Shown here one piece after another: positions 1 through 64,000 of a stretch of DNA of 64,000 nucleotides. A program made the position numbers and the translations under genes. The notes beneath the pieces were generated by a model. That model ran no database searches, was not told where the DNA came from, and worked only from the letters and a program-made list of their open reading frames with translations. Source of the DNA: Candidatus Daviesbacteria bacterium RIFCSPLOWO2_01_FULL_39_23. Lineage in GTDB: Bacteria > Patescibacteriota > Microgenomatia > Daviesbacterales > UBA10151. The stretch spans positions 1,464 to 65,463 of the forward strand of contig MFDN01000014.1 in the NCBI GenBank assembly GCA_001776935.1, written 5' to 3'. Numbering within the stretch: position 1 is the first letter of the stretch; each line of letters starts with the position of its first letter.

Positions 1-49
1 CTTACACATTTGGCTTAAAAGATGCATAGGTATGCATAGCTGAAATTCT

Positions 50-2266
50 TTAATGGATAGAGAATCTTAAAATCCGGTTGGAGAATTTAGTCTCACCGAC
101 CCAAAGGAAAGATCCGTCAAAGGTAAGTGATGCTGGCCAGAAGAGCTTATTCCTACCAATTTCCTGTTTTGTGTCCTGCAGGTTTTCTTCGCCCAAAACA
201 ATATCTGCAGACTTTCCCGCTAAGGCATCCGAGATGTTTGTCCAAACCATCACCCTGCCGAAACCGACATCGGAAGCAATCAGATGATTGTCTCTCGTAA
301 CTACACTTCCCGGGCCGTTGAACCGGATGGGAGCATTTTGACTAATTTTATCGGCAGGAACCAAGGCAAGTTGGCTTGAGGTAGATAGTTTGTCAATTTC
401 CAATACTCCAATGGTTTCTTTACGGGCAACTATGCCCACTAAATATCTTCCGTCACTGTCCAATCGTCCAAGATCATCTATGGGAATAGAAAATATTGGT
501 CTTGAACCTTCATCAGGTACTCCCTCCCAAACATATAGCATAGCGGTTTTGAGGCCTTCTTTTATAGCAGATAGATAGAAATATTTATCATCTTGAGCGA
601 GCCCATTAACGCTGTCATATTCTACACTGCCGATTTTGCCATTAAAAATCTTATCCGGCATCTCACCGTTTATAGGCAGTTTTTTCCAATAACAGATTGT
701 TTTTCTGCCACCAATAAGCAAATTGCCGCCCCAAACTGAGTTGTCCACTGCATGACAGGTGTCGTTAAACGTATAGACAAAATCAGGATAAGCTCCGGAC
801 TCATCCGGCAAACTTTTCCAAACATACATTTTCCTATCAAAATCAGAAGTAGTAACCAAACTCTTACCGTCTGTCGCTAATATCGGATTAGCAACAATGT
901 AATTTGTCTCCAGGGTATTGGTATTAATATCCGGGCTACCAATGGCAAAATCTGGGAAGTCAGTTTGACTAGTTGGAATTTTATTGTAAACAACAACTTT
1001 ATTACCATTACCCATACCTATATAAATGCGGCCATCACCAAAAGCTAAGCCTGAGCTGTCACCTGTTACAAATTGATACCCTGCACCTGTAGTAAAAGGT
1101 CCCATATTGGCAACCCCGATTGTTAAATCGGCTTTGTCTTCTCCTGTTTCCGGTGGTTTGTTCCAGATCATCAAAGGTGATAAAGGTCCAACCAATGCCA
1201 GTTTTCCATCAGGCAAAAATACTCCGGACTGCCAGTCATTCATAACAAAATCATGAGGCACATCTCCATTCGGCCAGTTTTTCCAGACAAAAGTGGCTGC
1301 TCCACCGCCTTCCTTAGACATTTCCTTAGTGGAAACTTTAGCATTATGGTCGGAAACAAACAAATATTTACCGTTTGAGGTAATTGTCCGCGGGGTGCCA
1401 AAATCCTTGTCTCTTAAGATGACATCCGGCTTTTGGTCGGCGTTTGCGGGAAAGGTATTCCAAAGATAGACAGTTCCGGCGCCATGCGTACTGGTTATTG
1501 CCAATTTTTCTCCATCAGTCCAAGCACCCCACGGCCAAATAAGGGAGATTCCACGCTCCTCACCGGGAGAGTTTTTAGTCTCAATGGTAAAATCTGCTGC
1601 CTTGGCATTAGATGTGGGGAAAGAATTCCAGATGAGAATTCGGGCGTTGTTGGTATCGGCTACCACCACCTTATCTTTAGCTATTGAAACACTTATTGGC
1701 CAATTCAGCTGGTCAAGACCTGTCCCTGGATTATTACTTATGAAATCTTTTTGCCCCAAAACAAGATCAGGAGGAGTATTGCCATTGGTTGGTAATTTAT
1801 TCCATATCAAGATCCGGTTATTCCATGTATCGGCAAGCAAAAGCCTCTTTCCATCAGTGGCAATACCGCCGGGATGGTGAAATGAGAGAGCTCCACCTGT
1901 ATTGTTAAAATCTACTCCGGAAAGCATAATATCCGCATCCTGTCCAGTTTTAAACCAACCGTTTGTTGGTTTTTGGGAAACAGTTTTATATTTTGACCCA
2001 GTAGCCTTAACGTTAATTTCACCAGGGCGTTTGGCTTGCTGGAATTGCGGTTCCCCTCTGCTATTTTGGGCAAGCTCAGGCACTACATTGTTTTTCAGGT
2101 ATAAAACCACACCACCCGTCAGTAAAATAAGGACTACCAAGGATACAGCTAGGGAGATTTTGACCAATTTGGCGTTTTCAAGCAAAGAGCCTACATTCTG
2201 TAACCTTTTTATTACTTTTGCAATCCCGTCTACCCTTTTAATTTCGTTTTCAGAAGAAAAATTCAT
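50..2266 (-). CDS. Membrane-anchored beta-propeller repeat protein (NHL/YVTN-like repeats)
   Basis: 738-aa ORF with an N-terminal TM helix (SLAVSLVVLILLTGGVVLYL). Recurrent motifs of the type ADTNNARILIW, ADTWNNRILIWN and SNRILRF fit NHL-type propeller blades. It is the last gene of a same-strand cluster. Confidence 0.5.
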   Translation of the reverse strand: MNFSSENEIKRVDGIAKVIKRLQNVGSLLENAKLVKISLAVSLVVLILLTGGVVLYLKNNVVPELAQNSRGEPQFQQAKRPGEINVKATGSKYKTVSQKPTNGWFKTGQDADIMLSGVDFNNTGGALSFHHPGGIATDGKRLLLADTWNNRILIWNKLPTNGNTPPDLVLGQKDFISNNPGTGLDQLNWPISVSIAKDKVVVADTNNARILIWNSFPTSNAKAADFTIETKNSPGEERGISLIWPWGAWTDGEKLAITSTHGAGTVYLWNTFPANADQKPDVILRDKDFGTPRTITSNGKYLFVSDHNAKVSTKEMSKEGGGAATFVWKNWPNGDVPHDFVMNDWQSGVFLPDGKLALVGPLSPLMIWNKPPETGEDKADLTIGVANMGPFTTGAGYQFVTGDSSGLAFGDGRIYIGMGNGNKVVVYNKIPTSQTDFPDFAIGSPDINTNTLETNYIVANPILATDGKSLVTTSDFDRKMYVWKSLPDESGAYPDFVYTFNDTCHAVDNSVWGGNLLIGGRKTICYWKKLPINGEMPDKIFNGKIGSVEYDSVNGLAQDDKYFYLSAIKEGLKTAMLYVWEGVPDEGSRPIFSIPIDDLGRLDSDGRYLVGIVARKETIGVLEIDKLSTSSQLALVPADKISQNAPIRFNGPGSVVTRDNHLIASDVGFGRVMVWTNISDALAGKSADIVLGEENLQDTKQEIGRNKLFWPASLTFDGSFLWVGETKFSNRILRFSIH

Positions 2267-2284
2267 AATTTAATCATAATCTAA

Positions 2285-3391
2285 TCAGGGAATTTTTGTA
2301 ACATAAACCATCAGGTAACTTCCATCCGAAAGACGGGCTACTGCCGGGTCTTTGAGAACACCGGTTTCCAGTTGTGATGAAGGATCCAAAGTCAGTCGTA
2401 CTCCATCTTCGGCAGTCCAATTTTCCCCATCTGTTGAGAAAAACGAAACAATAGTTCTGTTATCAAAAGCATAAGCCCTGTATCCTCCAGGAATAGCTAT
2501 AGCATTGGTAAATATATATCCCTTGCCGTCCTTAACAAATTCTTTATATTCTTGTTGAGTAAAAGTTTTCCCGTCTTCTGAGGTCGCATGCCAGCCCTTT
2601 TCTATCCCACCGCCACCTACTCCTGCAAAAAAATGCCAGCCAGACGGGGTTCGCAGAGTAGAAGGATCCAGTACGAACCTGCCTGAACCAGAAAATGCCA
2701 CTCCCATTTTGGTAAAGTTAATACCATCCTTCCCTTCGGCATAGTAAGTTCTGGGTCCTTGTCCATCTTCGGGGTCGGATGTCACATACAGCCTAAAGGT
2801 ACCATCATCCAGTATTTGAATATCCGGATCAACTGCAGCAGCCATTCCCCCTTCAAATCCTATCAAACCAAGTTTTTTGTAAATCCAGGTTTTACCATTA
2901 TCTTCCGATATGGCCACTACTGTTTTGTTCTGCTCACCGGCTACAGTCCAACCAACATAATAAAGATAAATTTTACCGTTTTTATCAACAGCTAAATCAG
3001 GAACATCCCCCTGGTCAGTAATAACCTGATTGGTCCTGGTAAAATTCAACCCATCTGTGGATTTGGCAGACATAAGGCGCATTACCCATGGCCCATTTTG
3101 CCCTGGTCCGGTAGTTTTACCGGTCGGTGGCGTAAAGTCAACGGATTTTTGCTCAAATTGTTGTCTACTGTCTTGTTGATTGGTTGTTTGTTGAAAAGAC
3201 TGCTTCTTTTGCGAATACTGCTCTTGAGTTAATGGACCTTGTACTAAGCGTGATGTTTCCTGTTTAAAATACATGAAGATTACACCAAAAAGTAGAACAA
3301 GGATAAATAGTGATACAAACAAGCATATTTTTACCCACTTGTCATTATGAAGTAACAGTGTTACTTTATTTAGAATTGATTCTATAATCAT
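2285..3391 (-). CDS. BNR/Asp-box repeat protein (sialidase-like glycosyl-hydrolase fold), membrane-anchored
   Basis: 368 aa with an N-terminal TM helix. Asp-box motifs S-x-D-x-G-x-T/N-W/F are visible: SEDNGKTW, STDGENWT, STDGLNFT. Confidence 0.55.
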   Translation of the reverse strand: MIIESILNKVTLLLHNDKWVKICLFVSLFILVLLFGVIFMYFKQETSRLVQGPLTQEQYSQKKQSFQQTTNQQDSRQQFEQKSVDFTPPTGKTTGPGQNGPWVMRLMSAKSTDGLNFTRTNQVITDQGDVPDLAVDKNGKIYLYYVGWTVAGEQNKTVVAISEDNGKTWIYKKLGLIGFEGGMAAAVDPDIQILDDGTFRLYVTSDPEDGQGPRTYYAEGKDGINFTKMGVAFSGSGRFVLDPSTLRTPSGWHFFAGVGGGGIEKGWHATSEDGKTFTQQEYKEFVKDGKGYIFTNAIAIPGGYRAYAFDNRTIVSFFSTDGENWTAEDGVRLTLDPSSQLETGVLKDPAVARLSDGSYLMVYVTKIP

Positions 3392-3393
3392 TC

Positions 3394-3654
3394 CTATTGT
3401 TGTCCACTAGGGACTGGGCCACCTCTGTCTGGCCCTTGCGGTTTTTGTTGTAATCCACTTGGTAATGGTTGTTGACCGCCATTTAGTTGTTGCCCGTCCC
3501 TCAGCCCATCTTGAGTTTGTATTCCTGAGGGCTGGTCTGGAATTTTGGGAGCAGTTATTCTTCCTAAGTAAAAACCTGCTCCTCCAGCAATTAATAATCC
3601 AATCAGTATCCAGGTTAAGATTAATGCTTTAGCTGCTTTTGACAAATCATTCAC
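3394..3654 (-). CDS. Small membrane protein with a Pro/Gln-rich tail
   Basis: 86 aa with one TM helix (ALILTWILIGLLIAGGAGFYL). The stop sits 3 nt before the start of the downstream gene, suggesting operon context. Confidence 0.35.
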   Translation of the reverse strand: MNDLSKAAKALILTWILIGLLIAGGAGFYLGRITAPKIPDQPSGIQTQDGLRDGQQLNGGQQPLPSGLQQKPQGPDRGGPVPSGQQ

Positions 3655-3699
3655 CCCCTAACATAACTTTCCGAAAGAACTTTTCATGCTTATTATTGT

Positions 3700-4548
3700 T
3701 CAATTAGTATTTTGTTCTTTCTTTCCGGCATTTTTCATTCTATCGTAAGTTCCCATATACACATATCCACTATATTTAGGGTCTTGAAAATCAATTTGAC
3801 TGTAATCAAAATACGGCCCATTACCCTGAAATTTACAGGGGTTTGCAGCCCGATATGAAAGAGGAATGATAAAATCCTCCCTACTTTCAAGTCCTGGAAT
3901 GGCAGCTTTGTACTCGGCAAAAACCTCATCAGACATGTAAAGGAACATTGAATACATATTCTTTAATGGCTCGCCGTTATTAGCCTTATTTTCGGGCGGC
4001 AAAGCCATGACGCCTATCCTAACATCCAGACTTATATTTGTCGCGTCCGGATAAAACTCATTGGGATCATCAAAACCCACCAGATCGCCTGCTTTTACAG
4101 CAACTGTTCCGTTGTACTGAGGCAACGCTTTGACGTGAGCGAGGTTTATCCTGAATTGGTTAAACGGCCACCAGGGAAGCCTGCTTGATTTGGGCACAAA
4201 TGAAAAGCCCTGAAAATTTAGTGAATTGGTGATGTAGCCATCAAACGGGGCAAAAACTTTCACCTGACCCTGACTCTCAGTCTTAAACTTTGCGTTTGTC
4301 ATTATGTAATGGGCCATACTACTGTCAGGTTCTTTAGTGCTCTGGGACATAGACCGGTGCCCTTGGCAGCTTCTAAACTGACTGAAGGCAATTGTTTGAT
4401 TTAAATCAAACATGTTACGGACAATCAAAAAATCAGCAGGTGGTTTTTCCGGAGCGAATTGGCTAATACCAAAGATGAAAAAAATAAGAACAAAGGGAGA
4501 AACGCAAATCAGAAGTAGTTTCTTCCAATGTCTCTTAATAAAATCCAT
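3700..4548 (-). CDS. Hypothetical membrane-anchored protein
   Basis: 282 aa with an N-terminal TM helix (LLLICVSPFVLIFFIFGI). I recognise no motifs. Confidence 0.4.
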   Translation of the reverse strand: MDFIKRHWKKLLLICVSPFVLIFFIFGISQFAPEKPPADFLIVRNMFDLNQTIAFSQFRSCQGHRSMSQSTKEPDSSMAHYIMTNAKFKTESQGQVKVFAPFDGYITNSLNFQGFSFVPKSSRLPWWPFNQFRINLAHVKALPQYNGTVAVKAGDLVGFDDPNEFYPDATNISLDVRIGVMALPPENKANNGEPLKNMYSMFLYMSDEVFAEYKAAIPGLESREDFIIPLSYRAANPCKFQGNGPYFDYSQIDFQDPKYSGYVYMGTYDRMKNAGKKEQNTN

Positions 4549-4621
4549 ATTTACTCTCTATATATACTATAACAAATTTTCATACTGGTAATGACTAAAA
4601 TATATGTAAATCCTTATTGTC

Positions 4622-5347
4622 TCATGGCTGTTTAGCTCCCTCTAATGCCCCTGGACAATTTTTTTCAACCCAATTCTGCACTTCAGCGGATACCGGCCAG
4701 ATTTTTCCATCCCAGTAAGCGGTTGTCTGTTTGTCTTTTTCGACAATCAAGCGCTCAGGACAAGTATTTAGAGGTAATCCTGAATCTAGTGATTGACTCT
4801 GACTGGTTACTGGCCGCCATGGCCACAAGCCTCGTATCACCATCGTGTAATAAATAAAAATAAGGCCTGCGGCTATCAGAAGTAAAATGATAAGTAACGA
4901 GACCAGAATTCCACGTAATGCCCACTTCGATCTAATTTTTTGGAAAATAAGGTACGGTAAAACCAGAACCAGAAAGTAGATGATCACAAGCTGAAAGATT
5001 GTCCCGAACGAAATGGTGTTGGAGACGCCTACTTCGCCTTCGGGGTGCCAATATACCCACCTTTCCAAAATAAACGCCAAGACAAAGGCAAAAAAAGCGA
5101 CAATTCGCCAATTTAATAAGCGGTACAAAAACCAAAAAATCGATCCTAAAACGGTGTAAATGACCAGTATTAACCCGAAATCCGGCCAAGATTTAATGAT
5201 CGGCTCTTTTGCTCCGTAAGTGCCGAACACCCCACCAAAAATTGCAATGACCAGCGGTAGAACCTCGCCAATGAATACTGAAGATAGCATTAAAAACGGA
5301 ATAAAGGTCAGGGGTAAAATTTTATCGCCACGCCAGATCATATTCAT
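4622..5347 (-). CDS. Integral membrane protein (multi-TM)
   Basis: 241 aa with at least 5 hydrophobic helices. It overlaps the upstream gene by 4 bp (ATGA). Confidence 0.45.
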   Translation of the reverse strand: MNMIWRGDKILPLTFIPFLMLSSVFIGEVLPLVIAIFGGVFGTYGAKEPIIKSWPDFGLILVIYTVLGSIFWFLYRLLNWRIVAFFAFVLAFILERWVYWHPEGEVGVSNTISFGTIFQLVIIYFLVLVLPYLIFQKIRSKWALRGILVSLLIILLLIAAGLIFIYYTMVIRGLWPWRPVTSQSQSLDSGLPLNTCPERLIVEKDKQTTAYWDGKIWPVSAEVQNWVEKNCPGALEGAKQP

Positions 5348-6330
5348 TCTTTTTGATTAGCATAATAGATACCTTTGGTGTGTTGCCCATAGTACATAAA
5401 CCATGTGCCGTTTATTTTTGCGAGCGTTGGATCGGCAGGTGGGTTAGGTGGAAATTTGGTCATTGGGTTTTTGTTATTCGTAAAGTCGAAAACCGGTTGG
5501 GAAAAAGAACCATCTTTGTAAATCATATAGAAAACCCCGGCATAGCTCCAAAAGTAAACTCTAAGCTCCACTTGTCCTGAGGAATCCCATTTTACCCACT
5601 CTGCACCATCAGCCGCCCCAAGTAATGTCTCATTTCTTGAATCAATTGCCAACCCTTTCTTTTCAAATGTTAATCCGTCTTTGGAAGTAGCCCAAAAATA
5701 TACATGTGTGTCTTTGTTGGGAAGTTTTTCGCTGGTCTTATAAGGTTCATTAATTGTGCCGCGATAAAGCATAATGTAATTATCATCATCTAATCGAATG
5801 GTTCCTTGAGCACCTACATTTTCTAAATTAAATCCTGGCTCATTCTTATCAATTCTTACACCTGGTTCATCAGTCCAATTTAATCCGTCAGTTGAAATAG
5901 CACTTTTTATAACACCTGCATTTTGAAAATACATTCGCCATCGGCCATCAGGCAACTTAACAATGTCTGGAAAAGTAGCGAAAGTCTTTCTAATTCCGCT
6001 TTCTTTTTCCCAATTTATCCCGTCTTTTGAAACAGATGAATATACTTCCAACTTATTTCCGGGAACTTCAGGCTCAACAGAATAATATATTCGATATTGA
6101 CCGTTTTCAAGATCAACTACCTCGGCATCAGCATATCGACCTGCAATTATTATTCCTTTTTCTTGCCATTTAGACCCTACTTGTTTTACTTGTTCTGATT
6201 TTTGGTTTTGAAGACTTGGGGTTTGGACATCGCTTTTGGTTTTCAAAAACCGAAAAGAAGCAATAATTGCTATTATCACAATCACTGCAACCAAAATTAT
6301 TATGAGGGGAGCAGAACCTTTTTCTTTCAC
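5344..6330 (-). CDS. BNR/Asp-box repeat protein, membrane-anchored (paralog of 2285..3391)
   Basis: 328 aa with an N-terminal TM helix. Asp-boxes SKDGINWEKE, STDGLNWTDE and SKDGLTFEKK are present. Confidence 0.55.
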   Translation of the reverse strand: MKEKGSAPLIIILVAVIVIIAIIASFRFLKTKSDVQTPSLQNQKSEQVKQVGSKWQEKGIIIAGRYADAEVVDLENGQYRIYYSVEPEVPGNKLEVYSSVSKDGINWEKESGIRKTFATFPDIVKLPDGRWRMYFQNAGVIKSAISTDGLNWTDEPGVRIDKNEPGFNLENVGAQGTIRLDDDNYIMLYRGTINEPYKTSEKLPNKDTHVYFWATSKDGLTFEKKGLAIDSRNETLLGAADGAEWVKWDSSGQVELRVYFWSYAGVFYMIYKDGSFSQPVFDFTNNKNPMTKFPPNPPADPTLAKINGTWFMYYGQHTKGIYYANQKE

Positions 6331-6651
6331 AACTTTAGTATAGCACTTTGATTTATACCTTATCTAATGTTGCATGAGGAAGGAGATGATGAGGATTTGA
6401 AGAAGATACAAGTATTTGTTTACCAGTTATGTTGTGGAATCATGCAACACTTTTATGGGGACAATTGGGAAGTGGATTTTGACGAACTGGATTTGAAAAA
6501 TGAATAAGTTCTTGCTTCGCAATAAAGAAGACTGATTTGACAATCTAATCATGAGTTCGAATCTCGCTGGGGTTGTATGTTTTAAGACTATTTTAAACTA
6601 ATTTTCCTGACAATTTCGAGGCTAAAAGCCTTTAAAAACACAAATATCATT

Positions 6652-6726
<75 letters not shown>

Positions 6727-6798
6727 GCTCGCCATCGCTACGCTCAGGCGTTAGCGGGCGAGCCCATCTAACTTGCGTATGATGACTAATCGGATAAT

Positions 6799-7041
6799 CT
6801 ATATTCTATCTTTCAAAAACTTTCTTCCAAATCCAGTTTTAAAATACTTTTCCCTCTTAATAGCTTTTTCTTTTGAAATACCGCCTTCAAAATAAACTAT
6901 TTCTAAAGGTCGCCTATTCTTAGTTGACAATACACCACCATCATTATGTAATTTTACTCTTTCTCCCAGATTAGATGTAAAGCCTACATAATACTTTCCA
7001 TCTTTTTTACTCTGTAACACATAAGTGTAATAAAATTCCAT
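6799..7041 (-). CDS. GIY-YIG nuclease superfamily protein (small stand-alone)
   Basis: 80 aa. YVLQSKKDGKYYVGFTSNLGERVKLHN matches the GIY-x10-YIG core with the conserved R and N. It sits next to the tRNA. Confidence 0.75.
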   Translation of the reverse strand: MEFYYTYVLQSKKDGKYYVGFTSNLGERVKLHNDGGVLSTKNRRPLEIVYFEGGISKEKAIKREKYFKTGFGRKFLKDRI

Positions 7042-7162
7042 AATACACTTATGCTTAATTATAGCCGTACACTATAATTGTCGCAAGCTCAAATTATACT
7101 TTAACTGGTGCATAATGTTCAACGATGCGATGATTAACGGGAAAAGTTGAATTTGCTGAAGA

Positions 7163-7648
7163 TTATCTTTGAATTTGAGCTGCTTTTTCTTTTCGGATTT
7201 TATTGATTGTATCTAATAGTATGTCTACATCAAATGGTTTTGCAAGGAAACGCTCGACTGCTATACCTTTGGTTTCGCAATAAGCTGAAGCTACTTCTGA
7301 GGGAATTAATGTCGTCGTAACAATTAAGGAGGGGCGATAAGTTTCATCATGTTGAAATTGTTCCCCAGCCATTTTCATAATATCCGGTCCCTTTCCTCCC
7401 AAAAGATTAAATTCAGCGATAAAAAGATCCGGACGAAAACCAGCAGCTAAAACTTTTCGTGCAATTCCAAAAGACGGTGTCCATATATGTTTTACAGTGG
7501 GTAAATCACTTTTATATGAACCATCTCTCGGAAGACCAATTCCCCGAATTAAAAATACACACATTTGTCCCATTGTGGCGTCAGCTTCTAAATGAAGAAT
7601 GTTAAAAGCGCTTTTTTGATTAATTACTTTTGTTTCAGGACATACCAT
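7163..7648 (-). CDS. CheY-like receiver-domain protein (divergent acidic pocket)
   Basis: 161 aa. PDLFIAEFNLLGGKGPDIMKMAG ... PSLIVTTTLIPSE ... ERFLAKPFDVDILLDTI follows the receiver alpha/beta pattern (phospho-Asp region, T, KPF). The N-terminal DD pair is replaced by HLEAD. Confidence 0.5.
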   Translation of the reverse strand: MVCPETKVINQKSAFNILHLEADATMGQMCVFLIRGIGLPRDGSYKSDLPTVKHIWTPSFGIARKVLAAGFRPDLFIAEFNLLGGKGPDIMKMAGEQFQHDETYRPSLIVTTTLIPSEVASAYCETKGIAVERFLAKPFDVDILLDTINKIRKEKAAQIQR

Positions 7649-7698
7649 CTTTTAAGTTGGTTAGTAATCTGGTGAGATTATAATCTATATTATTCCAT

Positions 7699-7727
7699 TT
7701 GACAACATCAAACGTACACTCTATTAT
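7699..7727 (+). promoter_or_regulatory. Sigma70-type promoter TTGACA-17-TATTAT; the TSS is predicted at the ATG of the 7736 gene (leaderless)
   Basis: -35 TTGACA at 7699-7704, a 17-nt spacer, -10 TATTAT at 7722-7727. The ATG lies 9 nt downstream. Confidence 0.5.
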
Positions 7728-7735
7728 ACGAGCCT

Positions 7736-8983
7736 ATGATGGAATTAGAGCAGCGCCTTGCTACATTTAAAAAACTCCAAAAACTAGAGGCAGGCTTGGA
7801 CAAGATTGTCCGCCTGACAGAAAATATTGGAAGCACCCCCATTGTTTCTTCTTTAGATTTAAGTCGTTTTGACGAAAATAATCCTGCGCAAACTGAGGAT
7901 TTGCTAAAGACTGCCATTAAGGCCGGAATTGTGATAGAAAGATTAAATGTTAAGGCTAAACCAATCATAGAAGGAAAGATTAGAGAAATTAAAGGTGGAA
8001 CTGAAGGAAAAAGAATGAGTAGCTTGTTTGATGAAGCTGTTAATGCATTAAACCAAAGCAGCCTCGTTCCGGCAAGAATTGTTGGAAAGGCGGCAAGATC
8101 TGTATTAGTCTACAATACACCAAGAAATTCCAATGGGACTCCCGAGGAAAGGGTTTTTACTCAAGATGGTACTCTCACTAAAACAGAAGGAGCAATACTT
8201 GCAATAGCTATTGCAGAAGCTTCACTGAAACCTGAAGCAAAAAAAATATTTACCTTAGACAGCAAGTTTTCTGGATTTTTTGGTAAATTATGCAGTTCCC
8301 TGCCTCAAAAAGGGTCCGGCGAAATGAGCGTCTCCTCTTATAATGAAGCTAAAAGGGGTATTTTAAATAAGGCTGCTTTAATGGTGGCAGATCCGCAAAA
8401 TAATCATGTAGCACGTGAGGTTAAGTTGTTGTTTGATTGGATAAATAGTTGTACGGACCAAAAGGATGTTTTTTATGAAGCTATATTAGCAGTGGATGAT
8501 TGTTCAGATGCAACTGCCGTAATAGACTTAAGAAGTAAATTTCGGAGTGTTATGCAAGCTCGGTTTGATGAAAAATTCGCGAGAGATTTAGTAGAAGTAA
8601 CCAGAGAGGGAGAAGAAGAATTAAAAAAACATAAAGAATTGGAGGAGGCAAGGAAATTAAAGGAAGCCAAAAGACTAGCAGAAGCCGAAATAAAAAAGCA
8701 ACAAGAGAAAGATAGAAATCAACTGGCAGCAAAGATGGAAAAAATATTGGTAGGTTTGTGGTCAAGAGAGGCTCCTTACATAGAAATGTTAAATGAGGCA
8801 GTAGCAATAACACCTGGATTAGAGGGGAAAAAGAGGCTAGGATTAGTTGAAAAGGCCCTTGCAATAGCTAATTTAGAGCACAGACAAGCAACAGAGTTGA
8901 ACTTTACTGAAGAAGAGATGAAAGTGGTAAAGGATGTTGCTTCAGATATTTATATGAAAAGGATTAAAGAACCTAAAAAATAA
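7736..8983 (+). CDS. Hypothetical protein with a C-terminal coiled-coil
   Basis: 415 aa. The K/E-rich heptad segment KHKELEEARKLKEAKRLAEAEIKKQQEKDR is the only feature I see; no enzymatic motifs. Confidence 0.5.
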   Translation: MMELEQRLATFKKLQKLEAGLDKIVRLTENIGSTPIVSSLDLSRFDENNPAQTEDLLKTAIKAGIVIERLNVKAKPIIEGKIREIKGGTEGKRMSSLFDEAVNALNQSSLVPARIVGKAARSVLVYNTPRNSNGTPEERVFTQDGTLTKTEGAILAIAIAEASLKPEAKKIFTLDSKFSGFFGKLCSSLPQKGSGEMSVSSYNEAKRGILNKAALMVADPQNNHVAREVKLLFDWINSCTDQKDVFYEAILAVDDCSDATAVIDLRSKFRSVMQARFDEKFARDLVEVTREGEEELKKHKELEEARKLKEAKRLAEAEIKKQQEKDRNQLAAKMEKILVGLWSREAPYIEMLNEAVAITPGLEGKKRLGLVEKALAIANLEHRQATELNFTEEEMKVVKDVASDIYMKRIKEPKK

Positions 8984-9048
8984 CAGCTTACTATCCTCTT
9001 ACTTTCCTCTTAATAATCCTATAACAAAAGTAACCTACAATATATATA

Positions 9049-9744
9049 ATGAAGTTTAATGAACTAATCTTAATATTCGGCATTATTGCCATACTCTTTT
9101 TTATGGCAGTTATTGCATATTTTATTATTCCTCACAAAACTGCCAATACAGTTGCTCCTGCTGCTACGCCGGCTTCAAGAGTTTTGGGCGAGACAGTGTC
9201 TGATTTAATTTTGTATACAAACGCAAAGCATAAAATTCAATTTGAATACCCAAAAATCCTTTTTATTGCTCTTGAAACAGAAGATGCTTTAAAGCTTACC
9301 GAGAAAGATTGCCGGGACTCAGAAGATATTTCCTGCGGAGCAGCTAATTCTTTTTTCTTTAGAGGGGAATTGGCGCGAGATTTACCGCTTGAAGATTGGA
9401 TAAAAGAAAATCTGTTTAAAAAAAGCAATTTCTTTCCCAGTCCTTCGGGTTCGGGAGTTGAGGGAATAGTTGACGGGGGAGAGTATTGCTACTCCCGGGC
9501 AAAGCAGGAGCCTGTTGGGGTAGCAGGCCAACAAGCAACTTCTTTTACTTTCAGCAAAGACCAGCTGGCTGAACCGGGAAAATGCGCTTTAAATAAAAGT
9601 TTTAACCTTCTGGATCCGGATGTGAGCGAGGAAATATACTTTAAACACGGCTCTTCTATTATCAGGTTTGAACTAAATTATTCAAAAGATTCGGGTTTGG
9701 ATAAAATATTTCATCAGATTTTAACAACCGCAAAAGCAAATTAA
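9049..9744 (+). CDS. Hypothetical secreted/membrane-anchored protein
   Basis: 231 aa with an N-terminal TM helix (LILIFGIIAILFFMAVIAYFII). Confidence 0.45.
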   Translation: MKFNELILIFGIIAILFFMAVIAYFIIPHKTANTVAPAATPASRVLGETVSDLILYTNAKHKIQFEYPKILFIALETEDALKLTEKDCRDSEDISCGAANSFFFRGELARDLPLEDWIKENLFKKSNFFPSPSGSGVEGIVDGGEYCYSRAKQEPVGVAGQQATSFTFSKDQLAEPGKCALNKSFNLLDPDVSEEIYFKHGSSIIRFELNYSKDSGLDKIFHQILTTAKAN

Positions 9745-9760
9745 GTTATATAATTGAAAT

Positions 9761-10711
9761 ATGAACTGGGTTGATTTTGTCATTGTTGGCGCTTTAATAT
9801 TTTTCGCCCTTACTGCAATAGGAAGGTCATTTTTGTCTGAGCTTTTAGATTTGATAAGCTTTTTATTGGCGGGGTTTTTGTCTTTCCTTTACTATAACCT
9901 GCCGGCAAAATTTTTTGAGAGTCAGTTTCAAATTCCACACGGACTATCTTTAGTACTGGGATTTATGGTAGTCTGGTTTTTTTCCGAGATTTTTTTCTTT
10001 CTTATGGTCAGACTTTTACTGCCTGTGCTTCCTGCTGTTAAGATCCCCGGGTCAAAAATTTTATCTATGGTTCCCGCTGCCCTGCGGGGCTTAGTATTTA
10101 TCAGTCTGGCTTTGGTTTTAACTTCAACTTTTCCTATCCAGCCTGTTATCAAGAAGTCTGTACTGGAATCAGTTTTAGGAAGCAAGATCCTAAAATATGC
10201 CTATAATCTGGAGGCTCCTGTTAAAAGCGTGTTCGGAGGTGTAGCAAACGATTCCTTAACATTTTTAACCATAAAGCCTAAAACAGATGAAAGGGTTAAT
10301 TTAGGCTTTCAAACATCACAACTAACAGCAGATCCGGTGAACGAAGCAGCAATGACAGGATTGGTAAACAAAGAAAGATCACTCCGCGGTTTGAATATTT
10401 TAGTTTCCGATCAAAAGCTCCGGGATGTGGCAAGATTGCATTCGGAAGATATGTTTAAGCGGGGTTATTTTTCCCACTTTTCGCCTGAGGAAGCAACTGT
10501 TGCAGACAGGGTGCAAAAAGCAGGGGTGAATTTTTTGGTTGTGGGAGAAAATCTGGCTTATGCCCCGGGTTTAGAACTTGCCCACAAAGGGCTTATGAAT
10601 TCAGAAGGGCACAGGGTAAATATTTTATCCGAAGACTATCATAAAATCGGTATTGGAGTTATGGATGGAGGAGTATATGGCATGATGTTCACCCAGGTTT
10701 TCAGCAACTGA
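9761..10711 (+). CDS. CvpA-like membrane domain fused to a CAP/SCP/PR-1 (YkwD-like) domain
   Basis: The N-terminus has 4 TM helices typical of the colicin V production protein family. The C-terminus GYFSHFSPEE...GENLAY...GLMNSEGHRVNILSEDYHKIGIGV matches the CAP-domain signature (HRxNIL...GxG). Confidence 0.65.
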   Translation: MNWVDFVIVGALIFFALTAIGRSFLSELLDLISFLLAGFLSFLYYNLPAKFFESQFQIPHGLSLVLGFMVVWFFSEIFFFLMVRLLLPVLPAVKIPGSKILSMVPAALRGLVFISLALVLTSTFPIQPVIKKSVLESVLGSKILKYAYNLEAPVKSVFGGVANDSLTFLTIKPKTDERVNLGFQTSQLTADPVNEAAMTGLVNKERSLRGLNILVSDQKLRDVARLHSEDMFKRGYFSHFSPEEATVADRVQKAGVNFLVVGENLAYAPGLELAHKGLMNSEGHRVNILSEDYHKIGIGVMDGGVYGMMFTQVFSN

Positions 10712-10754
10712 TTCTGTTAAGGTTACACCTTGGTCAAGGTGTAACCTTGGTAAA

Positions 10755-11351
10755 ATGGGACAAAATACAAAACTGCTTATAATAGTGAGTCTTCTGATAC
10801 TTTTCACAGGCTTTGCTTTTGTTTGGTTTGGTTTCAGGCAACCGGAGAGCGCTCCTACGCCAATTACTGAAACAGTACAACCTGAAGCCAGCTCTTCTGC
10901 CCGCCCGTTAGAAGCAGAGCAGGCTACTTTTGGCATAGAAGGAGAACGGGTTTTGGTCAAAAAAGTTGTGGACGGGGATACGATTGAGCTTGCAGATAAC
11001 CGGACTGTCCGTTTTATCGGCATAGATACTCCGGAAACCGTTGATCCGCGCCGGGCAGTTGGATGTTTTGGGAAAGAAGCCTCAAATGAAGTTAAAAATT
11101 TACTTTCAGGCAAAGAAATTATTTTGCAAAAAGACGTTTCTGAAACCGATAAATACAAAAGAATACTCCGTTATGTGTATCTTCCCATTAATGCAGGGGA
11201 AATGCTTTTTGTAAACGATTATCTTGTCAGGGAAGGCTTTGCCAAAGTTTTAACTTACCCTCCTGATGTTAAATTTAATGATGCTTTTAGGCAGGCAGAA
11301 AGGGAGGCGAAAGAAAATAAAAGGGGACTTTGGGGAAGATGCGGTGTATGA
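10755..11351 (+). CDS. Thermonuclease (staphylococcal nuclease / SNase family), secreted
   Basis: A signal/TM segment is followed by VVDGDTIEL...VRFIGIDTPET...YKRILRYVYL...REGFAK...ENKRGLWG, the canonical SNase motifs. Confidence 0.8.
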   Translation: MGQNTKLLIIVSLLILFTGFAFVWFGFRQPESAPTPITETVQPEASSSARPLEAEQATFGIEGERVLVKKVVDGDTIELADNRTVRFIGIDTPETVDPRRAVGCFGKEASNEVKNLLSGKEIILQKDVSETDKYKRILRYVYLPINAGEMLFVNDYLVREGFAKVLTYPPDVKFNDAFRQAEREAKENKRGLWGRCGV

Positions 11352-11384
11352 TAAACTAAATTAAGGGAACTACTTTCTGCAAAG

Positions 11385-11873
11385 ATGAAAAAGTTTGTTA
11401 TTCAGTCTGTTCTTTTGCTGGGGGTTATTATTATTGCGGTTTTTTTGTTTCAATCAAATGCCAGGGTGCCTGAACTGCCTTTTTTGCCGCGGCCTTCTGT
11501 TTTAGGGGAAGTGGAGATTAACGGAGCTTTGCTGAAGGTTGAGATTGCAGACACCCAGGATAAAAGAAGCAAAGGTTTAGGAGGAAAACAGCCCCTTGCG
11601 TCGGATGAAGGAATGCTTTTTATTTTTCCAAAAGCCGACAAGCATCCTTTTTGGATGAAAGGATTAAGTTTTCCATTGGACTTTGTATGGATTCGGGAAA
11701 ATAAAGTTGTGGATGTTTTACAAAATATTCCTCCGCCCCAGCCGGAGCAAACTGATGAATCCTTGCCAATTTATTCTTCCAACGAACCGGCGGATAAAGT
11801 ATTGGAAGTCTTAGCCGGAACAGCAAAAAGGTTGAATATTAAAGCAGGAGATTTGGTAAAGATTGAATTTTAA
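11385..11873 (+). CDS. DUF192 family protein
   Basis: A signal peptide is followed by LKVEIADTQDKRSKGLGG...GMLFIFP...HPFWMKGLSFPLDFVWI, a characteristic DUF192/COG1430 pattern. Confidence 0.75.
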   Translation: MKKFVIQSVLLLGVIIIAVFLFQSNARVPELPFLPRPSVLGEVEINGALLKVEIADTQDKRSKGLGGKQPLASDEGMLFIFPKADKHPFWMKGLSFPLDFVWIRENKVVDVLQNIPPPQPEQTDESLPIYSSNEPADKVLEVLAGTAKRLNIKAGDLVKIEF

Positions 11874-11875
11874 AA

Positions 11876-13378
11876 ATGATTGAGATTCTGCCCCTTAGGG
11901 TTTTAACAGATGAAGATACGCCAATTTTTGGCGCGTTAAATGTGGCGCTTGGCAAAATAAAAAGATCGGATTTTCCGGTTTGCGACGGAATAGTAATCAA
12001 CGCTCCCTGTTTTAAGCTGAAAGCAGTTTTGGAGCATTTTGATTTTGGTTCAAGAGAAGTTTTCGAGCAGTCGTTAACTTTGGTAAAAAAGGAAATCAGC
12101 TCTATTGCAGTGCCTGCAGTATTAGAAAAAGAAACAAAAGGAAAAAAGGGTTATTTCCTTAAAGGAAAGACATATAAATCCGTAAACTCGCTTTGGTCGG
12201 CGCTTCTTTCGATATGGATAGACCAAATAAAGCAAAGGCTTTGGAATAAAGGATTTTATGAAGGAATCACCGAAAACCTAGAACCGCTTTTTACGGCTTT
12301 TGTTAAGAAAGTTCAGGGGTTTGGTTCGGCCTCTTTTGATCAGTTTGAGGATGATACAGTTGTTTTGGTAAAATCCGGCAAACTGCACCCTTCTGATTAT
12401 AAAAAAATTTCAGACCTTGTGACTTTGGCAAATAAGAAATTATTTATTCCGCATGAATATGAGTGGGTTATAGACGCGGGAGTAAAGTTTGTTGGCGTGA
12501 AGCCGCATACTCCAAACCAGGATACTTTAACGACCCAGGCTGTAAAGATAAATCTGAATAGCGTGTCTTCAGTTGTCCCTGTAAGAGAAACAAAAAGCAC
12601 AGTTAAGGTATTTTTTGATCTATCCTCCGGTTTTGCTATAGAAAAAAACATTGACGGCGTTTATATTGCATCTGAAAAGATATTTGATTTAAATTTACCC
12701 AGCAAGTCTTTTGATAACTTGGTATTTAAAATTGTGGAAGCGGCTGTTACTTTTCCCTCCTCACCTGTTTTTTTAAAGCTTGCAGATAAATCAGAAGGGA
12801 TGGGAAAAATCCGGGGGGCTTTGCGGCTTTTGCACCAAAAAAACCTTTTTGAACCTTTGGCAGAAGCTGTTTCTTTTGCCCGTCATAAAAAGGGACTCGT
12901 TAATGTACACATTGTTATTCCTTTTGTCCGGGGGGTTAATGAACTTTTGCAGATTAAAAGAGATTTGGCTGTCAAAAAACTTTCAAGAAAAAATTCTCTG
13001 CAGCTTTGGATGGAGGTTTGTGTGCCGGAAAACATTATTAATATGGAAGAATATTTGCTGGCAGGGATTGACGGGGTGGTTTTAAATTTGAATGAACAGA
13101 TTGCCCATCTTAACGGTTTTGATCCCAAAGAGGAGGAGTTGTCTTTTTATAAAAATGAGGTGGAAGGGCTGATTAAATTTTTGGAGGATCCGATCAGGCT
13201 TTTACATAAATCCAAAATTCCTTTTATAGTTTGCGGAAGCATGGCCCTTTATCCCAAAGTTTTGGAGTTTTTAGTGGAAAAGGGTGTATGGGGAATAGTG
13301 GTGGAACGTTTTGAGGCTCACTCAATCAGGGATTTGCTTCACCAAACAGAAAAAAGAATGATTTTGAGAAGAATGTAA
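11876..13378 (+). CDS. Hypothetical protein; weak resemblance to the nucleotide-binding and TIM-barrel domains of PEP-utilising enzymes
   Basis: 500 aa. N-terminal G.K...L......PVCDGIVI resembles the PPDK/PEPS ATP-grasp entry. No phospho-His (GGxxSH) motif is present. The call is speculative. Confidence 0.4.
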   Translation: MIEILPLRVLTDEDTPIFGALNVALGKIKRSDFPVCDGIVINAPCFKLKAVLEHFDFGSREVFEQSLTLVKKEISSIAVPAVLEKETKGKKGYFLKGKTYKSVNSLWSALLSIWIDQIKQRLWNKGFYEGITENLEPLFTAFVKKVQGFGSASFDQFEDDTVVLVKSGKLHPSDYKKISDLVTLANKKLFIPHEYEWVIDAGVKFVGVKPHTPNQDTLTTQAVKINLNSVSSVVPVRETKSTVKVFFDLSSGFAIEKNIDGVYIASEKIFDLNLPSKSFDNLVFKIVEAAVTFPSSPVFLKLADKSEGMGKIRGALRLLHQKNLFEPLAEAVSFARHKKGLVNVHIVIPFVRGVNELLQIKRDLAVKKLSRKNSLQLWMEVCVPENIINMEEYLLAGIDGVVLNLNEQIAHLNGFDPKEEELSFYKNEVEGLIKFLEDPIRLLHKSKIPFIVCGSMALYPKVLEFLVEKGVWGIVVERFEAHSIRDLLHQTEKRMILRRM

Positions 13379-13498
13379 GTTGTATTTTGAAAGCGGTGAA
13401 GTCACAAGTAACCAAAAAATATTGATTGTTTTGTGTACACCAACCTAAATGATTGAGTTTAAGGACTTAATCACAAAATAATCACTAAGTGAGGAAGT

Positions 13499-14185
13499 TT
13501 ATTGAAGGTGAAATAATAAAATATATTCCCCTTTGGGTCCACCGGCTGGCGTATTTAAATCCTCAAGCCACTTGCTGATAGCTTGTTTCTTAACAGACTG
13601 ATGGATTTTAGTTAGTTCCTTGGCTAAAATAACCTCAATATCCCCAAAAATTTCCTTCATGTCAGATAAATCAGTACGGAGTTTATAAGGAGAAACAAAA
13701 AAAATAACAGTAGCATTTAGCTTCCCACATTCGATGTGGGAACGCAGATTTTTCAGTAAGTTTAGTCTTTGGCCGCTTTTTTCAGGCGGGTAGCCTAAAA
13801 ACATAAATTTATCAGGAGGAAGTCCGGATAAAGTTAATGAGGTGATTACAGAAGATGGGCCCGGGAGGGAGTCAACTTCCAGTCCCAAATTAATGCATTC
13901 CCTTACTAATTTATACCCGGGATCAGATATTAATGGGGTGCCGGCATCAGACACCAAAGCTAAGTTTTGACTGCATTTTAGTCGATCGACAATTATGCGT
14001 ATACTTTGAGCTTCGTTGTAGTCATTTAAAACAAGCAAAGGTTTTTGAATTTGGTAATGATTTAAAAGTTGAGCAGTCCTGCGGGTATCTTCACAAATTA
14101 TTGCGTCAACTTCTTTTAAAGTCTCAAGTGCCCTTAAAGTGATATCTTTTAAATTACCGATAGGTGTTGGAACAATATATAGCAT
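13499..14185 (-). CDS. rsmI: 16S rRNA (cytidine1402-2'-O)-methyltransferase RsmI
   Basis: MLYIVPTPIGNLKDITLRALETLKEVDAIICEDTRRT...LVSDAGTPLISDPG is the tetrapyrrole-methylase / RsmI signature. Confidence 0.85.
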   Translation of the reverse strand: MLYIVPTPIGNLKDITLRALETLKEVDAIICEDTRRTAQLLNHYQIQKPLLVLNDYNEAQSIRIIVDRLKCSQNLALVSDAGTPLISDPGYKLVRECINLGLEVDSLPGPSSVITSLTLSGLPPDKFMFLGYPPEKSGQRLNLLKNLRSHIECGKLNATVIFFVSPYKLRTDLSDMKEIFGDIEVILAKELTKIHQSVKKQAISKWLEDLNTPAGGPKGEYILLFHLQ

Positions 14186-14201
14186 AAAGGGAAGCAGGGA
14201 C

Positions 14202-14822
14202 TTATTTTCTGAATCTTTTTATAATACTGGCCCGGATTTCCGCATCAACCAGCATATGATGTAAAGCAGGCAGAATGGAGGCAATAATTATCAGTCCGAT
14301 AATCGGTAAAAGGTATTTATCAACATCAGGGATTAGGTTTCCTAAATAATACCCTGTTAAAGTCACGCCGATTGCCCAAAGCAATCCTCCTATTAAGTTG
14401 AAGCTGACAAATTTTTTGTAGTCCATTTTTCCGGCTCCTGCCACAACAGGTGCAAATGCCCTGATAACCGGCACAAACCTTGCTAAAATAATTGTTTTGC
14501 CGCCATGCTTATCGTAAAATTTCTGCGCCCTATCAAGATGCTTTTTTTGGAAAAGAAGGGAATTCTCTTTGTTAAAAATCTTCGGTCCCAGTTTTGATCC
14601 GATAAAATATCCGGCAGTATCACCTGCTACAGCAGCAATAAAGCAACCTATTATTAGTAAGGTGATATCTAAAAAACCTTTGGAGGCTAAGATTCCGGCG
14701 GTAAAAAGCAGGCTGTCGCCGGGGAAGAAAAATCCAACCAGCATTCCTGATTCCAAAAAAACAATGGCAAAAACCCCAAAATAGCCGGCAGTCTTAATTA
14801 AAGATTCAAGGTCAAAATGCAT
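14202..14822 (-). CDS. DedA/SNARE-associated family membrane protein
   Basis: GDSLLFTAGILA...RFVPVIRAFAPVVAGAGKMDYKKF are the DedA motifs. Confidence 0.85.
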   Translation of the reverse strand: MHFDLESLIKTAGYFGVFAIVFLESGMLVGFFFPGDSLLFTAGILASKGFLDITLLIIGCFIAAVAGDTAGYFIGSKLGPKIFNKENSLLFQKKHLDRAQKFYDKHGGKTIILARFVPVIRAFAPVVAGAGKMDYKKFVSFNLIGGLLWAIGVTLTGYYLGNLIPDVDKYLLPIIGLIIIASILPALHHMLVDAEIRASIIKRFRK

Positions 14823-14906
14823 TAAGACAGTATAACAGAAAAAATATTACATATATATTGTTACTTGTGCAGATTTATATTATAGTTAAAAATAATCTGC
14901 TTTTTC

Positions 14907-15167
14907 TTGCCCGAAATAAACATGGGAATATGTGAGAGATGTCCTTTATATAAGAAAATCAAGCTTTATGAAAAAGCAGGAAGAGATCGTGATTTGGCAA
15001 GGCAAGAGGGCAAAACACAAGGGATTGGTAATGACGTGGAGGGATTGGTAGAGCATTTTGCAAACACAGCAGAGATGCTTAAAATTGCTTGCAAGTCAGA
15101 ACTTTTATGCAGAAAGTATTTTCCCGAATTGGTAGTTCAGCAAGAAATGGCAAGTGTTAAAGTCTAA
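14907..15167 (+). CDS. Small hypothetical protein (Cys-containing)
   Basis: 86-aa ORF with CERCPLYKK...CK...C. It converges on lexA and overlaps its stop. No SD was evaluated, so the call is weak. Confidence 0.25.
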   Translation: MPEINMGICERCPLYKKIKLYEKAGRDRDLARQEGKTQGIGNDVEGLVEHFANTAEMLKIACKSELLCRKYFPELVVQQEMASVKV

Positions 15168-15781
15168 GCAAACCTGCGGATAACCCCCACACATTTTCCC
15201 TGAATTTTTACATCAGTTGCATAAATCGGCTGCATGGTGGAGTTGGCAGGTTCCAACCTTATCCTGTTGGGTTCTTTGAAGAATCTTTTTAAGGTGGCAA
15301 GTCCGTTTTCCAAAAGTGCCACTACAATATCTCCGTCAATTGCGGTATTTTGTTCCTCAATAATGACATAATCGCCGTCTAAGATACCCTCTTCTATCAT
15401 AGAATCACCCTTAACTTGTAAAACATAAGAGCGTTTTTTACCCGAGACCATAGAAGACGCCACTTTTATTGAGGCATCAGGGTCTGTATAGGTCATTATT
15501 GGCTGGCCTGCTGCAATAAATCCCAACACCGGCAATTCTATTCCTGCTAGAGCAGCAGAAATCTTTTGGTCAACAACCTCAATCCCTCTGACAGCGCCTT
15601 CGAATTTTTTAATGACGCCTTTTGTAACCAATGCCTGCAAATGTTCGTGTACTGTTGCCAAAGAAGAAACCCCGATGCTTTCGGCAATTTCTCCAAGGGT
15701 TGGGGAATAGCTGTACTTTTCAATGTATTGCTTTATAAAATCAAGGATTTGTTTTTGTCTTCTATATAATGTTATTGGCAT
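15164..15781 (-). CDS. lexA: LexA repressor (SOS regulator, S24 peptidase)
   Basis: An N-terminal winged HTH (LTKRQKQILDFIKQY...SPTLGEIAESIG) is followed by a C-terminal VKGDSMIEEGILDGDYVIIE...K catalytic Ser/Lys dyad region. Confidence 0.9.
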   Translation of the reverse strand: MPITLYRRQKQILDFIKQYIEKYSYSPTLGEIAESIGVSSLATVHEHLQALVTKGVIKKFEGAVRGIEVVDQKISAALAGIELPVLGFIAAGQPIMTYTDPDASIKVASSMVSGKKRSYVLQVKGDSMIEEGILDGDYVIIEEQNTAIDGDIVVALLENGLATLKRFFKEPNRIRLEPANSTMQPIYATDVKIQGKCVGVIRRFA

Positions 15782-15876
15782 AACCCCACACTACCAATAA
15801 AACCCGAAGGTGTCAAGATAGCAATTTCTCTTACAATTCCCTTACCGCTGTTTTGTAGTTCTCTAACACTACTGCT

Positions 15877-15900
15877 GTATTCTACTCATCATTAGAACAC
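15877..15900. promoter_or_regulatory. Inverted repeat GTATTCTA-N8-TAGAACAC in the lexA / giant-gene divergent region (candidate operator)
   Basis: The 8-bp arms are 7/8 complementary and lie about 95 bp upstream of the lexA start and immediately upstream of the ATG at 15903. It is not a canonical CGAAC-N4-GTTCG box. Confidence 0.3.
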
Positions 15901-15902
15901 CT

Positions 15903-18900
15903 ATGGCGGATTTTTTAAACGGCAATAAAATTTTTAATACTTTCAAAGAGCAGGTTTCAATATACCTAAATTCTTACAGTAAGCTTACGTCTCTGTGGTT
16001 GTTACCTTACAAACTTAAAGTAATCTACACACTATTGGAAAAAAATATGTTTAAGTTTTTTGCAAAGAAATCTATTACCCTAATTTCAATATTTTCATTA
16101 TTTATAAATATAATTTCACCTTTGGCTTTAGCCGGTCAAATTTATGCACAGGAAGCTTCCCCTGCTCCGGTTGTGGAAGAAGCCCCGGCTCCCTCTGCTA
16201 ATCCAGGCGAATCGCCAGTCCCAACTACTAATGAAAACACCCCGGCAGAAGCTTCTCCAGCTCCGGAGGTATCACCAACTCCTGAGCCTTCTCCGGTTGT
16301 AAGCCCTGAACCATCCCCTTCGCAGGTTTCAGAACCGGTATTGGAAGAAACTGCTAATGAATCTTCACCGGCAGCTGTTGTAGACCCGACTCCACAGGAG
16401 CAAACTTCTGCCACACCTGTTTGGCAAAATATTGCAGATAAAGAATTTACTACTTCTGAAAATGTAACTTTGGGTAATGAATATACTGCTCCCCAAAACG
16501 ATAAAGTAAAAGTCCAGTTTACAAAATTACCTGACCCTTCGGGAAAACTTACTATTAAAGAAGTAAAACTTACTCCTGAAGAAATGACATCTTTGGGAGC
16601 ATTTTCAGATACAGCCTACGACATCACCTCCACTATGTCTGATAGTACTTTTGAATATGACCTGACCCTGCCTTTACCGCAGGAGGCTCAAAACAAGGAA
16701 GTTGAAGTTAAAGCAGCAGAGACAGAAGAACAAATCTCACAGGCAACAGAAGTAACCGAGCAAAAGGAAAAGAAAACCCAGGATACTATTACTATAAAAG
16801 GCTTAAACCACTTTACAGTCTTTGTTATCACCACCCCAAGCCCTGATACTACTCAGAGAGTACTTATTAATGAAATACTGCCAAACCCGACTGCGGGTGC
16901 TGAATGGGTAGAATTTTTCAACAATGGCACTACCTCCGTAAACTTGGGGGCAGGTACAGGTTGGACAATTACAAACTCAGTAGGCAGTATACAGTCTCTT
17001 AGTGCACTGGGTACTATTCCTGCAGCAGGACGAGTAGTATTTGATGCTCCAGCAGGCTGGCTTTCCAATACTGCTCCGGAAACAATTACCATATCCAATG
17101 AGCTGGGCACAGTAGTTGATACTGTTACCGTATCTTTGATTGCTCCGGGTTTTGCAATTGACCACTATCCTTTAGCCGGAGAATCTGTTGGCAGAAGAAC
17201 AGACGGAGTTAACGAATGGTTGATTTTCACTACCCCGTCCAAAGGAACTGCCAATGTAGTACCGGTAGTTGGTGGGGCCGGACGGTTAGCTGAAGTTGGG
17301 CCTGTTGCCCCTGCAGGAGGACTTAGGGCAGGTTCCCCTAACTGGTACAGGGATAACAATAATTTAACACTTGAGCTGATGGAAGCAGCTGATGCAAACG
17401 GAATCTCCGCTCCTGTTGAGGCTGGCAATCCGTTTTCAGCCCAGATTGGTTTTGGAGCTGAAGGCTTCTGGTGGTCAGCTGAAGCTGATTTAACAACTTC
17501 TGCAGGCAGCGCGCTTTTAGTACAGGCAATTGAAGCAGCTTTTGCCGGTGAGTCAGCAGTTGACGGTGAACAGTCTTCTTTTGCCAGGATTAGGATTAGA
17601 GTTGATGTTGGCGAGCCGGGTACCTATATTGTTACTTATCCTTATGGTCAAAAGACCTATACTGTTACAACCCCTGGAGTTAGAGCTATTAATGATACTG
17701 TAGATATTGGCTGTTTTGCCCAGCCAGGCGTGAGCTGTGACCAGGTCGGTCAGCCTAACTTCTCCACACTGCTAAATGGCGGAATTGGGCCATTTTTAAC
17801 CTGGGATACTTTTAATTCGACCGGACCTTCTGACCCTGCTTTAAATATTGGCGGCAGAAGGTATGTGGGAACTGTTGCTACTCCGCATACAGTTAAAGGT
17901 TCCCCGACCGGTAATAATTTCTTCAGGATTCAGGGTCCGAATATCGGAGGCCCGGGGATCAATGTCATACAAACAAACCTTTTTACAGTCACCGGAAGAT
18001 TGGCAGGAGCAGGAGCTCCCGTTATAACCCTGCACGGTGCTAACCCTGTTAATGTATTGCAGAATGCGCCTTATACTGCAACAGAAGATGCCGGAGCCAC
18101 AGCTTTGGATGATGTGGATGGTAATTTGACAGCGAATATTCAAATAACCGGATTGCCGGTTAATACCGCCACAATAGGCGCTAAAACAGTAACTTATACA
18201 GTTACAGACAGTGCGGGCAATACTGCCACAGCCACAAGGACAGTAAATGTTGTAGAAACATCGGCAGTTGATGGAGTTGCCCCTGTAATAACCATTGCCG
18301 GTAATAACCCTGCCACGGTAGTAGCAGGAACTGCCTATATTGATGCAGGAGCTACAGCTTTGGATAATGTTGACGGCGCAGTGGCTGTATCTACAACAGG
18401 TTTGCCGGTTAATACATCAGTAGTTGGTTCTGCTACGGTTACATATACTGCAACTGATGCGGCCGGCAATACTGCAAGCCTTGACAGAATCGTCAATATA
18501 GTGGCAGATAATGTTGCCCCGACTATTACCATTACAGGTTCAAACCCGGTGTTTGTCTTCATCGGTGGAACCTATACGGATGCCGGTGCTACTTGCACAG
18601 ACAATGTAGACGGAGATTGTACTGCCTTAATAATCACTTCCGGTGCTGTGATTGATACTTCTGCTGCAGGTTCTCATACAGTTAATTATGCTTATACAGA
18701 CGCTGCCGGCAATAACACCAGCGTTAACAGGACTGTCAACGTAGCTGCTACCCTGCCCGCCGGATTGGTTGAAGTCGGACCTGTTGCTCCTGCAGGAGGG
18801 TTGGGGGCAGGTTTCCCGGAGTGGTACAAAGATTCAAACGCTTTAATCTTAGATTTAATGGAAGCGGCTGATCCTCACAGCATTTCCGCTCCTGTTGAAG

Positions 18901-21803
18901 CAGGTAATGCTTTCTCTGAAACTCTTGGCTTTGGAGCTGAAGGCTTTTGGTGGGCGACTGATGCTGATATGGCTACCTCAGGCCCTAATGGCGCAATTTT
19001 AGTCCAGGCAGTTGAAGCAGCTTTTGCAGGCGAATCAGCAGTTGACGGCGAACAGTCTGCCTTTGCCCGGGTCAGGATCAGAATAGATGTCGGAGAGCCG
19101 GGCACATACACTGTCACCTATCCGTTTGGAACAAAAACATATGATGTATTAACTGTAGGGCCAGGGTTTGAAATTAATGATACTTCTGATATCGGCTGCT
19201 TTGCCCAACCAGGTATAAGCTGTGACCAGGCAGGCCAGCCAAACTTCTCGACCGTATTAAGCGGTGAAATAGGACCATTCCTGACCTGGGACACCTTTGA
19301 CCCAAACCCGGTTCTTTCTGATCCTTTGCTGACACATTCTGTTACTAACAGGAGATATGTAGGCGACGGTATAACACCGCACATTGTTAAAGGCAGCCCG
19401 ACCGGCAACAACTTCTTCAGGATTGAAGGACCAAATATCGGAGGGGCTGGAGTTAACTCAGTCCAGACAAATTTGTTTACAGTAGTCGGCAGACTGGATA
19501 ATGCTGTTAATCCTAATGCGCCTGTTATCACCGTAGTCGGCGCAAACCCTGTCACTGTTTTGCTGAATGATCCTTACACTGCAGTACAAGATGCCGGCGC
19601 CACAGCCACAGATGTGCCTGATGGTGATTTGACTGCTTCTATTATAGAAAGCGGACTTCCGGTTGACACTTCCACTGTTGGAGCTAAAACTGTCACATAT
19701 ACAGTCACAGATGCTAACGGCAATACTGTAAGCGCCACAAGAACAATTAATGTGGTGGCTGCTCTTCCTGCTGATGTGACGCCTCCGGTTATTACTGTGC
19801 TGGGTGCAAATCCGATCACAGTTACAGTCGGATCAACCTATGCTGCGGCAGAAGATGCCGGTGCCACAGCTTTTGATGCTGTAGATGGTGTGGTAGTTGT
19901 AGCAGAATCGGGGTTGCCTGTTGATACCTCAACAGAAGGCGCCAAAACAGTCACATACACTTCCACAGACGCTGCCGGCAATACGGCTACTATCACAAGG
20001 ACTGTTAATGTGACATCTGCGCCTGTTACCACCGGTTCCATAAGGATCATAAAAGATACCGTATTAAATAACGCCCAGGATTTTGAATTCAGGTTAAGGC
20101 TTGGTGCGTTTGACCAAACTTTTTTCCTTGATGATGATTCTGATAATACGCTTCCTAATGTGCGCGAATTTGAAGGCCTGGCTACAGGAGCCTACAACCT
20201 TCAGGAGATCGTAAACAGTAATTGGAACCTAATTTCCATAAGCTGCAATGATCCTGATTCCGGTACAACCTTTGACTTAGGTGCATCCACCGCCACAATT
20301 GACCTTGATGCCGGTGAAAGAGTCACCTGTGAATTTACCAATGCCCCGCGCCAGTCAATTGCCGGTGAAAAGTTTTCTGACCAGAATAATAACGGGGTTA
20401 AAGAGGCAGGAGAACCTGGACTTTCCGGCTGGACAATTTATCTTGATACTAATGATAACGGTGTATTGGACGGCGGAGAGACTTCCGTAGTCACTGATTC
20501 AGAAGGAGATTACCAGTTCCTGAGTGTTAGCAATGGGGTGGTAAATGTGCGTGAGGTTACTCAAAGCAACTGGCAGCCAAAAACTCCATCCGGCGGGAAA
20601 TATGTCTTAACAATGACTTCAAACTCCAGTTTCATCAGTAAGGACTTTGGTAATGCCCAAATACTCACAATACCGGGTGCAAGCGGCAGATTTTTCTCAA
20701 CCGGCGGCCCTGTAAACTCCACCACCTCAGTTGTAGCTGATGATGATAATACAATTTCTGTGGCAGGCAATGGTGGCACTACTACTATTCTTATTCCTGA
20801 AGGTACTGTTATCACCAAATCAGACGGCGGCACTATTGATTTCAGCCAGCTCACATCTGCAGTATTAGCTGCTTCAGCTGTCTCAGGCTTGGGTAGCGGA
20901 GTGGTAGTTGATGGAGTCCTGCAATGGGGTATTCCAAACTTAGGTTTATTATTCAGCCAGCCAATTACCATTAATTTCTTTATCGGCACAGCTTTCAACG
21001 GCCAAACCTTAAATATTCAAAGGTCAATCTCAGGCAGCGGAGGCTGGACTACTGACGGCATTGTTGCTCCTGCTACCTGTACAGTATCAGCCGGAGTCTG
21101 CAGCTTCCAAACCACTAAAGCATCGTTCTTTGCATCTACACATAATGTTCCTGCTGACAATAATACAGGCAGCGGAACTTCTGGCAACAATAACAGCACT
21201 ACCTCAGCCCCTACCTGTAATGATGTCAAACCAGGTTCTGCACCAACTCTTTTGTCAGCTGTTGCAACCGGAGCCAATGAAGTGACCTTAACATGGAGCA
21301 AAGCTGCTGACCCGGTCACCGGATACATGATAGCTTTTGGACTTACCTCAGGAGATCTAAGATTTGGCGATCCAAACCAGGGCAGCAAAAATGATACTCA
21401 AAGAGTTATCAAAAACCTGTCCGGAGGCACCACATACTTCTTCAGAGTCAAAGCTGCAAACGGCTGCAATGCAAGCGACTATTCAAACGAGATAGCTGTA
21501 AAAGCAACCGGGCAGGCATTATCCACTAATATTCCTGCAGGGTTTCAGGAAGGGGTCTTAGGAGCACAAACTGATCAGGGCAGCACCGGTACCGGAGGGG
21601 CAATTGATTATCCGTCTCCTACCCCAAGCGTGGATGATGTATTAGGTACAGATTCGCAGAATGTGGGAGTAGGACAAGATCAAGCTCAAGGTCAAACAGC
21701 CGGAGCAAGATCCAATACCCCCCTGGCTGTGGGAGTAGCCTTAGTTTTGCTCACAATTCTGGGTGTTGGATATACATTATACAGGCGCAATAAACTTCAA
21801 TAA
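15903..21803 (+). CDS. Giant cell-surface protein with signal peptide, Pro-rich linker, Lamin-tail domain, tandem Ig-like (DUF5011/HYR-type) repeats, SdrD-B/CnaB-like and FN3 domains, and a C-terminal TM anchor
   Basis: 1966 aa. The likely true start is the ATG at 16047 (MFKFFAKKSITLISIFSLFINIISPLALA signal peptide). An LTD motif (VLINEILPNPTAGAEWVEFFNNG) is present. There are at least 7 repeats of the type ANPVxVxxNAPYTAxEDAGATAxDxVDGxLTA...GAKTVTYTVTDxAGNTA. An internal duplication of about 470 aa (LAEVGPVAPAGGL...GTYxVTYP) is visible. The C-terminus is PLAVGVALVLLTILGVGYTLYRRNKLQ. Confidence 0.8.
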   Translation: MADFLNGNKIFNTFKEQVSIYLNSYSKLTSLWLLPYKLKVIYTLLEKNMFKFFAKKSITLISIFSLFINIISPLALAGQIYAQEASPAPVVEEAPAPSANPGESPVPTTNENTPAEASPAPEVSPTPEPSPVVSPEPSPSQVSEPVLEETANESSPAAVVDPTPQEQTSATPVWQNIADKEFTTSENVTLGNEYTAPQNDKVKVQFTKLPDPSGKLTIKEVKLTPEEMTSLGAFSDTAYDITSTMSDSTFEYDLTLPLPQEAQNKEVEVKAAETEEQISQATEVTEQKEKKTQDTITIKGLNHFTVFVITTPSPDTTQRVLINEILPNPTAGAEWVEFFNNGTTSVNLGAGTGWTITNSVGSIQSLSALGTIPAAGRVVFDAPAGWLSNTAPETITISNELGTVVDTVTVSLIAPGFAIDHYPLAGESVGRRTDGVNEWLIFTTPSKGTANVVPVVGGAGRLAEVGPVAPAGGLRAGSPNWYRDNNNLTLELMEAADANGISAPVEAGNPFSAQIGFGAEGFWWSAEADLTTSAGSALLVQAIEAAFAGESAVDGEQSSFARIRIRVDVGEPGTYIVTYPYGQKTYTVTTPGVRAINDTVDIGCFAQPGVSCDQVGQPNFSTLLNGGIGPFLTWDTFNSTGPSDPALNIGGRRYVGTVATPHTVKGSPTGNNFFRIQGPNIGGPGINVIQTNLFTVTGRLAGAGAPVITLHGANPVNVLQNAPYTATEDAGATALDDVDGNLTANIQITGLPVNTATIGAKTVTYTVTDSAGNTATATRTVNVVETSAVDGVAPVITIAGNNPATVVAGTAYIDAGATALDNVDGAVAVSTTGLPVNTSVVGSATVTYTATDAAGNTASLDRIVNIVADNVAPTITITGSNPVFVFIGGTYTDAGATCTDNVDGDCTALIITSGAVIDTSAAGSHTVNYAYTDAAGNNTSVNRTVNVAATLPAGLVEVGPVAPAGGLGAGFPEWYKDSNALILDLMEAADPHSISAPVEAGNAFSETLGFGAEGFWWATDADMATSGPNGAILVQAVEAAFAGESAVDGEQSAFARVRIRIDVGEPGTYTVTYPFGTKTYDVLTVGPGFEINDTSDIGCFAQPGISCDQAGQPNFSTVLSGEIGPFLTWDTFDPNPVLSDPLLTHSVTNRRYVGDGITPHIVKGSPTGNNFFRIEGPNIGGAGVNSVQTNLFTVVGRLDNAVNPNAPVITVVGANPVTVLLNDPYTAVQDAGATATDVPDGDLTASIIESGLPVDTSTVGAKTVTYTVTDANGNTVSATRTINVVAALPADVTPPVITVLGANPITVTVGSTYAAAEDAGATAFDAVDGVVVVAESGLPVDTSTEGAKTVTYTSTDAAGNTATITRTVNVTSAPVTTGSIRIIKDTVLNNAQDFEFRLRLGAFDQTFFLDDDSDNTLPNVREFEGLATGAYNLQEIVNSNWNLISISCNDPDSGTTFDLGASTATIDLDAGERVTCEFTNAPRQSIAGEKFSDQNNNGVKEAGEPGLSGWTIYLDTNDNGVLDGGETSVVTDSEGDYQFLSVSNGVVNVREVTQSNWQPKTPSGGKYVLTMTSNSSFISKDFGNAQILTIPGASGRFFSTGGPVNSTTSVVADDDNTISVAGNGGTTTILIPEGTVITKSDGGTIDFSQLTSAVLAASAVSGLGSGVVVDGVLQWGIPNLGLLFSQPITINFFIGTAFNGQTLNIQRSISGSGGWTTDGIVAPATCTVSAGVCSFQTTKASFFASTHNVPADNNTGSGTSGNNNSTTSAPTCNDVKPGSAPTLLSAVATGANEVTLTWSKAADPVTGYMIAFGLTSGDLRFGDPNQGSKNDTQRVIKNLSGGTTYFFRVKAANGCNASDYSNEIAVKATGQALSTNIPAGFQEGVLGAQTDQGSTGTGGAIDYPSPTPSVDDVLGTDSQNVGVGQDQAQGQTAGARSNTPLAVGVALVLLTILGVGYTLYRRNKLQ

Positions 21804-21844
21804 TCCTTTCAATTCGGGTCTTTTTCGTGTTAGAATATATTTTT

Positions 21845-21892
21845 CAGTCATCAGTCATCAGACAGGAAAATCTGAAGACTGAAAGCTGACGA
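21845..21892 (+). repeat. Imperfect palindromic hairpin element (CAGTCATCAG / CTGAAGACTGA units) directly upstream of uvrB
   Basis: TCAGTCATCAGTCATCAGAC-AGGAAAA-TCTGAAGACTGAAAGCTGACGACT. A related copy lies at 60793..60844. Confidence 0.5.
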
Positions 21893-21897
21893 CTATT

Positions 21898-23859
21898 ATG
21901 AATTTTAAGCTTATTTCAGATTTTAAGCCGACCGGAGATCAGCCGCAAGCCATACAAAAGTTGGTGACAGGGATTGAAAACGGCAAAAAATACCAAGTGC
22001 TTTTAGGTGTCACAGGTTCAGGCAAAACATTCACTATGGCAAATGCCATAGCGCGTGTGCAACGGCCCACCCTGATTATTTCCCACAATAAAACTCTGGC
22101 AGGGCAGTTGGCACAGGAATTCCGCTCTCTTTTTCCAAGCAACGCAGTGGAATATTTTGTTTCCTATTATGATTATTATCAGCCTGAGGCATACGTTCCC
22201 CAATCAGACACTTATATAGAAAAAGAAACGGAAATTAATGAGGAAATTGAGAAACTAAGGCTTTCCACCACAGCTTCTTTGATGACCCGCGAAGACGTTT
22301 TGGTAGTAGCTTCAGTTTCAGCTATCTATAACCTGGGTTCACCTGTTGAATACGGTCAGGCAGTTTTAGAACTTAAAGCAGGCATGAAAACAACTTTTGA
22401 CGCGGTCTTAAAATTTTTAACTAAAATTTATTATCAAAGAAATGACATTGATTTTAAGCGCTCCACTTTTAGGGTGCGGGGAGACACAGTAGACATTTTC
22501 CCTTCCCATTGGGAAAAGGCTTTAAGGGTGGAATTTTTAGGCGAAAGTGTTGAAAAGGTTTCCTTTTTAGATCCTTTAACCGGTGATGTAACTCCGACTA
22601 ACGAAACGCAGATTGTTTATCCGGCAAAGCATTATGTAACCCCCGAACAAAGGTTAAAGCCTGCTTTAGTTCAGATAGAGGGAGATTTAGAATCAAGAAT
22701 TAAGCAGTTAGAATCAAGCGGTAAATTACTGGAAGCGCAAAGACTTGCACAAAGGACAAATTATGATTTGGAGATGATCCGGGAATTCGGTTACTGCAAC
22801 GGAATAGAAAATTATTCCCGCTATTTTGACGGACGCAATCCCGGAGACCCGCCTTTTACCCTGCTTGATTACTTTCCTAAAGATTATCTTATTATTTTGG
22901 ATGAATCCCATATCACGCTTCCGCAAATACGCGGAATGTATAACGGCGACCGCTCCAGAAAAGAAACTTTGGTGGATTTTGGGTTCAGACTGCCTTCTGC
23001 TTTGGATAACCGGCCTTTAAAATATGATGAATTCATGCGCAAAATAAACCAGGTTATTTTCACCTCAGCCACCCCGGATGAGTATGAGTTGTCTTTATCC
23101 GGAGCAGACAGTGTTGCAGAACAGCTTATACGGCCTACCGGAATTCTGGATCCGCAAATTAGTGTCCGCCCGATTAAAGGACAAATTGAGGATTTAATAA
23201 AAGAAATTGAAAAAAGAACACAAAAAGGCGAAAGGACACTCGTAACTACTTTAACCAAAAGAATGGCTGAGGACTTATCAGATTTTTTGAAAGAGAGGGG
23301 AATTAAGGTAAATTATTTGCATTCTGAAGTTTTAACTTTAGAAAGAAGCGATATTTTGCAGGCTTTAAGACTTGGAGAATATGACGTGATTGTCGGGATC
23401 AATCTGCTCAGGGAGGGGCTGGATCTGCCGGAAGTGTCTTTGGTTGCTATTTTGGATGCAGATAAAGAAGGCTTTTTGCGTTCCCGGACTTCTTTGATAC
23501 AAACCATGGGAAGGGCTGCAAGGCATATAAACGGCACTGTGATTATGTATGCAGACAATATGACCGGTTCAATGAAATCAGCCATCGGCGAAGTGCAAAG
23601 GAGAAGAAAAGTTCAGGCAGAATACAATAAAAAACACGGCATCACCCCAAGAAGCATTACTAAACCCATGCGGGAAAGACTGATTGAAAAGATAGAGGAA
23701 GAAACCGGAGAGCAGGTTTTAACAGTTGAAGATATACCTGTAAACGAGAGGGAAAGAATTATTAAAAATTTGGAAGAACAAATGAAACTGGCAGCAGAAG
23801 GCTTAGACTTTGAACTGGCAGCCAAATTAAGAGATCAGATAAAAGAGTTAAATATTTAA
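21898..23859 (+). CDS. uvrB: Excinuclease ABC subunit B
   Basis: Walker [14 protein letters not shown], the helicase motifs and the C-terminal UVR domain ([13 protein letters not shown]) are present. Length is 653 aa. Confidence 0.95.
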
Positions 23860-24064
23860 GGAGTTCTATCAAATTCGTGATTTATTCTTAAATCTCTTAG
23901 ATACTTTAATAAATCCTGAGGGGTTCTGTAAGAGGCTATCACTGCCAGATATGCTTCAGGATATCTATCAATAGGGTTACGCAGAGGTATCTTTAGTGAA
24001 CCTTCCGGGTCAATGCGTCCACGTCCTTCTGTTATTTTCTCAACCATAACTTGATAATAACATA

Positions 24065-24130
24065 TTAATGCAAGTATACCTCTTTAAAAAGATTGCAAAA
24101 TAGGTTAAAATGGAACCTCATTTTTCGGGA
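24065..24130 (+). repeat. About 65-bp conserved promoter-like element, copy 1 (AGTATAyCCyCTTTAAAAG-TTGCAAAATAGGkTAAAATGGAACCTCATTTTTCGGGA)
   Basis: Near-identical to 29208..29270 (about 55/62 identities). It contains TTTAAA-17-TAAAAT and the palindrome AAAATG-N6-CATTTT. Confidence 0.6.
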
Positions 24131-24301
24131 TAAATTCGCTTTCCTGTCATTCTGGGGCGAAGCCGGAGAATATAATTTCCACAATTTCCACCTGGGAGGT
24201 GGCCCAGGTGTTGGAGTGTTAGACTGTTGTCGACTGTTATAGGATATTCTGCAACTAAAATCCACCTCCCGGGTGTTAAAGTGTTAAATGAACTGCTTTA
24301 G

Positions 24302-24544
24302 TTAAATAGATATTATGATTCCCCCAATTACTCTTTTGCCGGCTGATCTGCCTCCGCCGCCGAATTCAATATAGTGGTCACCTAAAGCAGATTCCAAAAT
24401 ATCCGTTTCTACAGTTTCCGGACTTGCCTGTAACTTTTTTACTTTTAACCTTTCAATAAACATTTCCCGGGAAATTCCGCCGGTGGAAAGCGCAGCTGAA
24501 GTAACTAATACTGAAATTTTTGCATCAGGAAATCTTCTTTTCAA
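24302..24544 (-). CDS. Hypothetical small protein
   Basis: 80 aa with a Gly-rich C-terminal part (EFGGGGRSAGKRVIGGIIISI). It is the last gene of a 3-gene minus-strand module. Confidence 0.4.
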   Translation of the reverse strand: MKRRFPDAKISVLVTSAALSTGGISREMFIERLKVKKLQASPETVETDILESALGDHYIEFGGGGRSAGKRVIGGIIISI

Positions 24545-24574
24545 AGCTTTTTGTTTTTTTAGGATAGTTTCAAC

Positions 24575-26140
24575 TTAGTTTTCCAAAATAGTGGGAGTAT
24601 TGGTACCGTAAACCCTGTCAAGCACAAATGCTGCTTCTGAAGAGCCATCAGATCTTTTAATCGGCTCAAAAAAAGCAATCTGGTCAGCAATGCTGCCTGT
24701 TGCTTTGTTTTCAGACTGGCTGTAAATATAGAATTTATTAATATCTCCAAAAGTCAAATCAGTATCGTTATTGGCACCTGAAGAAGCTATACAGGAAAGG
24801 CATTCGCGGATATTTTCCATCATCACATTAAAACTTTGGGTAGCCGTACTGGTGATTGTTTGCTGAGTGCTTTGAGCATAAATTATACTGCCTATTTCTT
24901 TTAATCTATTTTGGAGCTCAGGATTTCCAATATCGCTGCTTTGCCTTAAGCTGTTAAATTTATTCTTAACAGTTTCATAAATTTCTTCCAGCTTTACTAT
25001 TTGTTCCCTGATTTTACCGGTATATTGTAAAAGTGTTTCTTTTTCCTCAGCTGTTAATTCATCCTCATTTTTGACGATCAGGTTATCCAGGTAGTTTAGA
25101 TCCTGGCTGAGCGCAATAGCCCCGGAGGTTGGTTGAAAATCTTCCCCTAATCTTTGGAAAATTTTAATTACTGCCTCCGAAGGCTTTAGGAATTCTCTCA
25201 GCAGGGAAATTTTAGGTTCTGCTTCTGATTGTTTTATGAGGCCGACAAAATTAACTACTGCTGCCAAAGGCTTTATTTCATCCTGGAAATATTTTTTTAG
25301 GGACTCCGGATTCAGGGCTAAGTTATTTTGTTGTGCTGTATCAATTACAATTTGCCGTATTTTTTCCTCTTCTTCGCTAAATGCAATGGTTCTTCCGGGG
25401 TTGGCCAGCTGCTGGTACATTTTAGCCATTGTTGCTCCCACTGCTTTATTGCCAAAGTCCAAAAGTAGCTTCATGCGTTGTTTGTCTAAAGGTTCGGGGT
25501 AAAGGTCTAAATCTTCCAGGGTTTTTAAGTTTAAAATTATATTGGTAAGTTTAATGTCAATTGTCTCAATGTTACCGACTACTATGCTTGAACTTTCTTC
25601 CTGCAGCAGGCTAAAAAATTCCGGCAGATCTTCTGCTGGTAGCCCAAGGCTTTGCGCAAGCTGAGTATTCATTTCCGTTCTCTTTTTTAAGAGTTCTTTA
25701 ACTATCTGAGCTTTTTCCAGAGCTAAAAACTCATCCGGGTTAATATTTTTTCCTCTTCTGAAATTTTCCCATGAATCATTGAGCATCAAAGATAAATAGA
25801 ATCCCAGGATAGTTTCATTTTGCGCTGAACGATGGCTTAGATTGGCAAGATATTTAGAAATATTGGTAAATGACCTGATATGGTCCAGTGTAAATTGATC
25901 AGGAATCTTAATGATGCCAAAGCGGTCCTTAAACAACATGGCAATTCCTTCCAGCAGTCTTTTTTTATGGGCTTCAAACGGATTTTCGGTTGAGCCTAAA
26001 GCAGTGCCAAAACTTCTGATTTCGTGCCTTAACTGCAGCAGCTGTTTAGGATCAAAGTACTTAGTGCCGGATTTAACCTGTTCCAAAAGAGCCAGTTTTG
26101 CCCGGTATAAAGGGTAGATATCTTTGGCAAATTGTTTCAT
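24575..26140 (-). CDS. Large hypothetical cytoplasmic protein (alpha-helical, no recognised domain)
   Basis: 521 aa with no TM segment and no Walker or catalytic motifs seen. It starts 11 nt after the stop of the 1015-aa gene upstream. Confidence 0.55.
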   Translation of the reverse strand: MKQFAKDIYPLYRAKLALLEQVKSGTKYFDPKQLLQLRHEIRSFGTALGSTENPFEAHKKRLLEGIAMLFKDRFGIIKIPDQFTLDHIRSFTNISKYLANLSHRSAQNETILGFYLSLMLNDSWENFRRGKNINPDEFLALEKAQIVKELLKKRTEMNTQLAQSLGLPAEDLPEFFSLLQEESSSIVVGNIETIDIKLTNIILNLKTLEDLDLYPEPLDKQRMKLLLDFGNKAVGATMAKMYQQLANPGRTIAFSEEEEKIRQIVIDTAQQNNLALNPESLKKYFQDEIKPLAAVVNFVGLIKQSEAEPKISLLREFLKPSEAVIKIFQRLGEDFQPTSGAIALSQDLNYLDNLIVKNEDELTAEEKETLLQYTGKIREQIVKLEEIYETVKNKFNSLRQSSDIGNPELQNRLKEIGSIIYAQSTQQTITSTATQSFNVMMENIRECLSCIASSGANNDTDLTFGDINKFYIYSQSENKATGSIADQIAFFEPIKRSDGSSEAAFVLDRVYGTNTPTILEN

Positions 26141-26151
26141 TTGAGCTGGTT

Positions 26152-29100
26152 TTAACTTTGTAAAACTGCCAGATAATCTGAAAAAAGACTGGGCGCAGCA
26201 ATCAAAATATCACGGGAAATATTGTAAAAATCCGTTCTATCTTCATTAGACCATTTTTCTTTTGCAAATTTCTCTTCCATAATATAAATTCCATGGAATA
26301 CTTCAGATTTAGTTCTTTGCGCCGTGGTATCGCGGGCAAAACTATCATGCAGGCTAAGAATAAAATTGCTGAGAGATTCAAGCTGGCTAAGGGGTCCTGC
26401 ATCGCCATAAAGTGAAATTATTCCCGGTACTGCTAATAAGGAGAAAGGCATAATTTCTACACCTCCGCTTTTAAGATACTTTTCCCAGATGCTTCGGAAT
26501 TGATTAAGACAAAAATCCCTAGTTTTTGGTTCTCCAAACAGGGCAATGAGTTTTTCTTTTTGTGCAGTATTACTAAGGAGATGGTGATAGGGGTTATTCA
26601 TAATTTCAATGTAAGCCATTAACAAAGGCATCCAATTTTGCCCATTTATTGTGACTGTTTCCTGATCAAGCATTTGTTTGAGAGATTCTTGTTGTTTGAA
26701 TAAAGTAGCCTGGCAAAAATTCTTAAGCATTCTCTTGTCAATTTTTCCCAAACGCCCCAAGCTTTTTCCAAGTTCCGCGTCTTGCGTTAGATTAAGATTG
26801 AAAAACCCTTTTTCTTCGGCTTCTGTAAAGATTTCTAATCCTTCATCTGTCTCAAGGAATATTTCCGGGTAGCTTTCTGCCAAAGAAAAATTAGGATTTT
26901 TAAAGACCGGTCCGGCTTTGGAAGATAGCTCCAAGGCTCTTGCTTTAGTAAGTTTACCTCTGTCCACGAGATTTAGCATTTTAAAAATGATTGTTTTGTC
27001 AAAATCACGGTAACTTACAACCATGTCCTGAAAAAAATGTGAGGTTTGTTCGCCTTGAAATTGATATAATAATTGATGAAGGAGTGACAAGTCAGTGGTT
27101 AAGGCCGGGCAAATTTGCCAGGCTGTCAAAAGAGGCTCGAGCAAATTCGCATCAAAGCTTGATTCTCCTATTCTTGAAATCAACTTACCGTCTGTTAAAT
27201 AGATAATTACTCCCTTATTATGCTGATTTTGGATGATTTTTTGCGCTAATTTGTAAAATCTGTTTTGGATAATGTTTTTAGCCTCAGCTGCTTCTTTTTC
27301 CAGTCTACATTGTTCAAGCGACGGCCCCCATTCATCTATCATGTGCCCTGCATCAGACCATCCGACCGTATGCGCCGGTCTTTCCAGCTGGCCGGAAACA
27401 GACTTGAAGCACAGGAGTAATTTTTCTCTTAAGCTATTCAAAAAATACGCTCCGCTAATTTTTGCTGCCTGCTCAAAGACTTTTGATTCAGCCTCTGTGA
27501 TAACACCATTTTCTTCTAGTAAACCAAGGAGAGGAGTGATGGTTAGGCTGTCTGTTGCCATCTCCTTTAATGCCGGGTCTACCCCGGGTTCGTTTATGAT
27601 TGAAAGTGCAAGATTTGTTGCAGCTTCCCTGAATTTGGAGCGGATACCCCACTGCTGCAGGCCTTCCGGAATTTTTCTGGTTAATACCTCCCTGGCTGAT
27701 TTTAAGCTTGGATACACAGTTTCAGCTTGATCTAAAATAGAAGACCAGTCAGGCTTTTTGTTAAGTAAATTTAAAGCTCCAATTGCAGCATCAACTCCGT
27801 GGCTGGTATTTGCGGCTGCTGCTATCAATACTAAATTTCTGATAGTAGAAGGATGCGGGTATTCAGCAATAAAGTACACAACATGGCCTTGGTCGTCTTT
27901 AAGAGAATCCTTAAGTGCAAGTGAATAAAACAAGTTATCCTGCTCGCTGACAGCATCGCCCAGGACTTGAGCAGCAGCTTCTGATGTTTTGGCTGCCTGC
28001 CAGAAAGCCATTTTTGAACTAGAAGGGTACCTTATTTCACTATAAATTTCTTCCCAAAATTTTATATGACCTATAAAACCAGAGTTGCTACCATAGGTGC
28101 GATTATGCCGCAGATTGCTAATCTTGATATATTTTAATAAACCTTGGTGGAAATTACCAGAGCCCTCTGTTAGGTGGGTCTCTATTGCACTGCTTAGTAA
28201 ATAAATGTCACGCACAGCCATGTTATTGAGTAACTCGGCTACCAATGTTTTATTCATATCTTCCAAAAGCGGCTGGCAGCTTATTTTGAAGTCAGCAATT
28301 GTAAAACTTCCAGCATCATCAATATCTGCTTCAAGCAATTTTTTTAATCTGTCAACAGGAGTTTGACCAGCCTTATTTTGTTTTGTTGGACTAGTTATAT
28401 AATCCCGAAGAACTGTGTAGTATTTTCTTTGATCAGCCCAAATAAATGGATGCTCTTTGGGAATTTTTCTAAGCTTTGGTAAGATTACTTTTAAGATGTA
28501 AGTTTTAGCAAAGTCTGCTGGCAGGGTGCCGTCTGTAATAATTTCATCCGCCATTTCTTTGTACCCTTCTGAGATAGCTGAAAATTCCTGCTTAATTTCC
28601 TCTAAGATTGTTGCTTCCCGTTTTTGAGTCAGTTCATTTTGATTACCCTCGATTCCATTTATTGCTTTTTGTTTTTGTTCAAGCTGGCTTGCTGCTTCCG
28701 CAGCCTGGGCATCAAGTGAATCTTTTTGTGCTGAAAGTTCTTTTCTTTTTCTGCGGGTAAAAAATCTTCTGAGTCCGCGGATTTGGTCAACCTCCTGATG
28801 TTGTGCTGCAACTTCTTGGGCATTTTCTGTTAAGCGTTGGTATTCCCGCTCAATTGCAGATTTTTCCTGAGCTGTTTGAGCTTTTAACTGAAGAATACAT
28901 TGCAAAGCAATACTGCTTCTTGCCAGGTATTCGGCTGCAGAGCCCGGGGGTATTTTTTGCAAATCTTCCAATAAGTCTTGCAGATTTTGAGGAGAGGTTT
29001 TAATTTCGCTATCAGGCTCCGGAGGCGTTACAGTCAGGTTATTTATTAAGGCAGGAGCATTTTCAACATACTGGCTGGTTCGGGCCCTTAAGGAGTTTAG

Positions 29101-29199
29101 TTTGGTAGCTAAAATAGCTGTTGGAGAGGCAGGAGTGGTTTGTAATTCAGGGCTTTTGGTTGGATCTTTAGGCGGTTCAGGCTCAACAGTTGTAGGCAT
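26152..29199 (-). CDS. Very large hypothetical cytoplasmic protein with coiled-coil regions (no recognised domain)
   Basis: 1015 aa. The N-terminal region is Pro/Thr-rich, and Q/E/K-rich coiled segments span aa 120-200. No TM segment and no NTPase motifs. Confidence 0.55.
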   Translation of the reverse strand: MPTTVEPEPPKDPTKSPELQTTPASPTAILATKLNSLRARTSQYVENAPALINNLTVTPPEPDSEIKTSPQNLQDLLEDLQKIPPGSAAEYLARSSIALQCILQLKAQTAQEKSAIEREYQRLTENAQEVAAQHQEVDQIRGLRRFFTRRKRKELSAQKDSLDAQAAEAASQLEQKQKAINGIEGNQNELTQKREATILEEIKQEFSAISEGYKEMADEIITDGTLPADFAKTYILKVILPKLRKIPKEHPFIWADQRKYYTVLRDYITSPTKQNKAGQTPVDRLKKLLEADIDDAGSFTIADFKISCQPLLEDMNKTLVAELLNNMAVRDIYLLSSAIETHLTEGSGNFHQGLLKYIKISNLRHNRTYGSNSGFIGHIKFWEEIYSEIRYPSSSKMAFWQAAKTSEAAAQVLGDAVSEQDNLFYSLALKDSLKDDQGHVVYFIAEYPHPSTIRNLVLIAAAANTSHGVDAAIGALNLLNKKPDWSSILDQAETVYPSLKSAREVLTRKIPEGLQQWGIRSKFREAATNLALSIINEPGVDPALKEMATDSLTITPLLGLLEENGVITEAESKVFEQAAKISGAYFLNSLREKLLLCFKSVSGQLERPAHTVGWSDAGHMIDEWGPSLEQCRLEKEAAEAKNIIQNRFYKLAQKIIQNQHNKGVIIYLTDGKLISRIGESSFDANLLEPLLTAWQICPALTTDLSLLHQLLYQFQGEQTSHFFQDMVVSYRDFDKTIIFKMLNLVDRGKLTKARALELSSKAGPVFKNPNFSLAESYPEIFLETDEGLEIFTEAEEKGFFNLNLTQDAELGKSLGRLGKIDKRMLKNFCQATLFKQQESLKQMLDQETVTINGQNWMPLLMAYIEIMNNPYHHLLSNTAQKEKLIALFGEPKTRDFCLNQFRSIWEKYLKSGGVEIMPFSLLAVPGIISLYGDAGPLSQLESLSNFILSLHDSFARDTTAQRTKSEVFHGIYIMEEKFAKEKWSNEDRTDFYNISRDILIAAPSLFSDYLAVLQS

Positions 29200-29207
29200 G
29201 ATTAGTA

Positions 29208-29270
29208 TCAGTATATACCCCTTTAAAAGTTTTGCAAAATAGGGTAAAATGGAACCTCATTTTTCGGGAA
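29208..29270 (+). repeat. About 65-bp conserved promoter-like element, copy 2, upstream of uvrA
   Basis: See copy 1. The uvrA ATG lies about 50 nt downstream. Confidence 0.6.
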
Positions 29271-29318
29271 TCCTTCGACTCCCCTTCGGCTTCGCTCAGG
29301 GTCGCTCAGGATAAAAGT

Positions 29319-32261
29319 ATGGCTATAGACAAGATAATAATCAAAGGTGCCCGTGAGCACAATCTAAAAAATATAGATTTGGAAATTCCTAAAAACAAAC
29401 TGGTGGTTTTAACCGGCATTTCCGGCTCCGGCAAATCTTCTTTGGCTTTTGATACTTTATATGCAGAAGGCCAAAGGAGATACGTGGAATCCCTTTCTTC
29501 TTACGCCCGGCAGTTTTTAGGGGTAATGGATAAGCCTGATGTGGATCTTATCGAAGGGCTTTCCCCGGCCATTTCCATTGATCAAAAAGGTGTTTCGCAC
29601 AATCCGCGTTCCACTGTTGGTACCACCACTGAAATTTATGATTATTTAAGACTCTTGTTTGCCCGCATCGGCCATCCGCATTGCCCTGTTTGCGGAGCAG
29701 AAGTCTCCAAAATGAGCGTGGAGCAGATAGCAGAAAAAGTGACAAGTGATAAGCAACAAGTTACAAGTAAAGGAAGGAGGATAATGGTTTTGGCGCCTGT
29801 TGTAAAAGACCGGAAAGGGGAATACAGTCAGCTTTTTGAAGACTTAAAGAAAAAAGGATTTTCAAAAGCCCGGATTGACGGTCATATAAGGGATTTATCC
29901 GAGGATTTAGTTTTAATTAAAACTAACAAACATACGATTGACTTGGTTGTAGACCGGCTGGTCTTAGAGTCAGAAGTCAAGAGTCAAAAGTCAAGTGAGG
30001 CAAATTCTAGACTCTCGACTCTAGCTACTAGACTCTTGCAGAGTATTGAGACAGCGCTAAAATTTGGCGAGGGATCTGTAATTATTTCTGAAGTTTTGGA
30101 TGCGTCTTTGGAGTTTCCGCAAAACCCGAAAAAAATGAAAGATCACCTGTACTCTGAAAGATTTGCCTGCCCGGTAGACAATATATCTTTGCCGGAAATT
30201 GAACCAAGGCTGCTTTCTTTTAATTCTCCCCATGGTGCCTGTCCTAAATGTTCAGGTTTAGGCACACTTCTTGAGATAGACGAAACCACTATTTTAAACC
30301 CGATTCTTTCCATTGAAGAAGGCGGGATACTTCCCTGGTCAAAGCTGGCAACATCTGATACCTGGTTTACCAAGCTTGTAACTGCAGTGGGTAAAGAATA
30401 CGGGTTCGACCTTAGTACAAGGCTTGGGAGTTTGACGCCTGAGGCTAAGCAAATCCTGCTTTTTGGTTCAGGCGACAAGGAATTTAAAGTGGAAGGAAGA
30501 AACAGACAGGGTAAATGGACGCACTTTTATTCTGAATTTTCCGGACTTGTCGCCTACCTTAAGCAAAGGTATGAAACTTCTGAATCAGACTTTGTCAAAG
30601 CGGAGATAGAAAAATATATGTATAAGGAAACTTGCCCCAAATGTAAGGGCGCAAGGCTGAAAGATGAGGCTTTATCAATCACAATAGACAGTTTAAATAT
30701 TGCAGAAGTAACCGGACAGTCAATAGTGCAGACCCTTGAATGGATAAAATCAATTCAAATCAATGGTCGGGAAGCGCAAATTGCCACCCCTGTTGTGAAA
30801 GAGATTAAGGCCAGACTGCAATTTCTGATAGATGTCGGTCTGGATTATCTGACTTTGGACCGGGCTGCGCAAACTTTGGCAGGAGGAGAAAGCCAGCGGA
30901 TCAGGCTTGCCTCACAAATTGGCTCAGGTTTATCAGGTGTTTTATATGTTTTGGATGAGCCATCAATAGGTTTACACCAGCGCGATAACGCGCGTCTTAT
31001 ACAAACACTTAAAAAATTACGGGATTTAGGCAATACGGTGGTGGTTAATGAACACGACGCTGAGACAATGGAAGCTGCGGACCTTTTGATAGAAATCGGT
31101 CCGGGAGCAGGCGAGCACGGCGGCAACATAGTGGCTATAGGTACGCCTGATCAGATCAAAAAAAACGCAGCATCTTTAACAGGCCAATATCTTTCCGGTA
31201 AAAAAAGAGTGACTGTTCTCAGTCACCCCAAAGATGCCCCAGAGCGACAGGCGAAGGATCTTATTAATGGTAAATTTCTTAAGATTAAGGGAGCCAGTGA
31301 GCATAACTTAAAAAATATCAATGCAGAATTTCCTTTGGGTAAATTTATTGCTGTCACAGGCGTTTCAGGATCGGGAAAGTCAACGCTAATTCATGACATT
31401 TTGTACCGGGCTCTGGCGCAAAAAATATACCGCTCCCGCGAAAAGGCAGGGGCTTATAAAGAAATGGAAGGCGTAGAAAATATCGACAAAGTGGTGCTTG
31501 TGGATCAATCTCCTATTGGCCGGACTCCCCGATCTAATCCTGCCACCTATACCGGCGCTTTTACATTCATAAGGGATCTTTTTGCCAATTCTCCCGAAGC
31601 AAAAATAAGGGGATATGGACCGGGCAGATTTTCTTTCAATGTTAAAGGAGGACGGTGCGAGGTTTGTGAAGGGGAAGGAACTTTAAAGATTGAAATGCAG
31701 TTTTTGCCTGATGTATATGTGACTTGTGAGGCCTGCAATGGTAAAAGATACAACAGGGAAGCGCTTGAAATTCATTTTAAAGAAAAAACAATTGCAGATG
31801 TTTTGGATATGACAGTTGAGGAGGCTTTAAAGTTTTTTGAAAATATTCCTTATATAAAAAATAAACTGCAGGTTCTAAATGATGTAGGTCTTGGTTATAT
31901 CAGGCTGGGCCAGCCTGCGCCCACTTTATCCGGCGGAGAAGCTCAAAGGATCAAACTTTCATCTGAATTATCCAAACGGCCCACAGGACATACCATGTAT
32001 ATTTTGGATGAGCCCACCACGGGTTTACACTTTGCAGATATAGAAAGACTGCTGGCAATCCTTAGAAAACTTGTAAATTTTGGTAACACCGTGATAATCA
32101 TTGAACATAATCTGGATGTTATCAGGAATACTGACTGGATTTTGGACTTGGGACCGGAAGGCGGCGATAAAGGCGGAAAAATAGTTGCTGAAGGCACGCC
32201 TGAAAATATCGCCAAGCTTAAAGCTTCCCACACCGGTCAGTATCTGGCAAAGATAACATGA
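29319..32261 (+). CDS. uvrA: Excinuclease ABC subunit A
   Basis: Two ABC ATPase modules ([14 protein letters not shown] and [13 protein letters not shown]), a zinc-finger (CPVCG) and signature LSGGE motifs are present. The ORF track begins at 29232, but the conserved N-terminus [19 protein letters not shown] starts at 29319. Confidence 0.95.
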
Positions 32262-32292
32262 CAGCGGGAAGCCAAACTGCTAAAATTAAACA

Positions 32293-34251
32293 ATGTTTAG
32301 AAAAACGCTGGTAGTTTTACCCCATTTTTTGAGATACGTGATACGTGATACGAAATATGTTATTTTTATACTGTTTTTACTTATCACTTGTCACTTATCA
32401 CTTATCCCTCCTGTGTTTGCTGCAGAGGAATTTGCAACCTCCTATGATGTGTTATACGACATAGGTGAGGACGGCATTGCTACTATTACTGAAAAAGTTA
32501 ATCTGCGTAATTTAACCTCTGAATATTATGCCAATCAATTTAAGCTGACTATCGGCGCCACTCAGATTTCCGATATTAAGGCTTCGGATGCAGGCGGCAG
32601 CTTGGAAATTGCAAGCGAGCAAAAAGAAAATCTGACTACAATCAGCGTTAAATTCAATCAGCAGGTGGCAGGTCTTGGGAAAAATTTACCCTGGACTATT
32701 TCATTTAAATCTAAAGATTTCGCTGAAAAAGTCGGCAAGATTTGGGAGGTTAGGGCGCCCCGGATTTCGCCCACTTCCAACCCGGAAAGTTATAACTTAA
32801 CATTGTCTGTTCCCAAAATCTTTGGTGATCCTTCGCAAATTTCCCCAACCCCGAAAAGCCAGACAGTTTCAGGAAATAAACTATTTTTAACATTTGATAT
32901 GGAGCAACTGAAGTCTTCCGGAGTATCCGCCACTTTCGGCCAGAACCAGCTTTTTGACTTTGATCTTACTTATCATTTGGAAAATAATAATCTGGTGCCT
33001 GTCCGCACTAATATTGCCCTGCCTCCTGACACTTCTTTTCAGGATGTTATTTATCAAAGGATAGAACCTAAACCGCTGAATGTCACTCTGGATAATGACG
33101 GTAACTATTTAGCCTGGTTCCGTTTGGAAAGAGGTCAAAAAATGGATGTTAAAGTTTTTGGATCTGCAAAGCTTTATTCAAGTTCCAAAGTTAAAAATCC
33201 CTTTTTAGAAGAAAGCTTAAGAAATAAATATACTTCTGCGGATAAATATTGGGAAAAAGATAATCCGCAAATTATCAGTAAAGTAAATGAGATTTTGGGT
33301 AAAAATCCTCCTCCGGATAACGGGGAAAAGGCGAAACTTATTTTCCGTTTTGTAGTAAACTTTTTGAAATATGATTCCTCGCGGCTTGAGGGCAACATAG
33401 AAAGATTCGGAGCAGTTACTGCGTTAAATAATCCGGATACTGCCGTATGCATGGAGTTTACAGACCTTTTTATAGCGCTTGCAAGAGCCGCCGGCATTCC
33501 TGCGCGTGAATTAAACGGATACGCCTACAGCGCCAATAATGCTTTGCGCCCGCTTTCTTTAACAAAAGATATCCTCCATTCCTGGCCGGAATATTGGAAC
33601 GCAAGCCGCGGATGGGTGATGGTGGATCCAACCTGGGAAAATACCACGGGTGGAGCGGATTATTTCAGCAAGTTGGACCTTAATCATTTTGCCTTTGTGG
33701 TAAAAGGTTCGTCTTCATCCGAACCGATTCCTGCCGGGTCTTATAAATATACGGGTCAGGAAGATACGCGGGATGTTAAAGTTTCTCTGTCTGATACGGA
33801 CTTTTTGGGGCATCCTCAGATTGATGTTGTTTTAGAGTCCCTCAATCCGGTTATTTCCGGTTTTCCCGGCAAGCTGGTTATTAAGGTTACAAATACCGGC
33901 AATTCTTTTTTTCCTTCCGATTCCCTGACAATAAACTCGAACAAACTGACAATCCAAAACTCCAAAACCCAAAAGTTGGGTATAATTCCCCCTTTTGGAA
34001 GTTCGGTATTTGAATTTAATGTCAGGACAAAATCCTTATTTGATTCTTTTACAGATCAAATGACAATTGCCATAGGCAATCAAAAATTTACACAGGAAGT
34101 GAAGGTAGCTCCTTTTATTTTATTTCAAACAGTTCCGCTGATTATTTCTGCAGTTGCCGCTTTTATGGTTTTGGTGTATGCGGTGATTTTAGGTGTCTTC
34201 ATTTACCGGAAGCGGATTCTTAAAGCAAAGCTTCAAGCCGGTAAATCATGA
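32293..34251 (+). CDS. Transglutaminase-like domain membrane protein
   Basis: A signal/TM segment is followed by a core VCMEFTDLFIALARAAGIPARELNGYAY...SWPEYW...GWVMVDP (Cys-His-Asp transglutaminase-like triad context) and a C-terminal TM helix. Its stop overlaps uvrC by 4 bp. Confidence 0.7.
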   Translation: MFRKTLVVLPHFLRYVIRDTKYVIFILFLLITCHLSLIPPVFAAEEFATSYDVLYDIGEDGIATITEKVNLRNLTSEYYANQFKLTIGATQISDIKASDAGGSLEIASEQKENLTTISVKFNQQVAGLGKNLPWTISFKSKDFAEKVGKIWEVRAPRISPTSNPESYNLTLSVPKIFGDPSQISPTPKSQTVSGNKLFLTFDMEQLKSSGVSATFGQNQLFDFDLTYHLENNNLVPVRTNIALPPDTSFQDVIYQRIEPKPLNVTLDNDGNYLAWFRLERGQKMDVKVFGSAKLYSSSKVKNPFLEESLRNKYTSADKYWEKDNPQIISKVNEILGKNPPPDNGEKAKLIFRFVVNFLKYDSSRLEGNIERFGAVTALNNPDTAVCMEFTDLFIALARAAGIPARELNGYAYSANNALRPLSLTKDILHSWPEYWNASRGWVMVDPTWENTTGGADYFSKLDLNHFAFVVKGSSSSEPIPAGSYKYTGQEDTRDVKVSLSDTDFLGHPQIDVVLESLNPVISGFPGKLVIKVTNTGNSFFPSDSLTINSNKLTIQNSKTQKLGIIPPFGSSVFEFNVRTKSLFDSFTDQMTIAIGNQKFTQEVKVAPFILFQTVPLIISAVAAFMVLVYAVILGVFIYRKRILKAKLQAGKS

Positions 34252-35558
34252 TCCCCTCATTTGTAGAAAAAACCCGGGTTCCAAAAAAACCCGGCGTCTA
34301 TATTTTTAAGGATAAAACAGGCAGGGTTTTATATGTCGGAAAAGCAATAAACCTGTACAACCGCGTATCCTCATATTTTTCCCACGTTAAATCAGGCAAA
34401 ATATCCTCACTTGTGGATCAAATCAGTGCCGCAGAAACTATAACTTGCGAATCCGAACTTGAGGCTTTGATTTTAGAAGCCAATTTCATTAAAAAATATT
34501 TACCTCCTTTTAATGTCAGACTGGTGGATGATAAGGATTACTTATATATAGTCATAACTAAAGAAGATTTTCCCAAAGTTATTACAGCCAGAAAAAAGGA
34601 ACTTGAAGGTGCGGAAAAATACTGGGGGCCTTTCCCTTCTGCCCGGACAGTTAGGGATACATTAAAATCTTTACGCAGAATCTTTCCCTGGTGTAGTCAA
34701 AAAAAGCTCTTTGCTGTTAGCCGTTCGCTATTGGCAGCTAATAGCCAAAAGCTAATAGCCAATAGCTATAAACCTTGTTTTTACTATCACTTAGGTTTGT
34801 GTCCGCCGGGTGCATGTATGGGGTTAATTTCCGAAAAAGACTATAACAGGATTATTAGCAGATTTTCTAAATTTATGGACGGCAAAAAAGAACAGCTGTT
34901 GTCTGATCTTACAAAAGAAATGATGCAGGCCTCAGGTAAGCAAAAGTTTGAAGATGCAGCGAGGATCAAAAAGACTATTAACGGGATTTTGTATATGACC
35001 CAGCCCCAAAGGACCAACCTTTATTTGGAAAACCGGAATTTTTTGGAAGAAGAAAGGGAGCTTGCTTTAAAAACTCTGCAAAAGGATTTAAATTTAAAAA
35101 CTTTGCCGCAAAGGATAGAAGGATATGATATTTCCAATATCTCAGGCAAAGAGGCCACAGGTTCTTTGGTTGTTTTAACAAACGGGGAGATTGATAAATC
35201 CCAATACAGAAAATTTAAGATTCATATTACCGGCAGACCTAATGATGTAGGTATGCATAAAGAGATGCTGATAAGACGCTTAAACCATCCCGAGTGGCCT
35301 ATGCCCGATTTAATTATTGTTGACGGCGGCAGGAGTCAGGCAAAAGCTATGCAAAGCATACTACATACTACCAGCTACATAATACCAATTTTTGGCCTTG
35401 CAAAAAGGATGGAGTGGTTATACCCGCCTGAGGGAGAGATAATAAAACTTCCAAAAAGAAGCCTTTCCTTGAAGCTCCTGCAAAAATTACGGGATGAATC
35501 ACACAGATTTGCCTTGAGCTATCACAGAAAACTTCGTGATAAGATAATGATAGGATGA
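34248..35558 (+). CDS. uvrC: Excinuclease ABC subunit C (short form lacking the C-terminal HhH domain)
   Basis: GIY-YIG N-terminus (GVYIFKDKTGRVLYVGKAINLYNRVSSYF), a Cys-rich region, and the endonuclease region ending ESHRFALSYHRKLRDK. Length is 436 aa, against about 600 for typical UvrC. Confidence 0.85.
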   Translation: MIPSFVEKTRVPKKPGVYIFKDKTGRVLYVGKAINLYNRVSSYFSHVKSGKISSLVDQISAAETITCESELEALILEANFIKKYLPPFNVRLVDDKDYLYIVITKEDFPKVITARKKELEGAEKYWGPFPSARTVRDTLKSLRRIFPWCSQKKLFAVSRSLLAANSQKLIANSYKPCFYYHLGLCPPGACMGLISEKDYNRIISRFSKFMDGKKEQLLSDLTKEMMQASGKQKFEDAARIKKTINGILYMTQPQRTNLYLENRNFLEEERELALKTLQKDLNLKTLPQRIEGYDISNISGKEATGSLVVLTNGEIDKSQYRKFKIHITGRPNDVGMHKEMLIRRLNHPEWPMPDLIIVDGGRSQAKAMQSILHTTSYIIPIFGLAKRMEWLYPPEGEIIKLPKRSLSLKLLQKLRDESHRFALSYHRKLRDKIMIG

Positions 35559-35956
35559 AAACTGTCCTCCGCTATTTTTTAATAAACCTTGTCTCTCTTT
35601 TTGCCACCACTAAAATTATTCCGGGTTTAGCATACAGTGGAGGAGTAAAAAGTCTCTTTTTGGGGGCGGTGGCATTTATGCTGATAAATTTAATTCTGGT
35701 TCCGCTCATCAAAATCCTCTTTCTGCCGCTTAATCTTTTAACCCTGGGAATTTTTGCCTGGCTTACTAATGTGATAGCGCTTTATGCTTTAACAACCATT
35801 GTGTCTGATTTTCAACTTCTGCCATTTTCTTTTAGTGGAGCAAACCTGAGCGGAATAGTGATTCCGCCGCAGGAGCTCTCACCCTTTTTAGTGGCAATTG
35901 TTGCTTCATTTTTGATCGGCATGATAACTCATTTTTTACAGTGGTTAAGCCACTGA
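35555..35956 (+). CDS. DUF360 / phage-holin-4_2 family membrane protein
   Basis: 133 aa with 4 TM helices. The motif LPLNLLTLGIFAWLTNVIALYALT is typical of the PF04020 family. It overlaps uvrC by 4 bp. Confidence 0.5.
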   Translation: MKTVLRYFLINLVSLFATTKIIPGLAYSGGVKSLFLGAVAFMLINLILVPLIKILFLPLNLLTLGIFAWLTNVIALYALTTIVSDFQLLPFSFSGANLSGIVIPPQELSPFLVAIVASFLIGMITHFLQWLSH

Positions 35957-35971
35957 AAACCCCATAGCAAT

Positions 35972-36838
35972 TTGACTTTTATACTTTACTATCATATGAT
36001 ATTAGGAATGGTTAAATTTTTCATTGGCGGATTTTTTGTCCTTTTTTCTTCAGTACTCCTTAGTACTCCTGTTTTAGCCGGAGGACAACTGGTTAATCTT
36101 GTAGCAGATAGCAATGGTTATGTTAGTGAAGATAACTACGGCCGGATCATGAGAGTCTTCCTTAATTCCGGGCCCGGCGGGTTTCCCTGTAAAGGTGCAG
36201 AAATTACTTTTAAATTCGTAGATCCTAAAGATGGGGATTATATCAACACCGGTTCAGGTGGTCCAACTTTTGTGATGCAGGATGATCCTCAGCCATTCTA
36301 TAGAAATGGAGTCAGGATAGGTAGTATTTGTGGTACTTATGCGAAAATGTCCTCAAAAATTTTTGGAGAGAGAATGGTTACTGTTGCTGTTAAAAATGGT
36401 GATCGGGTTTGGCCTGCCTCTGATGCACCGGTAATTAAGGTGCATTTTGACGGAAAATATCATGGTGATAATGCTTATGATAATCAAAACTACAGGAGTT
36501 CTTTTGAAAACTATGGTTGGTATGGGGATCTTTCAGTGCTATCTTCTCCCAGCACTACATCTATGCCGGCAGCATCAGTCACTCCTGTCAGATCCGCCTT
36601 TCCTGTTGCAACTGTAGTTCCTGTTCCCGTACAGCCAATAATTTCAAAGCCGCCTGTCATCAAAGGTATAGAGCCGATAAAAGTAGTAGTTGATACTAGT
36701 GCTTCTGCAGCCTTGCAGCAGAAAATAGAGGATTTAGAAAGAAAACTTGAACAATCTCAACAAAAGCAGTCACTTTTAGAAAGCAGGATTAACCAGCTTG
36801 TTTCCTGGATTAAATCAATTTTCCCCTTCTTTAAGTAA
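35972..36838 (+). CDS. Secreted hypothetical protein with a C-terminal coiled-coil
   Basis: A signal peptide is present, and the C-terminus reads QQKIEDLERKLEQSQQKQSLLESRINQL. Confidence 0.45.
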   Translation: MTFILYYHMILGMVKFFIGGFFVLFSSVLLSTPVLAGGQLVNLVADSNGYVSEDNYGRIMRVFLNSGPGGFPCKGAEITFKFVDPKDGDYINTGSGGPTFVMQDDPQPFYRNGVRIGSICGTYAKMSSKIFGERMVTVAVKNGDRVWPASDAPVIKVHFDGKYHGDNAYDNQNYRSSFENYGWYGDLSVLSSPSTTSMPAASVTPVRSAFPVATVVPVPVQPIISKPPVIKGIEPIKVVVDTSASAALQQKIEDLERKLEQSQQKQSLLESRINQLVSWIKSIFPFFK

Positions 36839-36861
36839 TATTCCTGTTGTATAATAGATTG

Positions 36862-37077
36862 ATGCAGGCAGTAGTTTCTTTAATTCAAATAATATTGGCA
36901 ATTCTTTTAATTATTGTGATCATTATCCAGCAAAAAGGCTCCGGGTTGGGCGCTTCCTTCGGAGGAGATATGTCTTTTTACCGGACTAAAAGAGGAGCAG
37001 AGAAACTTCTTTTTTACGCCACCATAGGCATTGCCGGCGGTTTTATCCTCTCCTCGCTTATAGGATTAATGCTTTGA
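36862..37077 (+). CDS. secG: Preprotein translocase subunit SecG
   Basis: MQAVVSLIQIILAILLIIVIIIQQKGSGLGASFGG is the SecG signature. The ORF track starts at a TTG at 36847. The ATG at 36862 lies 7 nt after a TATAAT, which suggests a leaderless transcript. Confidence 0.8.
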   Translation: MQAVVSLIQIILAILLIIVIIIQQKGSGLGASFGGDMSFYRTKRGAEKLLFYATIGIAGGFILSSLIGLML

Positions 37078-38468
37078 CTTATTTTATGAACTTAAGGTCT
37101 CTGAGGCTATTTTTTTTGATCCTTATTGAGTATTTAAAAAGAAATATATACTGGGTGCTTGGTTTTTTTGCAGTGGTTTGCATTTTTTCTTTTCTGCAAT
37201 TTAAATTCAATCTGATTCATGCGCCGAATGTAATAAAAATAGGGATAATAGGCACATATCAGCAGCATGATTTGCCTCAGGAACTGACAAGGCTTATTTC
37301 CGAAGGCCTTACAACAGCGTCTGAGGAGGGTAAAATTATGCCTGTTTTAGTTAGCGGATGGGAAGTGAATAACGATGCAACTCAATATAAGTTTAAGCTC
37401 AAAGATAATCTTAAATGGTCTGATAATACGCAAATTTCTTCCTCAGATTTAGATTTTGCCATCCCAAATACCGTTGTGTCGTTCCCTGAAAAAGGGATAA
37501 TTCAGTTTAATTTGAAAGAATCATACTCTCCCTTTCCTTCGCTTTTAGTAAAGCCCGTATTTAAAAAAGGTACGCTTTTGGGCACCGGACCATACAAAGT
37601 TCAGAAAGTTGAAAAAAGCAGGATTTTTATCACAAAAATTACCCTTTCTCCAATTGACCCAAAATTACCGGGTATAATCATCCGTTTTTACCCCAGTGAA
37701 AAAGTTGCTGTTACGGGTTTTAATTTAGGAGAGGTGCAGGCGATTTTTGGTCTCAGCAGTCCGACAGCCTTTGCCGGCAATTCTCAGGTGGCCTTAAAGC
37801 AAAAGCCTGATTATTCAAAGATTGTGACTATCCTGTTTCAGGCCGAAGATCCTTTGTTGCAGAACCGATCCCTTCGTCAGGCGCTTGCTTATCAACTTCC
37901 TCAAATACCGAATGAGGAAATTGCCAATAATCCCTATCCCCCAAAATTATGGGCTTATAATAGCAGTTCTAAAAAATATTTCTCAAATCCGGGGGAAGCG
38001 CAGGATGCTTTGAAGCGGGCAAAGTCAAATATTTCGCAGGAAAAGCTAAAGTCAGAAATAATTTTAACTACAACTCCTAACTTAAGCGAAGTGGGTAAAA
38101 TTGCGGTTGATGCCTGGAAAGGACTGGGTTTTGACGCAAAGCTTCGGGTGGAATCCGGCATTGCACAAAATTTTCAAGCCCTGCTTATCACCCAAAGTAT
38201 TCCTGTGGATCCTGACCAGTACTTTTTATGGCATGCAACACAAACAAAAACCAATTTAACAAAGTATAATTCCAAAAGGGCGGATAAAGACCTGGAAGAC
38301 GGAAGGAAAATAATCTCCGAAGATGAAAGGCGCGAGGCTTACTTTGACTTTCAAAAAACCCTGCTGGAAGATACCCCGGCCGTATTTTTATACTTTCCCA
38401 AATACAACATTGCCTACCTTAAAAAAACAGAACCGCTTTTAAGCTTGGTTTTGGGCGTCCGTAATTAG
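37074..38468 (+). CDS. Solute-binding protein family 5-like (peptide/nickel ABC-type substrate-binding fold), membrane-anchored
   Basis: An N-terminal TM helix is followed by QYKFKLKDNLKWSDNTQISSSDLDFA, which resembles the SBP_bac_5 signature (TYxFxLRxxVKFHDGT). No cognate permease is nearby. Confidence 0.5.
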   Translation: MTYFMNLRSLRLFFLILIEYLKRNIYWVLGFFAVVCIFSFLQFKFNLIHAPNVIKIGIIGTYQQHDLPQELTRLISEGLTTASEEGKIMPVLVSGWEVNNDATQYKFKLKDNLKWSDNTQISSSDLDFAIPNTVVSFPEKGIIQFNLKESYSPFPSLLVKPVFKKGTLLGTGPYKVQKVEKSRIFITKITLSPIDPKLPGIIIRFYPSEKVAVTGFNLGEVQAIFGLSSPTAFAGNSQVALKQKPDYSKIVTILFQAEDPLLQNRSLRQALAYQLPQIPNEEIANNPYPPKLWAYNSSSKKYFSNPGEAQDALKRAKSNISQEKLKSEIILTTTPNLSEVGKIAVDAWKGLGFDAKLRVESGIAQNFQALLITQSIPVDPDQYFLWHATQTKTNLTKYNSKRADKDLEDGRKIISEDERREAYFDFQKTLLEDTPAVFLYFPKYNIAYLKKTEPLLSLVLGVRN

Positions 38469-38471
38469 ATT

Positions 38472-38852
38472 TTAAGCGTGAGCTTTGTGAGTTTGGCCGT
38501 TGCCGTTTGTTTTTAAAAGGGGGCTTTTGCGTAAAATATCAACTTCGTGTTGCAGGCTGCGCATTTGATGGGCCATATAAATTATTGCATTGTGGGCTTT
38601 ACCCTCATCTTCGCCAATTTTTTTCATGTATTCTTCTGTTTCCCTTAAACTCTGGGTGTTTTTAGTAACGGCAGATTGAACGGAAAGAGCTATGTAAATC
38701 ACCTCCAAAGAGGTGGCGGCTGCCAAAATAAGCAAAATGGCCTCGGTGGCGAGGCCAAATACCCTAAGGGTAAAAACTCCCCCAAAAAAAAGGGTGTTGG
38801 TAATCAGGAAAAAGAAGAATTTTTCAGATGGAGTAAGCTTTCTGACTGTCAT
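38472..38852 (-). CDS. Small membrane protein (DUF1003-like)
   Basis: 126 aa with two TM helices, then SVQSAVTKNTQSLRETEEY and a helical tail. This resembles the DUF1003 layout. Confidence 0.4.
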   Translation of the reverse strand: MTVRKLTPSEKFFFFLITNTLFFGGVFTLRVFGLATEAILLILAAATSLEVIYIALSVQSAVTKNTQSLRETEEYMKKIGEDEGKAHNAIIYMAHQMRSLQHEVDILRKSPLLKTNGNGQTHKAHA

Positions 38853-38982
38853 ATATTTCCTCCTCTAATACAACAAAAAAATCTCCTAACCTGCTCTTTT
38901 TAGGTATCTTAGAGATTTCAAATTTCATTGTCTACCCAACTGACCTTTATGTCAACCCCCCAAAATCAGGTTCAGAAAAGGC

Positions 38983-40077
38983 TTAGAACCAACCCTTTTT
39001 ACGGAAATAAAGGTACATCAAAAGTGCAGGAATTGTTGCCAAAATCATAATAATTATTAGAGTGGTGTATGTTCCAAAAAAAGTCCATGAACCCCCTTCG
39101 ATTCCGCCTGGAAGCAGGATATTCATACCGTAAAATGTTCCGACAATTGTAGCAGGGATTGAAAGGGTAAAAATTATTGTCAGTACGGACAAAATTGTGT
39201 TGGTTTTTTCGGTATTGATTGTAAAATCCGCATCTTTGTAAATATCAACTGTTTCCCTTGCTTCTTCCAAAGTTTCCCATGTCCTGTCCACTCTGTGGGT
39301 TATATCGGTATAGTAAACAGACAGATTGCTCTTTGAAAATTTTGTAACTCTTGCCGACATATCTGCAAGCAAAGCCCTCAGTGGACCAATAACTCTTCTC
39401 AGGCTGATTATTTTTCTTCGTAGTTGCCCAACCTGATAAACTCCTGAGACTTTATCATCAAACACGATGTCTTCCACCAGATCTACCTCGGTAAGTATTG
39501 AACGCAGGAGCGGGGACAATCCTTCAGTTAACTGTTCAATGATTGTATACAAAAGATGAGAAGAAGAGTTTCCGATATAGGCTTTGCGGCGGTCTTCATT
39601 GTCTTTGCAGTCTTCAAAAATCTTAGAAATTACGCTGTTTTCGTTTTCATGTATAGTAACAAGATAGTTGTGCCCCAGAAAGAAACAAAGTTGATTCATG
39701 CTTATGCTTTGATCAGAAATGTTGAGCGAAGGGAAGCGCAGGAGTATAAATATATACCTGTCTTCATCATTTTGTTCAATCTTGGGAAATTGGCTTTTAG
39801 ATACGCAGTCCTCAAGGTGCAGGGGATGGAAAGGGTATTTTTGAGCAAGCTCGCTGATTTCTTTGCGGGTGGGATTTTTAACATCCACCCATGTTATTTT
39901 GCCATGATTCACCGCCTGTATTTTTTCCTCTTTAGGCGCTGCATCTTCGTTTTTTTCACTGCTTTCTTTGACATTCAGAAAGCTTAAATAATATTTAAAT
40001 GCGCCGGCAATCCTTTTATGGGGTTTGCCGAGCAGGATTTGGATTTCTTTTAAAGTATCTTTTAGGTTCCTAGGCAT
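38983..40077 (-). CDS. corA: CorA-family magnesium/cobalt transporter
   Basis: A cytoplasmic domain is followed by two C-terminal TM helices carrying the FYGMN signature (GTFYGMNILLPGG). Confidence 0.8.
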   Translation of the reverse strand: MPRNLKDTLKEIQILLGKPHKRIAGAFKYYLSFLNVKESSEKNEDAAPKEEKIQAVNHGKITWVDVKNPTRKEISELAQKYPFHPLHLEDCVSKSQFPKIEQNDEDRYIFILLRFPSLNISDQSISMNQLCFFLGHNYLVTIHENENSVISKIFEDCKDNEDRRKAYIGNSSSHLLYTIIEQLTEGLSPLLRSILTEVDLVEDIVFDDKVSGVYQVGQLRRKIISLRRVIGPLRALLADMSARVTKFSKSNLSVYYTDITHRVDRTWETLEEARETVDIYKDADFTINTEKTNTILSVLTIIFTLSIPATIVGTFYGMNILLPGGIEGGSWTFFGTYTTLIIIMILATIPALLMYLYFRKKGWF

Positions 40078-40185
40078 AGCTTTCTCCTTTTAAAAAAGCG
40101 TAGGAAGAAAGGTTTCGTGTGTTCTTCTACGCTCCAGCAAGTTAAGTTTAGTCCTTATGATAAAAAGTTGTCAATACGGTAAAGA

Positions 40186-40638
40186 TCAGGGGGACGGAGG
40201 GGTTTTTCTGGTGTAAGTAGCATATATGCAGGCAGCGTCTAAAAGTTTTTCCTGCATGGTGTCAAAAACTTCTTTATAGGAGGCATTTTCCGGCAAAGGC
40301 AGTTTGTCATTTAAAGCAAAAAGCTTAAAAAAGTAGCGATGGGTGCCGGAAGGCGGACACGGTCCCTTATATGTTGTTTTGCCAAAATCATTCAATCCGA
40401 GCATGCCTCCATCCGGCACATCTGCTTCCCGGACTTTTTTTGTTTGAGGTTCAATATTAAATACCAGCCAATGGATAAAGTTGCCCGGAGCATCAGGGTC
40501 TTCTACAATTAAAACCAGACTTTTTGTATTTGCCGGTACCCCGGAAAATTCCAAAGGAGGACTGATATTTTCTCCTTCACAGGTGTATTTTTGAGGAATT
40601 TCTTTTTCCGGGGCAAAAGCAGGACTTTGAATTTTCAT
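40186..40638 (-). CDS. Phosphatidylethanolamine-binding protein (YbhB/YbcL family)
   Basis: LVLIVEDPDAPGNFIHWLVFNI...GPCPPSGTHRY shows the PEBP DPDxP and HR motifs. Confidence 0.8.
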   Translation of the reverse strand: MKIQSPAFAPEKEIPQKYTCEGENISPPLEFSGVPANTKSLVLIVEDPDAPGNFIHWLVFNIEPQTKKVREADVPDGGMLGLNDFGKTTYKGPCPPSGTHRYFFKLFALNDKLPLPENASYKEVFDTMQEKLLDAACIYATYTRKTPPSP

Positions 40639-40795
40639 ACCAGATGCCTAAAATATAAACTTCCCCGGTTAATTTTAAACTACGATTAAGCAAGAATTAG
40701 GTAAGAGAGTTTACTTGCAAAATTATTACAAAATTCCTACCATGTCTTTAAAAACTCCTGCTAATGTAGTATACTTCGCCTCCTAAAAAACAATT

Positions 40796-41269
40796 ATGGC
40801 TATTCCAGAAATTATGGTTAATCAGAGAGAGAAAGAAGTGCAAAGAGCCCTTGGACAATCAGGTATTCAAGAAGATGTTCAACCAGATGTTAAAGAGAGA
40901 CATGATATGCCTTTTATTCATTTTGTTAAATCCCGGGGTGGTATTACATTAGCCAAAATTGTTACAGAAGAATTTAGATCCGGGGACGAAAAAGTAGTAT
41001 GCGAGAATGCGGACTTTATTATCAGGCCTTTGTTAGCGTGTAGAGGCCGTATAAGGGAGGATTGTGAAATCATTTGGCATAATAAAGAAAGCGGAGAACA
41101 TTATAGAGTTGGCATGATTAATTCATCGGGTTGGAAGGATCGTTCCTGGCGTCATACCACCTTCCATAGCTTAGTAGCAAGAAGAGTACGAAGAGTGAAT
41201 GAACGTCTTGGTGTTATCCCAAGTGGCAATATTCTTCGTTCAGTTATTTTGCCTGCACGGAACCCCTAA
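40796..41269 (+). CDS. Hypothetical Arg/Trp-rich protein (member of a multi-copy family in this window)
   Basis: 157 aa. It shares blocks (HDMPFIHFVKSR / RRVRRVNERLGVIPSGNIL / SSGWKDRSWRH / LLACRGRIRE) with ORFs at 47488, 47897, 48336, 52457 and 62695. Confidence 0.45.
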   Translation: MAIPEIMVNQREKEVQRALGQSGIQEDVQPDVKERHDMPFIHFVKSRGGITLAKIVTEEFRSGDEKVVCENADFIIRPLLACRGRIREDCEIIWHNKESGEHYRVGMINSSGWKDRSWRHTTFHSLVARRVRRVNERLGVIPSGNILRSVILPARNP

Positions 41270-41341
41270 AAAAAGTTTTTACATATCAAACTCTTACCTA
41301 ATTTTAATCCTATTTTGATGCATGATTGCCATAATTAAAAG

Positions 41342-42106
41342 ATGGATAAAGACAGTTTAATGCGCATTGGTGATAAAGTTCTTTCAAAAATTCCTTTGCT
41401 TAAAAAAAAAGCCAAAATTGTAGCTAAAAAAGAAGTTGCCAAAGAAACTTTACTGGTTAAATTTAAAGTGGCTGAGGGAGAGGTAAATTTTAATCCCGGC
41501 CAATTTGTTTTTGTAGAGCTTCCAAAACTTCTTTACCCTGATGAAAACGGAAACCGGCATCACTTTACTATCTTAAATTCCCCCAATGAAAAGGGAATTA
41601 TTTCTATAACCACAAGAATCAGGGATACAGGTTTTAAGAGAACTCTAAGAGAGCTGCCAGAAGGCACGGAAGTTGAGGTCGGCCCTATTGCAGGATTTTT
41701 TACTTTGCCTAATGATGTTTCCAGGCCTTTGGTTTTTATAGCTTTGGGGATTGGAATCACACCATACATAAGTATGCTCCGCTATATTGAGGAAGAGGGT
41801 TTGAAGCATAAGGTGACTCTTATTTATTCTGATTCTGATGAGGAATCTTTGTCATATTTGGATGAGCTGAAGAAAATGGAAAAGAAAAATAAAAATTTTA
41901 AATTGGTTGTGACTATAACGGGCAAGAAAAAAAGTGGCCATGAAAACAGACATGTGAATGCAGACTTTATAAAAGATTATATTGATAACCCTAATAAATG
42001 TACTTTTTTTGTTTCAGGTCCGCCGAATGCAGTAGAATCTGTCAGTAAATCCTTAAAGGACGCAGGCATTGAAAATGTAAATACCGAAAACTTCAGCGGA
42101 TATTAA
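41342..42106 (+). CDS. FAD/NAD(P)-binding oxidoreductase (ferredoxin-NADP reductase-like fold)
   Basis: FNPGQFVFVELP...RHHFTI (FAD-binding), GPIAGFF, FIALGIGITPYISML (NAD binding) and FFVSGPP are present. Confidence 0.65.
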   Translation: MDKDSLMRIGDKVLSKIPLLKKKAKIVAKKEVAKETLLVKFKVAEGEVNFNPGQFVFVELPKLLYPDENGNRHHFTILNSPNEKGIISITTRIRDTGFKRTLRELPEGTEVEVGPIAGFFTLPNDVSRPLVFIALGIGITPYISMLRYIEEEGLKHKVTLIYSDSDEESLSYLDELKKMEKKNKNFKLVVTITGKKKSGHENRHVNADFIKDYIDNPNKCTFFVSGPPNAVESVSKSLKDAGIENVNTENFSGY

Positions 42107-42116
42107 TGTTGCCCGG

Positions 42117-43220
42117 TTAAGAGGATTCAGTTGGACTAGGGTTTGGAATATAGCCCCAGTACTGTTCAAATGCCTTCCTTGGATTTGCCTCCACATTATC
42201 AGTGGCAAACTGATTTTTCTTGGTTTTGGGATCTTTTAATAAGTTAAAAAGATCTTTTCTTGTTCCAACAAAAGTATGCGGATGTCCATCTACCAACTTT
42301 CCGATGGTCAGGTCAACTACCACTGCATTAGTATCTTTATAAACAACCACAAAAGGATGCTCTTTGCTGATAGGAGATGCGCTTGTATGAATTTGGGCAT
42401 TGACCCCCATAGCCTTAAGGTTCCGGTAAATTTCCCAGCTAAAAGTTCCGCTATGATTAAAGAGATAGTGTCTGACTTCCGGATTAACCTTGTCAGGATC
42501 TATTGATAAACCTTTATTGGTTGGTGTGACCTTAAATTTGGCAACCACTCTATTTTTTTCATCTTGTCCAAATCGGGTTTGCAAAGCCTTTTCTACGACC
42601 CTTTCCACAGATTTAACATTCAACTTGGTTCTTGCGCCCCTGGAAAAATCTTCTCTTCCCTCAATCATCCAGTCAAGGGCATCTGTAGTCAAAGGAGAGC
42701 CGGGAAAGTCATTAAGCAGGATTTCTTCAATACCCAGCTCAAATTTTCTGGCTACCAGCGTAGGATCCTCACTATGGCAATGGATGTTTTGGACATAAAT
42801 TGCAAAACCTTTTATCAATAGGCCGGAGGCGACTTTTCCCGGATGATCTTTATTTTCTGCCGGAAATTTCAACTCACCGCTGATCAGCTGCCTTCTAATT
42901 GCCCCAAAGGTTTCAGGGCACCTGTGGTCTGACATCACAGCAGGAGCTATTTTAATTTCCGTTAAGTTGGGCAATAGCTCGCCGGCTATTAATTCTTTGA
43001 AAGCGACGACGTTTGCATAGTAGTTTTGATCAGGGTTTCCCCCAGATGCTAAGATGGCATTTAATCTATTCAGAGCCAGATTAAAATGCTGATACCTTAC
43101 AGCAAACTCGGAAATATCATCTTTTATCATTGCTATATGTGGGGCCACAGGTTCAATGCCGTCAAAATGTCTTTCGGCTTTTGCGAGTAACCAGCTGCCA
43201 TTGTCTACTTCTGCTTTCAT
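42117..43220 (-). CDS. Hypothetical protein
   Basis: 367 aa with no TM segment and no recognised motif. It lies downstream of the 43262..43936 gene, near tRNA-Lys(CTT). Confidence 0.45.
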   Translation of the reverse strand: MKAEVDNGSWLLAKAERHFDGIEPVAPHIAMIKDDISEFAVRYQHFNLALNRLNAILASGGNPDQNYYANVVAFKELIAGELLPNLTEIKIAPAVMSDHRCPETFGAIRRQLISGELKFPAENKDHPGKVASGLLIKGFAIYVQNIHCHSEDPTLVARKFELGIEEILLNDFPGSPLTTDALDWMIEGREDFSRGARTKLNVKSVERVVEKALQTRFGQDEKNRVVAKFKVTPTNKGLSIDPDKVNPEVRHYLFNHSGTFSWEIYRNLKAMGVNAQIHTSASPISKEHPFVVVYKDTNAVVVDLTIGKLVDGHPHTFVGTRKDLFNLLKDPKTKKNQFATDNVEANPRKAFEQYWGYIPNPSPTESS

Positions 43221-43261
43221 CGATTAGGAAGTATACCAAGAAAGTTCCAAAAGTCAAAAAT

Positions 43262-43936
43262 TTACTGGTGGCTGGGGATAAAAACTTCATTGACAATTTT
43301 TTGCAGGTTAGAGTTTGTAGCCAGACGGTCTGAATGTGCCAGTACTCGCCTTTTTGCGGCATCAGATTGGTATGGTTTTATCCCATCTCTGATATATCCG
43401 GCCTCTTTGGCAATTTCTTCCGGTAAAGGGTCATAATAGGGATTTTCCGGGTGACACTGTCTTACCGCAAGAATGCAGCAGCCAATAAAAACAGATGTTT
43501 TTTCTATTTCCGTAATACCCCTCTGGGATTCAATTTGCGAGATTATTTTTTGCATCGGCTCCGGATACCCCACTACAGGCACGGGTAATAATTGAAGAAA
43601 AAGATAAGGTTTTGTATTTTTTGGATGTTTTGGGGGATTTTTGTAGGGTATTCTCTGCTTGTGTTCAGGAGAAGTATTCTCCGCTTCCGGCAATTCCCGT
43701 GATGCCAGATAGGCGTCGAATGATCTACGTGCAGTACAAATTGTAGTTCCCGCCAAATCACCATGCAGGGTATTAGTAATCGCAGGTATTTCCGGATCAG
43801 CAGGCTTAATAGGGTCTTCAATTGCAGAAGGCCTATTTGAAGGACCAGAAGGAGTTGTAAACTTGAGCTCAGCGCGAACGCGCTTAAAAAATTCGGTATC
43901 GTCAGACAAATCAAATTCAGGCTTTGGTCCGGGCAT
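43262..43936 (-). CDS. Hypothetical protein
   Basis: The ORF track extends to 44104 but would then overlap the tRNA-Lys. The first ATG clear of the tRNA is at 43936 (MPGPKPEF...). Confidence 0.4.
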   Translation of the reverse strand: MPGPKPEFDLSDDTEFFKRVRAELKFTTPSGPSNRPSAIEDPIKPADPEIPAITNTLHGDLAGTTICTARRSFDAYLASRELPEAENTSPEHKQRIPYKNPPKHPKNTKPYLFLQLLPVPVVGYPEPMQKIISQIESQRGITEIEKTSVFIGCCILAVRQCHPENPYYDPLPEEIAKEAGYIRDGIKPYQSDAAKRRVLAHSDRLATNSNLQKIVNEVFIPSHQ

Positions 43937-44000
43937 AACAAGGCGATTATACCTTAAAAGTAGCCATTTGTGCGGGAAGTTGTTAGAATAGGATTTGTAA

Positions 44001-44072
44001 TGGGCCGGTAGCTCAATGGTAGAGCAATGGACTCTTAATCCATCGGTTCTGGGTTCAAATCCCAGCCGGCTC
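44001..44072 (+). tRNA. tRNA-Lys (anticodon CTT), CCA not encoded
   Basis: GGGCCGG-TA-GCTC-AATGGTA-GAGC-A-ATGGA-CTCTTAA-TCCAT-CGGTT-CTGGG-TTCAAAT-CCCAG-CCGGCTC-A. The acceptor stem is identical to that of the Lys-TTT tRNA. Confidence 0.85.
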
Positions 44073-44147
44073 ACAGACAAAGGACTCTTGCAAAGATCAC
44101 ACATAATTCTTCTTTAAATCTTAAACTTTTGTGACAAGATTATCTAA

Positions 44148-44876
44148 ATGAATAAACCAATTTTCCTCATAGGACTTCTAATCCTTTTACTTTCCGGTGC
44201 AGCTTTGTATTTCCTTTCTGTAAAATCTGATACAACACAGGATAGAATAACTAATCCAAGTCCAACTGCCGAAAAGCAAAAACCCCTGACAAATGAGATG
44301 AGCTTTTTTGTAACCAGTGTTAGCCCCGGCAAAGGCGCGGATTTGGGAGGTCTTACAGGTGCAGATAGTTATTGCCAAAAGCTGGCTGAAGATGCCGGTG
44401 CAGGAAATAAAACCTGGCGGGCATATCTTAGTACTACTGCTACTGACAATATGTCTGCTGTTAATGCCCGGGACCGGATCGGAAACGGGCCCTGGAAAAA
44501 TTTCAAAGGAGAAATAATAGCAAATAATTTAGAAGATCTTCACAGCGATGCCAATAATATAAATAAACAAACTGCCTTAACTGAAAAAGGCGAGGTGGTA
44601 AACGGCAGGGGAGACACACCTAACAAGCATGATATGCTCACAGGTTCTACGCCGGAGGGCATGGCGTTTACCAAAAGCGAAGACACAACCTGTAAAAATT
44701 GGACCTCAAGTACGGAAGGATCAGCCATGCTGGGCCATCATGACAGATTAGGCACCAGCGATACTGAAGCTGCAAAATCCTGGAATTCCTCCCACCCTTC
44801 GCGGGGCTGCAGCAATGAAAACCTGGTCTCAACCGGCGGAGCCGGCCTGTTTTATTGCTTTGCTATTGAAAAATAA
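44148..44876 (+). CDS. Secreted protein, possible lectin-like / DUF1566-like C-terminal fold
   Basis: An N-terminal TM/signal segment is present. SYCQKLAEDAGAGNKTWRAYLS and the ending C...W...C...FYCFAIEK hint at a C-type-lectin-like fold. The call is weak. Confidence 0.4.
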   Translation: MNKPIFLIGLLILLLSGAALYFLSVKSDTTQDRITNPSPTAEKQKPLTNEMSFFVTSVSPGKGADLGGLTGADSYCQKLAEDAGAGNKTWRAYLSTTATDNMSAVNARDRIGNGPWKNFKGEIIANNLEDLHSDANNINKQTALTEKGEVVNGRGDTPNKHDMLTGSTPEGMAFTKSEDTTCKNWTSSTEGSAMLGHHDRLGTSDTEAAKSWNSSHPSRGCSNENLVSTGGAGLFYCFAIEK

Positions 44877-44899
44877 ACCCTTAGAGTATACTGGATTTA

Positions 44900-45592
44900 A
44901 TGCTGTATTTTCTCCTTTTTATAACAGAACTTATTTTGCTGTTTGTGTTATCAGGAAAATTAATCAATTCCTTAACTTCCATATTTTTCAGGATAACGCG
45001 CAGCCACCGGGCAGCAATTCACATTATGGCCATAATTTTTTTGCCCGGAACTATTTTTCATGAACTGGCCCATCTTTTATTTGCCGGGGTTATGCTGGTG
45101 CCTGTTGGAGAGCTGGATGTGGTGCCGCAAATAGAAGGACAATCAGTTAAGCTGGGAAGCGTACAAATTGCTAAAACAGACCCTTTAAGAAGGACAATTA
45201 TAGGCGTTGCGCCGGTTATTTTCGGCCTGCTATTAATCTTTACTGCCCTGTATTTTATTCAGTCTTCGGGTGAATTTATCTGGTGGCAGGCTGCTTTGGT
45301 TTTATATTTAGTCTTTGCCATTTGCAATACCATGTTTTCCTCAAAAAAAGACGTAGAAGGAGTAATCGGATTTTTAGTCGCAATATTTCTGGTATGTATA
45401 CTCTTAATTGCTTTTTTGTATTTCATAAATCCTTTGAGCCTGCAAAAAGTCTGGGTCTGGCTAAGCAATTTAAACTTAAACTTTGCAGAAAACTTTTTTA
45501 AATCAGCTGATCTTTACCTGTTAGTCCCCCTTGCTTTGGATGCGCTGATAGTTTTTACAGGCAGGTCTTTCAAAAGATTGTTCAAAAGTTAA
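44900..45592 (+). CDS. Integral membrane protein with an HExxH motif (putative zinc metallopeptidase, DUF3267-like)
   Basis: 230 aa with about 5 TM helices. FHELAHLLFAG sits at the start of a TM helix. Confidence 0.45.
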   Translation: MLYFLLFITELILLFVLSGKLINSLTSIFFRITRSHRAAIHIMAIIFLPGTIFHELAHLLFAGVMLVPVGELDVVPQIEGQSVKLGSVQIAKTDPLRRTIIGVAPVIFGLLLIFTALYFIQSSGEFIWWQAALVLYLVFAICNTMFSSKKDVEGVIGFLVAIFLVCILLIAFLYFINPLSLQKVWVWLSNLNLNFAENFFKSADLYLLVPLALDALIVFTGRSFKRLFKS

Positions 45593-45648
45593 TACGACTG
45601 GTATACTCAAGCTCAAAATGATATAATACATATTACCTGCATAATGCA

Positions 45649-45670
45649 CCCCGCACAGGCGGGGTTTTTT
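45649..45670 (+). terminator. Rho-independent terminator
   Basis: CCCCGC-ACAG-GCGGGG followed by TTTTTT, downstream of the 44900..45592 gene. Confidence 0.65.
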
Positions 45671-45698
45671 AGTTGGATTATGTTCAAAATAAATTACT

Positions 45699-47480
45699 AT
45701 GACAAACATAAGAAACGTTGCTATTATTGCTCATGTTGATCACGGCAAAACTACTTTAGTAGATGCCCTGCTTCGTCAATCAAAAACAAAGCTAGGAAAA
45801 GAATTCTCCGACTCCTCTGAGCTTATTATGGACAGCAATGATTTGGAAAAAGAGCGGGGGATTACCATTTTTTCTAAAAACGCCTCTGTAAACTGGAAAG
45901 ATACCAAAATTAATATCATAGATACTCCGGGTCATGCTGATTTTGGCGGGGAAGTTGAGCGGGTTTTAAAAATGGCTGACGGAGTCTTGCTTTTAATAGA
46001 TGCCAAAGAAGGCCCGATGCCCCAAACCCGTTTTGTTTTAAAAAAAGCTTTGGAGATGGGTCACAAAATTGTAGTTGTGATCAATAAAATAGACAAGCCC
46101 GATGCAAGAATAAATTATGTTATCAATAAAACTTTTGATCTGTTTTTAGAGCTGGGAGCAGATGAAGAAACTGCATATTTTCCGACTATTTATTCTTCCG
46201 GAAAGCACGGCAAAGCCGGGCTGGAAACAGATTTATCCAAAATGGATGATATTACACCTGTTTTTGATGCTATCCTGGAGCATATTCCGGCTCCTGCGGA
46301 TGATATCACAAGACCTTTGCAGATATTAATTACCAATACCATCTATGATAATTTTAAGGGCAGGATTGCAACAGGCAGAGTTTACAGCGGCACTGTTAAA
46401 GCAGGTCAGGAAATTGCCCACATAAACAGGGAGGGTGTTGTAAAAAAATTCAGGTTAACTTCTTTGATGGGATTTGAAGGCTTAGAAAGGGTCAATATAA
46501 ATGAAGCTCATGCAGGCGATATTATTGCCCTGTCCGGTATTCCAGATATTACCATTGGTGAAACAATTGCTGATCCGATAAACTCAATTGCCTTGCCGGT
46601 TTTGGAAATTGAGGAGTCAACTGTCAGGATGAATTTTGGGGTGAATACTTCCCCTTTTGCAGGCAGAGAGGGTGAATTTAAAACTGCCCGTCAAATCCGG
46701 GAAAGGCTTTACAAAGCAGCAGAAGCAGATGTAGCTTTAAATGTGGAAGACGGACCCTTAGGCGATCAAGTAGTCAGCGGCAGAGGAGAACTGCATCTTG
46801 CGATTTTAATAGAGAGATTAAGAAGGGAAGGGTATGAGTTCCAGGTCGGGAAACCGCAGGTTATTGAAAAAATGCAAGGCGGGAAGCTGGTGACCCCTTT
46901 TGAGAAAGTGGCAATAGAAGTGCCGGAGGAGATGTCCGGCACAGTCATGCAAAAAATGGGCCTGCGTCACGCAGAACTCCTGGACATGAACACGGAAAAC
47001 GGAGTGACTTTCCTCTTATTCATCATTGCCACCAAGGAATTTTTCGGATACAGGTCTCAATTTATGACAGACACAAAAGGCCTGGGGATTTTAAGCAGTT
47101 CTTTTTTAGAATATAGGGAGGATCTTGGAAGTAAATTTGAAAGAGGTCAGGGGTCTTTGGTGGTGCATGAGACAGGAAACACCAAACTATATGCTTTAAC
47201 AGGAGCACAGGATCGGGGAACCTTGTTTGTCGGCCCTGGGCTGGAAGTCTATAAAGGCCAGGTGATTGGAGTTTCTTCAAGAACAGGGGATATTGCCATA
47301 AACGTCTGCAAAGAAAAACAGCAGACAAATCACCGCTCCTCCGGTGAAGGGACATCCGAGCATTTTAATACCCCAAAATTGATGAGTTTGGAAAACGCCA
47401 TAGAATACATTGATGACACTGAGCTGGTAGAAGTCACCCCCAAAAATATCAGGATCAGAAAAATTGATTTAGGTAAATAG
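45699..47480 (+). CDS. typA: Translational GTPase TypA/BipA
   Basis: [26 protein letters not shown] and EF-G-like domains are present. Length is 593 aa. Confidence 0.95.
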
Positions 47481-47487
47481 TACTAAA

Positions 47488-47733
47488 TTATCTTACTCGA
47501 GTCGGGCGTTTACAGGAAGCTTGGCGTACTACGTCAGGTTTGTCAGTCAGTCCTGCGCCGTTACCTATTCTGGCAGTACACTTATAAGGCAATATGTTGC
47601 TAGGGTATAATCTTCTTCTTGCTTTTTGGTTAACAACAGCCAAGCTTGGCTTGTCATCCGGATTCCACTGATTAAGGGGGTACCGACATAGTCCCTGTTG
47701 AAAATATCCACAGCCTTCTACTTTACTTTTCAT
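47488..47733 (-). CDS. Small basic hypothetical protein (family member)
   Basis: 81 aa. The QKARRRLYPSNILPY block resembles RRVRRVNERLGVIPSGNIL of the 40796 protein. Confidence 0.3.
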   Translation of the reverse strand: MKSKVEGCGYFQQGLCRYPLNQWNPDDKPSLAVVNQKARRRLYPSNILPYKCTARIGNGAGLTDKPDVVRQASCKRPTRVR

Positions 47734-47867
47734 GGCTATAAAAATAGCACAAGTTATAAGATATCGTGAATAAGTAATAATTCAGGCTAATCTTTTTCCT
47801 GGTGCTTTTCATCCTGATCCTCATATTAGTTTTAGAATTTCATTTAATTCCTAAATCCTATAGTAGC

Positions 47868-47896
47868 TTGCATGACGCTCTAAAGTTTAGTATAAT
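47868..47896 (+). promoter_or_regulatory. Consensus sigma70 promoter TTGCAT-17-TATAAT; the predicted TSS coincides with the start codon region
   Basis: -35 at 47868-47873 and -10 at 47891-47896. ATGs at 47897 and 47906 suggest a leaderless start, probably at 47906. Confidence 0.5.
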
Positions 47897-48316
47897 ATGC
47901 AGTCTATGGTTGAACCAGGAGGCTGGAGAAGAGGAAATTTTAATAATTTAATAAGGGAAACAATCTTTCCATCTGGTATGAGAAGGGAAGAAAGAGTAAA
48001 TCCGTGGTTAAGATCAAAAAGAATTTATGATACATATCCTGATTCATTTAGGGAGAAATATGAATGGGAATTACTTCCGAAAGAAGATCCTCTAAGAGGT
48101 GCACAGCAATCAGCAATGAGGATTGGACATAGAGGTGCCTCCCTGCGTTTCGCAAATAGAGAAAATCAGTGTGTAATTGCAGTTGATTGTTTGGATCAAT
48201 CCCATTTGAATATAAAGATAGTGGATGATATTAAAAAAGAAGGTCCTAATGGTGTGTATGGACTAGATTATGAATCTTTAGTTGTAGCTAGGTATAAATC
48301 CCAGAAATTTAATTGA
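47897..48316 (+). CDS. Hypothetical Arg/Trp-rich protein (family member)
   Basis: 139 aa. It carries GGWRRGNFNNLIRETIFPSGMRREERVNPWL and ENQCVIAVDCLDQSHLNIKIV blocks shared with 40796, 48336 and 52457. Confidence 0.45.
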   Translation: MQSMVEPGGWRRGNFNNLIRETIFPSGMRREERVNPWLRSKRIYDTYPDSFREKYEWELLPKEDPLRGAQQSAMRIGHRGASLRFANRENQCVIAVDCLDQSHLNIKIVDDIKKEGPNGVYGLDYESLVVARYKSQKFN

Positions 48317-48335
48317 GCTGGTTTTAAAAGCGGAG

Positions 48336-49121
48336 GTGCATGAACCAGCTTTTGCAACAGAAAATCATGCAGATAATCCTCCAATTCCCGATTGGCGCGA
48401 TAATCTCTTCGTGTTCCTGGGTTATTTAAGAAGTAAAGATGAAGATTTCTTAGCGGGAAGCGGAGAAGCTAACAGTGATAAGTATCAAAAGGTTGTTGAT
48501 GATATGTTTTCTGGTATTAATAATCCGAAACTAAATAGTGCGAACGAGACGGCTCATCTATTGATTGAAAGACTACTTAAACACATTCCTCCCGATGATC
48601 AGGATGAAGCGGGTAAATTCTTTAGCAGCCTTGCTTTGAAAAAACTTTTTGCTGCAAATTTATTAATGAAAATTAAAAATTGCGAAGTAGATTCCCTTAG
48701 TGAATTACCTGATTTTGATATTGATGATTTTCTTAGTTCTCAATTAGCGTTTGAAATAGAATATATTGCGGATACAGATACTTTACCACAGCAATTGCTT
48801 GTTCTTGATAAATTTACCGATAAAGGCTTTAACTGGCGAGAAATGGAATCTGAAGATTTAGATGAGGGAGTGGAAAGAGGCTCTGGGTGTATAGAATATA
48901 GGGAGAGTATTTCTATACAAGGAGATTTATTCACTGTAAAAAGGATCCGCGATATGATAGTAGTTGATTGTTTAGTGAGAAAAGGAAGAAAACGTTGGCA
49001 GGCTATTTTGCCTTTATATTTAGACTCCGAAAAAATTGATGTAATTGCAAATGATTTAGATAGGGACTTTAGGGAGGCAGAATTTCTTTTGGGAACGGTT
49101 TTTCGCCGACCAATTGATTGA
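48336..49121 (+). CDS. Hypothetical acidic protein with a C-terminal family block
   Basis: 261 aa. The C-terminus IVVDCLVRKGRKRWQAILPLYLD matches the shared RKGRxRxW block. Confidence 0.45.
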   Translation: MHEPAFATENHADNPPIPDWRDNLFVFLGYLRSKDEDFLAGSGEANSDKYQKVVDDMFSGINNPKLNSANETAHLLIERLLKHIPPDDQDEAGKFFSSLALKKLFAANLLMKIKNCEVDSLSELPDFDIDDFLSSQLAFEIEYIADTDTLPQQLLVLDKFTDKGFNWREMESEDLDEGVERGSGCIEYRESISIQGDLFTVKRIRDMIVVDCLVRKGRKRWQAILPLYLDSEKIDVIANDLDRDFREAEFLLGTVFRRPID

Positions 49122-49152
49122 ATATTGAGTATAAGTTAATTAGCTATGCAGG

Positions 49153-49225
49153 CGCGCCCGGAGGGAATCGAACCCCCAACCGCTTCGTCCGAAGCGAAGT
49201 GCTCTATCCGTTAAGCTACGGGCGC
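49153..49225 (-). tRNA. tRNA-Arg (anticodon TCG)
   Basis: The reverse complement folds as GCGCCCG-TA-GCTT-AACGGAT-AGAGC-A-CTTCG-CTTCGGA-CGAAG-CGGTT-GGGGG-TTCGATT-CCCTC-CGGGCGC-G. Confidence 0.8.
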
Positions 49226-49362
49226 AAATCGGTCAAGTCTTTTTATCGCCTAAGGGGAGATAAGATAAGCATTTGACTGACGTAAGTTAATTCTAACAAA
49301 TAGGGGATCTAAAGTATAATTCCCATTTGACAAATACCTAACGATCGTCAACAATTTGATTA

Positions 49363-49870
49363 ATGATAAGAAAAAGATCAAAGTTGGTTAATGCCGCGCT
49401 TTTTGCCTTGGAAAAGTCTGTTTGGGTCGGAGCTACTTTATGCGATTTTGCCTATTATACTCACCAATATGTTTATGGTGAACCTGGCGGAGCTGATAAA
49501 TATGAATTTTATCAGGTTATCAGCAGATTAAGGAAAGAGGGCTTTATTGAAAAAATTAAGGATATAGATCAGGAAAAGATTATCTAAAAATAAAGAATTG
49601 CCTAAAAAAGAAGAAATGGGATGGTAAATGGAGGCTTGTTGTTTTTGATATTCCGGAAAGCAAAAGAAGATTAAGAAATACCTTAAGGCAAAAATTGAAG
49701 GAGTGGGGTTTTAAATATTGGCAAAAAAGTTTATGGGCAAGCAAAAACGATATTGCAGATCCTCTTAGGGAATTTATAAATAAATTGAGGCTTTCAGATT
49801 TTGTACTGGTAGTAGTCTCAAACGACCTTGGTATTTGGCAAAGTAATCAAAAAACTGACGATCGTTCATA
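49363..49870 (+). pseudogene. PaaX-like transcriptional regulator, frameshifted (N-terminal wHTH ORF plus a C-terminal PaaX_C reading frame)
   Basis: The ORF at 49363..49587 ends in an A-run (CTAAAAAAGAAGAAA). The next frame then reads KKKKWDGKWRLVVFDIPESKRRLRNTLRQKLKEWGFKYWQKSLWAS, matching the PaaX C-terminal consensus (WDGxWxLVxFDIPE...GF...QxSVW). It is flanked by direct repeats ACGATCGTCAACAATTTGAT (49342) and ACGATCGTTCATAATTTGAT (49858). Confidence 0.55.
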
Positions 49871-49917
49871 ATTTGATGAATTTTAATTTAGAATTAAATT
49901 ATTTTAAGAAATAGAAA

Positions 49918-50745
49918 TTAATCTACCAAAGAAAGTAACTTAAGCGCCCCGCAAAAGCCTGCATCATGGCCTAATGTACCTAAAACTACTTCTGGTATCT
50001 GAGGAAATATTTTTAGTTCTTCAGTAAGGTGGGCTTTAACTCTGTCTAAAGGCAGGCTTTGTGATACAGATCCTCCCAAAACTAAAATATCAGGGGACCA
50101 ATGCACAATTGTATTATTTATCCCGATAGCTGCATATTTTGCTATTTCATCCCAGGCAGCAGGATCTTTTAAATCTTCTGCTTTTTGTCCGTAAATCCTT
50201 TCAATATTTTCCCCTCCGATATAGCTTTCCAGATGACCTTTGCCGCCGCAGTTGCAGGGTTTTCCGGAAGGTACAATAATTTGGTGGCCTGTTTCAAATC
50301 CTAAAGCATTTTCATCTATTTTGCCATCTTCTATTTTAGCTCCATTAACCCCTGTCCCAATATTTATAAAAGCGACAATTTTATTGCCTGCTCCTGCTCC
50401 GAAAACAGCTTCCCCTAATCCTCCTAAAGCAGTATCGTTTTCCAGCAGAACCCTGCACTCAAAGACGCTTTCCAGTTGAGTTTTAAAAGGTTTTTGAATC
50501 CATCCGGGAATGTGGGGAGATGCAACAAGCATAGATTTCGTTTTATCCAATGGCCCTGCAACAGATCCTGCTACGGCTGTTATTTTCTCTCCGCTGGACA
50601 GCTCTACTACAACTTGTTTTAAAGCCTCAATACCATTTTCAAACTCTTTTGGAGTTGGAACAATTTTGGATGATTTGATTGTTCTTCCGTCAGAGGATAT
50701 TGCTATCCTCATATTTGTTCCGCCGATATCAAAAACTAAAAACAT
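49918..50745 (-). CDS. ROK-family sugar kinase (glucokinase-like)
   Basis: MFLVFDIGGTNMRIAI (ATP-binding), the ROK zinc motif CNCGGKGHLESY, and GLGEAVFGAGAGN are present. Confidence 0.85.
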   Translation of the reverse strand: MFLVFDIGGTNMRIAISSDGRTIKSSKIVPTPKEFENGIEALKQVVVELSSGEKITAVAGSVAGPLDKTKSMLVASPHIPGWIQKPFKTQLESVFECRVLLENDTALGGLGEAVFGAGAGNKIVAFINIGTGVNGAKIEDGKIDENALGFETGHQIIVPSGKPCNCGGKGHLESYIGGENIERIYGQKAEDLKDPAAWDEIAKYAAIGINNTIVHWSPDILVLGGSVSQSLPLDRVKAHLTEELKIFPQIPEVVLGTLGHDAGFCGALKLLSLVD

Positions 50746-50880
50746 AGGGTATAGCGTATAGGGTACAGCGTATAGTTATAAAAATCAATCTCACTTATTT
50801 CTTACTTTTTCCTCATGTATTCCATAACTTATAGACTTAGAATCAAATGTATCTTAAGGAAAAAGGAGGTGATAAAAGAA

Positions 50881-51042
50881 ATGGTTACAAAAACATTAAT
50901 TGGCATGGGTACATTAATAATTGCTTTTGCAATAACCTTGGGGTTGGCATTGGCACAGTCACCAAGCCCAACAGCAACAGCCAGCCCGGCTGCCAGCCCG
51001 CAAGCACCTGCCGGAGCGCCGGCTACAGGCATGGGTTATTAA
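50881..51042 (+). CDS. Small membrane/secreted Ala/Pro-rich protein immediately upstream of the sortase
   Basis: 53 aa, starting at an ATG with a strong SD (AAAGGAGGTGAT). A TM/signal segment is followed by SPSPTATASPAASPQAPAGAPATGMGY, which ends in a PxTG-like motif. Confidence 0.4.
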   Translation: MVTKTLIGMGTLIIAFAITLGLALAQSPSPTATASPAASPQAPAGAPATGMGY

Positions 51043-51066
51043 TGAGTGTTGTGATAACATAGCGAA

Positions 51067-51684
51067 GTGAAAAAGAAGTTATCAATTGTTTGGATTGTTA
51101 TTATTTTTGCTGTATTAGGAATGGTTGGAGGTACAGTTTTTGTAAACCGGAATCTTCAGGTATTACAGCAAACTGTGCCTCAAGCCGTACAAAAAGAGGC
51201 TGTAACGCCCATACTTGCTCAAAGTAAGGAAAGCGTGCAGGCGGCTGAGCCGCGGCTTATCAGTATTCCTAAAATTAATATCACTGCAGATGTGGAATCT
51301 GTTGGCGAGGATGAAAAAGGCAGGATGGCAGTTCCCGGGGAAGTAATGAATGTGGGATGGTATAAACTTGGCTATAAGCCCGGAGAAAAAGGCAGTGCGG
51401 TATTTGCAGGACATTTGGATAAAGTTACCGGTGAACCGGCAGTTTTTTATGATATCAGTAAATTATCAGCAGGTGATGAAATTATTGTAACGGACAAAAA
51501 CGGCAAAAAATTAACTTTTGAAGTTATTAAATCCCAAGTTTATCCCTTTGATGAAGTCCCACTTAAGGAGGTATTTCTTAGTACTGATAAAATCCGGTTG
51601 AATTTGATCACCTGTACAGGATCATGGAATAAAGATGATAAAAACTACTCCAACAGACTGGTTGTTTATTCTCAGCTGAAGTAA
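51067..51684 (+). CDS. Sortase (class E/F-like transpeptidase)
   Basis: An N-terminal TM helix is followed by the catalytic His region (AVFAGHLD), Cys (LNLITCTGSW) and Arg (NRLVVYSQ). Confidence 0.75.
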   Translation: MKKKLSIVWIVIIFAVLGMVGGTVFVNRNLQVLQQTVPQAVQKEAVTPILAQSKESVQAAEPRLISIPKINITADVESVGEDEKGRMAVPGEVMNVGWYKLGYKPGEKGSAVFAGHLDKVTGEPAVFYDISKLSAGDEIIVTDKNGKKLTFEVIKSQVYPFDEVPLKEVFLSTDKIRLNLITCTGSWNKDDKNYSNRLVVYSQLK

Positions 51685-51685
51685 T

Positions 51686-51724
51686 CCCACCTCGGAGGTA
51701 GGAGTACAATGACACGTAGGGTTT
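51686..51724. repeat. REP-like palindromic element, copy 1 (CCCACCTCGGAGGTAGGAGTAC...ACGTAGGGTTT)
   Basis: It is 20/21 identical over its core to the copy at 56839. It lies between the convergent sortase and rpe genes. Confidence 0.65.
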
Positions 51725-52424
51725 AGAAGGCTTCCAAGACTTTCAAAAGTTGCGCAAGATTTTCATCAGGATCACCTTTCATTAAAAAAGAGCCCAAAAT
51801 AAGCGAATCTGCTCCTGCTTCCAAAATTTCTCCGGCATTAGTATCTTTAACAGCTCCGTCAACAGAAATTTTTACCGGCCATCCTTTTGATTTTATTTCC
51901 CTGATTTTATGTATGGTTTCCGGTACAAAAGGCTGGCCCTGAAAGCCTGGGGTGACTCCCATAACCAAAACTCTATCCACAATTTGAGAATACGGCTCTA
52001 GAGCTTTAATGTCAGTATCAGGATTAATTGCCAACACGCTTTCTGCAACCCCTCTTTTTATCAGCTCAATATATCCGGCAATATCTTCATCTGCTTCAAT
52101 ATGAATAATTATCCGGGCAAATCCCAGTTCCAAACATCTTTTAATCCAGCTTTTTGGCTGTTTGACCATAAGATGTGCCTCTTTTTTTAAAGCCCCAAAA
52201 TCCATATTTGCTAAATCATCCGGATTAATGCTTTTGTTGGGTACTAAGATATTGTCCATAAAATCCACATGAACCCAGCCGGAGTTTAAAGTCTTAGAGC
52301 TTAATAATTTATTTAGATCAACTTTAAAGTCCTCAATATTTTTGCTTAAAATCGCAGGAATAATTTCTTCGGGGATTTTAACCATTTGAAACATTTTAAC
52401 ATAAGTCTTTTTGCTTGCTTCCAA
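51723..52424 (-). CDS. rpe: Ribulose-phosphate 3-epimerase
   Basis: WVHVDFMDNILVPN...HLMV...DGAV shows the RPE TIM-barrel motifs. Confidence 0.9.
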   Translation of the reverse strand: MEASKKTYVKMFQMVKIPEEIIPAILSKNIEDFKVDLNKLLSSKTLNSGWVHVDFMDNILVPNKSINPDDLANMDFGALKKEAHLMVKQPKSWIKRCLELGFARIIIHIEADEDIAGYIELIKRGVAESVLAINPDTDIKALEPYSQIVDRVLVMGVTPGFQGQPFVPETIHKIREIKSKGWPVKISVDGAVKDTNAGEILEAGADSLILGSFLMKGDPDENLAQLLKVLEAF

Positions 52425-52456
52425 AGATAAAAAAGAGTAAGATGAGCGTCCTCTAA

Positions 52457-53308
52457 ATGATGGAACTAATAGAATCGACTAAGTATAAATTACCGGATAG
52501 CAGTCGTCATCTTCCAAAAAATCCAAGGCCCTTGGCCAGACCAGATATTAGGAATGATCTCGTAGAAGGTGATCCCGGAGTGATGTTTTCCTCCTTAGAA
52601 CCTCTAATGGGTGAATTAGGATTTTGTGAGGATAAGAAATTCCGTGATAGGGTTTCCCGTAAGGGCAGGTGGCGCATTTGGACTCGAGTTGTGGATATAC
52701 CAAATTTTCCTGAAGGCGAGACACGTGTTAATTCATTCCTGGCCTATTACAAGCCTGATAAGATAGCAACAGCTCCAAGGGTACTGTTGAGGCAATCGTT
52801 GAGTTCCTTAGATGAGGAAGAGATTTCAAAAGATCTTGCGGAATTTACAAGGCATTTTGTAGAAAGACCAACACTTCGAAGACTTCCTAATACAGCTTTA
52901 GCAAACCAAAGAGGGTTTCAATATGCAGAATCTGCTGCTTTAGGAGCTTTGGTAGGAGGAGTTGTTCAGGCATTGAGAGGCAGGGGAGTTTCCGAAGGAA
53001 GAAATCCCTCTGTTGCGAGGGGGGTGCTTATTGGGGGTATTGCATTTCCGGTAATTACAGGTGCTTTGCATTACATGGGAGAAAGATCCGCCCGAAGCAG
53101 GATACCTCGTATAGATCAATACCAGGCAGGTGAATATGTTTGGGATGCTTTAGTTGCTGAATTCAGGCATAGGCTTACTGTATCTATTCAGCAAGATGAT
53201 TTCAGAAGGGATTGGATTAATCGAGCGGAGTTTAAAGGACTACCGCCTGAAGACTTAGCTGTAAAATATTTAGAGAACTATTATGGTGTGGACGGGCAGA
53301 AAAAGTAA
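52457..53308 (+). CDS. Hypothetical Arg-rich protein (family member)
   Basis: 283 aa. The block VSRKGRWRIWTRVVDIPNFPEGETRVNSFL is shared with the 47897 and 48336 proteins. Confidence 0.45.
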   Translation: MMELIESTKYKLPDSSRHLPKNPRPLARPDIRNDLVEGDPGVMFSSLEPLMGELGFCEDKKFRDRVSRKGRWRIWTRVVDIPNFPEGETRVNSFLAYYKPDKIATAPRVLLRQSLSSLDEEEISKDLAEFTRHFVERPTLRRLPNTALANQRGFQYAESAALGALVGGVVQALRGRGVSEGRNPSVARGVLIGGIAFPVITGALHYMGERSARSRIPRIDQYQAGEYVWDALVAEFRHRLTVSIQQDDFRRDWINRAEFKGLPPEDLAVKYLENYYGVDGQKK

Positions 53309-53368
53309 GGGAAAATATGACTTTTGTTATTGACTATTGGATAAAGTTTTGTTAGGCTCATAGGATCA

Positions 53369-55207
53369 ATGGAGATTAAAAAACTTGAGACTTTTGCAAA
53401 ACTAATCAGGTATTTTATTTTAACTTCCACCACTAAAGCGGGCACAGGTCATCCCACGTCTTCTCTTTCTGCAGTAGAGTTAACCACCGCCCTTATGTTT
53501 GGCGGTTTTTTTAGATTTAACCTTAAAGATCCAAAAAATCCCAGAAATGACCGTTTAATTTTTTCTAAAGGGCATGCATCTCCGCTATTTTATTCTCTGT
53601 ATGCTGCTGCCGGTGCAATTACAGAAGAGGAGTTATTAACTTTGAGAAAATTTGGGAGCAGATTAGAAGGTCACCCGACTATGGATTTCCCCTATACGGA
53701 GGCGCCAACGGGATCCTTGGGTCAGGGCTTATCTGCAGGTGTGGGCATGGCTTTAAACAGCAAATATTTGGATAAAACTAACTACAAAACCTATGTTTTA
53801 CTGGGGGATTCTGAGATGGCGGAGGGGTCTGTTTGGGAAGCAATACAATCTGCAAGCTTTTATAAATTGGACAACCTGATTGGAATCTTAGATGTGAACC
53901 GTCTGGGCCAAAGCCGGGAAACCATGCTGGGGCACCATATAGAAATTTATCAAAAAAGAATTGCCTCTTTTGGCTGGGAAACAATTGTTGTTAAAAACGG
54001 CCATGATTTTAAGGAAGTTATAGCAGCCCTTGAAAAAGCTGTAAAAGTTAAAGAAAAGCCGGTCATGATTATTGCCAAGACCCTAAAAGGCAGGGGTGTT
54101 TCTTTTCTGGAAGACAAAGACGGCTGGCACGGAAAAGCAATTCCGGAAAAAGACCTGCAGTCTGCCTTAAGCGAACTGGGTGAAATCGATAAAAAAATCC
54201 GCGGCAAGATTGCGTTACCTTCTAAACCTAAACCTCAAACTAAGCCATCCACCCCCCAACCCCCACAACCTATTACCTATTCCATAGGTGATTCCATCGC
54301 AACCCGTAAAGCCTACGGAAACGCCTTAATCAGGCTTTTTCCCAAATATCCTAATATGGTGGTGATGGACGGAGAAACTTCCAACTCTACTTATTCAGAA
54401 CTTTTTGCCAAAGCCAACCCCAAAAATTATTTTGAAATGTTTATTGCAGAACAAAATATGGTCGGAGCAGCTACAGGCCTTTCCAGAATGGGTAAGATTC
54501 CTTTTATTTCCACTTTTGCTGCCTTTTATGCCAGGGCTTTTGACCAAATCAGGATGGCTCAATACGCAGACACCAATGTTAAATTTGTCGGTTCGCACGC
54601 AGGGGTTTCAATCGGTGAAGATGGTGCCTCGCAAATGGGGTTGGAGGACATTGCCATGTTCCGCAGCATTTTAGGCAGTGTTATTTTATATCCTTCTGAC
54701 GCAGTATCTGCCGACCGGCTGACGGAAGAAGCGGCAAAACATAAGGGCATTGTTTATATCCGGACAACCAGAAAAGAAGCACCGGTAATTTACGGTAGTG
54801 GCGAAAAATTCCCGATTGGCGGCAGCAAAACTGTTAAAAGTAGTCCTTTTGATAAAGTTACTGTAATTGGAGCCGGTGTAACGCTGCATGAGGCTTTAGG
54901 AGCCTATGAGATTTTAAAAGAAAAAGAAATAACAATTAGGGTAGTTGACCTTTATTCAATTATGCCTCTGGATATTAAAACCCTGCAAAAGTGCATGAAT
55001 GATACACAGGCAATTATTGTGGTGGAGGATCACCATACAGGTGGCGGAATAGGGGAAGCTGTAGCTTCTGTGTTGTCCGGTTCAGGTAAGCCGGTTATAA
55101 AAATGGCTGTAGAAAAAATGCCCAGAAGCGGCAAGCCGGATGAGCTCTTGGAATATGAAGGAATCTCCGCTTCTGCAATAGTCAAAAAAGTGCAAAAAAT
55201 AGTATAA
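53369..55207 (+). CDS. tkt: Transketolase (single-chain, compact)
   Basis: TPP-binding GHPTSSLS, GDSEMAEGSVWEA, and a C-terminal pyrimidine/transketolase-C region. Length is 612 aa. Confidence 0.9.
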   Translation: MEIKKLETFAKLIRYFILTSTTKAGTGHPTSSLSAVELTTALMFGGFFRFNLKDPKNPRNDRLIFSKGHASPLFYSLYAAAGAITEEELLTLRKFGSRLEGHPTMDFPYTEAPTGSLGQGLSAGVGMALNSKYLDKTNYKTYVLLGDSEMAEGSVWEAIQSASFYKLDNLIGILDVNRLGQSRETMLGHHIEIYQKRIASFGWETIVVKNGHDFKEVIAALEKAVKVKEKPVMIIAKTLKGRGVSFLEDKDGWHGKAIPEKDLQSALSELGEIDKKIRGKIALPSKPKPQTKPSTPQPPQPITYSIGDSIATRKAYGNALIRLFPKYPNMVVMDGETSNSTYSELFAKANPKNYFEMFIAEQNMVGAATGLSRMGKIPFISTFAAFYARAFDQIRMAQYADTNVKFVGSHAGVSIGEDGASQMGLEDIAMFRSILGSVILYPSDAVSADRLTEEAAKHKGIVYIRTTRKEAPVIYGSGEKFPIGGSKTVKSSPFDKVTVIGAGVTLHEALGAYEILKEKEITIRVVDLYSIMPLDIKTLQKCMNDTQAIIVVEDHHTGGGIGEAVASVLSGSGKPVIKMAVEKMPRSGKPDELLEYEGISASAIVKKVQKIV

Positions 55208-55330
55208 TTAGTGTAGCAATTAGGCATTATTCTTCGATCCGGCCCTGCCGGAGAGAAGTTTCCTTAATAATATTCATCATTAATATTTTTAAGGTATGTT
55301 CTCGGATGCACTCGAACAATAATTTAAAGT

Positions 55331-56173
55331 ATGAAACCTAATAACCTTAAAACCAAAATCTTTTTAGACAGCGGTGATCCCAAGGAAACTGAAGAAATCA
55401 AAAACCTGCTGGGTTTTTTGGACGGCCAAACCACCAATCCTTCTTTAATTGCCAAAAACCCTGATGCCTTGGGCAAAAAATTCTCCAAAGAAGAAATCGC
55501 CTCATTTTATAAAGATGTAGTTGAAAAAGTTAATTCAATTATTCCGGAAGGCTCAATTTCCATAGAAGTTTATGCGGATAAAGATTCTACCTCTGATGTT
55601 CTTTTGGAAGAAGGCCGCAAAATGTTTTCCTGGATCCCAAATGCCCATATTAAATATCCAATCACAAAAGCAGGCCTGGAAGCAGCAGAAAAATCCGTGA
55701 AAGAGGGGATCAGGTTGAATATGACTCTCTGCTTTTCACAGGAACAGGCAGCTGCTGTTTATTCTGCAACAAGTGGGGGGGGAAATACCTATGTTTCCCC
55801 TTTTGCCGGCAGGTGGGATGATAAAGGCTTTAACGGTATGGATTTAATAAAAAACATTTTAAAAATGTATGAAAACGGTGACGGACACGTAAAAGTTTTG
55901 GCAGCCTCTATCAGAAATATGGATCATTTTTTGTGTTCGCTTGCTATGGGAGCAGATATTATTACAGCTCCTTTTAAAATCCTGAAAGAATGGGCAGATA
56001 ATGGAATGCAAATCCCCGGGCCTGATTATGTTTATCCCAAAGGGGAGTTAAAAGAAATTCCTTATCAGGAAATTAGTTTGGATAAGCCATGGCAGGAATA
56101 TGAAATCTTACACGAAATGACAGACGCAGGCCTGGAAAAATTCTCCACAGACTGGAACAACCTTATTGCCTAA
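55331..56173 (+). CDS. Transaldolase / fructose-6-phosphate aldolase family protein
   Basis: FLDSGDPKETEE (the FLDTA-type start), the Schiff-base Lys region IKYPITKAGLEA, and VSPFAGR are present. Confidence 0.8.
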   Translation: MKPNNLKTKIFLDSGDPKETEEIKNLLGFLDGQTTNPSLIAKNPDALGKKFSKEEIASFYKDVVEKVNSIIPEGSISIEVYADKDSTSDVLLEEGRKMFSWIPNAHIKYPITKAGLEAAEKSVKEGIRLNMTLCFSQEQAAAVYSATSGGGNTYVSPFAGRWDDKGFNGMDLIKNILKMYENGDGHVKVLAASIRNMDHFLCSLAMGADIITAPFKILKEWADNGMQIPGPDYVYPKGELKEIPYQEISLDKPWQEYEILHEMTDAGLEKFSTDWNNLIA

Positions 56174-56175
56174 AA

Positions 56176-56214
56176 TCCTACCTCCGAGGTAGAAATGAGG
56201 CTATACCTAGGGTT
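56176..56214. repeat. REP-like palindromic element, copy 2 (CCTACCTCCGAGGTAG...ATACCTAGGGTTT)
   Basis: It lies immediately downstream of the stop of the RAYT-like gene. Its core is the inverted version of the copy-1 core. Confidence 0.6.
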
Positions 56215-56217
56215 TAT

Positions 56218-56631
56218 CTATTCCTCCAAAGCTAAGTGTTTTATTAATTCTAATTTTTGAGCATAGTCAACTTGGTCTAAAACAAACTCTTCATACGTAT
56301 GTTCGCTTTTGAACATAGAAAGAACAAAATCTTTGGAACAGGCTTTATCAAACTGCGAACTAATATAATTCTGATAAGAGGACCAGGGATACTCTTTCAA
56401 ATCCTTTACAAGGAAGGAGGCGATGGGATTTAGGTGAATATATCGTGAGACATGAATTAATTGTTCATCAGATTCAATCCTCAGAGCCTTAAATTGACCT
56501 TGTAGCAGAGGCCCTACCCGACTATATCTGGTATTAAAATATTTTGTATAACTGTTAGATATCTTGCTGATAAATTCAGAAATACCATTATCCTGAATCT
56601 GCCGAATTAAAAAATGATAGTGGTTGGGCAT
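56218..56631 (-). mobile_element. Truncated IS200/RAYT-like HUH (Y1) transposase gene
   Basis: MPNHYHFLI (HuH motif) ... RVGPLLQGQFKALRIESDEQLIHVSRYIHLNPI (the conserved RYIxxNP end of Y1 transposases). The upstream in-frame sequence stays open for about 45 codons (…KKIIEILCYCL-MPNHYHF) with no ATG, GTG or TTG, so the N-terminus looks lost or degenerate. Confidence 0.6.
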
Positions 56632-56815
56632 TAGGCAGTAACAAAGTATTTCTATAATTTTTTTATTTTTCTCAAACTTAAAATCCTTAAATCTATTAAG
56701 CTGAGAAAATTGAGGTTTAGGACCTTGATACTGATAATAGTAATAAATACATGATAAATCTGATCGTTTACTAGGGGAGTTTTACGATAGGGCATTAATA
56801 AGACTAAATCACATA

Positions 56816-56876
56816 AAACCCTACGTGTCAATATGTTTTCACCTCGGAGGTAGGAGTGCGTTGATACCTAGGGTTT
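56816..56876. repeat. REP-like palindromic element, copy 3 with extended stem (AAAACCCTACG...CACCTCGGAGGTAGGAGTGC...ATACCTAGGGTTTT)
   Basis: It lies upstream of the RAYT-like ORF and at the 3' end of the HAD gene. The outer arms AAAACCCTA / TAGGGTTTT are complementary. Confidence 0.6.
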
Positions 56877-56882
56877 TAGTAT

Positions 56883-57584
56883 TTAAGCATTTAGAAACTT
56901 GAGGATTTTGTCTTTTTCTTCCAAAGATTCAACTGCTAAATCAGCATGCATAAGCTCGTGAATTTTATGATGTCCTGCTCCTACTGCTATTACCGGTATG
57001 CCGCCGGCTCTGGCGCAGGCAATATCCAAGGGAGCGTCTCCAATAATGACCAGCCTTTCCAAGGGTACATCTTCTTTTAATATTTTACTCACCTGTTGGC
57101 GGGCGATTTCAATTAAATCTACCCTTTTAAACGCCATTGAACCAAAAGCCCCGAATGAAAAAAAATCTTTAATTCCGGCCCTTGCGAGCTTATTCCACGA
57201 TATCTCAGCAACATTGCCGGTTAAAAGCCCAAGGGTATCTCCGTGTGCTTTCAGCGCTGATAACAGAGCAACAACTCCCGGCATCGGTGTATAGGTTCCT
57301 TCATTTGCATGTTCATTAAAATACTTAATCATTGCTTCAATCGCCTGAGGCATTTTAATTTTTGCTTCTTCTTCTGAAACTCCATGTAATGCCAAGGTTT
57401 CGATTAAAATCTGAGTATCTATTTTTCCCTGTCCCATTACTTCTTTTTGCGAAGCAGTTGGCTGGTTATAAACAGTATGCAAAGCATAATCAAAAGCCTC
57501 GTGGTGAACTTTGTTTCCGATATCCCCGCCTTTAAGCAATGTCCAATCTACATCAAAAAGAGGGATTTTAAATTTATCCTGCAT
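56883..57584 (-). CDS. HAD-superfamily hydrolase (phosphatase)
   Basis: Motif I FDVDWTL and motif IV IIGDAPLDIACARAGG are present. The start is set at the ATG at 57584 (MQDKFKIPLFDVD) to avoid overlap with the HD gene; the ORF track extends to 57665. Confidence 0.8.
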   Translation of the reverse strand: MQDKFKIPLFDVDWTLLKGGDIGNKVHHEAFDYALHTVYNQPTASQKEVMGQGKIDTQILIETLALHGVSEEEAKIKMPQAIEAMIKYFNEHANEGTYTPMPGVVALLSALKAHGDTLGLLTGNVAEISWNKLARAGIKDFFSFGAFGSMAFKRVDLIEIARQQVSKILKEDVPLERLVIIGDAPLDIACARAGGIPVIAVGAGHHKIHELMHADLAVESLEEKDKILKFLNA

Positions 57585-58200
57585 TTTTAGGTTCCTTGTA
57601 GAATTCCGGGTTATTGAACAAATTAACAATTTCAATCTTTGCAGTTTTGTAAGGCACGGCATCAAAACAATCGCAGTATTGGTTAAACATGGCTTCTATA
57701 TAAAGCCCGCCTGATTTTGATTTTACATCATTTAAATCAACCTTGTTCTCAAAATAAGAAGCCGGAAAACTATCATGAAAGCTGATAACTTTGGCTATAT
57801 AAGAGATGACTTCATCCGGTAAAGATAACCCCTGAAGTAGTTGGGGGACAAGCCCGGATCCTTTTTGCTCATGTCCCGGACAGCTGGTTTGGACGTTGGC
57901 ATCTGTTTTTAAAATTCCCGGCAATGATTTACCTATATCATGAAGCAGGGCAATTAAAATCAAAATGTCAGCACTTTTTATTCCGGTAATATCTTCATTT
58001 ATAAATTTAAAAAATAAATCTTTTGCCAGTGGATTGGTAATAAATTCTCCGGTAATTTCTCTTTGGGCAATATCTTTTGTTTTAATAGAATGAGAGTAGG
58101 CATCCTCATGGTTATGATAGCCGTTATTTTCGACAACGCTTTTTAGTTTTAAAAACAGGGGGTTTTGAATTATTTTTGAAATTGTACTCTCAAGGTCCAT
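57574..58200 (-). CDS. HD-domain phosphohydrolase
   Basis: HSIKTKDIA...LIALLHDIGK shows the H...HD motif. Confidence 0.7.
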   Translation of the reverse strand: MDLESTISKIIQNPLFLKLKSVVENNGYHNHEDAYSHSIKTKDIAQREITGEFITNPLAKDLFFKFINEDITGIKSADILILIALLHDIGKSLPGILKTDANVQTSCPGHEQKGSGLVPQLLQGLSLPDEVISYIAKVISFHDSFPASYFENKVDLNDVKSKSGGLYIEAMFNQYCDCFDAVPYKTAKIEIVNLFNNPEFYKEPKNAG

Positions 58201-58247
58201 AATATTTTAATTATACATAATGCAAAGGTGTGTTAAAATAGATTTTT

Positions 58248-59264
58248 ATGGATAACCTTGACCCAAAAAATGTGCTTGGTTCAACAGAAATGTTTGCTTT
58301 GCAGTGCAAACAAATTTGGGAAGAAGCCAAAAAATTAGAATTTCCCTCTGAATATCAAAATATTGAAAATATTATAGTTTGCGGTATGGGTGGTTCTGCT
58401 TACGGGGGTTATATAATTTCTTCCCTTTTTAAGGATAAATTAAAAGTCCCGATTGTTTCAAACAATGATTATACAATTCCTGCATTTGCCGGTGAAAACA
58501 CATTAGTTGTTCTTTCCAGCTATTCAGGATCAACAGAAGAAGTTTTATCCTGCGCCCAAAAAGCCAAAGAAGCAGGCTGTAAACTCACAGCCCTAACAGG
58601 CGGAGGAAAGCTTGAAGAATTTCTCAAGGACGCAGGTGCTCCTGCTTTGATTTTTGAACCAAAACACAATCCTTCAGGCCAACCCAGGCTGGGGACAGGG
58701 TATATGGTATTGGGAATGATAGCCCTTTTAAATAGGTCAGGCATACTTTCAGTTTCAGATAAGGAAGTTGCAAAAGCCATTTCTGAACTTGAAACTGATA
58801 CTGAGAATATCAAAAGTAAAGCAAAAGAAATGTCGGAAAAAATCAAAGGCTTTATTCCGGTGATTTTTTCAGCAGAATTTTTAGGAGGCAATAATCACAT
58901 AATAAGAAACCAATTTAATGAAACCTCAAAGAGTTTTTCTGCTTTTGCACCATTGCCGGAATTAAACCATCATCTTTTGGAAGGCTTTAAAAATCCGGAA
59001 GATAAAAAGCTGTTTGTATTATTTATTTCCTCAGACCTATATTCGGATAAATTAAAAAAGAGGGTTGAGTTAACCAAAGATGTAATAGAAAAAAATAATG
59101 TTTCTTTTGATGAATACAAGCCGGCCGGGTCTTCCAAACTTGCCCAAATGTTAAACACTTTAGCTTTCGGAGGCTACTTAACCCTGTATCTAGCCTTTTC
59201 TTATGGCCTGGACCCAAGCCTTATCCCCTGGGTAGACTATTTCAAAGCCCAAATGGAAAAATGA
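58248..59264 (+). CDS. Bifunctional phosphoglucose/phosphomannose isomerase (SIS domain, archaeal type)
   Basis: IVCGMGGSAYGGYII (SIS phosphosugar binding) and a second SIS-like half are present. Length is 338 aa. Confidence 0.7.
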   Translation: MDNLDPKNVLGSTEMFALQCKQIWEEAKKLEFPSEYQNIENIIVCGMGGSAYGGYIISSLFKDKLKVPIVSNNDYTIPAFAGENTLVVLSSYSGSTEEVLSCAQKAKEAGCKLTALTGGGKLEEFLKDAGAPALIFEPKHNPSGQPRLGTGYMVLGMIALLNRSGILSVSDKEVAKAISELETDTENIKSKAKEMSEKIKGFIPVIFSAEFLGGNNHIIRNQFNETSKSFSAFAPLPELNHHLLEGFKNPEDKKLFVLFISSDLYSDKLKKRVELTKDVIEKNNVSFDEYKPAGSSKLAQMLNTLAFGGYLTLYLAFSYGLDPSLIPWVDYFKAQMEK

Positions 59265-59565
59265 TTTTATGGAAATACCTGAAAAAGGATCCGATATAAG
59301 ATTTACCAAAACTGCAGGTAATGTTAAAAAGGTTAATATCCCTGCCTATGGTGATGTATATGTTTGTCCATATCCTCCATCTGACTTTCCAGATACGCAA
59401 AAAGCAGCCAAGGCAATAATATACGCTAAAAAGGGAATAAAACGAAAGTAACAACCTTACGAACATTACTACTACGACCGTATGTTTAATGTGAACAGTA
59501 AGATAGTTTCGTATATCTATCCTTGGGGTGGCAAGCTAAACCTTCACTGAGTCCTCACATCTGAG

Positions 59566-59586
59566 TTCCCACATCGGATGTGGGAA
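59566..59586. repeat. Palindrome TTCCCACAT-CGG-ATGTGGGAA flanked by AAGCTAAAC direct repeats
   Basis: A perfect 9-bp-arm hairpin lies 8 nt downstream of the permease gene stop. A related copy sits inside rsmI at 13722..13742. Confidence 0.55.
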
Positions 59587-59593
59587 GCTAAAC

Positions 59594-60784
59594 TTATTCA
59601 TATCGCAAAGCAGTAATTGGATCCAGTTTGGCAGCGCGGATGGCTGGGGCTACTCCAAAAATTATTCCCACAATGGCTGAAAATCCAAAAGATAAAAGCA
59701 CCGACCACCAGGGGACTGTGGTTGTAAAAAACCGGCCAATGATAAGGGAAATCCCAAAGCCTAAAACAATCCCGATTATCCCTCCTAGTCCAGATAAAGT
59801 GATTGCCTCAATTAAAAACTGGTTCCTGATATCAGATGGCTTTGCTCCCACAGCTTTCCTGAGTCCAATCTCCCTTGTCCTCTCCGTAACAGAAACAAGC
59901 ATAATATTCATAATTCCAATACCTCCTACAATAAGGGATATGGCTGCTATTCCTCCTAAAGCCAGGCTTAAAACTCCCGTAATTTGAGAAATTGTAGATA
60001 AAGCCTGTTCCTGGGACTGAACAGTAAACTCATCTTCTGATAATCTCCTTTTTAATATTGCAGTAGCTTTATCCTGTACGATTTTTACCTCATCCGAATC
60101 ATTTGCGGAAATATAGATAGTATTAAGCCTGTCTATCCCGAATTGCCTTTGAGCTGTCTGAAAAGGTACATATATCGAATTATCCTGGTCAATCCCAAAA
60201 ATTGATCCCCGCGGTTCCAGCACACCGATAACCTTATATTTTATGGCGGCAACATCAATTATCTGATTTAAAGAAGTTCCTTCTCCGAAAAGGGTTGTTT
60301 TAGCACTTTGTCCGATAACCGCCACTTTTCTGGCTGATTGCTGTTCTGAAGAATTAAAAAATCTGCCCTGAGTAAGTTTTATGGAAATAATTTTAGGATA
60401 ATTTGATTCAACACCAAAAACTGCTGCGCCTTTGTCATTTTTATTACCGAATTTTAAAGTGGCGTTTCTCTGGATAGCCGCAGAAACATCTGCCTCACCT
60501 GCAAGTTTGCTTCTTAAATTAACTGCGTCACTGTAAATTAAGCGGTTTGCCTGCACACCACCCGGAGACCTGGCCCCGCCAATTCTACCCGGAATCACAA
60601 ATAATAAATTAGATCCTAGCCCCTGAATTTGTGCTGTAATAAAAGTCTGCAATCCTGTAACCATGGAAATGAGTAATATCACGGACATCACGCCGATAAC
60701 TATCCCGAGCATGGTTAAAAACGACCTTAACTTATTGGCAAGAATGGCTTTAAAAGCTGATGATGTGATTTCTAAAATATCCAT
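59594..60784 (-). CDS. ABC transporter permease, MacB/FtsX family
   Basis: An N-terminal TM helix, a large periplasmic MacB-like domain and a C-terminal FtsX 3-TM bundle. Length is 396 aa. Confidence 0.85.
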   Translation of the reverse strand: MDILEITSSAFKAILANKLRSFLTMLGIVIGVMSVILLISMVTGLQTFITAQIQGLGSNLLFVIPGRIGGARSPGGVQANRLIYSDAVNLRSKLAGEADVSAAIQRNATLKFGNKNDKGAAVFGVESNYPKIISIKLTQGRFFNSSEQQSARKVAVIGQSAKTTLFGEGTSLNQIIDVAAIKYKVIGVLEPRGSIFGIDQDNSIYVPFQTAQRQFGIDRLNTIYISANDSDEVKIVQDKATAILKRRLSEDEFTVQSQEQALSTISQITGVLSLALGGIAAISLIVGGIGIMNIMLVSVTERTREIGLRKAVGAKPSDIRNQFLIEAITLSGLGGIIGIVLGFGISLIIGRFFTTTVPWWSVLLSFGFSAIVGIIFGVAPAIRAAKLDPITALRYE

Positions 60785-60792
60785 ATTGGTAA

Positions 60793-60844
60793 GTCGTCAG
60801 ATAAAATCAGAAAAGTCTGAAAGCTGAAGACTGATGACTGATAG
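60793..60844. repeat. Imperfect palindromic element (GTCTGAAAGCTGAAGACTGATGACTGAT) between the ABC ATPase and permease genes
   Basis: Related to the element at 21845..21892: it shares CAGTCATCAGTC and TCTGACGAC units on the gene strand and sits immediately upstream of the permease ATG. Confidence 0.5.
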
Positions 60845-61510
60845 CTATTTCATTATCTCTCCATCCTTTATCCTGACTGTCTTCTTTGCGTGTCTGGCTA
60901 TATCAACCTCATGTGTAATCATAATGATAGTTTTTCCTTCTTTGTTTAACTTTTGGAAAATATGCATTATTTCATCGCCTGATTTTGAATCCAAATTTCC
61001 TGTTGGCTCATCTGCCAAAATTATTTCCGGCTCATTTACTAATGCTCTTGCTATCGCCACCCTTTGCTGCTGGCCCCCTGAAAGCTGATTTGGATGGGAA
61101 AGCAGTTTATCAGACAAACCAACCTGTTCCAGAGCCTTTTTTGCTCTCTCCTGTCTGTCTTTTTCCGGAACTCCCGCATAAATTAAAGGCATGGCCACAT
61201 TATCCAAAGCAGAAGTCCGGGGTAGTAAATTAAAAGATTGGAAAATAAAACCGATTTTTTTATTTCTTATTTCTGCCAGATGATTTTCATTAAGATGCGC
61301 TGTATTTTGGCCGTCAAGTTCGTATGAACCGCTGGTTGGTTTATCCAAAAGGCCAATTATATTCATTAAAGTTGACTTGCCTGATCCGGATGAACCGATA
61401 ATGGCTAAAAACTCTTCTTTTTTTACTTCCAGGTTGATATTGCTTAGAGCCTGGAATTTCACATCTCCTGTTGAATAAACCTTATTTACTTTAGAAAATT
61501 TAACTAACAT
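60845..61510 (-). CDS. ABC transporter ATP-binding protein (MacB/LolD-like)
   Basis: Walker [10 protein letters not shown], signature [15 protein letters not shown], and Walker [12 protein letters not shown]. Confidence 0.9.
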
Positions 61511-61552
61511 TTGTGTTAAGGTCGCACCTTGACAAAGGTGCGACCTTGGTAA

Positions 61553-62653
61553 CTATCTCCTTCCGCCTCCACCGATTCTTAAAATTCCCTGCAAAGGATT
61601 TCTGGCCCTGTTATTTGGTATACCTTGCGCAGGGGGATTTAAGACTACCCTGTCTTCTTCTTTTAAGCCTTCTTTAATTTCTACATCAGTATCAGATCTG
61701 ATTCCGGGTACAACCTTCTGAGAACGAACTCCATCGGGTGTTTGAATAAGAACAGTATTGTCTTCTCTTAAAGCTTCCTGGGGAATGGTTAAAACATTTT
61801 TTTGCTCGGATAATATTACTGACGCCTGGCCGTTTAAGCCATTAATGAACTCCATTTTGGATTCATCCAATTTTATCCGGGCAGTAATTACAGTAGCGCC
61901 TGTTGATGTGGATTTGGTTTGAGGCAGAATTTGTTCCACACTGCCTTTAAAAATTTTATCCGGATAAGCGTCTAATATAACCTCAGCCGGTTGCCCTTCT
62001 GACAGCTTGCTTATATCCGCCTCATCTATGTCAGTATCAAAATAAACCGCAGAATTATCCACTATTTGTACGATCAAATCCGTTCCGGAGACAGACTGGC
62101 CAACTGTTTCTATAGCTTGAGTCACTATTCCGTCTAAAGGCGAAATAATTACAGCATCCTGAAAAGCCCTCTGGGCAGCTTTGACATTGTCAAAAGCTGA
62201 ATCTCTTGCTGCCTGGGCAGTAGTTCTGGTAACTTTTTGAGCAAATGACTCATCACTTGAGTGATCCTTTACATCATCCTCTGCTTTTTGGGCAATTGCC
62301 TGCTTGTCCCGTAAAGTATTTTGAGCCTGCTGTAGAGTTATGGCAAGGCCCTGTGTATCCAGTCCTGCAATTACCTGTCCGGTGCTGACTGTATCTCCTG
62401 TTTTAACATTCACATAGCTTAATTTACCGGATGATTTAAATTTCAAACTGACGCTGTCTTTGCCTGTTAAGCTGCCGGAGGATGAAACTGTGGATTTTAT
62501 ATCCTGCTTTTTAACTTCGGCAAACTGCAAAGGAGTCTGCTTTTTTTGTCCAAAAGTATTCAAAATGAAAAAGCCAGCAATAAGAAGTATTATTAACAGT
62601 AGGATTTTCTTTTTGGAAGGCCTTAAAATCCCAGGGATCTTCATAATCCGCAT
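61553..62653 (-). CDS. Periplasmic efflux adaptor subunit (HlyD/MacA-like)
   Basis: An N-terminal TM helix, a biotinyl/lipoyl-like hairpin (VKTGDTVSTGQVIAGLD), a coiled-coil and a beta-barrel. It is the first gene of the 3-gene efflux operon. Confidence 0.7.
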   Translation of the reverse strand: MRIMKIPGILRPSKKKILLLIILLIAGFFILNTFGQKKQTPLQFAEVKKQDIKSTVSSSGSLTGKDSVSLKFKSSGKLSYVNVKTGDTVSTGQVIAGLDTQGLAITLQQAQNTLRDKQAIAQKAEDDVKDHSSDESFAQKVTRTTAQAARDSAFDNVKAAQRAFQDAVIISPLDGIVTQAIETVGQSVSGTDLIVQIVDNSAVYFDTDIDEADISKLSEGQPAEVILDAYPDKIFKGSVEQILPQTKSTSTGATVITARIKLDESKMEFINGLNGQASVILSEQKNVLTIPQEALREDNTVLIQTPDGVRSQKVVPGIRSDTDVEIKEGLKEEDRVVLNPPAQGIPNNRARNPLQGILRIGGGGRR

Positions 62654-62694
62654 ATTTTAATATATAGGATAGAAAAAATAAAGTATGGGAGGAG

Positions 62695-63177
62695 TTATTG
62701 AGGTTTTCTTAAACCGACATATTCTGAATAATGCATTTTTACTCCAGCTGCGGCTTCTAATGTATAAACTATCTTCGTACCTAAATCCAGCCATTCACCG
62801 GATTTACCAAATTCTCTCCATTCATTCGTCGATTCATCTGATATGGAAAGTATAATGGAGTTATCGCTTGGTCGATAGCATGTTCTTTCTTCAAGATTGT
62901 TGCCCAGGGATCTTCTTTTAAGTACCAAATAGGAAGGCACAATAACTCCTTGCTCCTGGAGGGATGCCGCAAGTGCTCCGATGGTTCTTCTGACCCGCCT
63001 ATTTGCTTTACCCTGATCCTCCGAAATCGCTATTCTTTTGCTTTCAACAGTCGATTGACTCCTGACAACAAAGGCATGCAGGTCGCCTTCTTTCTTGCCG
63101 ATAGCTCTTTTCTGCTTTGTTACAACACCTTCTGCAGTTGCGAGTGCCTCTTTAATTCCTTCTTTATTAGTTGCCAT
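62695..63177 (-). CDS. Hypothetical Arg-rich protein (paralog of the 40796 protein)
   Basis: 160 aa. It shares the HAFVVRSQ...KRIAISED block and the NRRVRRT...GVIVPS block with 40796 (HFVKSR...AKIVTEE / ARRVRRV...GVIPS). Confidence 0.4.
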   Translation of the reverse strand: MATNKEGIKEALATAEGVVTKQKRAIGKKEGDLHAFVVRSQSTVESKRIAISEDQGKANRRVRRTIGALAASLQEQGVIVPSYLVLKRRSLGNNLEERTCYRPSDNSIILSISDESTNEWREFGKSGEWLDLGTKIVYTLEAAAGVKMHYSEYVGLRKPQ

Positions 63178-63297
63178 TTTTATAAGGATTAACCGATAGT
63201 TAAATTATATGCATATTCATTGAATTGTCAAGCGTCTTATGTCAAGTCGCACCTAGTAGACATTACCACTGTAAAGATACCTTCTAGGGGTTAAACT

Positions 63298-63996
63298 TTA
63301 ACGGTTTACAAAAAGAACTGCATTGGGGATATTTCTGCCGGGTCCAACTTTGTAACCTCCATGCCATAGCGCGGTTGAACCGCCCTCATCCAAATTTAAG
63401 GCATCTCCCATATCCAATGCTTTTAATACTTTGGCAGATTCGCCCATAGTGGCGCCGTATATAACACCGATATAAACCATATTGCCTTTTATTCCTATAA
63501 AAGTTCTTGGTCCTTTTTGGCCAAACTTTGGCTCTGAGGGATTTTCAGTAAAGTTAATATTCCCTCCGGTAATTAAAAGCGGATAATTGGCAATAACACT
63601 GTCAGGAGAGGTATCGCGTCCCCATTCTAAAGACCTGCCTACAAATCTGGCAGAGCCTTGAGAAAAGATTGCTGCAGGAATATTGGAATAGACATTATTA
63701 TCAGAATTAAAGTAACGTTTATTTTTATTCATCACAAGCGTGTCAAAAGAGTTAGTCTTGCCCGAGCAGCTTGAATATTCAGGCGGACAAAAAAAAGATC
63801 CGTTGATGCCTGCATAGGCCCCGTTTCTCCCAACATAATCCCCCAAAGGCATTACAGGACAGTTATTGGAGCAATCAGATTCTGATGCAGTATCTACAAT
63901 CACTTTAGTGGTATTCAAATCAGCAGCAATAATATCAACCTTGTAATTTTGTCCTTCTGCATTGACTGTTTGTCTTGTATATCCGGGCCCGGGCAA
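63298..63996 (-). CDS. Phosphodiester glycosidase family protein (DUF2233/NAGPA-like), probably 5'-truncated by the window edge
   Basis: The C-terminal ALNLDEGGSTALW motif is typical of PF09992. The ORF start lies within 5 nt of the window end. Confidence 0.5.
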   Translation of the reverse strand: MPGPGYTRQTVNAEGQNYKVDIIAADLNTTKVIVDTASESDCSNNCPVMPLGDYVGRNGAYAGINGSFFCPPEYSSCSGKTNSFDTLVMNKNKRYFNSDNNVYSNIPAAIFSQGSARFVGRSLEWGRDTSPDSVIANYPLLITGGNINFTENPSEPKFGQKGPRTFIGIKGNMVYIGVIYGATMGESAKVLKALDMGDALNLDEGGSTALWHGGYKVGPGRNIPNAVLFVNR

Positions 63997-64000
63997 AGTG

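Follow-up and report, generated by a model that had tools for sequence, protein, structure and literature searches.

A short hairpin carrying an unpaired tetranucleotide tag recurs in Microgenomates genomes, where its copies are dispersed at non-homologous sites, bracket RAYT-like transposase genes and are tolerated within protein loops. We consider it quite probable that these hairpins are REP-like elements tied to a RAYT-like family, present in Microgenomates as singleton copies that would have been spread by the enzyme and that survive where they are largely harmless. REP elements are already familiar as selfish or domesticated DNA, and most descriptions of REP/RAYT systems come from Proteobacteria, together with a few other phyla. 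A full-text search of the searchable literature found no report of a REP or RAYT in CPR, Patescibacteria or Microgenomates.

The hairpin unit in the window and across genomes

The unit occurs twice in the window, which is the whole 64-kb stretch of DNA that was analysed and which comes from a Daviesbacteria-like genome of the CPR/Microgenomates. Both copies conform to the 29-nt arrangement YRYR-TTCCCACAT-NNN-ATGTGGGAA-GCTA. The first reads TGCG-TTCCCACAT-CGA-ATGTGGGAA-GCTA on the minus strand, and the second reads TGAG-TTCCCACAT-CGG-ATGTGGGAA-GCTA on the plus strand. These copies and the genes around them are as follows.

13499..14185, minus strand: rsmI (16S rRNA C1402 2'-O-methyltransferase, TP_methylase), 228 aa, the host gene of copy 1
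13718..13746, minus strand: REP-like type-A unit, copy 1, in frame in rsmI
13722-13742, minus strand: stem-loop of copy 1, with the tag GCTA at 13718-13721
59269..59451, plus strand: 60-aa ORF convergent with the permease gene, on the other side of copy 2
59562..59590, plus strand: REP-like type-A unit, copy 2, between convergent genes
59566-59586, plus strand: stem-loop of copy 2
59594..60784, minus strand: MacB_PCD/FtsX ABC-transporter permease gene, with its stop codon at 59594-59596

The pattern TTCCCACAT-N1-5-ATGTGGGAA has exactly two matches in the window, which are these two stem-loops, and zero are expected from 100 shuffles. A first-pass annotation had reported a palindrome in rsmI and the same palindrome in intergenic DNA at 59566..59590, and both are indeed present. 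It had described the arms as near-perfect; in both copies they are perfect 9-bp complements that enclose a 3-nt loop. Its start coordinate of 13717 falls one base early, with TAGC at 13718-13721.

The likeness between the two copies reaches past the palindrome (13715-13749 versus 59559-59593), and ATCTG-N-G precedes both. The 29-mer GTTCCCACATCGGATGTGGGAAGCTAAAC is exact at 59565-59593 on the plus strand and has two mismatches (27/29 identical) at 13715-13743 on the minus strand, one at a loop base and one at the last base. As folded single-stranded DNA, the window hairpins have energies of -8.1 to -9.4 kcal/mol and z-scores of -4.0 to -4.9 relative to shuffles. The window contains 14 perfect hairpins of at least 8 bp, versus 7.3 in shuffles, and both unit copies rank within its four longest. 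Part of an arm is duplicated at 59545-59565, as also happens at two loci elsewhere (L010 and L009).

Copy 2 ends 3 nt from the stop codon of the permease gene, and its extended tail, AAAC, directly abuts that stop. On the permease strand the junction reads TAA-GTT-TAGC-hairpin. An intrinsic terminator was rejected, as a T-run is absent on both strands and no terminator-like site was found in 59200-59700. Membership in a known RNA family was likewise rejected, as Rfam gave no match whether gathering thresholds or E <= 1 was applied. A role like that of a DNA uptake sequence or parS site was set aside because 64 kb contain 2 copies and because the tag is asymmetric.

The pattern TTCCCACAT-N3-ATGTGGGAAGC was scanned over 185,579 species with one genome each, counting exact matches only. 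The scan retrieved 16 loci with unrelated flanks in about 12 Microgenomates assemblies (Daviesbacteria, Levybacteria and relatives). There is one type-A copy at each of the 16 loci, and a species-representative genome has 1-3 exact copies. After the GC of the pattern, the next two positions were free to vary, and they are T (19/19) and A (18/19). The lead before the stem was also free, and it follows Y-R-C-R at 18/19, 19/19, 14/19 and 18/19, respectively. Because these free positions are conserved, the unit can be defined as YRYR + 9 + 3 + 9 + GCTA, a length of about 29 nt in which the tag is unpaired and asymmetric.

The triplets found in the loop sort into three pairs of reverse complements (CGG/CCG, CGA/TCG and GGA/TCC). 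Variants of the lead, loop and tail are common to copies from one genome, as in the window pair, in JACPLG01 (L005, L006, L009 and L109) and in CAYQAW01 (L007 and L010). Judged from these variants, the pattern fits amplification inside a genome. REPIN doublets were not found among the type-A copies, all of which are singletons; the nearest to doublets are tandem hairpins in one rsmI gene (L103) and the partial arm duplications.

A stop codon lies 0-14 nt away in 8 of approximately 13 intergenic copies, and at one locus (L015) the tag of the unit supplies the TAA stop codon itself. Copies also occur in frame within coding sequences, in three frames and both orientations. They are read as A-S-H-I-G-C-G-N in a gene for a two-domain GT2 glycosyltransferase (L007), as L-P-T-S-N-V-G in a RecG gene (L013) and as S-F-P-H-G-M-W-E in a peptide deformylase (def) gene (L012). 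Another copy is inside an OTCase gene (L109). The RecG site is occupied by a different hairpin, TTCCCACT-CGTCA-AGTGGGAA, in L015 and by a 7-nt tandem repeat in L011, and the GT2 site has two relics in L003, both in the orientation opposite to that of the L007 copy.

From the presence of one palindrome in coding and non-coding contexts, the first-pass annotation had argued for a mobile palindrome rather than a coding constraint. The 16 non-homologous loci support this reading, as do the three further coding genes with other frames and both orientations. So does a REP signature described below, in which TTCCCAC-type hairpins bracket RAYT-like Y1 genes. The family is not limited to the two window copies, and related rsmI genes that encode the peptide do have palindromic DNA.

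A solitary CRISPR repeat is a highly improbable reading of these loci. At 29 nt, with GTTCCC... before the stem-loop and ...GCTAAAC after it, the sequence presumably recalls type I-E/I-F repeats. However, there is a single copy at each of the 16 loci, and no cas genes are among the neighbourhoods listed. What effectively refutes a CRISPR repeat is that no array exists in the window, that a scan of 2.9 million viral contigs gave 0 matches and that no Rfam family, CRISPR-DR included, matches at E <= 1.

The hairpin at the rsmI site

Copy 1 adds 6-7 codons to RsmI in the loop that precedes the beta-strand TVIFF. It is in frame and translated as R-S-H-I-E-C-G-K-L, as the first-pass annotation had stated. 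Its further claim that E. coli RsmI is shorter here agrees with the alignment to PDB 5HW4, which opens a 6-residue gap opposite 'shiecg' (LKAIEAE------PRTLIFY). Among 120 RsmI homologues with 66-78% identity, this loop exists in three states. It is short in the first, which includes the closest homologue (P0008), and it is filled by unrelated peptides such as REHNENLK in the second. The third has the peptide x-H/N-L/I/P-x-G/C-x-K-L-N and accounts for 38/120 homologues.

The corresponding DNA gives a more specific picture of these states. The rsmI genes of the closest homologue (78% identity; DNA L104) and of L020 are without exactly 7 codons, CGT TCC CAC ATC GAA TGT GGG, and the L020 junction keeps AAG CTA where the hairpin is missing. 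An identical 28-nt hairpin is found in an rsmI gene whose protein is 74% identical (L102). Four other genes have different hairpins at this site, each followed by AAGCTA: TCCCACCT.GGA.AGGTGGTA in L100, TACACCT.CGA.AGGTGTA in L101, AACCT.CGG.AGGTT in L106 and ACACCT.TAA.AGGTGT in L107. The tandem pair of L103 consists of two hairpins with flipped loops.

In an alignment of six sequences from the rsmI site, 81.5% of cells are paired and 4/9 pairs are changed on both sides. None of 500 shuffles has pairing as high, and slid registers are all lower. The peptide follows the same rule. A histidine (C at stem position 5) faces a G-initial codon in 32/32 cases, and an asparagine (A at stem position 5) faces a T-initial codon in 6/6. 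Together, the pairing and this codon rule show that the hairpin is conserved and the peptide is not, apparently through in-place changes to the stem or through replacement by another family member.

These results bear on whether the palindrome could be a coincidence or reflect coding constraint on an RsmI peptide motif, a reading to which we give almost no credence. Recurrence of the loop peptide x-H-L/I-x-G/C-x-K-L-N in 38/120 homologues would suit a coding constraint. However, the same DNA is present at non-coding sites and in other genes and other frames, and the peptide follows base pairing rather than amino-acid similarity (H/N versus G-/T-initial codons, 38/38). Coincidence is opposed by the expectation of zero chance matches. 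The shuffles, non-coding copies, other frames and H/N codon pairing refute both versions.

Changes on both arms are also expected if the unit is a double-stranded palindromic operator for a dimeric protein (a regulator or a partition/condensation factor) whose half-sites co-vary with its specificity. A changing regulator would produce such co-variation, and the 21-bp odd palindrome is perfect when the loop is CGG or CCG. An operator is nonetheless very unlikely, because an asymmetric conserved 4-nt tag and 4-nt lead are unexpected for a symmetric site. Most copies are at the 3' ends of genes or in ORFs rather than in promoter regions, and a scan of 59200-59700 found no promoter-like site nearby. 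An operator would also leave the association with Y1 transposases unexplained.

The rsmI copy in the window is most likely an intragenic insertion of about 21 nt beside a pre-existing AAG-CTA (Lys-Leu). The CTN|AAGCTA junction of L020 fits insertion beside a pre-existing tag, and it fits a deletion product equally well. A neighbour-joining tree of the 120 RsmI homologues, which is poorly resolved, puts the window protein beside the hairpin-less P0008 and apart from the type-A bearers P0006 and P0029. An empty site was not found among contigs with an identical RsmI or permease protein, the 24 contigs for each gene being alike. A metagenome scan for RsmI relatives used over-general patterns, and 2/80 of its loci were close relatives. 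Across Daviesbacteria, the rsmI site would either have retained its hairpin or have regained one again and again.

Association with RAYT-like Y1 transposase genes

The ORF that ends in the tag of the unit at L015 encodes a Y1_Tnp protein (Pfam Y1_Tnp, 39 bits against a cut-off of 23). A Y1_Tnp gene is within 500 nt at 3/16 of the loci that were retrieved by the palindrome alone. A tblastn search with the L015 transposase found homologues adjoining the palindrome in L011 and L004 and, within the window, a gene with 43% identity. At L015, L011, L109 and L110, TTCCCAC-type hairpins are located within 60 nt of both ends of the transposase gene, and the 3' hairpin is an exact unit in 2/4 of these genomes. 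Both L109 and L110 were picked by transposase protein similarity only. The first is a Levybacteria genome that has three solitary unit copies besides, and the second is a 1.1-Mb Daviesbacteria contig where the transposase-flanking hairpins have TAGC tags.

The two ends of the transposase gene carry different hairpins in L015 and L011. A type-B hairpin (TTCCCACT-loop-AGTGGGAA, with a 5-7-nt loop) is directly upstream of the ATG or overlaps it, and a type-A unit is at the stop codon or 6 nt past it. Hairpins also contribute to the protein itself. The C-terminus xPT(SD/LD/FH/WN)VG is the hairpin read in frame in 13/120 homologues, the N-terminus is read from the upstream hairpin in 13/120, and 78/120 have FPLxxWE internally, where a TTCCCAC/GTGGGAA hairpin is once more being translated. 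The HUH motif is present in 120/120 homologues and YIHxN in 117/120.

At E <= 1e-10 this transposase family exceeds 4,000 proteins, annotated at the source just as 'transposase'. Its sole NCBIfam match is NF047646 REP_Tyr_transpos (REP-associated tyrosine transposase), with scores of 36-56 bits that are below the curated cut-off of 80. An AlphaFold model of moderate confidence (pLDDT 73) has its best PDB fold match to 4ER8 (E 3.8e-4, TM 0.56), the structure of the E. coli RAYT in complex with its REP hairpin. Fold matches to the IS608/IS200 TnpA proteins rank after it (E 3e-3 to 6e-3). A profile search against PDB sequences returned nothing at E <= 0.01, and a single-sequence search gave a marginal match to ISDra2.

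One transposase gene was seen per locus, and the gene appears to be single-copy. In both L015 and L011, recG lies 3.2-3.5 kb from the RAYT-like gene in a syntenic arrangement. More distant RAYT-like genes have hairpins of other kinds. The one in L107 has its own palindromes on both sides, TTCCACCC.TTG.GGGTGGAA, with inverted GGCTA tags, and the one in L004 is bracketed by CCGATCC-S-GGATCGG.

The window gene with 43% identity is degraded. It keeps NHYHFL (HUH) and YIHLNP, and its N-terminal part has been lost to a deletion plus a frameshift. This gene and the D9 hairpin repeats are located as follows.

51688..51724, plus strand: D9 hairpin repeat, third copy, solitary
56179..56215, plus strand: D9 hairpin repeat, CTACCT.CCG.AGGTAG...ACCTAGGGTTT, on one flank of the degraded gene
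56218..56831, minus strand: degraded RAYT-like Y1 transposase gene, 43% identical to the L015 type
56840..56876, plus strand: D9 hairpin repeat, CACCTCGGAGGTAGG...ACCTAGGGTTT, on the other flank of the degraded gene

A role for this gene as the mover of the rsmI-type hairpin is unsupported, as it is degraded and flanked by the D9 family. No intact cognate transposase gene was found within the 64-kb window.

The unit might instead be a cis structure selected by the host, to which the transposase link is secondary. Such a structure could stabilise mRNA 3' ends, terminate transcription in an unconventional way or be bound by a conserved RNA- or ssDNA-binding protein. Copies 0-14 nt past stop codons are numerous, and the RAYT genes look single-copy and syntenic. 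The identical rsmI hairpin at 74% RsmI identity and the compensated stems of other orthologues also favour such a structure. Nevertheless, we judge this improbable. Copies are found in either orientation with respect to transcription and in three frames inside ORFs, neither strand has a T-tract and a terminator scan made no call, and Rfam has no family even at E <= 1. The bracketing of transposase genes by hairpins also counts against a cis structure. The RecG and GT2 loops have hairpins whose type or orientation differs between genomes, which is why repeated insertion fits better than a fixed functional site. A cis structure is compatible with the REP reading, because REPs often acquire such roles.

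Proposed explanation and comparison with known systems

By analogy, we infer that the unit is mobile. In the explanation that we prefer, where the hairpins are REP-like elements spread by an enzyme, a RAYT-like transposase would recognise the hairpin and its adjacent tag in single-stranded DNA. It would then cut beside the tag and join copies into new tagged sites. Cleavage and joining at a tetranucleotide would leave the hairpin beside GCTA/TAGC. Copies would persist where they do little harm, either just past stop codons or within in-frame surface loops of proteins, and those past stop codons may also stabilise mRNA 3' ends. Hairpin binding, reading of a tetranucleotide, and cleavage and joining are known for the IS200/IS605 TnpA and the E. 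coli RAYT (Messing 2012, PMC3479197; Bertels & Rainey 2011, PMC3116915).

Several observations run against this explanation. A REP family would be expected to have more copies, REPIN doublets were not found, and the tag is TAGC and not GTAG or CGTC. Near-identical strains showed no empty site, and the one transposase gene in the window is degraded and has D9 flanks. The RAYT scores are under the NCBIfam cut-off, and the structure model is of moderate quality. Finally, the rsmI hairpin is identical in genes whose RsmI proteins are 74% identical, which is not what neutral decay of an insertion would give. It is possible, though unlikely, that a domesticated RAYT-like enzyme homing to GCTA sites, or else host selection, actively keeps or re-installs hairpins in rsmI, recG and the glycosyltransferase gene. 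If true, this would explain both the identical 28-nt hairpin despite the divergence of the protein and the different hairpin types that occupy one protein loop across genomes.

In streamlined Microgenomates genomes of about 1 Mb, several families of hairpins are linked to a large RAYT-like family, and essential genes, including rsmI, recG and def, contain in-frame hairpins. For annotation, these hairpins account for short lineage-specific insertions in conserved proteins and for unusual extensions of called genes at either terminus. They also provide a tractable case in which the upholding of REP-like hairpins by selection can be set against repeated site-specific insertion.

REP elements with RAYT transposases were reportedly described by Nunvar in 2010. 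The Microgenomates unit is like a REP in its palindrome of 20-40 nt, one end of which has an unpaired 4-nt tag. It resembles REPs further in that most copies are no more than 20 bp from the 3' end of an ORF, where they sometimes provide the stop codon, and in having rare in-frame copies inside DNA-repair and RNA-modification genes. As in REP/RAYT systems, a Y1 HUH gene that appears to be single-copy and is predicted to be RAYT-like has hairpins next to both its ends, in some cases overlapping them. The differences are that the tag is TAGC and not GTAG or CGTC, that a perfect stem closes a 3-nt loop, and that each genome of about 1 Mb has few exact copies, which are singletons without REPIN doublets. 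CGTAG-like tails are found only on the type-B hairpins that adjoin the transposase gene. The transposase differs from RAYTs in scoring under the NCBIfam RAYT cut-off.

Published accounts of REPs with RAYT transposases, or REPtrons (Bertels & Rainey 2011, PMC3116915; Di Nocera 2013, PMC3733652), parallel the Microgenomates observations closely. The REPs fall into GTAG- and CGTC-tagged super-families, lie within 20 bp of ORF 3' ends, may provide stop codons and overlap the ends of RAYT genes (PMC3733652). In-frame copies are known in repair and RNA-modification genes, and different REPs occupy about the same site in orthologues (PMC3733652).

The IS200/IS605 elements (IS608 and ISDra2) similarly have a Y1 HUH gene between left and right subterminal hairpins that are related and non-identical. 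As at IS200/IS605 ends, the two sides differ in L011 and L015, with a type-B hairpin (5-7-nt loop) on the left and a type-A hairpin (3-nt loop) on the right, and a conserved tetranucleotide adjoins the hairpin like the TTAC target of IS608. However, the Microgenomates gene is apparently single-copy and syntenic rather than multi-copy, and it is the solitary hairpin that is dispersed and not the whole unit. Its 215-aa protein is larger than the IS200/IS605 TnpA (approximately 130-155 aa). In its matches to models and structures it is apparently nearer to RAYTs than to the IS200/IS608 TnpA, with a score below the RAYT cut-off and a model pLDDT of 73.

Rickettsia palindromic elements (RPEs) are palindromic repeats in frame within the housekeeping genes of a reduced-genome bacterium, and they are said to have been described by Ogata et al. 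in 2000. Like RPEs, the Microgenomates unit adds a short peptide at a tolerated surface position. RPE-1 is about 100-150 bp and adds 30-50 residues, whereas the Microgenomates unit adds about 7. No transposase is known to be linked to RPEs, whereas the Microgenomates hairpins bracket a Y1 gene. RPE-4 and RPE-6 have been equated with CGTC REPs (PMC3733652).

The unit also resembles the small dispersed repeats of cyanobacteria, as it is shorter than 30 nt, dispersed and palindromic and is found inside other sequences as well. Those repeats, reportedly of 21-27 nt, are said to have been described by Elhai et al. in 2008. They are not known to have an associated transposase, and they differ from the Microgenomates unit in belonging to another lineage and in having unrelated sequences.

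Each behaviour of the Microgenomates unit has already been reported for REPs in other phyla, and it is therefore classed with the REP elements. It is not a new kind of system; what sets it apart is its CPR/Microgenomates host, its TAGC tag, its perfect stem with a very small loop, its few copies and their occurrence as singletons.

Loop triplets and arm duplications of the type-A hairpin

The loop triplets of type-A units (REP-like hairpins of about 29 nt with a 9-bp stem, a 3-nt loop and a GCTA tag) form three reverse-complement pairs, CGG/CCG, CGA/TCG and GGA/TCC, while the tag remains fixed. This holds across the window, the Microgenomates loci from the palindrome scan (L001-L016) and the rsmI locus of one relative (L102). 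Because the triplets are paired in this way, they suggest either that arm-to-arm recombination flips the loop or that the units are copied without regard to loop orientation. One hairpin arm is partly duplicated beside a complete unit in L010 (5045-5070), where ATGTGGGAAGCTA occurs twice, and in both L009 and the window (59545-59565) a partial arm duplication, CCnCACAT, precedes the unit by 5 nt. The rsmI gene of another relative (L103) holds two tandem hairpins. All of these arrangements may have been left by insertions that were nested or repeated.

Several assemblies with the type-A element (loci L001, L007, L008, L010, L013 and L015) have record titles reading 'uncultured Gammaproteobacteria'. 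These titles look like mislabels when judged from sequence, since the RecG, GT2 and transposase genes of assemblies so titled are 65-85% identical to Daviesbacteria genes.

Other repeats in the window

Two further hairpin families and two longer repeats occur in the window:

56218-56831 (-): degraded RAYT-like Y1 transposase gene
56179-56215: D9 hairpin (CTACCT.CSG.AGGTAG ... ACNTAGGGTTT), one side of this gene
56840-56876: D9 hairpin, other side of this gene
51688-51724: third D9 copy, solitary
10712-10753 and 61511-61552: hairpins with 13-bp stems
24075-24130 and 29214-29269: 56-nt direct repeat, TATACC.CTTTAAAA...GCAAAATAGG.TAAAATGGAACCTCATTTTTCGGGA
17286-19756: tandem duplication of about 1.5 kb within a surface protein gene

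The degraded gene retains its HUH and YIHLNP motifs and has lost its N-terminal part through a deletion and a frameshift. The D9 core is also found at position 3412 of L003. The two 13-bp-stem hairpins differ by a TA to CG change that is compensated on both arms, and each exactly fills the 42-nt gap that separates a gene's stop from the start of the co-directional gene after it. Their core, ACACCT/AGGTGT, is that of the rsmI-site hairpin in other Daviesbacteria (L101 and L107).

The direct repeats are 91% identical and 5.1 kb apart. The tandem duplication (72-79% identity) lies in a gene for a protein of about 1,920-1,970 aa with LTD, Ig-like and HYR domains. Cumulative GC skew is lowest near 8 kb, and the skew itself switches sign there (approximately 6000-10000), which could mark a replication origin or merely a change in gene orientation.

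A hairpin within the transposase gene

The L015-type transposase, a RAYT-like Y1 HUH protein, has a TTCCCAC...GTGGGAA hairpin inside its gene:

L015, 5988-6008
L011, 7573-7593
L110, 10438

This hairpin encodes FPLxxWE directly C-terminal of the catalytic YIHRN motif, and 78 of 120 homologues have it. The hairpin adds no length to the protein, instead substituting for a segment of other RAYT-like proteins.

What the first reader, a model, noticed from the sequence alone, without database searches (positions are those of the whole stretch)
24065..29270. A 5.1-kb three-gene module of unknown function, bracketed by direct copies of a 65-bp promoter-like element, between uvrB and uvrA
Two near-identical copies of AGTATAyCCyCTTTAAAAG(A/T)TTGCAAAATAGG(T/G)TAAAATGGAACCTCATTTTTCGGGA sit at 24065-24130 and 29208-29270 in the same orientation. 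Between them lie three co-directional genes of 1015 aa, 521 aa and 80 aa, closely spaced with 11- and 30-nt gaps. None has a TM segment, a nucleotide-binding motif or a domain I can recognise. The large genes are helical, coiled-coil and rich in Q, E, K and L. Direct-repeat bracketing of a gene block inside a DNA-repair neighbourhood looks like an insertion, with the repeat acting as a duplicated att or promoter region. It could equally be a lineage-specific system, possibly effector-like. This is the best candidate in the window for an undescribed module.
Basis: partly seen in the sequence, partly recalled or inferred. Interest (0 to 1): 0.7.

Follow-up and report, generated by a model that had tools for sequence, protein, structure and literature searches.

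The report
One broken giant gene, not three
The "three-gene module" is one roughly 1,630-codon gene, from an uncharacterised family of giant helical proteins found across the tiny-celled Patescibacteria, that a frameshift and a stop codon have recently cut into three pieces; the flanking repeat is a local copy of the promoter region shared with uvrA, not a mobile-element scar.

Summary
The 56-65 nt direct repeat is real and far beyond chance. It occurs only twice in about 80 kb of this genome. The three ORFs exist on the minus strand, but they are fragments of one gene.

More than 50 homologues, and 291 clusters in an exhaustive search, are single proteins with a median length of about 1,620 aa, and they run uninterrupted across both "gene junctions".

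- **1015/521 junction:** a one-base deletion in a T5 run. An otherwise identical contig has T5 and is in frame; four other assemblies have T4.
- **521/80 junction:** an in-frame TAA where homologues have Gln or His. It is present in all five assemblies checked for this site.

Every conserved family residue is still intact, so the damage is recent or the pieces still work.

There is no integrase, no tRNA, no compositional anomaly, no presence/absence variant and no conserved synteny.

Verdict: a young pseudogene or split copy of an undescribed giant protein family. Moderately interesting at the family level, ordinary at the locus level.

The parts
24302..29199 (-). One ancestral gene of about 1,632 codons (giant Patescibacteria protein), now in three ORF fragments
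   Evidence: Adding one T and reading TAA as a sense codon gives one 1,632-aa frame. tblastn shows single-frame coverage of residues 1-1632 in L003, 193-1629 in L007 and 209-1632 in L009. Intact ORFs of 1,477-2,560 aa occur in 8 genomes. 56 homologues are mostly 1,400-1,620 aa.
26152..29199 (-). Fragment A (the 1015-aa ORF): residues 1-1012 of the protein, then 3 out-of-frame codons and a stop
   Evidence: The AlphaFold model is all-helical with a long coiled coil at about residues 88-270, pLDDT 86.5. No PDB fold match.
26162..26165 (-). Frameshift site: a T4 run on the coding strand where the in-frame allele has T5
   Evidence: L002 (ENA ERZ27254749) has 0 mismatches over 3,230 nt and differs only by T5 here. 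With T5 the reading is ...SDYLAVFTKLKPAQMKQF..., as in homologues. T4 is found in L018-L021.
24575..26140 (-). Fragment B (the 521-aa ORF): the conserved helical region plus the N-terminal half of the GNAT-like domain
24575..24577 (-). In-frame TAA nonsense codon (codon 1542) at a position where homologues have Gln or His
   Evidence: Present in all five assemblies. TAA is the commonest true stop codon in the window, 30 of 47, so this is not recoding.
24302..24574 (-). Fragment C: 90 in-frame codons after the TAA (this includes the 80-aa ORF at 24302-24544), encoding the a3-b5-a4-b6-b7 half of the GNAT-like domain
   Evidence: The frame continues as N-TAA-VETILKKQKALKRRFPD..., matching the homologues' NQVDAVLKKYRTIKQRFP. 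All conserved residues, such as GDHYIEFGG, are kept.
24305..24862 (-). C-terminal GNAT-like alpha/beta domain (residues about 1447-1632)
29205..29270 (.). Repeat copy 2, within the divergent intergenic region between the giant gene (ATG at 29199, - strand) and uvrA (ATG at 29319, + strand)
   Evidence: Promoter-like hexamers: + strand TTTAAA (29222) N17 TAAAAT (to 29250); - strand TTGCAA (29237) N16 TATACT (to 29210).
24065..24130 (.). Repeat copy 1, between the 3' end of the giant gene and the 63-aa ORF
   Evidence: Carries the + strand TTTAAA-N17-TAAAAT (24083-24111). The - strand spacing is shortened by the 2-nt gap, so no - strand promoter is scored.
24189..24275 (.). Long-range GC-rich hairpin in the 171-nt spacer after the giant gene's stop codon
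   Evidence: + strand z = -2.7. No Rfam match.
23856..24047 (-). 63-aa ORF just downstream (on the - strand) of copy 1. It overlaps the end of uvrB by 4 nt. Whether it is a real gene is unproven.
   Evidence: no relatives, no Pfam match. Its codon usage correlates poorly with host genes (r = 0.44), but the ORF is short.
29319..32261 (+). uvrA (980 aa), served by the + strand promoter-like site in copy 2
21898..23859 (+). uvrB

Best explanation
The block is one chromosomal gene of about 1,632 codons on the minus strand. It belongs to a large, uncharacterised family found in Patescibacteria (CPR) genomes. Family members are giant soluble proteins: a disordered N-terminus, a long coiled coil, about 1,200 aa of further helical domains, and a C-terminal domain of about 185 aa with the GNAT acyltransferase fold.

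Inferred function: the helical body is a scaffold or target-recognition module, and the terminal domain is the catalytic part, transferring an acyl group from an acyl-CoA or a similar donor. Candidate active-site residues are the invariant Asp at the end of strand b4, the Tyr-Gly loop that follows it, and a family-specific CxxC / NNDT / DHY-E cluster.

In this organism the gene carries two lesions:
- A CAA-to-TAA nonsense mutation at the start of helix a3 of the GNAT-like domain, present in all five assemblies checked.
- A one-base deletion in a T5 run. This is polymorphic: T4 in four assemblies, T5 in one.

The most likely state is therefore a very young pseudogene. Less likely, it is a gene expressed as fragments.

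The 56-65 nt direct repeat is a local duplication of the bidirectional promoter region shared by the giant gene and uvrA. Copy 2 is the working divergent promoter. Copy 1 is a slightly decayed duplicate in front of a doubtful 63-aa ORF, probably left by the rearrangement that placed the giant gene between uvrB and uvrA.
For: One gene:
- Homologues cross both junctions in one frame.
- 56 word-indexed homologues and 291 clusters at 50% identity carry the conserved module at the C-terminus of proteins of 1,300-2,800 aa. The median length is 1,620 aa among the 154 retrieved sequences of at least 1,300 aa.

The lesions are real:
- T4 plus TAA in L018-L021, from NCBI, ENA and JGI assemblies. T5 plus TAA in L002.
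- TAA is the normal stop codon here.

The lesions are recent:
- 27 of 27 invariant and 30 of 30 near-invariant residues are retained.

Fold:
- AlphaFold pLDDT 83.9 and 86.5.
- The best domain-sized Foldseek hits are GNATs: TacT1 (probability 0.85) and AAC(6').

Native, non-mobile gene:
-.

Repeat as promoter region:
-.
- Similarity continues weakly across the whole intergenic region.
- Only two copies in about 80 kb.
Against: - The GNAT assignment rests on fold only. There is no Pfam or PDB profile match, even with a 27-sequence domain profile.
- Foldseek E-values are weak, 0.19 or higher.
- The Q/R-x-x-G-x-G/A CoA-binding loop is only half matched: [RKQ]-x-Y-G-x-x-T-P.
- The loop carrying CxxC/NNDT is modelled with pLDDT below 50.
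- Full conservation of key residues, including those in the 80-aa piece, fits continued function as well as it fits recent death.
- A second lineage (Amesbacteria, L004/L022) has a frameshift only 8 codons from the same site. This hints that splits at this point may be tolerated.
- The history of the duplication cannot be reconstructed. No relative closer than 60% amino-acid identity is available.
- No expression data were available.
Confidence: 0.6

Rival explanations
1. Functional split or switchable gene. The pieces are still made and work together, or the gene is turned on and off. The T4/T5 tract would act as a phase-variation switch. The C-terminal 90 aa would be supplied by stop-codon read-through or re-initiation and would complete the GNAT-like domain without a covalent link.
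For: - Both T4 and T5 alleles exist on otherwise identical DNA.
- All conserved residues are intact in all three pieces.
- An independent lineage is broken 8 codons away, at a CTA AAA AAT site where a -1 shift restores the conserved LKKYR.
- The Levybacteria homologue is also in two ORFs, 612 and 711 aa.
Against: - A tract of 4-5 T is far shorter than known contingency tracts.
- There is no canonical slippery heptamer at the T4 site (sequence).
- No Shine-Dalgarno-like sequence lies before the 521-aa or 80-aa starts.
- Most homologues (8 of the 11 or so genomes inspected, and nearly all of 150 representatives) are uninterrupted.
- The break falls inside a compact domain rather than between domains.
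- The chance that two lineages are broken this close together is only roughly 0.1, so it is not compelling.
Confidence: 0.2
2. One reading: a mobile or horizontally inserted module whose direct repeats are duplicated attachment or target sites.
For: - A 5.1-kb block in opposite orientation interrupts an otherwise co-directional uvrB-uvrA-(TGase)-uvrC cluster and is bracketed by 91%-identical direct repeats.
- The family has no fixed genomic neighbourhood.
- One homologue sits beside a prophage-like block.
Against: - No integrase, transposase or tRNA in or next to the block.
- Composition and codon usage match the host.
- The six places shown for the 11 contigs carrying this uvrA reveal no empty-site variant.
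- The family is absent from phage, plasmid and IMG/VR collections.
- The repeat is promoter-like, and its similarity extends over the whole intergenic region rather than ending at a sharp att core.
Confidence: 0.07
3. Artefact: the frameshift, the stop codon, or both are sequencing or assembly errors, and the gene is intact in the cell.
For: The frameshift is a homopolymer length difference, and one assembly has the in-frame length.
Against: - T4 recurs in four assemblies from different pipelines and samples: NCBI GCA_003516415.1, ENA ERZ978281, JGI 3300000815 and ENA ERZ4903070.
- TAA occurs in all five.
- The Amesbacteria lesions are likewise reproduced in two assemblies.
Confidence: 0.05
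4. The repeat is a shared operator for a transcription factor (for example an SOS-type regulator) that co-regulates uvrA and the giant gene through copy 2 and the 63-aa ORF or an antisense RNA through copy 1. This does not exclude the best explanation.
For: - 38 nt are conserved with a single change, more than a bare promoter needs.
- A lexA homologue lies 6 kb away.
- Copy 2 sits on the uvrA promoter.
Against: - No part of the element recurs upstream of lexA or uvrB.
- No clear palindrome of a known LexA-box type (sequence).
- The high identity may simply reflect a recent duplication.
Confidence: 0.12

Closest known systems
GNAT (GCN5-related N-acetyltransferase) superfamily, e.g. NatD/Naa40 (4u9w), AAC(6') enzymes, and the TacT/AtaT tRNA-acetylating toxins
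   Different: No sequence-profile similarity and 4-16% identity in the structural alignments. Motif A is not canonical. There is a family-specific CxxC...NNDT insertion and a DHY-E-F-G-G motif. The domain is fused to about 1,440 aa of helical scaffold, whereas typical GNATs are 150-200 aa stand-alone proteins.
Giant genes in small-celled or predatory uncultivated bacteria (bioRxiv 10.1101/2023.11.21.568195; title and abstract seen)
   Same: An unusually long ORF carried by bacteria with very small genomes, known only from metagenomes.
   Different: This family is 1.3-2.8 thousand aa. Nearly all members lack a strongly hydrophobic segment, and only one has one near the N-terminus. No cell-wall-degrading or adhesin domains were found. 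I read only that paper's title and abstract.
Homopolymer-tract contingency (phase-variable) genes of host-associated bacteria
   Same: A one-base length change in a homopolymer switches the reading frame, and both lengths are found on otherwise identical DNA.
   Different: The tract is only 4-5 nt. A second lesion (TAA) that cannot switch back is fixed. Most family members have no such interruption.
Young pseudogenes in reduced symbiont genomes
   Same: A nonsense mutation plus a homopolymer indel in a long, AT-rich gene that is otherwise perfectly conserved. Other family members are also disrupted: Levybacteria and Amesbacteria, so 3 of about 14 genomes inspected.
   Different: No sign of decay yet; loss of function has not been demonstrated.

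Membership tests
   Relatives encode one ORF spanning all three.
Integrative or mobile element with att or target-site repeats | A recombinase, integrase or transposase inside or beside the element | tested here: not met
   No such domain in any ORF of 23856-29199 (Pfam, NCBIfam, PHROGs, PADLOC).
Integrative or mobile element with att or target-site repeats | Integration at a tRNA or other recognised target; compositional difference from the host | tested here: not met
   The nearest tRNAs are about 15-17 kb away. GC content and codon usage match the host.
Integrative or mobile element with att or target-site repeats | Presence/absence polymorphism, or the same element at other sites or on phages and plasmids | tested here: not met
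   The contigs carrying this uvrA show the block wherever they extend far enough. No phage, plasmid or IMG/VR copies of the family.
GNAT acyltransferase superfamily | The GNAT fold topology (mixed sheet b1-b7 with a1-a4) | tested here: met
GNAT acyltransferase superfamily | A sequence-profile match to GNAT families | tested here: not met
   No Acetyltransf_* hit for whole proteins or for 27 isolated domains at E up to 10. No GNAT hit in a PDB profile search.
GNAT acyltransferase superfamily | The Q/R-x-x-G-x-G/A acyl-CoA pyrophosphate-binding loop between b4 and a3 | tested here: inconclusive
   The family has [R/K/Q]-x-Y-G-x-x-T-P at that position. The Gly is at least 90% conserved, but the last G/A is absent.
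GNAT acyltransferase superfamily | Binds acyl-CoA and transfers the acyl group | not testable with these tools
   Needs biochemistry.
Pseudogene | Frame-disrupting lesions relative to intact homologues, reproducible in independent data | tested here: met
   T4 frameshift and TAA, found in 4 and 5 assemblies respectively.
Pseudogene | Relaxed constraint, seen as loss of conserved residues | tested here: not met
   57 of 57 conserved positions are retained. This is expected only if the lesions are very recent.
Pseudogene | No full-length product | not testable with these tools
   No transcript or peptide data.
Programmed recoding (frameshift or read-through) | The recoding site is conserved among relatives; a slippery motif is present | tested here: not met
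   Relatives are uninterrupted at both sites. There is no X_XXY_YYZ motif at the T4 site. TAA is the normal terminator.
Phase-variable contingency locus | A length-polymorphic simple repeat within the ORF | tested here: inconclusive
   T4/T5 polymorphism is observed, but the tract is very short and within-sample frequencies are unknown.
Genome-wide repeated promoter or REP-like element | Many copies upstream of unrelated genes | tested here: not met
   Two copies in 64 kb plus 15.6 kb of the same genome. None in 15 related loci. The whole genome was not available.

The most novel reading that the evidence does not exclude
The family is a new class of giant enzymes specific to Patescibacteria, possibly delivered to or acting on the host cell. 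A helical scaffold of 1,400-2,400 aa would present a highly divergent GNAT-fold domain with its own Cys/His/Asp-type active site. Breaks at helix a3 of that domain, seen in two co-occurring lineages, would be tolerated or regulated (a split or switchable enzyme) rather than signs of gene death.
Probability: 0.12. Interest if true: 0.65.

Novelty: new variant of a known kind. Interest (0 to 1): 0.37.

Why it matters
Patescibacteria have genomes of about 1 Mb, yet hundreds of lineages spend 4-8 kb on this single gene, and no database gives it a name. A fold-level lead (a GNAT-like terminal domain) and a list of invariant residues make the family testable.

For annotation, this locus is a reminder that closely spaced, co-directional ORFs with no recognisable domain in metagenome-assembled genomes can be fragments of one gene. 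Public records of this locus call three separate proteins.

For the locus itself the result is deflationary: there is no new multi-gene system and no mobile element.

Tried and rejected
1. Word-indexed homology search with the 1015-aa ORF found nothing. This was a filter failure. The identical protein is on record, and homologues were found through the 521-aa ORF and through profiles.
2. The first profile for the search for related loci had no conserved stretch; a four-sequence alignment fixed this.
3. The first exhaustive search failed because the profile exceeded 1,200 positions; it was rerun with alignment A6.
4. Two metagenome scans for the repeat gave no hits. They are uninformative, because JGI records that hold exact copies were missed.
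5. Stop-codon reassignment is rejected: TAA ends 30 of 47 ORFs, and uvrA and uvrB are intact under the standard code.
6. A known structured RNA in the two intergenic regions is rejected: Rfam found nothing at gathering thresholds or at E up to 1.
7. A defence-system or phage protein is rejected: only coiled-coil noise turned up, such as SbcC, JetC and PbeC at E around 1e-3.
8. A conserved partner gene is rejected: all-against-all comparison of ORFs from 15 loci linked only the giant gene itself.
9. The 63-aa ORF as a remnant of a duplicated 5' end of the giant gene: no similarity found.
10. A shared SOS box with the lexA and uvrB upstream regions: none found.
11. The N-terminal 1015 aa against PDB folds: no match, E at least 0.37 and TM-score at most 0.13.
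12. Literature searches found no description of this family.


Full report
**Observation**

The direct repeat is real. The two copies, 24075-24130 and 29214-29269, are 56 nt long and 91% identical without gaps. With a 2-nt indel they extend to about 24065 and 29205. The 38-nt core occurs exactly twice in the window, and none of 100 shuffles gave two matches. Sensitive local searches found no other copy in the window. They also found none in a further 9.2 kb and 6.4 kb of the same genome, fetched from other assemblies.

Between the copies lie ORFs of 1015, 521 and 80 aa, all on the minus strand, with gaps of 11 and 30 nt. uvrB (21898-23859) lies on one side. On the other lie uvrA (true start 29319), a transglutaminase-core gene and uvrC. 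The sequence facts therefore hold.

**The three ORFs are one gene**

The 521-aa ORF has clear homologues. Their sequences run on at both ends.

- Upstream, they continue through the C-terminal 100-250 aa of the 1015-aa ORF.
- Downstream, they continue "...TPTILENQVDAVLKKYRTIKQRFP...GDHYIEFGG...". This matches the window's "...TPTILEN-TAA-VETILKKQKALKRRFP...GDHYIEFGG...", read in frame through the stop codon at 24575-24577.

The upstream junction is a frameshift. Contig L002 (ENA ERZ27254749) is identical to the window over 3,230 nt except for one base. It has GCAG-TTTTT-ACAAAG where the window has four T (26162-26165). With five T the frame reads "...SDYLAVFTKLKPAQMKQFAKD...", as in the homologues.

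Restoring that T and reading TAA as a sense codon gives one protein of 1,632 aa. tblastn with this protein against 13 loci from species-representative genomes shows single-frame coverage:

- residues 1-1632 in a Woesebacteria MAG (L003);
- residues 193-1629 in L007 and 209-1632 in L009.

Intact ORFs of 1,477-2,560 aa occur in eight of these genomes. A profile search returned 56 homologues, mostly 1,400-1,620 aa, all unnamed and without Pfam domains. An exhaustive HMMER search of 1.84 billion representatives found 291 clusters, 228 of them at E of 1e-30 or better. In every listed case the conserved module sits at the C-terminus of a long protein. The median length is 1,620 aa among the 154 retrieved sequences of at least 1,300 aa.

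**The lesions are real**

The same locus is 100% or 99.99% identical in four further assemblies:

- NCBI GCA_003516415.1, contig DPCX01000016.1;
- ENA ERZ978281 (SRR1658344);
- JGI 3300000815, AMFJ01014358;
- ENA ERZ4903070.

All four carry both T4 and TAA. Only L002 has T5, and it also has TAA.

TAA is the commonest genuine terminator in the window, ending 30 of 47 ORFs, so recoding is excluded. At the TAA position homologues have Gln or His. A single C-to-T change in a CAA codon is the simplest origin; this step is inferred.

All 27 invariant and 30 near-invariant family residues are intact across the three fragments. The lesions are therefore very recent, or the pieces remain under selection.

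Other family members are disrupted too:

- **Levybacteria:** the gene is split into ORFs of 612 and 711 aa, with about 30-45 aa missing.
- **Amesbacteria GW2011_GWC2_45_19:** the gene has an in-frame TGA and a -1 frameshift in CTA AAA AAT, only 8 codons after the window's TAA position. Both lesions are reproduced in an independent contig.

My rough estimate of the chance of two lineages being broken so close together is about 0.1. It is noted but not compelling.

**What the protein is**

No library recognises it: Pfam, NCBIfam, PADLOC, PHROGs and PDB sequences were all tried. The only matches are coiled-coil noise.

AlphaFold models built with family alignments are confident. The window's 1015-aa part scores pLDDT 86.5 and is entirely helical, with very long helices at about residues 88-270. 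It has no PDB fold match. The conserved C-terminal 768 aa, modelled on homologue P0002, scores pLDDT 83.9. It is helical up to about residue 580 and then forms an alpha/beta domain with the element order b1-a1-loop-b2-b3-b4-a3-b5-a4-b6-b7.

Sequence profiles do not connect the domain to GNAT families. The CoA-loop motif is only half canonical, [RKQ]-x-Y-G-x-x-T-P. I therefore call the domain GNAT-like by fold. An acyl-transfer activity is an inference, not a finding.

The family-specific invariant residues are E-N-x-R-x-C-L-x-C, N-N-D-T, a Lys at b2, Asp residues in b3 and at the end of b4, Y-G, and D-H-Y-x-E-F. These point to an enzyme with its own active-site chemistry.

Nearly all members (145 of 154) lack any strongly hydrophobic segment, and only one has such a segment near its N-terminus.

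Mapped to the window, the GNAT-like domain spans 24305-24862. The TAA falls at the start of helix a3, right after the Y-G loop. It separates the b1-b4 half of the domain from the a3-b7 half.

**Context and mobility**

Loci with the family come from Woese-, Ames-, Levy-, Magasanik-, Peri- and Gracilibacteria, Minisyncoccia and Saccharimonadales. A few MAGs are labelled only generically.

Neighbouring genes differ everywhere, and no partner gene is conserved. Only the Levybacteria genome also has uvrB nearby.

The evidence against a mobile element is as follows.

- The family is absent from phage, plasmid and IMG/VR collections.
- Within the window, the block's GC content (0.39-0.40 against 0.404) and codon usage (r = 0.86, the same as uvrB) are native.
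- There is no recombinase or tRNA nearby.
- The six places shown for the 11 contigs carrying this exact uvrA reveal no empty-site variant.

**The repeat**

Both copies carry a + strand TTTAAA-N17-TAAAAT. In copy 2 this sits 69 nt before the uvrA start codon. Copy 2 also carries a - strand TTGCAA-N16-TATACT that ends 10 nt before the giant gene's start codon. In copy 1 a 2-nt gap shortens that spacer, and no - strand promoter is scored.

Weak similarity continues across the whole giant-gene/uvrA intergenic region. The simplest reading is a duplicated bidirectional promoter region. Copy 1 now lies between the giant gene's 3' spacer and a 63-aa ORF that has no relatives and atypical codon usage.

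How the duplication arose cannot be settled, because no relative closer than 60% protein identity exists in the searched collections. It could be a by-product of the rearrangement that put the giant gene inside the uvr cluster, or a later local event.

The two metagenome scans that found no copies are not evidence, because they missed known positives. Rfam finds nothing in either intergenic region.

**Verdict**

But the "three-gene module" is a single, recently broken gene of a widespread and undescribed Patescibacteria family, and the mobile-insertion idea lacks support. The locus is ordinary: a young pseudogene or split gene next to a duplicated promoter. The family, giant helical proteins ending in a divergent GNAT-like domain, is a reasonable target for experimental work.

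My confidence levels:

| Claim | Confidence |
|---|---|
| It is one gene | about 0.97 |
| The lesions are real | about 0.9 |
| The C-terminal domain has a GNAT-like fold | about 0.7 |
| It has acyl-transfer activity | about 0.4 |
| It is non-functional here | about 0.6 |

Noticed in passing
window 15164-15781 (-), 21898-23859, 29319-32261, 32293-34251, 34248-35558: A lexA homologue lies 6 kb upstream of uvrB. uvrB, uvrA and uvrC are clustered on one strand, with a 652-aa transglutaminase-core gene wedged between uvrA and uvrC and overlapping the uvrC start by 4 nt.
   Followed up: partly
window 24189-24275: A 14-bp GC-rich long-range stem (CCACCUGGGAGGUGG / CCACCUCCCGGGUG) encloses about 58 nt in the spacer after the giant gene. 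The + strand fold has z = -2.7. There is no Rfam match and no U-tract, so it is not a canonical terminator.
   Followed up: partly
window 24110-24133 and 29249-29314 (+): A small ORF starts inside the repeat on the + strand. In copy 1 it reads MEPHFSG-stop. In copy 2 it runs 21 codons and ends 4 nt before the uvrA ATG. It overlaps the predicted -10 box, so the promoter reading and the leader-peptide reading exclude each other.
   Followed up: no
L004 about 11575-11600 and 7790-7792; L022 4995-5010 and about 1200: The Amesbacteria GW2011_GWC2_45_19 homologue has an in-frame TGA and a -1 frameshift at CTA AAA AAT, 8 codons from the window's TAA position. Both lesions recur in an independent contig from ERZ27254749.
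   Followed up: partly
L001 8124-12136: The Levybacteria homologue is split into ORFs of 612 and 711 aa, in different frames, with about 30-45 residues of the conserved region missing. It lies near uvrB and lexA.
   Followed up: partly
window 15903-21803 (+): A 1,966-aa protein with LTD, bacterial Ig-like, HYR, SdrD-B and fn3 domains, likely a surface adhesin, sits between lexA and uvrB. Its GC content (0.46) is higher than its surroundings.
   Followed up: no
window 40591-40744: GCA_003516415.1 (L018) matches the window exactly except for an indel of about 150 nt here.
   Followed up: no
L016 1630-7921: The intact homologue P0012 lies beside a prophage-like block: a large-terminase-like gene, ParB-N6 methyltransferases and a serine recombinase. 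Nothing similar appears at the other loci.
   Followed up: no
tools: Two tool negatives proved false. The word-indexed protein search missed an identical protein that is on record. The metagenome DNA scan missed JGI records that hold exact matches.
   Followed up: yes

Follow-up and report, generated by a model that had tools for sequence, protein, structure and literature searches.

The uvrA gene of a Candidatus Daviesbacteria genome carries an in-frame palindrome made of short repeats, and the question raised by this locus is whether the palindrome is a mobile element, an adaptive peptide, a neutral by-product or a nucleic-acid structure that is itself selected. Throughout, "the window" denotes the whole 64-kb stretch of DNA that was analysed. 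A sequence-only reading of it had claimed that about 15 extra residues of UvrA are encoded by an imperfect inverted repeat of GAGTC units, that this repeat resembles the palindromic elements (RPEs) of Rickettsia, and that similar insertions occur in uvrC, rsmI and a transglutaminase-like gene. The features discussed here are collected in Table 1.

Table 1. Coordinates of uvrA, of the element within it and of related features in the window
Feature	Coordinates	Strand	Evidence
lexA	15164-15781	-	
Intergenic (TCAGTCA)x3 / (AGACTGA)-type hairpin, ends 3 nt 5' of the uvrB start codon	21844..21894	+	z = -4.8
uvrB site 1, native uvrB codons, paralogue and probable source of the left arm	22687..22725	+	gapless alignment to solved UvrB; 32-nt identity in L165
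uvrA CDS, 980 aa, host of the element	29319..32261	+	full-length match to solved UvrA structures
Second in-frame heptamer array in uvrA, AAGTGAC x4.6; 5 residues more than 2r6f	29737..29768	+	
Left arm of the uvrA element: AGAGTCA GAAGTCA AGAGTCA AAAGTCA (+AG), 4 heptamers, codons ~E217-S226	29966..29995	+	
Hairpin loop TGAGGCAAAT, differs among species	29996..30005	+	
Right arm of the uvrA element: TCT AGACTCT CGACTCT AGCTACT AGACTCT TG	30006..30038	+	
Heptamer hairpin (GATACGT)x3 ... (ACTTATC)x4 in the N-terminal/signal-peptide codons of the transglutaminase-like gene	32333..32406	+	z = -4.0
In-frame heptamer hairpin in uvrC, 28-nt arms, units NGCTNTT / AATAGCY	34705..34767	+	MFE -26.3, z = -4.6
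Copy related to the 21844 hairpin, before the MacB/FtsX permease gene	60790..60842	-	

The uvrA element spans 73-77 nt (29962-30038), and the reading frame of uvrA is unbroken across it. It consists of two opposed heptanucleotide arrays, (AGAGTCA)x4 and (NGACTCT)x4. The second of these is composite: positions 30006-30017 are the native SRLS codons, and 30018-30038 are an in-frame 21-nt (3 x 7) expansion encoding TLATRLL. A repeat search returned arms of 18 nt each that are 78% complementary, and Tandem Repeats Finder reported period 7/14 (AGAGTCA) at 29966-29995 and period 7 at 30006-30036, confirming the description as an imperfect inverted repeat of GAGTC units. The pattern GAGTC-N3-AGTC occurs three times in the window against 0.14 expected, all three inside the element. 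As to the reach of these searches, a gap-free hairpin scan misses the uvrA element and a repeat search at seed 8 misses heptamer hairpins. The left arm in the window is a decayed version of a perfect (AGAGTCA)x4 present in the related species L005, L009 and L166 (x4.3 in L005 and L009). An identical 980-aa UvrA is encoded on 11 public contigs from NCBI, JGI and ENA assemblies, so the element is not an assembly artefact.

Comparison with solved UvrA structures by phmmer showed exactly 15 additional residues (E219-S233) in the window UvrA, in line with the earlier estimate. In UvrA of G. stearothermophilus (2r6f) the corresponding gap lies between VVDRIIIKD and GIAARL, and the same gap is present in 9gxk. 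The addition amounts to 45 nt relative to 2r6f and to 27 nt relative to plain-loop relatives. The UvrB-binding domain comprises residues 129-255 of MtUvrA (PMC3167621), and alignment to the solved structures places the insertion inside this domain. In the AlphaFold model, in which the domain is modelled confidently, residues 217-225 form a loop and residues 226-249 form an extended helix, with the 21-nt expansion supplying two added N-terminal turns on the native helix. On this model, the permissive UvrA loop accommodates the peptide, which adds loop residues and lengthens the helix by two turns.

These features invite an explanation at the protein level, namely that a UvrB-derived peptide (ESRVKSxESS) together with a longer helix is an adaptive insertion that tunes the UvrA-UvrB interaction. 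The location inside the UvrB-binding domain, the near-identity of the peptide to a UvrB helix and the ordered helix extension in the model are consistent with it. However, selection on the peptide cannot explain why third positions are invariant in codons of 4- and 6-fold degeneracy, as described below, the insertion is absent from most Daviesbacteria, the loop takes unrelated sequences of 24-67 residues, and the inserted loop is the least confident part of the domain model. A protein search with a short peptide gave no match. We consider this explanation distinctly improbable.

Among 120 clusters of Daviesbacteria UvrA, the LVVDR...IETAL segment varies between 24 and 67 residues, making the loop hypervariable. 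A plain 30-residue segment is found in 66 clusters and the hairpin state in just five, which bears out the expectation of a lineage-specific insertion; the sample of hairpin species is thus five, and a rough NJ tree shows a scattered distribution. The element is a lineage-restricted palindrome of simple sequence, added in frame to a conserved UvrA segment. Partial forms exist as well. L075, L165 and L085 have the left patch and lack exactly 21 nt of the right arm, so that patch-only and hairpin species differ by three units, and the variant P0002 has the right arm alone. Within species, no length variants of the array were seen among the 11 contigs and the UvrA proteins examined.

The same loop has also received other palindromic DNA. 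In 18 of the 120 clusters, belonging to sister Daviesbacteria, it contains in frame the dispersed palindrome GTCATT[CT/GC]GAGCGAAGCGAAG[A/C]AATC..., which encodes peptides such as VILSEAKN...SPQNDK. In CPR bacteria, palindromic DNA of at least two kinds has therefore landed repeatedly in this UvrA loop, an insertion hot spot. The GAGCGAAGCGAAG palindromes of Microgenomates occur as multiple copies at scattered places (UvrB, a second uvrA site, intergenic regions), lack 7-nt periodicity and are unlike the uvrA element in sequence. The 64-kb window contains no full copy of this family, and the literature searched yielded no description of GAGCGAAGCGAAG-type palindromes or of in-frame palindromes in CPR bacteria.

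Could the uvrA element itself be a mobile palindrome, RPE-like or MITE-like, that was inserted in frame? It is palindromic, in frame and lineage-restricted, a dispersed palindrome family occupies the same loop in sister species, its heptamer forms arrays at several sites, and the window has two related TCAGTCA hairpins separated by 39 kb. Against this, the element was found once in 64 kb with up to 3 mismatches allowed (copy number refers to the window and related 9-kb loci), it has no terminal inverted repeats besides the arrays and no target-site duplication at its flanks (CTGGTCTTA and CAGAGTATT), and its right arm is partly native coding sequence, with the patch-only and right-arm-only forms as known intermediates. 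Moreover, the hairpin loop has diverged and the arms have not, which speaks against recent independent insertions. We consider mobility highly improbable. The earlier likening to RPEs holds for the palindromic, in-frame nature and for the dispersed palindromes of the sisters in the same loop, and fails on the single copy in 64 kb, the missing target-site duplication and the length of ~77 nt. Membership of this element in a family of mobile palindromes is not supported by the window hairpins, each of which has its own heptamer unit, or by its arms, which are traceable to uvrB and to native SRLS codons.

The arms of the element are under strong nucleotide-level constraint. We compared five species with the hairpin, namely that of the window (WIN), L005, L009, L166 and L167. 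Across these, 15 of 20 third-codon positions in the arms are invariant, against 13.8% (n=940) in the remaining uvrA (p=1e-9), the element ranks first among 872 windows for invariance, and it is the most conserved 72-nt window of uvrA. The hairpin loop drifts (4/12 columns invariant). A 50-nt identical run is common to L005 and L009 (permutation p ~0.001), and left-arm divergence is 2.8/32 among hairpin species versus 8.7/32 among patch-only species.

This constraint bears on a neutral origin, according to which slippage and template switching in a tolerant loop left a heptanucleotide repeat and quasi-palindrome that is functionless as nucleic acid and as protein. Several observations suit such an origin: short tandem repeats have period 7 more often than any other, both in the window and in 1.24 Mb of related loci, the loop segment is hypervariable, and the window copy is decayed, with no covariation. 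A passenger, however, is expected to drift like synonymous sites, whereas no stretch of uvrA is better conserved than the arms, and the loop between them drifts. Slippage homogenisation cannot account for the conserved right arm, because its units differ from each other, and a 17-nt non-repetitive stretch common to L005 and L009 is likewise not explained by slippage. We regard a neutral by-product as unlikely.

The predicted folding strength differs among species. In the window the hairpin is marginal (RNA MFE z = -1.8 for a 91-nt segment and -1.0 for one of 83 nt), although it is in the strongest 2.3% among all 83-nt windows; with two pairs broken, it is the weakest of the five species. The orthologous hairpins of L005 (z = -4.2) and L009 (z = -3.2) are well above chance, so that the symmetry claimed earlier clearly exceeds chance in these relatives and only marginally in the window itself. 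No significant hairpin is found in L075, L165 and L085, which have the patch without the 21-nt expansion. Over the five species, 97.5% of pair cells are paired, compared with 17-43% in slid controls. Three one-sided changes preserve pairing, all of them G-U-compatible on the sense strand, and four more changes lie in unpaired columns. We infer from these alignments that selection acts on the stem-loop structure or its pairing. The arms hardly vary in the five species, so that none of the 24 pairs has a two-sided, compensatory change. The alignments therefore do not single out pairing as what is selected, and a conserved primary sequence, for instance a GANTC protein-binding array, fits equally well.

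In its DNA-level form, such primary-sequence conservation would maintain five GANTC/GAGTC sites at 7-nt spacing to be read by a methyltransferase, a nicking enzyme or a regulator. Five of the 47 GAGTC/GACTC sites of the window lie in a 69-nt stretch inside the element, two right-arm substitutions (GACTC to GATTC, in L009 and L166) preserve GANTC, and the same array is present at up to four uvrB/uvrA sites in relatives. Yet GAGTC is not avoided in the window (47 sites observed versus 58 +/- 8 expected), which gives no hint of a restriction system acting on it; neither avoidance nor clustering of this site as a restriction target was supported. The other heptamer hairpins of the window are devoid of GANTC, the left arm drifts where the right arm is missing, and the arrays are not the candidate LexA operator, because the lexA/uvrB box is a different motif. 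A DNA-level element of this kind appears quite improbable.

The box in question, conserved near the starts of lexA and uvrB, is TTCGGGT..TTTCG-like and unrelated to AGAGTCA, and a looser TTTTTCGGGA..TTCG variant is located 5' of uvrA; the arrays were accordingly rejected as LexA (SOS) operators. A known RNA family, terminator or promoter was also rejected as the identity of the uvrA element. Rfam yielded no family at gathering score in the window, a permissive E-value scan of 29700-30300 returned CRISPR-DR19 alone (20 bits, E = 0.71), and the same interval contains no intrinsic terminator (GC-rich stem followed by a T-run).

The left arm of the uvrA element matches the uvrB codons for LESRVKSLESS. 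Aligning this uvrB site 1 to solved UvrB structures requires no gaps, and the site is therefore native to uvrB; in the window it is a degenerate heptamer array (AGAATCA AGAATTA AGCAGTT AGAATCA). In L165, uvrB 1912-1943 and the uvrA loop at 4713-4744 are identical over 32/32 nt (TTAGAGTCAAGAGTCAAGAGTCTAGAGTCAAG), and in L005 the uvrB site-1 array and the uvrA left arm are ~85% identical. Arrays of one family are found at uvrB site 1, uvrB site 2, uvrA +418 and the uvrA loop in L009, L075 and L166. Among the few genomes compared for uvrB/uvrA array similarity within and between genomes, the outcome was decisive only in L165 and L009. Taken together, these matches suggest that the left arm was copied from uvrB, where both the direction and the mechanism of copying are inferred from sequence comparison. 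L167 has the patch in uvrA, yet its own uvrB site 1 is without the array, and therefore either copying did not always run from uvrB to uvrA or a later replacement removed the donor. Alternatively, the left arm may have arisen in situ from a TCAAGAG proto-repeat of the ancestral loop. Ongoing conversion from uvrB as the reason for left-arm conservation was rejected, since the uvrA arms are identical in L005, L009 and L166, and the uvrB arrays of these species differ from each other and from the arm.

The reading that we prefer, with about even confidence, is that the element is a translated quasi-palindrome of two opposed heptamer arrays, built locally, whose stem-loop is selected, likely in the uvrA mRNA. 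It is probably a working nucleic-acid structure and not a jumping palindrome. In a first step, ~32 nt of (AGAGTCW)4 matching uvrB LESRVKSLESS would have appeared in the UvrA loop, presumably as an ectopic templated copy from uvrB with possible microhomology bounds (TTAGA... / ...TCAAG). In a second step, the native downstream AGACTCT (SRLS) heptamer would have expanded by three units; as three units are 21 nt, the frame is kept, and as AGAGTCT is approximately its own reverse complement, the two arrays can pair into an imperfect stem of ~24 bp. With both arms present, the nucleotide sequence of the arms would then have become strongly constrained. Most likely the stem-loop would work in the uvrA mRNA and set the UvrA level, for example by directing processing, altering stability or pausing translation, and an mRNA stem-loop controlling uvrA is our best guess for its role.

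Heptamer arrays are not confined to this element. The site of the second uvrA array is a heptamer hot spot in many relatives. The similar features claimed earlier in uvrC and at the 5' end of the transglutaminase-like gene were recovered as hairpins (Table 1), the uvrC loop being the longest among orthologues; rsmI, also named, was looked for in the window and not located. The window contains five tandem arrays of period 7 versus 0-2 for each other period from 4 to 13, and in the related loci (1.24 Mb) period 7 accounts for 108 arrays, period 6 for 52 and period 8 for 36. The 7-nt periodicity is a lineage-wide feature. Both this periodicity and the nucleotide-level constraint on the arms had been overlooked by the sequence-only reading.

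The unit length of 7 nt is not divisible by 3, and 4-5-unit arrays are present in uvrA (two sites), in uvrC and at the 5' end of the gene for a surface protein; together with the three-unit length difference between species, this recalls a contingency locus, in which gain or loss of a single heptamer would toggle uvrA by frameshift and give a phase-variable mutator/repair state. But no UvrA frameshifted or truncated at an array was found among the partial and full-length proteins examined, and phase variation was rejected on this ground. Two frameshifted UvrA break elsewhere, P0046 directly after PKK, apparently at an A-run. The protein is identical on the 11 contigs of the window species, and the arrays are short and, in the window, imperfect. 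A contingency locus thus appears extremely improbable. A regulon of heptamer hairpins specific to NER was rejected as stated, because the second TCAGTCA hairpin precedes the MacB/FtsX permease gene. It is doubtful, though conceivable, that the heptamer stem-loops form a selected, translated post-transcriptional layer on the SOS/excision-repair cluster (uvrB leader, uvrA, uvrC and the gene between), with arrays spread by templated in-frame copying of ~30 nt. If so, a conserved RNA structure would be hidden in an essential ORF and would have been born by micro-conversion between genes.

If the constraint on the arms is real, conservation in an essential repair gene would be greatest for a nucleic-acid structure, not for the protein, and the birth of this structure would be readable step by step in living intermediates: the plain loop, the uvrB-like patch and the patch with the 21-nt expansion. 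The 32 nt common to uvrB and uvrA point to short in-frame gene-to-gene copying as a source of new peptide segments. Elements of this kind can mislead the annotation and alignment of CPR proteins, and they offer testable handles on gene regulation in hard-to-culture organisms.

Besides the GAGCGAAGCGAAG palindromes, three known systems can be compared with the uvrA element. Quasi-palindrome/template-switch mutagenesis and short ectopic gene conversion are established kinds of replication error. They produce patches templated from nearby sequence, direct or inverted and bounded by microhomology, and turn imperfect inverted repeats toward complementarity; such changes are seen as single events. 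In contrast to these single events, the uvrA product persists in at least five species, where it appears to be under purifying selection.

The recurrent landing of palindromes in one UvrA surface loop parallels the RPEs of Rickettsia. RPEs are ~150 bp long (range 100-150) and form conserved sequence families with tens of copies per genome in unrelated genes (PMC10969869), and the enterobacterial RU/ERIC elements are intragenic MITEs (PMC2759123). Like these, the uvrA element is an in-frame palindrome at a surface-exposed position of a housekeeping gene, which adds a peptide while function is kept (PMC10969869, PMC2759123). It shares with RPEs the in-frame position, the open ORF and the permissive site, and it differs from them in its length of ~77 nt, its single copy in 64 kb in place of a many-copy family, its partly native coding sequence and its 7-nt repeats. 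MITEs are defined by terminal inverted repeats and a target-site duplication, whereas the inverted repeat here is the entire element, native codons included.

The uvrA element also resembles the long simple sequence repeats (LSSR) of heptanucleotides (Mrazek et al. 2007, as cited in PMC4679880 and PMC4692102), with which the period-7 excess of the window agrees as far as these citing papers describe them. Known examples are the cyanobacterial STRR, Xanthomonas GGGAATC and Beggiatoaceae TAACTGA (PMC4679880, PMC4692102). Like the uvrA element, LSSR are head-to-tail 7-nt units above chance, with period 7 exceeding neighbouring periods. Some Xanthomonas heptamers are inverted pairs able to form stem-loops (PMC4692102), as are the window arrays, and known arrays are sometimes located directly 5' of start codons (PMC4679880), as are the hairpins at 21844 and 60790. 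A heptamer array encodes the same heptapeptide in all three frames, and the stop-containing orientation is therefore kept out of ORFs (PMC4679880). Unlike the described LSSR, the uvrA arrays are short (~4 units), lie in frame in essential genes and are paired with an inverted array into a translated hairpin. Their unit sequence in the window matches none of the described families, their arms are far better conserved across species than the synonymous background, and one of the arms matches a piece of a second gene.

The 980-residue UvrA encoded in the window was found unchanged on 11 public contigs, including DPCX01000016.1 of assembly GCA_003516415.1, and among 185,579 species genomes the closest uvrA genes (72-86% protein identity) belong to Candidatus Daviesbacteria (Microgenomates, CPR/Patescibacteria). 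A phmmer search against all solved structures aligned the protein over its full length to G. stearothermophilus 2r6f and other structures, with exactly 15 residues (E219-S233) left unmatched after VVDRLVLES. Direct reading confirmed the sequence and the open frame that the sequence-only reading had given for this insertion, and its estimate of about 15 extra residues agrees with the gap. The underlying DNA has a period of 7. As for the inverted repeat also claimed there, the hairpin in the window genome is only marginal (RNA minimum free energy -28.1 kcal/mol, z = -1.8 for 91 nt; -22.9, z = -1.0 for 83 nt); it ranks within the top 2.3% of 83-nt windows overall. In the orthologues of the related loci L005 and L009, however, the left arm is a perfect (AGAGTCA)x4 and the fold is strong (z = -4.2 and -3.2, respectively), indicating that the window carries a somewhat decayed version of a real hairpin. 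No such folding was seen in orthologues without the element, which is real and lineage-specific.

Features of the locus and of related loci (positions in the window unless a related uvrB-uvrA locus, L, is named)
Feature	Position	Strand	Detail
lexA	15164-15781	minus	first gene of local order
Surface protein			1966 aa; between lexA and uvrB
uvrB	21898-23859
Two unannotated genes			between uvrB and uvrA
uvrA	29319-32261
Transglutaminase-like gene	32293-34251		directly after uvrA
uvrC	34248-35558		after transglutaminase-like gene
Element, left arm	29966-29995		AGAGTCA GAAGTCA AGAGTCA AAAGTCA
Element, right arm	30006-30038		TCT AGACTCT CGACTCT AGCTACT AGACTCT TG
Inverted heptamer pair upstream of uvrB	21844-21894	plus	z = -4.8
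Inverted heptamer pair, 5' codons of transglutaminase-like gene	32333-32406		z = -4.0
Inverted heptamer pair in uvrC	34705-34767		in frame; 28-nt arms; z = -4.6
TTCGGGT(N)TTTTTCG-like box	15782-15830; 21813-21827; 29255-29285; L167 848-1144
Transglutaminase-like 5' heptamer arrays	32333-32406; L019 6639; L036 6297; L044 5972; L049 3710; L022 5934; L081 6287
GTCATT family copies	L006 3685; L007 3661, 2014; L016 4441; L017 3673; L035 1312; L093 1048, 4097; L097 4097; L100 4094
GTCATT family, intergenic	L089 6687; L101 3631; L120 6434; L160 3707

The surrounding locus showed several other features. An exact 24-nt direct repeat, AAAATGGAACCTCATTTTTCGGGA, occurs at 24107-24130 and 29246-29269 (0 expected by chance), each copy followed by GTCATT-palindrome-like fragments (24146-24175; 29285-29312). 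The approximately 5.1 kb between the copies holds two large minus-strand genes without a Pfam match (24575-26140 and 26152-29199), and since uvrB and uvrA of relatives lie only about 0.1 to 2.4 kb apart, this block resembles an insertion whose ends were duplicated. The uvrA of locus L165 (GCA_041643115.1) is cut by an in-frame TAG (..KEIQ*RVKF.., 5546-5550) into 493- and 474-aa genes, which could reflect a pseudogene, a sequencing error or readthrough. In L166, one of the hairpin-state genomes, uvrA and the transglutaminase-like gene are separated by a gene (7416-8078, minus strand) that weakly matches the Pfam Y1 transposase family (IS200/RAYT-like); DNA hairpins are the substrates of such enzymes. 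Many Microgenomates have a conserved TTCGGGT(N)TTTTTCG-like box, a candidate direct-repeat SOS operator, in their lexA-uvrB intergenic regions; in the window it precedes lexA and uvrB, and a looser version precedes uvrA.

The constraint on the element was measured in the five hairpin-state species, in which both arms are present and UvrA is 80-86% identical to that of the window. In the arms, 15 of 20 third-codon positions were invariant, versus 13.8% of 940 in the remaining uvrA (binomial p = 1e-9), and the element was the most invariant of 872 windows of 72 nt, above the ATPase motifs, by all positions and by third positions alike. The element is nevertheless old and has not spread recently, since no more than 4 of the 12 hairpin-loop columns were invariant. 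Between L005 and L009, with 79% nucleotide identity overall and 54% at third positions, a 50-nt identical run was limited to the element (permutation p about 0.001). At similar distances, the left arm diverged by 2.8 of 32 positions among hairpin species and 8.7 of 32 among patch-only species, which have the left arm without the right-arm expansion. That the element is a neutral by-product of simple-sequence turnover is contradicted by these conservation data, and we consider it rather unlikely. Pairing was retained in 97.5% of 120 pair cells; two of the three broken cells belong to the window genome, and four further changes fall in unpaired columns. All one-sided changes that retain pairing are G-U-compatible on the sense strand. 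As no compensatory double change occurred in any pair in the five species, selection on pairing is suggested by the pattern but not proven.

The stem-loop is most likely the object of selection, probably in the mRNA, given the sense-strand wobble pattern, the lack of a promoter, terminator or Rfam match at the element, and the lack of any relation found between the heptamer arrays and the LexA-type box. A role in processing, stability or pausing is our guess. Selection for a DNA-level array of GANTC sites appears quite improbable.

The two arms appear to have been built locally. In L075, L165 and L085 the left part is present (peptide ESRVKxLESS...), but exactly 21 nt of the right arm are absent and the protein reads ...SRLSQSIETA instead of the longer hairpin-state peptide; the right arm therefore consists of native SRLS codons (AGACTCT) expanded by three units without loss of frame. 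For the left arm the match is with uvrB: in L165, a 32-nt stretch of uvrB (1912-1943, codons LESRVKSLESS), TTAGAGTCAAGAGTCAAGAGTCTAGAGTCAAG, recurs with 100% identity in the uvrA loop (4713-4744), irregular third unit included, and gapless alignment to solved UvrB structures indicates that this segment is native in uvrB. In L009, L075 and L166 one array family occupies two uvrB sites, uvrA +418 and the uvrA loop, and the +418 site of L009 matches its own uvrB exactly over 18-19 nt. We infer that these arrays, the left arm among them, arose as short templated copies made ectopically from one neighbouring gene to another; copying from uvrB to uvrA is not certain in every case, because the uvrA of L167 has the patch while its uvrB lacks the array. 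Retention of the patch as an adaptive UvrB-like peptide seems very doubtful. A uvrB-like patch would first have been placed in the uvrA loop, and the native right-arm heptamer would then have expanded by 21 nt; since AGAGTCT is nearly self-complementary (AGA-G-TCT), the pasted array can pair with the expanded one. The insertion is tolerated by the protein and has since, it appears, been kept under nucleotide-level purifying selection. A perfect complement, (TGACTCT)n, would place an in-frame TGA in two of four units; at both, the right arm reads AGA (Arg). The uvrC hairpin avoids stops likewise, its sole unit with a potential in-frame TAG reading AAAAGCT.

The insertion lies within the UvrB-binding domain (by the M. 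tuberculosis UvrA definition, residues 129-255; PMC3167621), which the AlphaFold model of residues 1-330 (86 aligned sequences) gave with confidence (pLDDT above 90). Residues 204-216 form a strand, 217-225 (SEVKSQKSS) a lower-confidence loop and 226-249 one helix, so the 21-nt expansion is predicted to lengthen the native helix by about two turns at its N-terminal end.

Only periods of 7 or 14 are enriched among tandem repeats in the window, and 7 is the commonest short period across related loci totalling 1.24 Mb (in the Microgenomates genomes, 108 arrays versus 52 of period 6 and 36 of period 8). Several window arrays are inverted pairs, each with its own heptamers, and the look-alikes noticed earlier in uvrC and the transglutaminase-like gene proved to be such pairs; the uvrC loop is the longest among orthologues. 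In L117, a distant bacterium (38% identity over that UvrA segment), a different UvrA loop carries an in-frame inverted pair, (AAAGTTG)n/(AACCTTC)n (4190-4258, peptide SKVESSKLKVEGENLKPSNLQPS, z = -4.4), which extends translated heptamer hairpins beyond CPR. The hairpin upstream of uvrB and another at 60790-60842 (minus strand) have TCAGTCATCAGTC(A/T)TCAG ... CTGACGACT in common and stop a few bases before start codons (uvrB; a MacB/FtsX permease). Apart from a single mismatch, their unit is the reverse complement of TAACTGA, a repeat described ahead of start codons in Beggiatoaceae and cyanobacteria (PMC4679880). Large intergenic inverted heptamer arrays form a hairpin in L027 (8385-8502, (AATTTCT)n/(AGAAATT)n, -44 kcal/mol, z = -9.4) and a putative one in L101 (3485-3627, (TAAATCC)n/(ATTTAGA)n), the latter directly followed by a GTCATCCTGAACGAAGTGAAGGATC palindrome arm. 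The arrays at uvrA +418 (29737-29768) and in the transglutaminase-like gene (32379-32406) are inverted copies of one heptamer, as in L019 (3428 and 6639) and L021 (3424 and 6429), at a spacing of 2.6-3.2 kb, with a species-dependent unit (AAGTGAY, AAAGTAA, ACAGGCA). Heptamers were shared (at most 1 mismatch) by 19 of 114 within-locus pairs, a higher proportion than the 197 of 2512 between loci. In many Microgenomates the transglutaminase-like surface-protein gene has, in its signal-peptide/5' region, perfect or near-perfect arrays of 4-8 heptamers whose unit differs from one array to another, as is typical where slippage drives the phase variation of surface proteins. For the uvrA element itself, a phase-variable switch is extremely unlikely.

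The loop from LVVDR to IETAL was surveyed in 120 Daviesbacteria UvrA cluster representatives. Its length is exactly 30 residues in 66 of them; 80 have no more than 31, and 24 have 45-67. The hairpin state occurs in five (the window genome, P0122 = L005, P0124 = L009, P0128 = L166 and P0188 = L167). A different insertion, starting DK(S/T)VI..., is present in 18 and is encoded by a palindrome, GTCATT[CT/GC]GAGCGAAGCGAAG..., with the family layout GTCATT[CT/GC]GAGCGAAGCGAAG[A/C]AATC...(inverted copy)...AATGAC. Sister genomes carry this palindrome elsewhere too: in frame in UvrB, always at the same position (YELSLA..SS|VIASGAKQS..TPRNDE|K), at another position in uvrA, and between genes; the 64-kb window has no full copy. 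An RPE-like phenomenon, as the sequence-only reading had proposed, therefore exists in the lineage and in the same loop, but through another element, and that the window's own element is a mobile palindrome is highly unlikely.

In the literature searched we found no description of such an RPE-like situation in CPR, of a translated inverted arrangement of heptamer arrays, of such an element originating from another gene, or of one conserved above all other parts of its host gene. The likeness to Rickettsia palindromic elements (RPEs) suggested earlier, and that to MITEs, is an analogy only, since the uvrA element lacks their defining size and target-site duplication and, within the 64-kb window, their multi-copy conserved family. 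Broadly it is one of the bacterial heptanucleotide repeats. Such repeats are over-represented in bacteria, for which polymerase slippage is held responsible (Mrazek 2007, summarised in PMC4679880 and PMC4692102), and the 7-nt periodicity of this lineage fits that over-representation.
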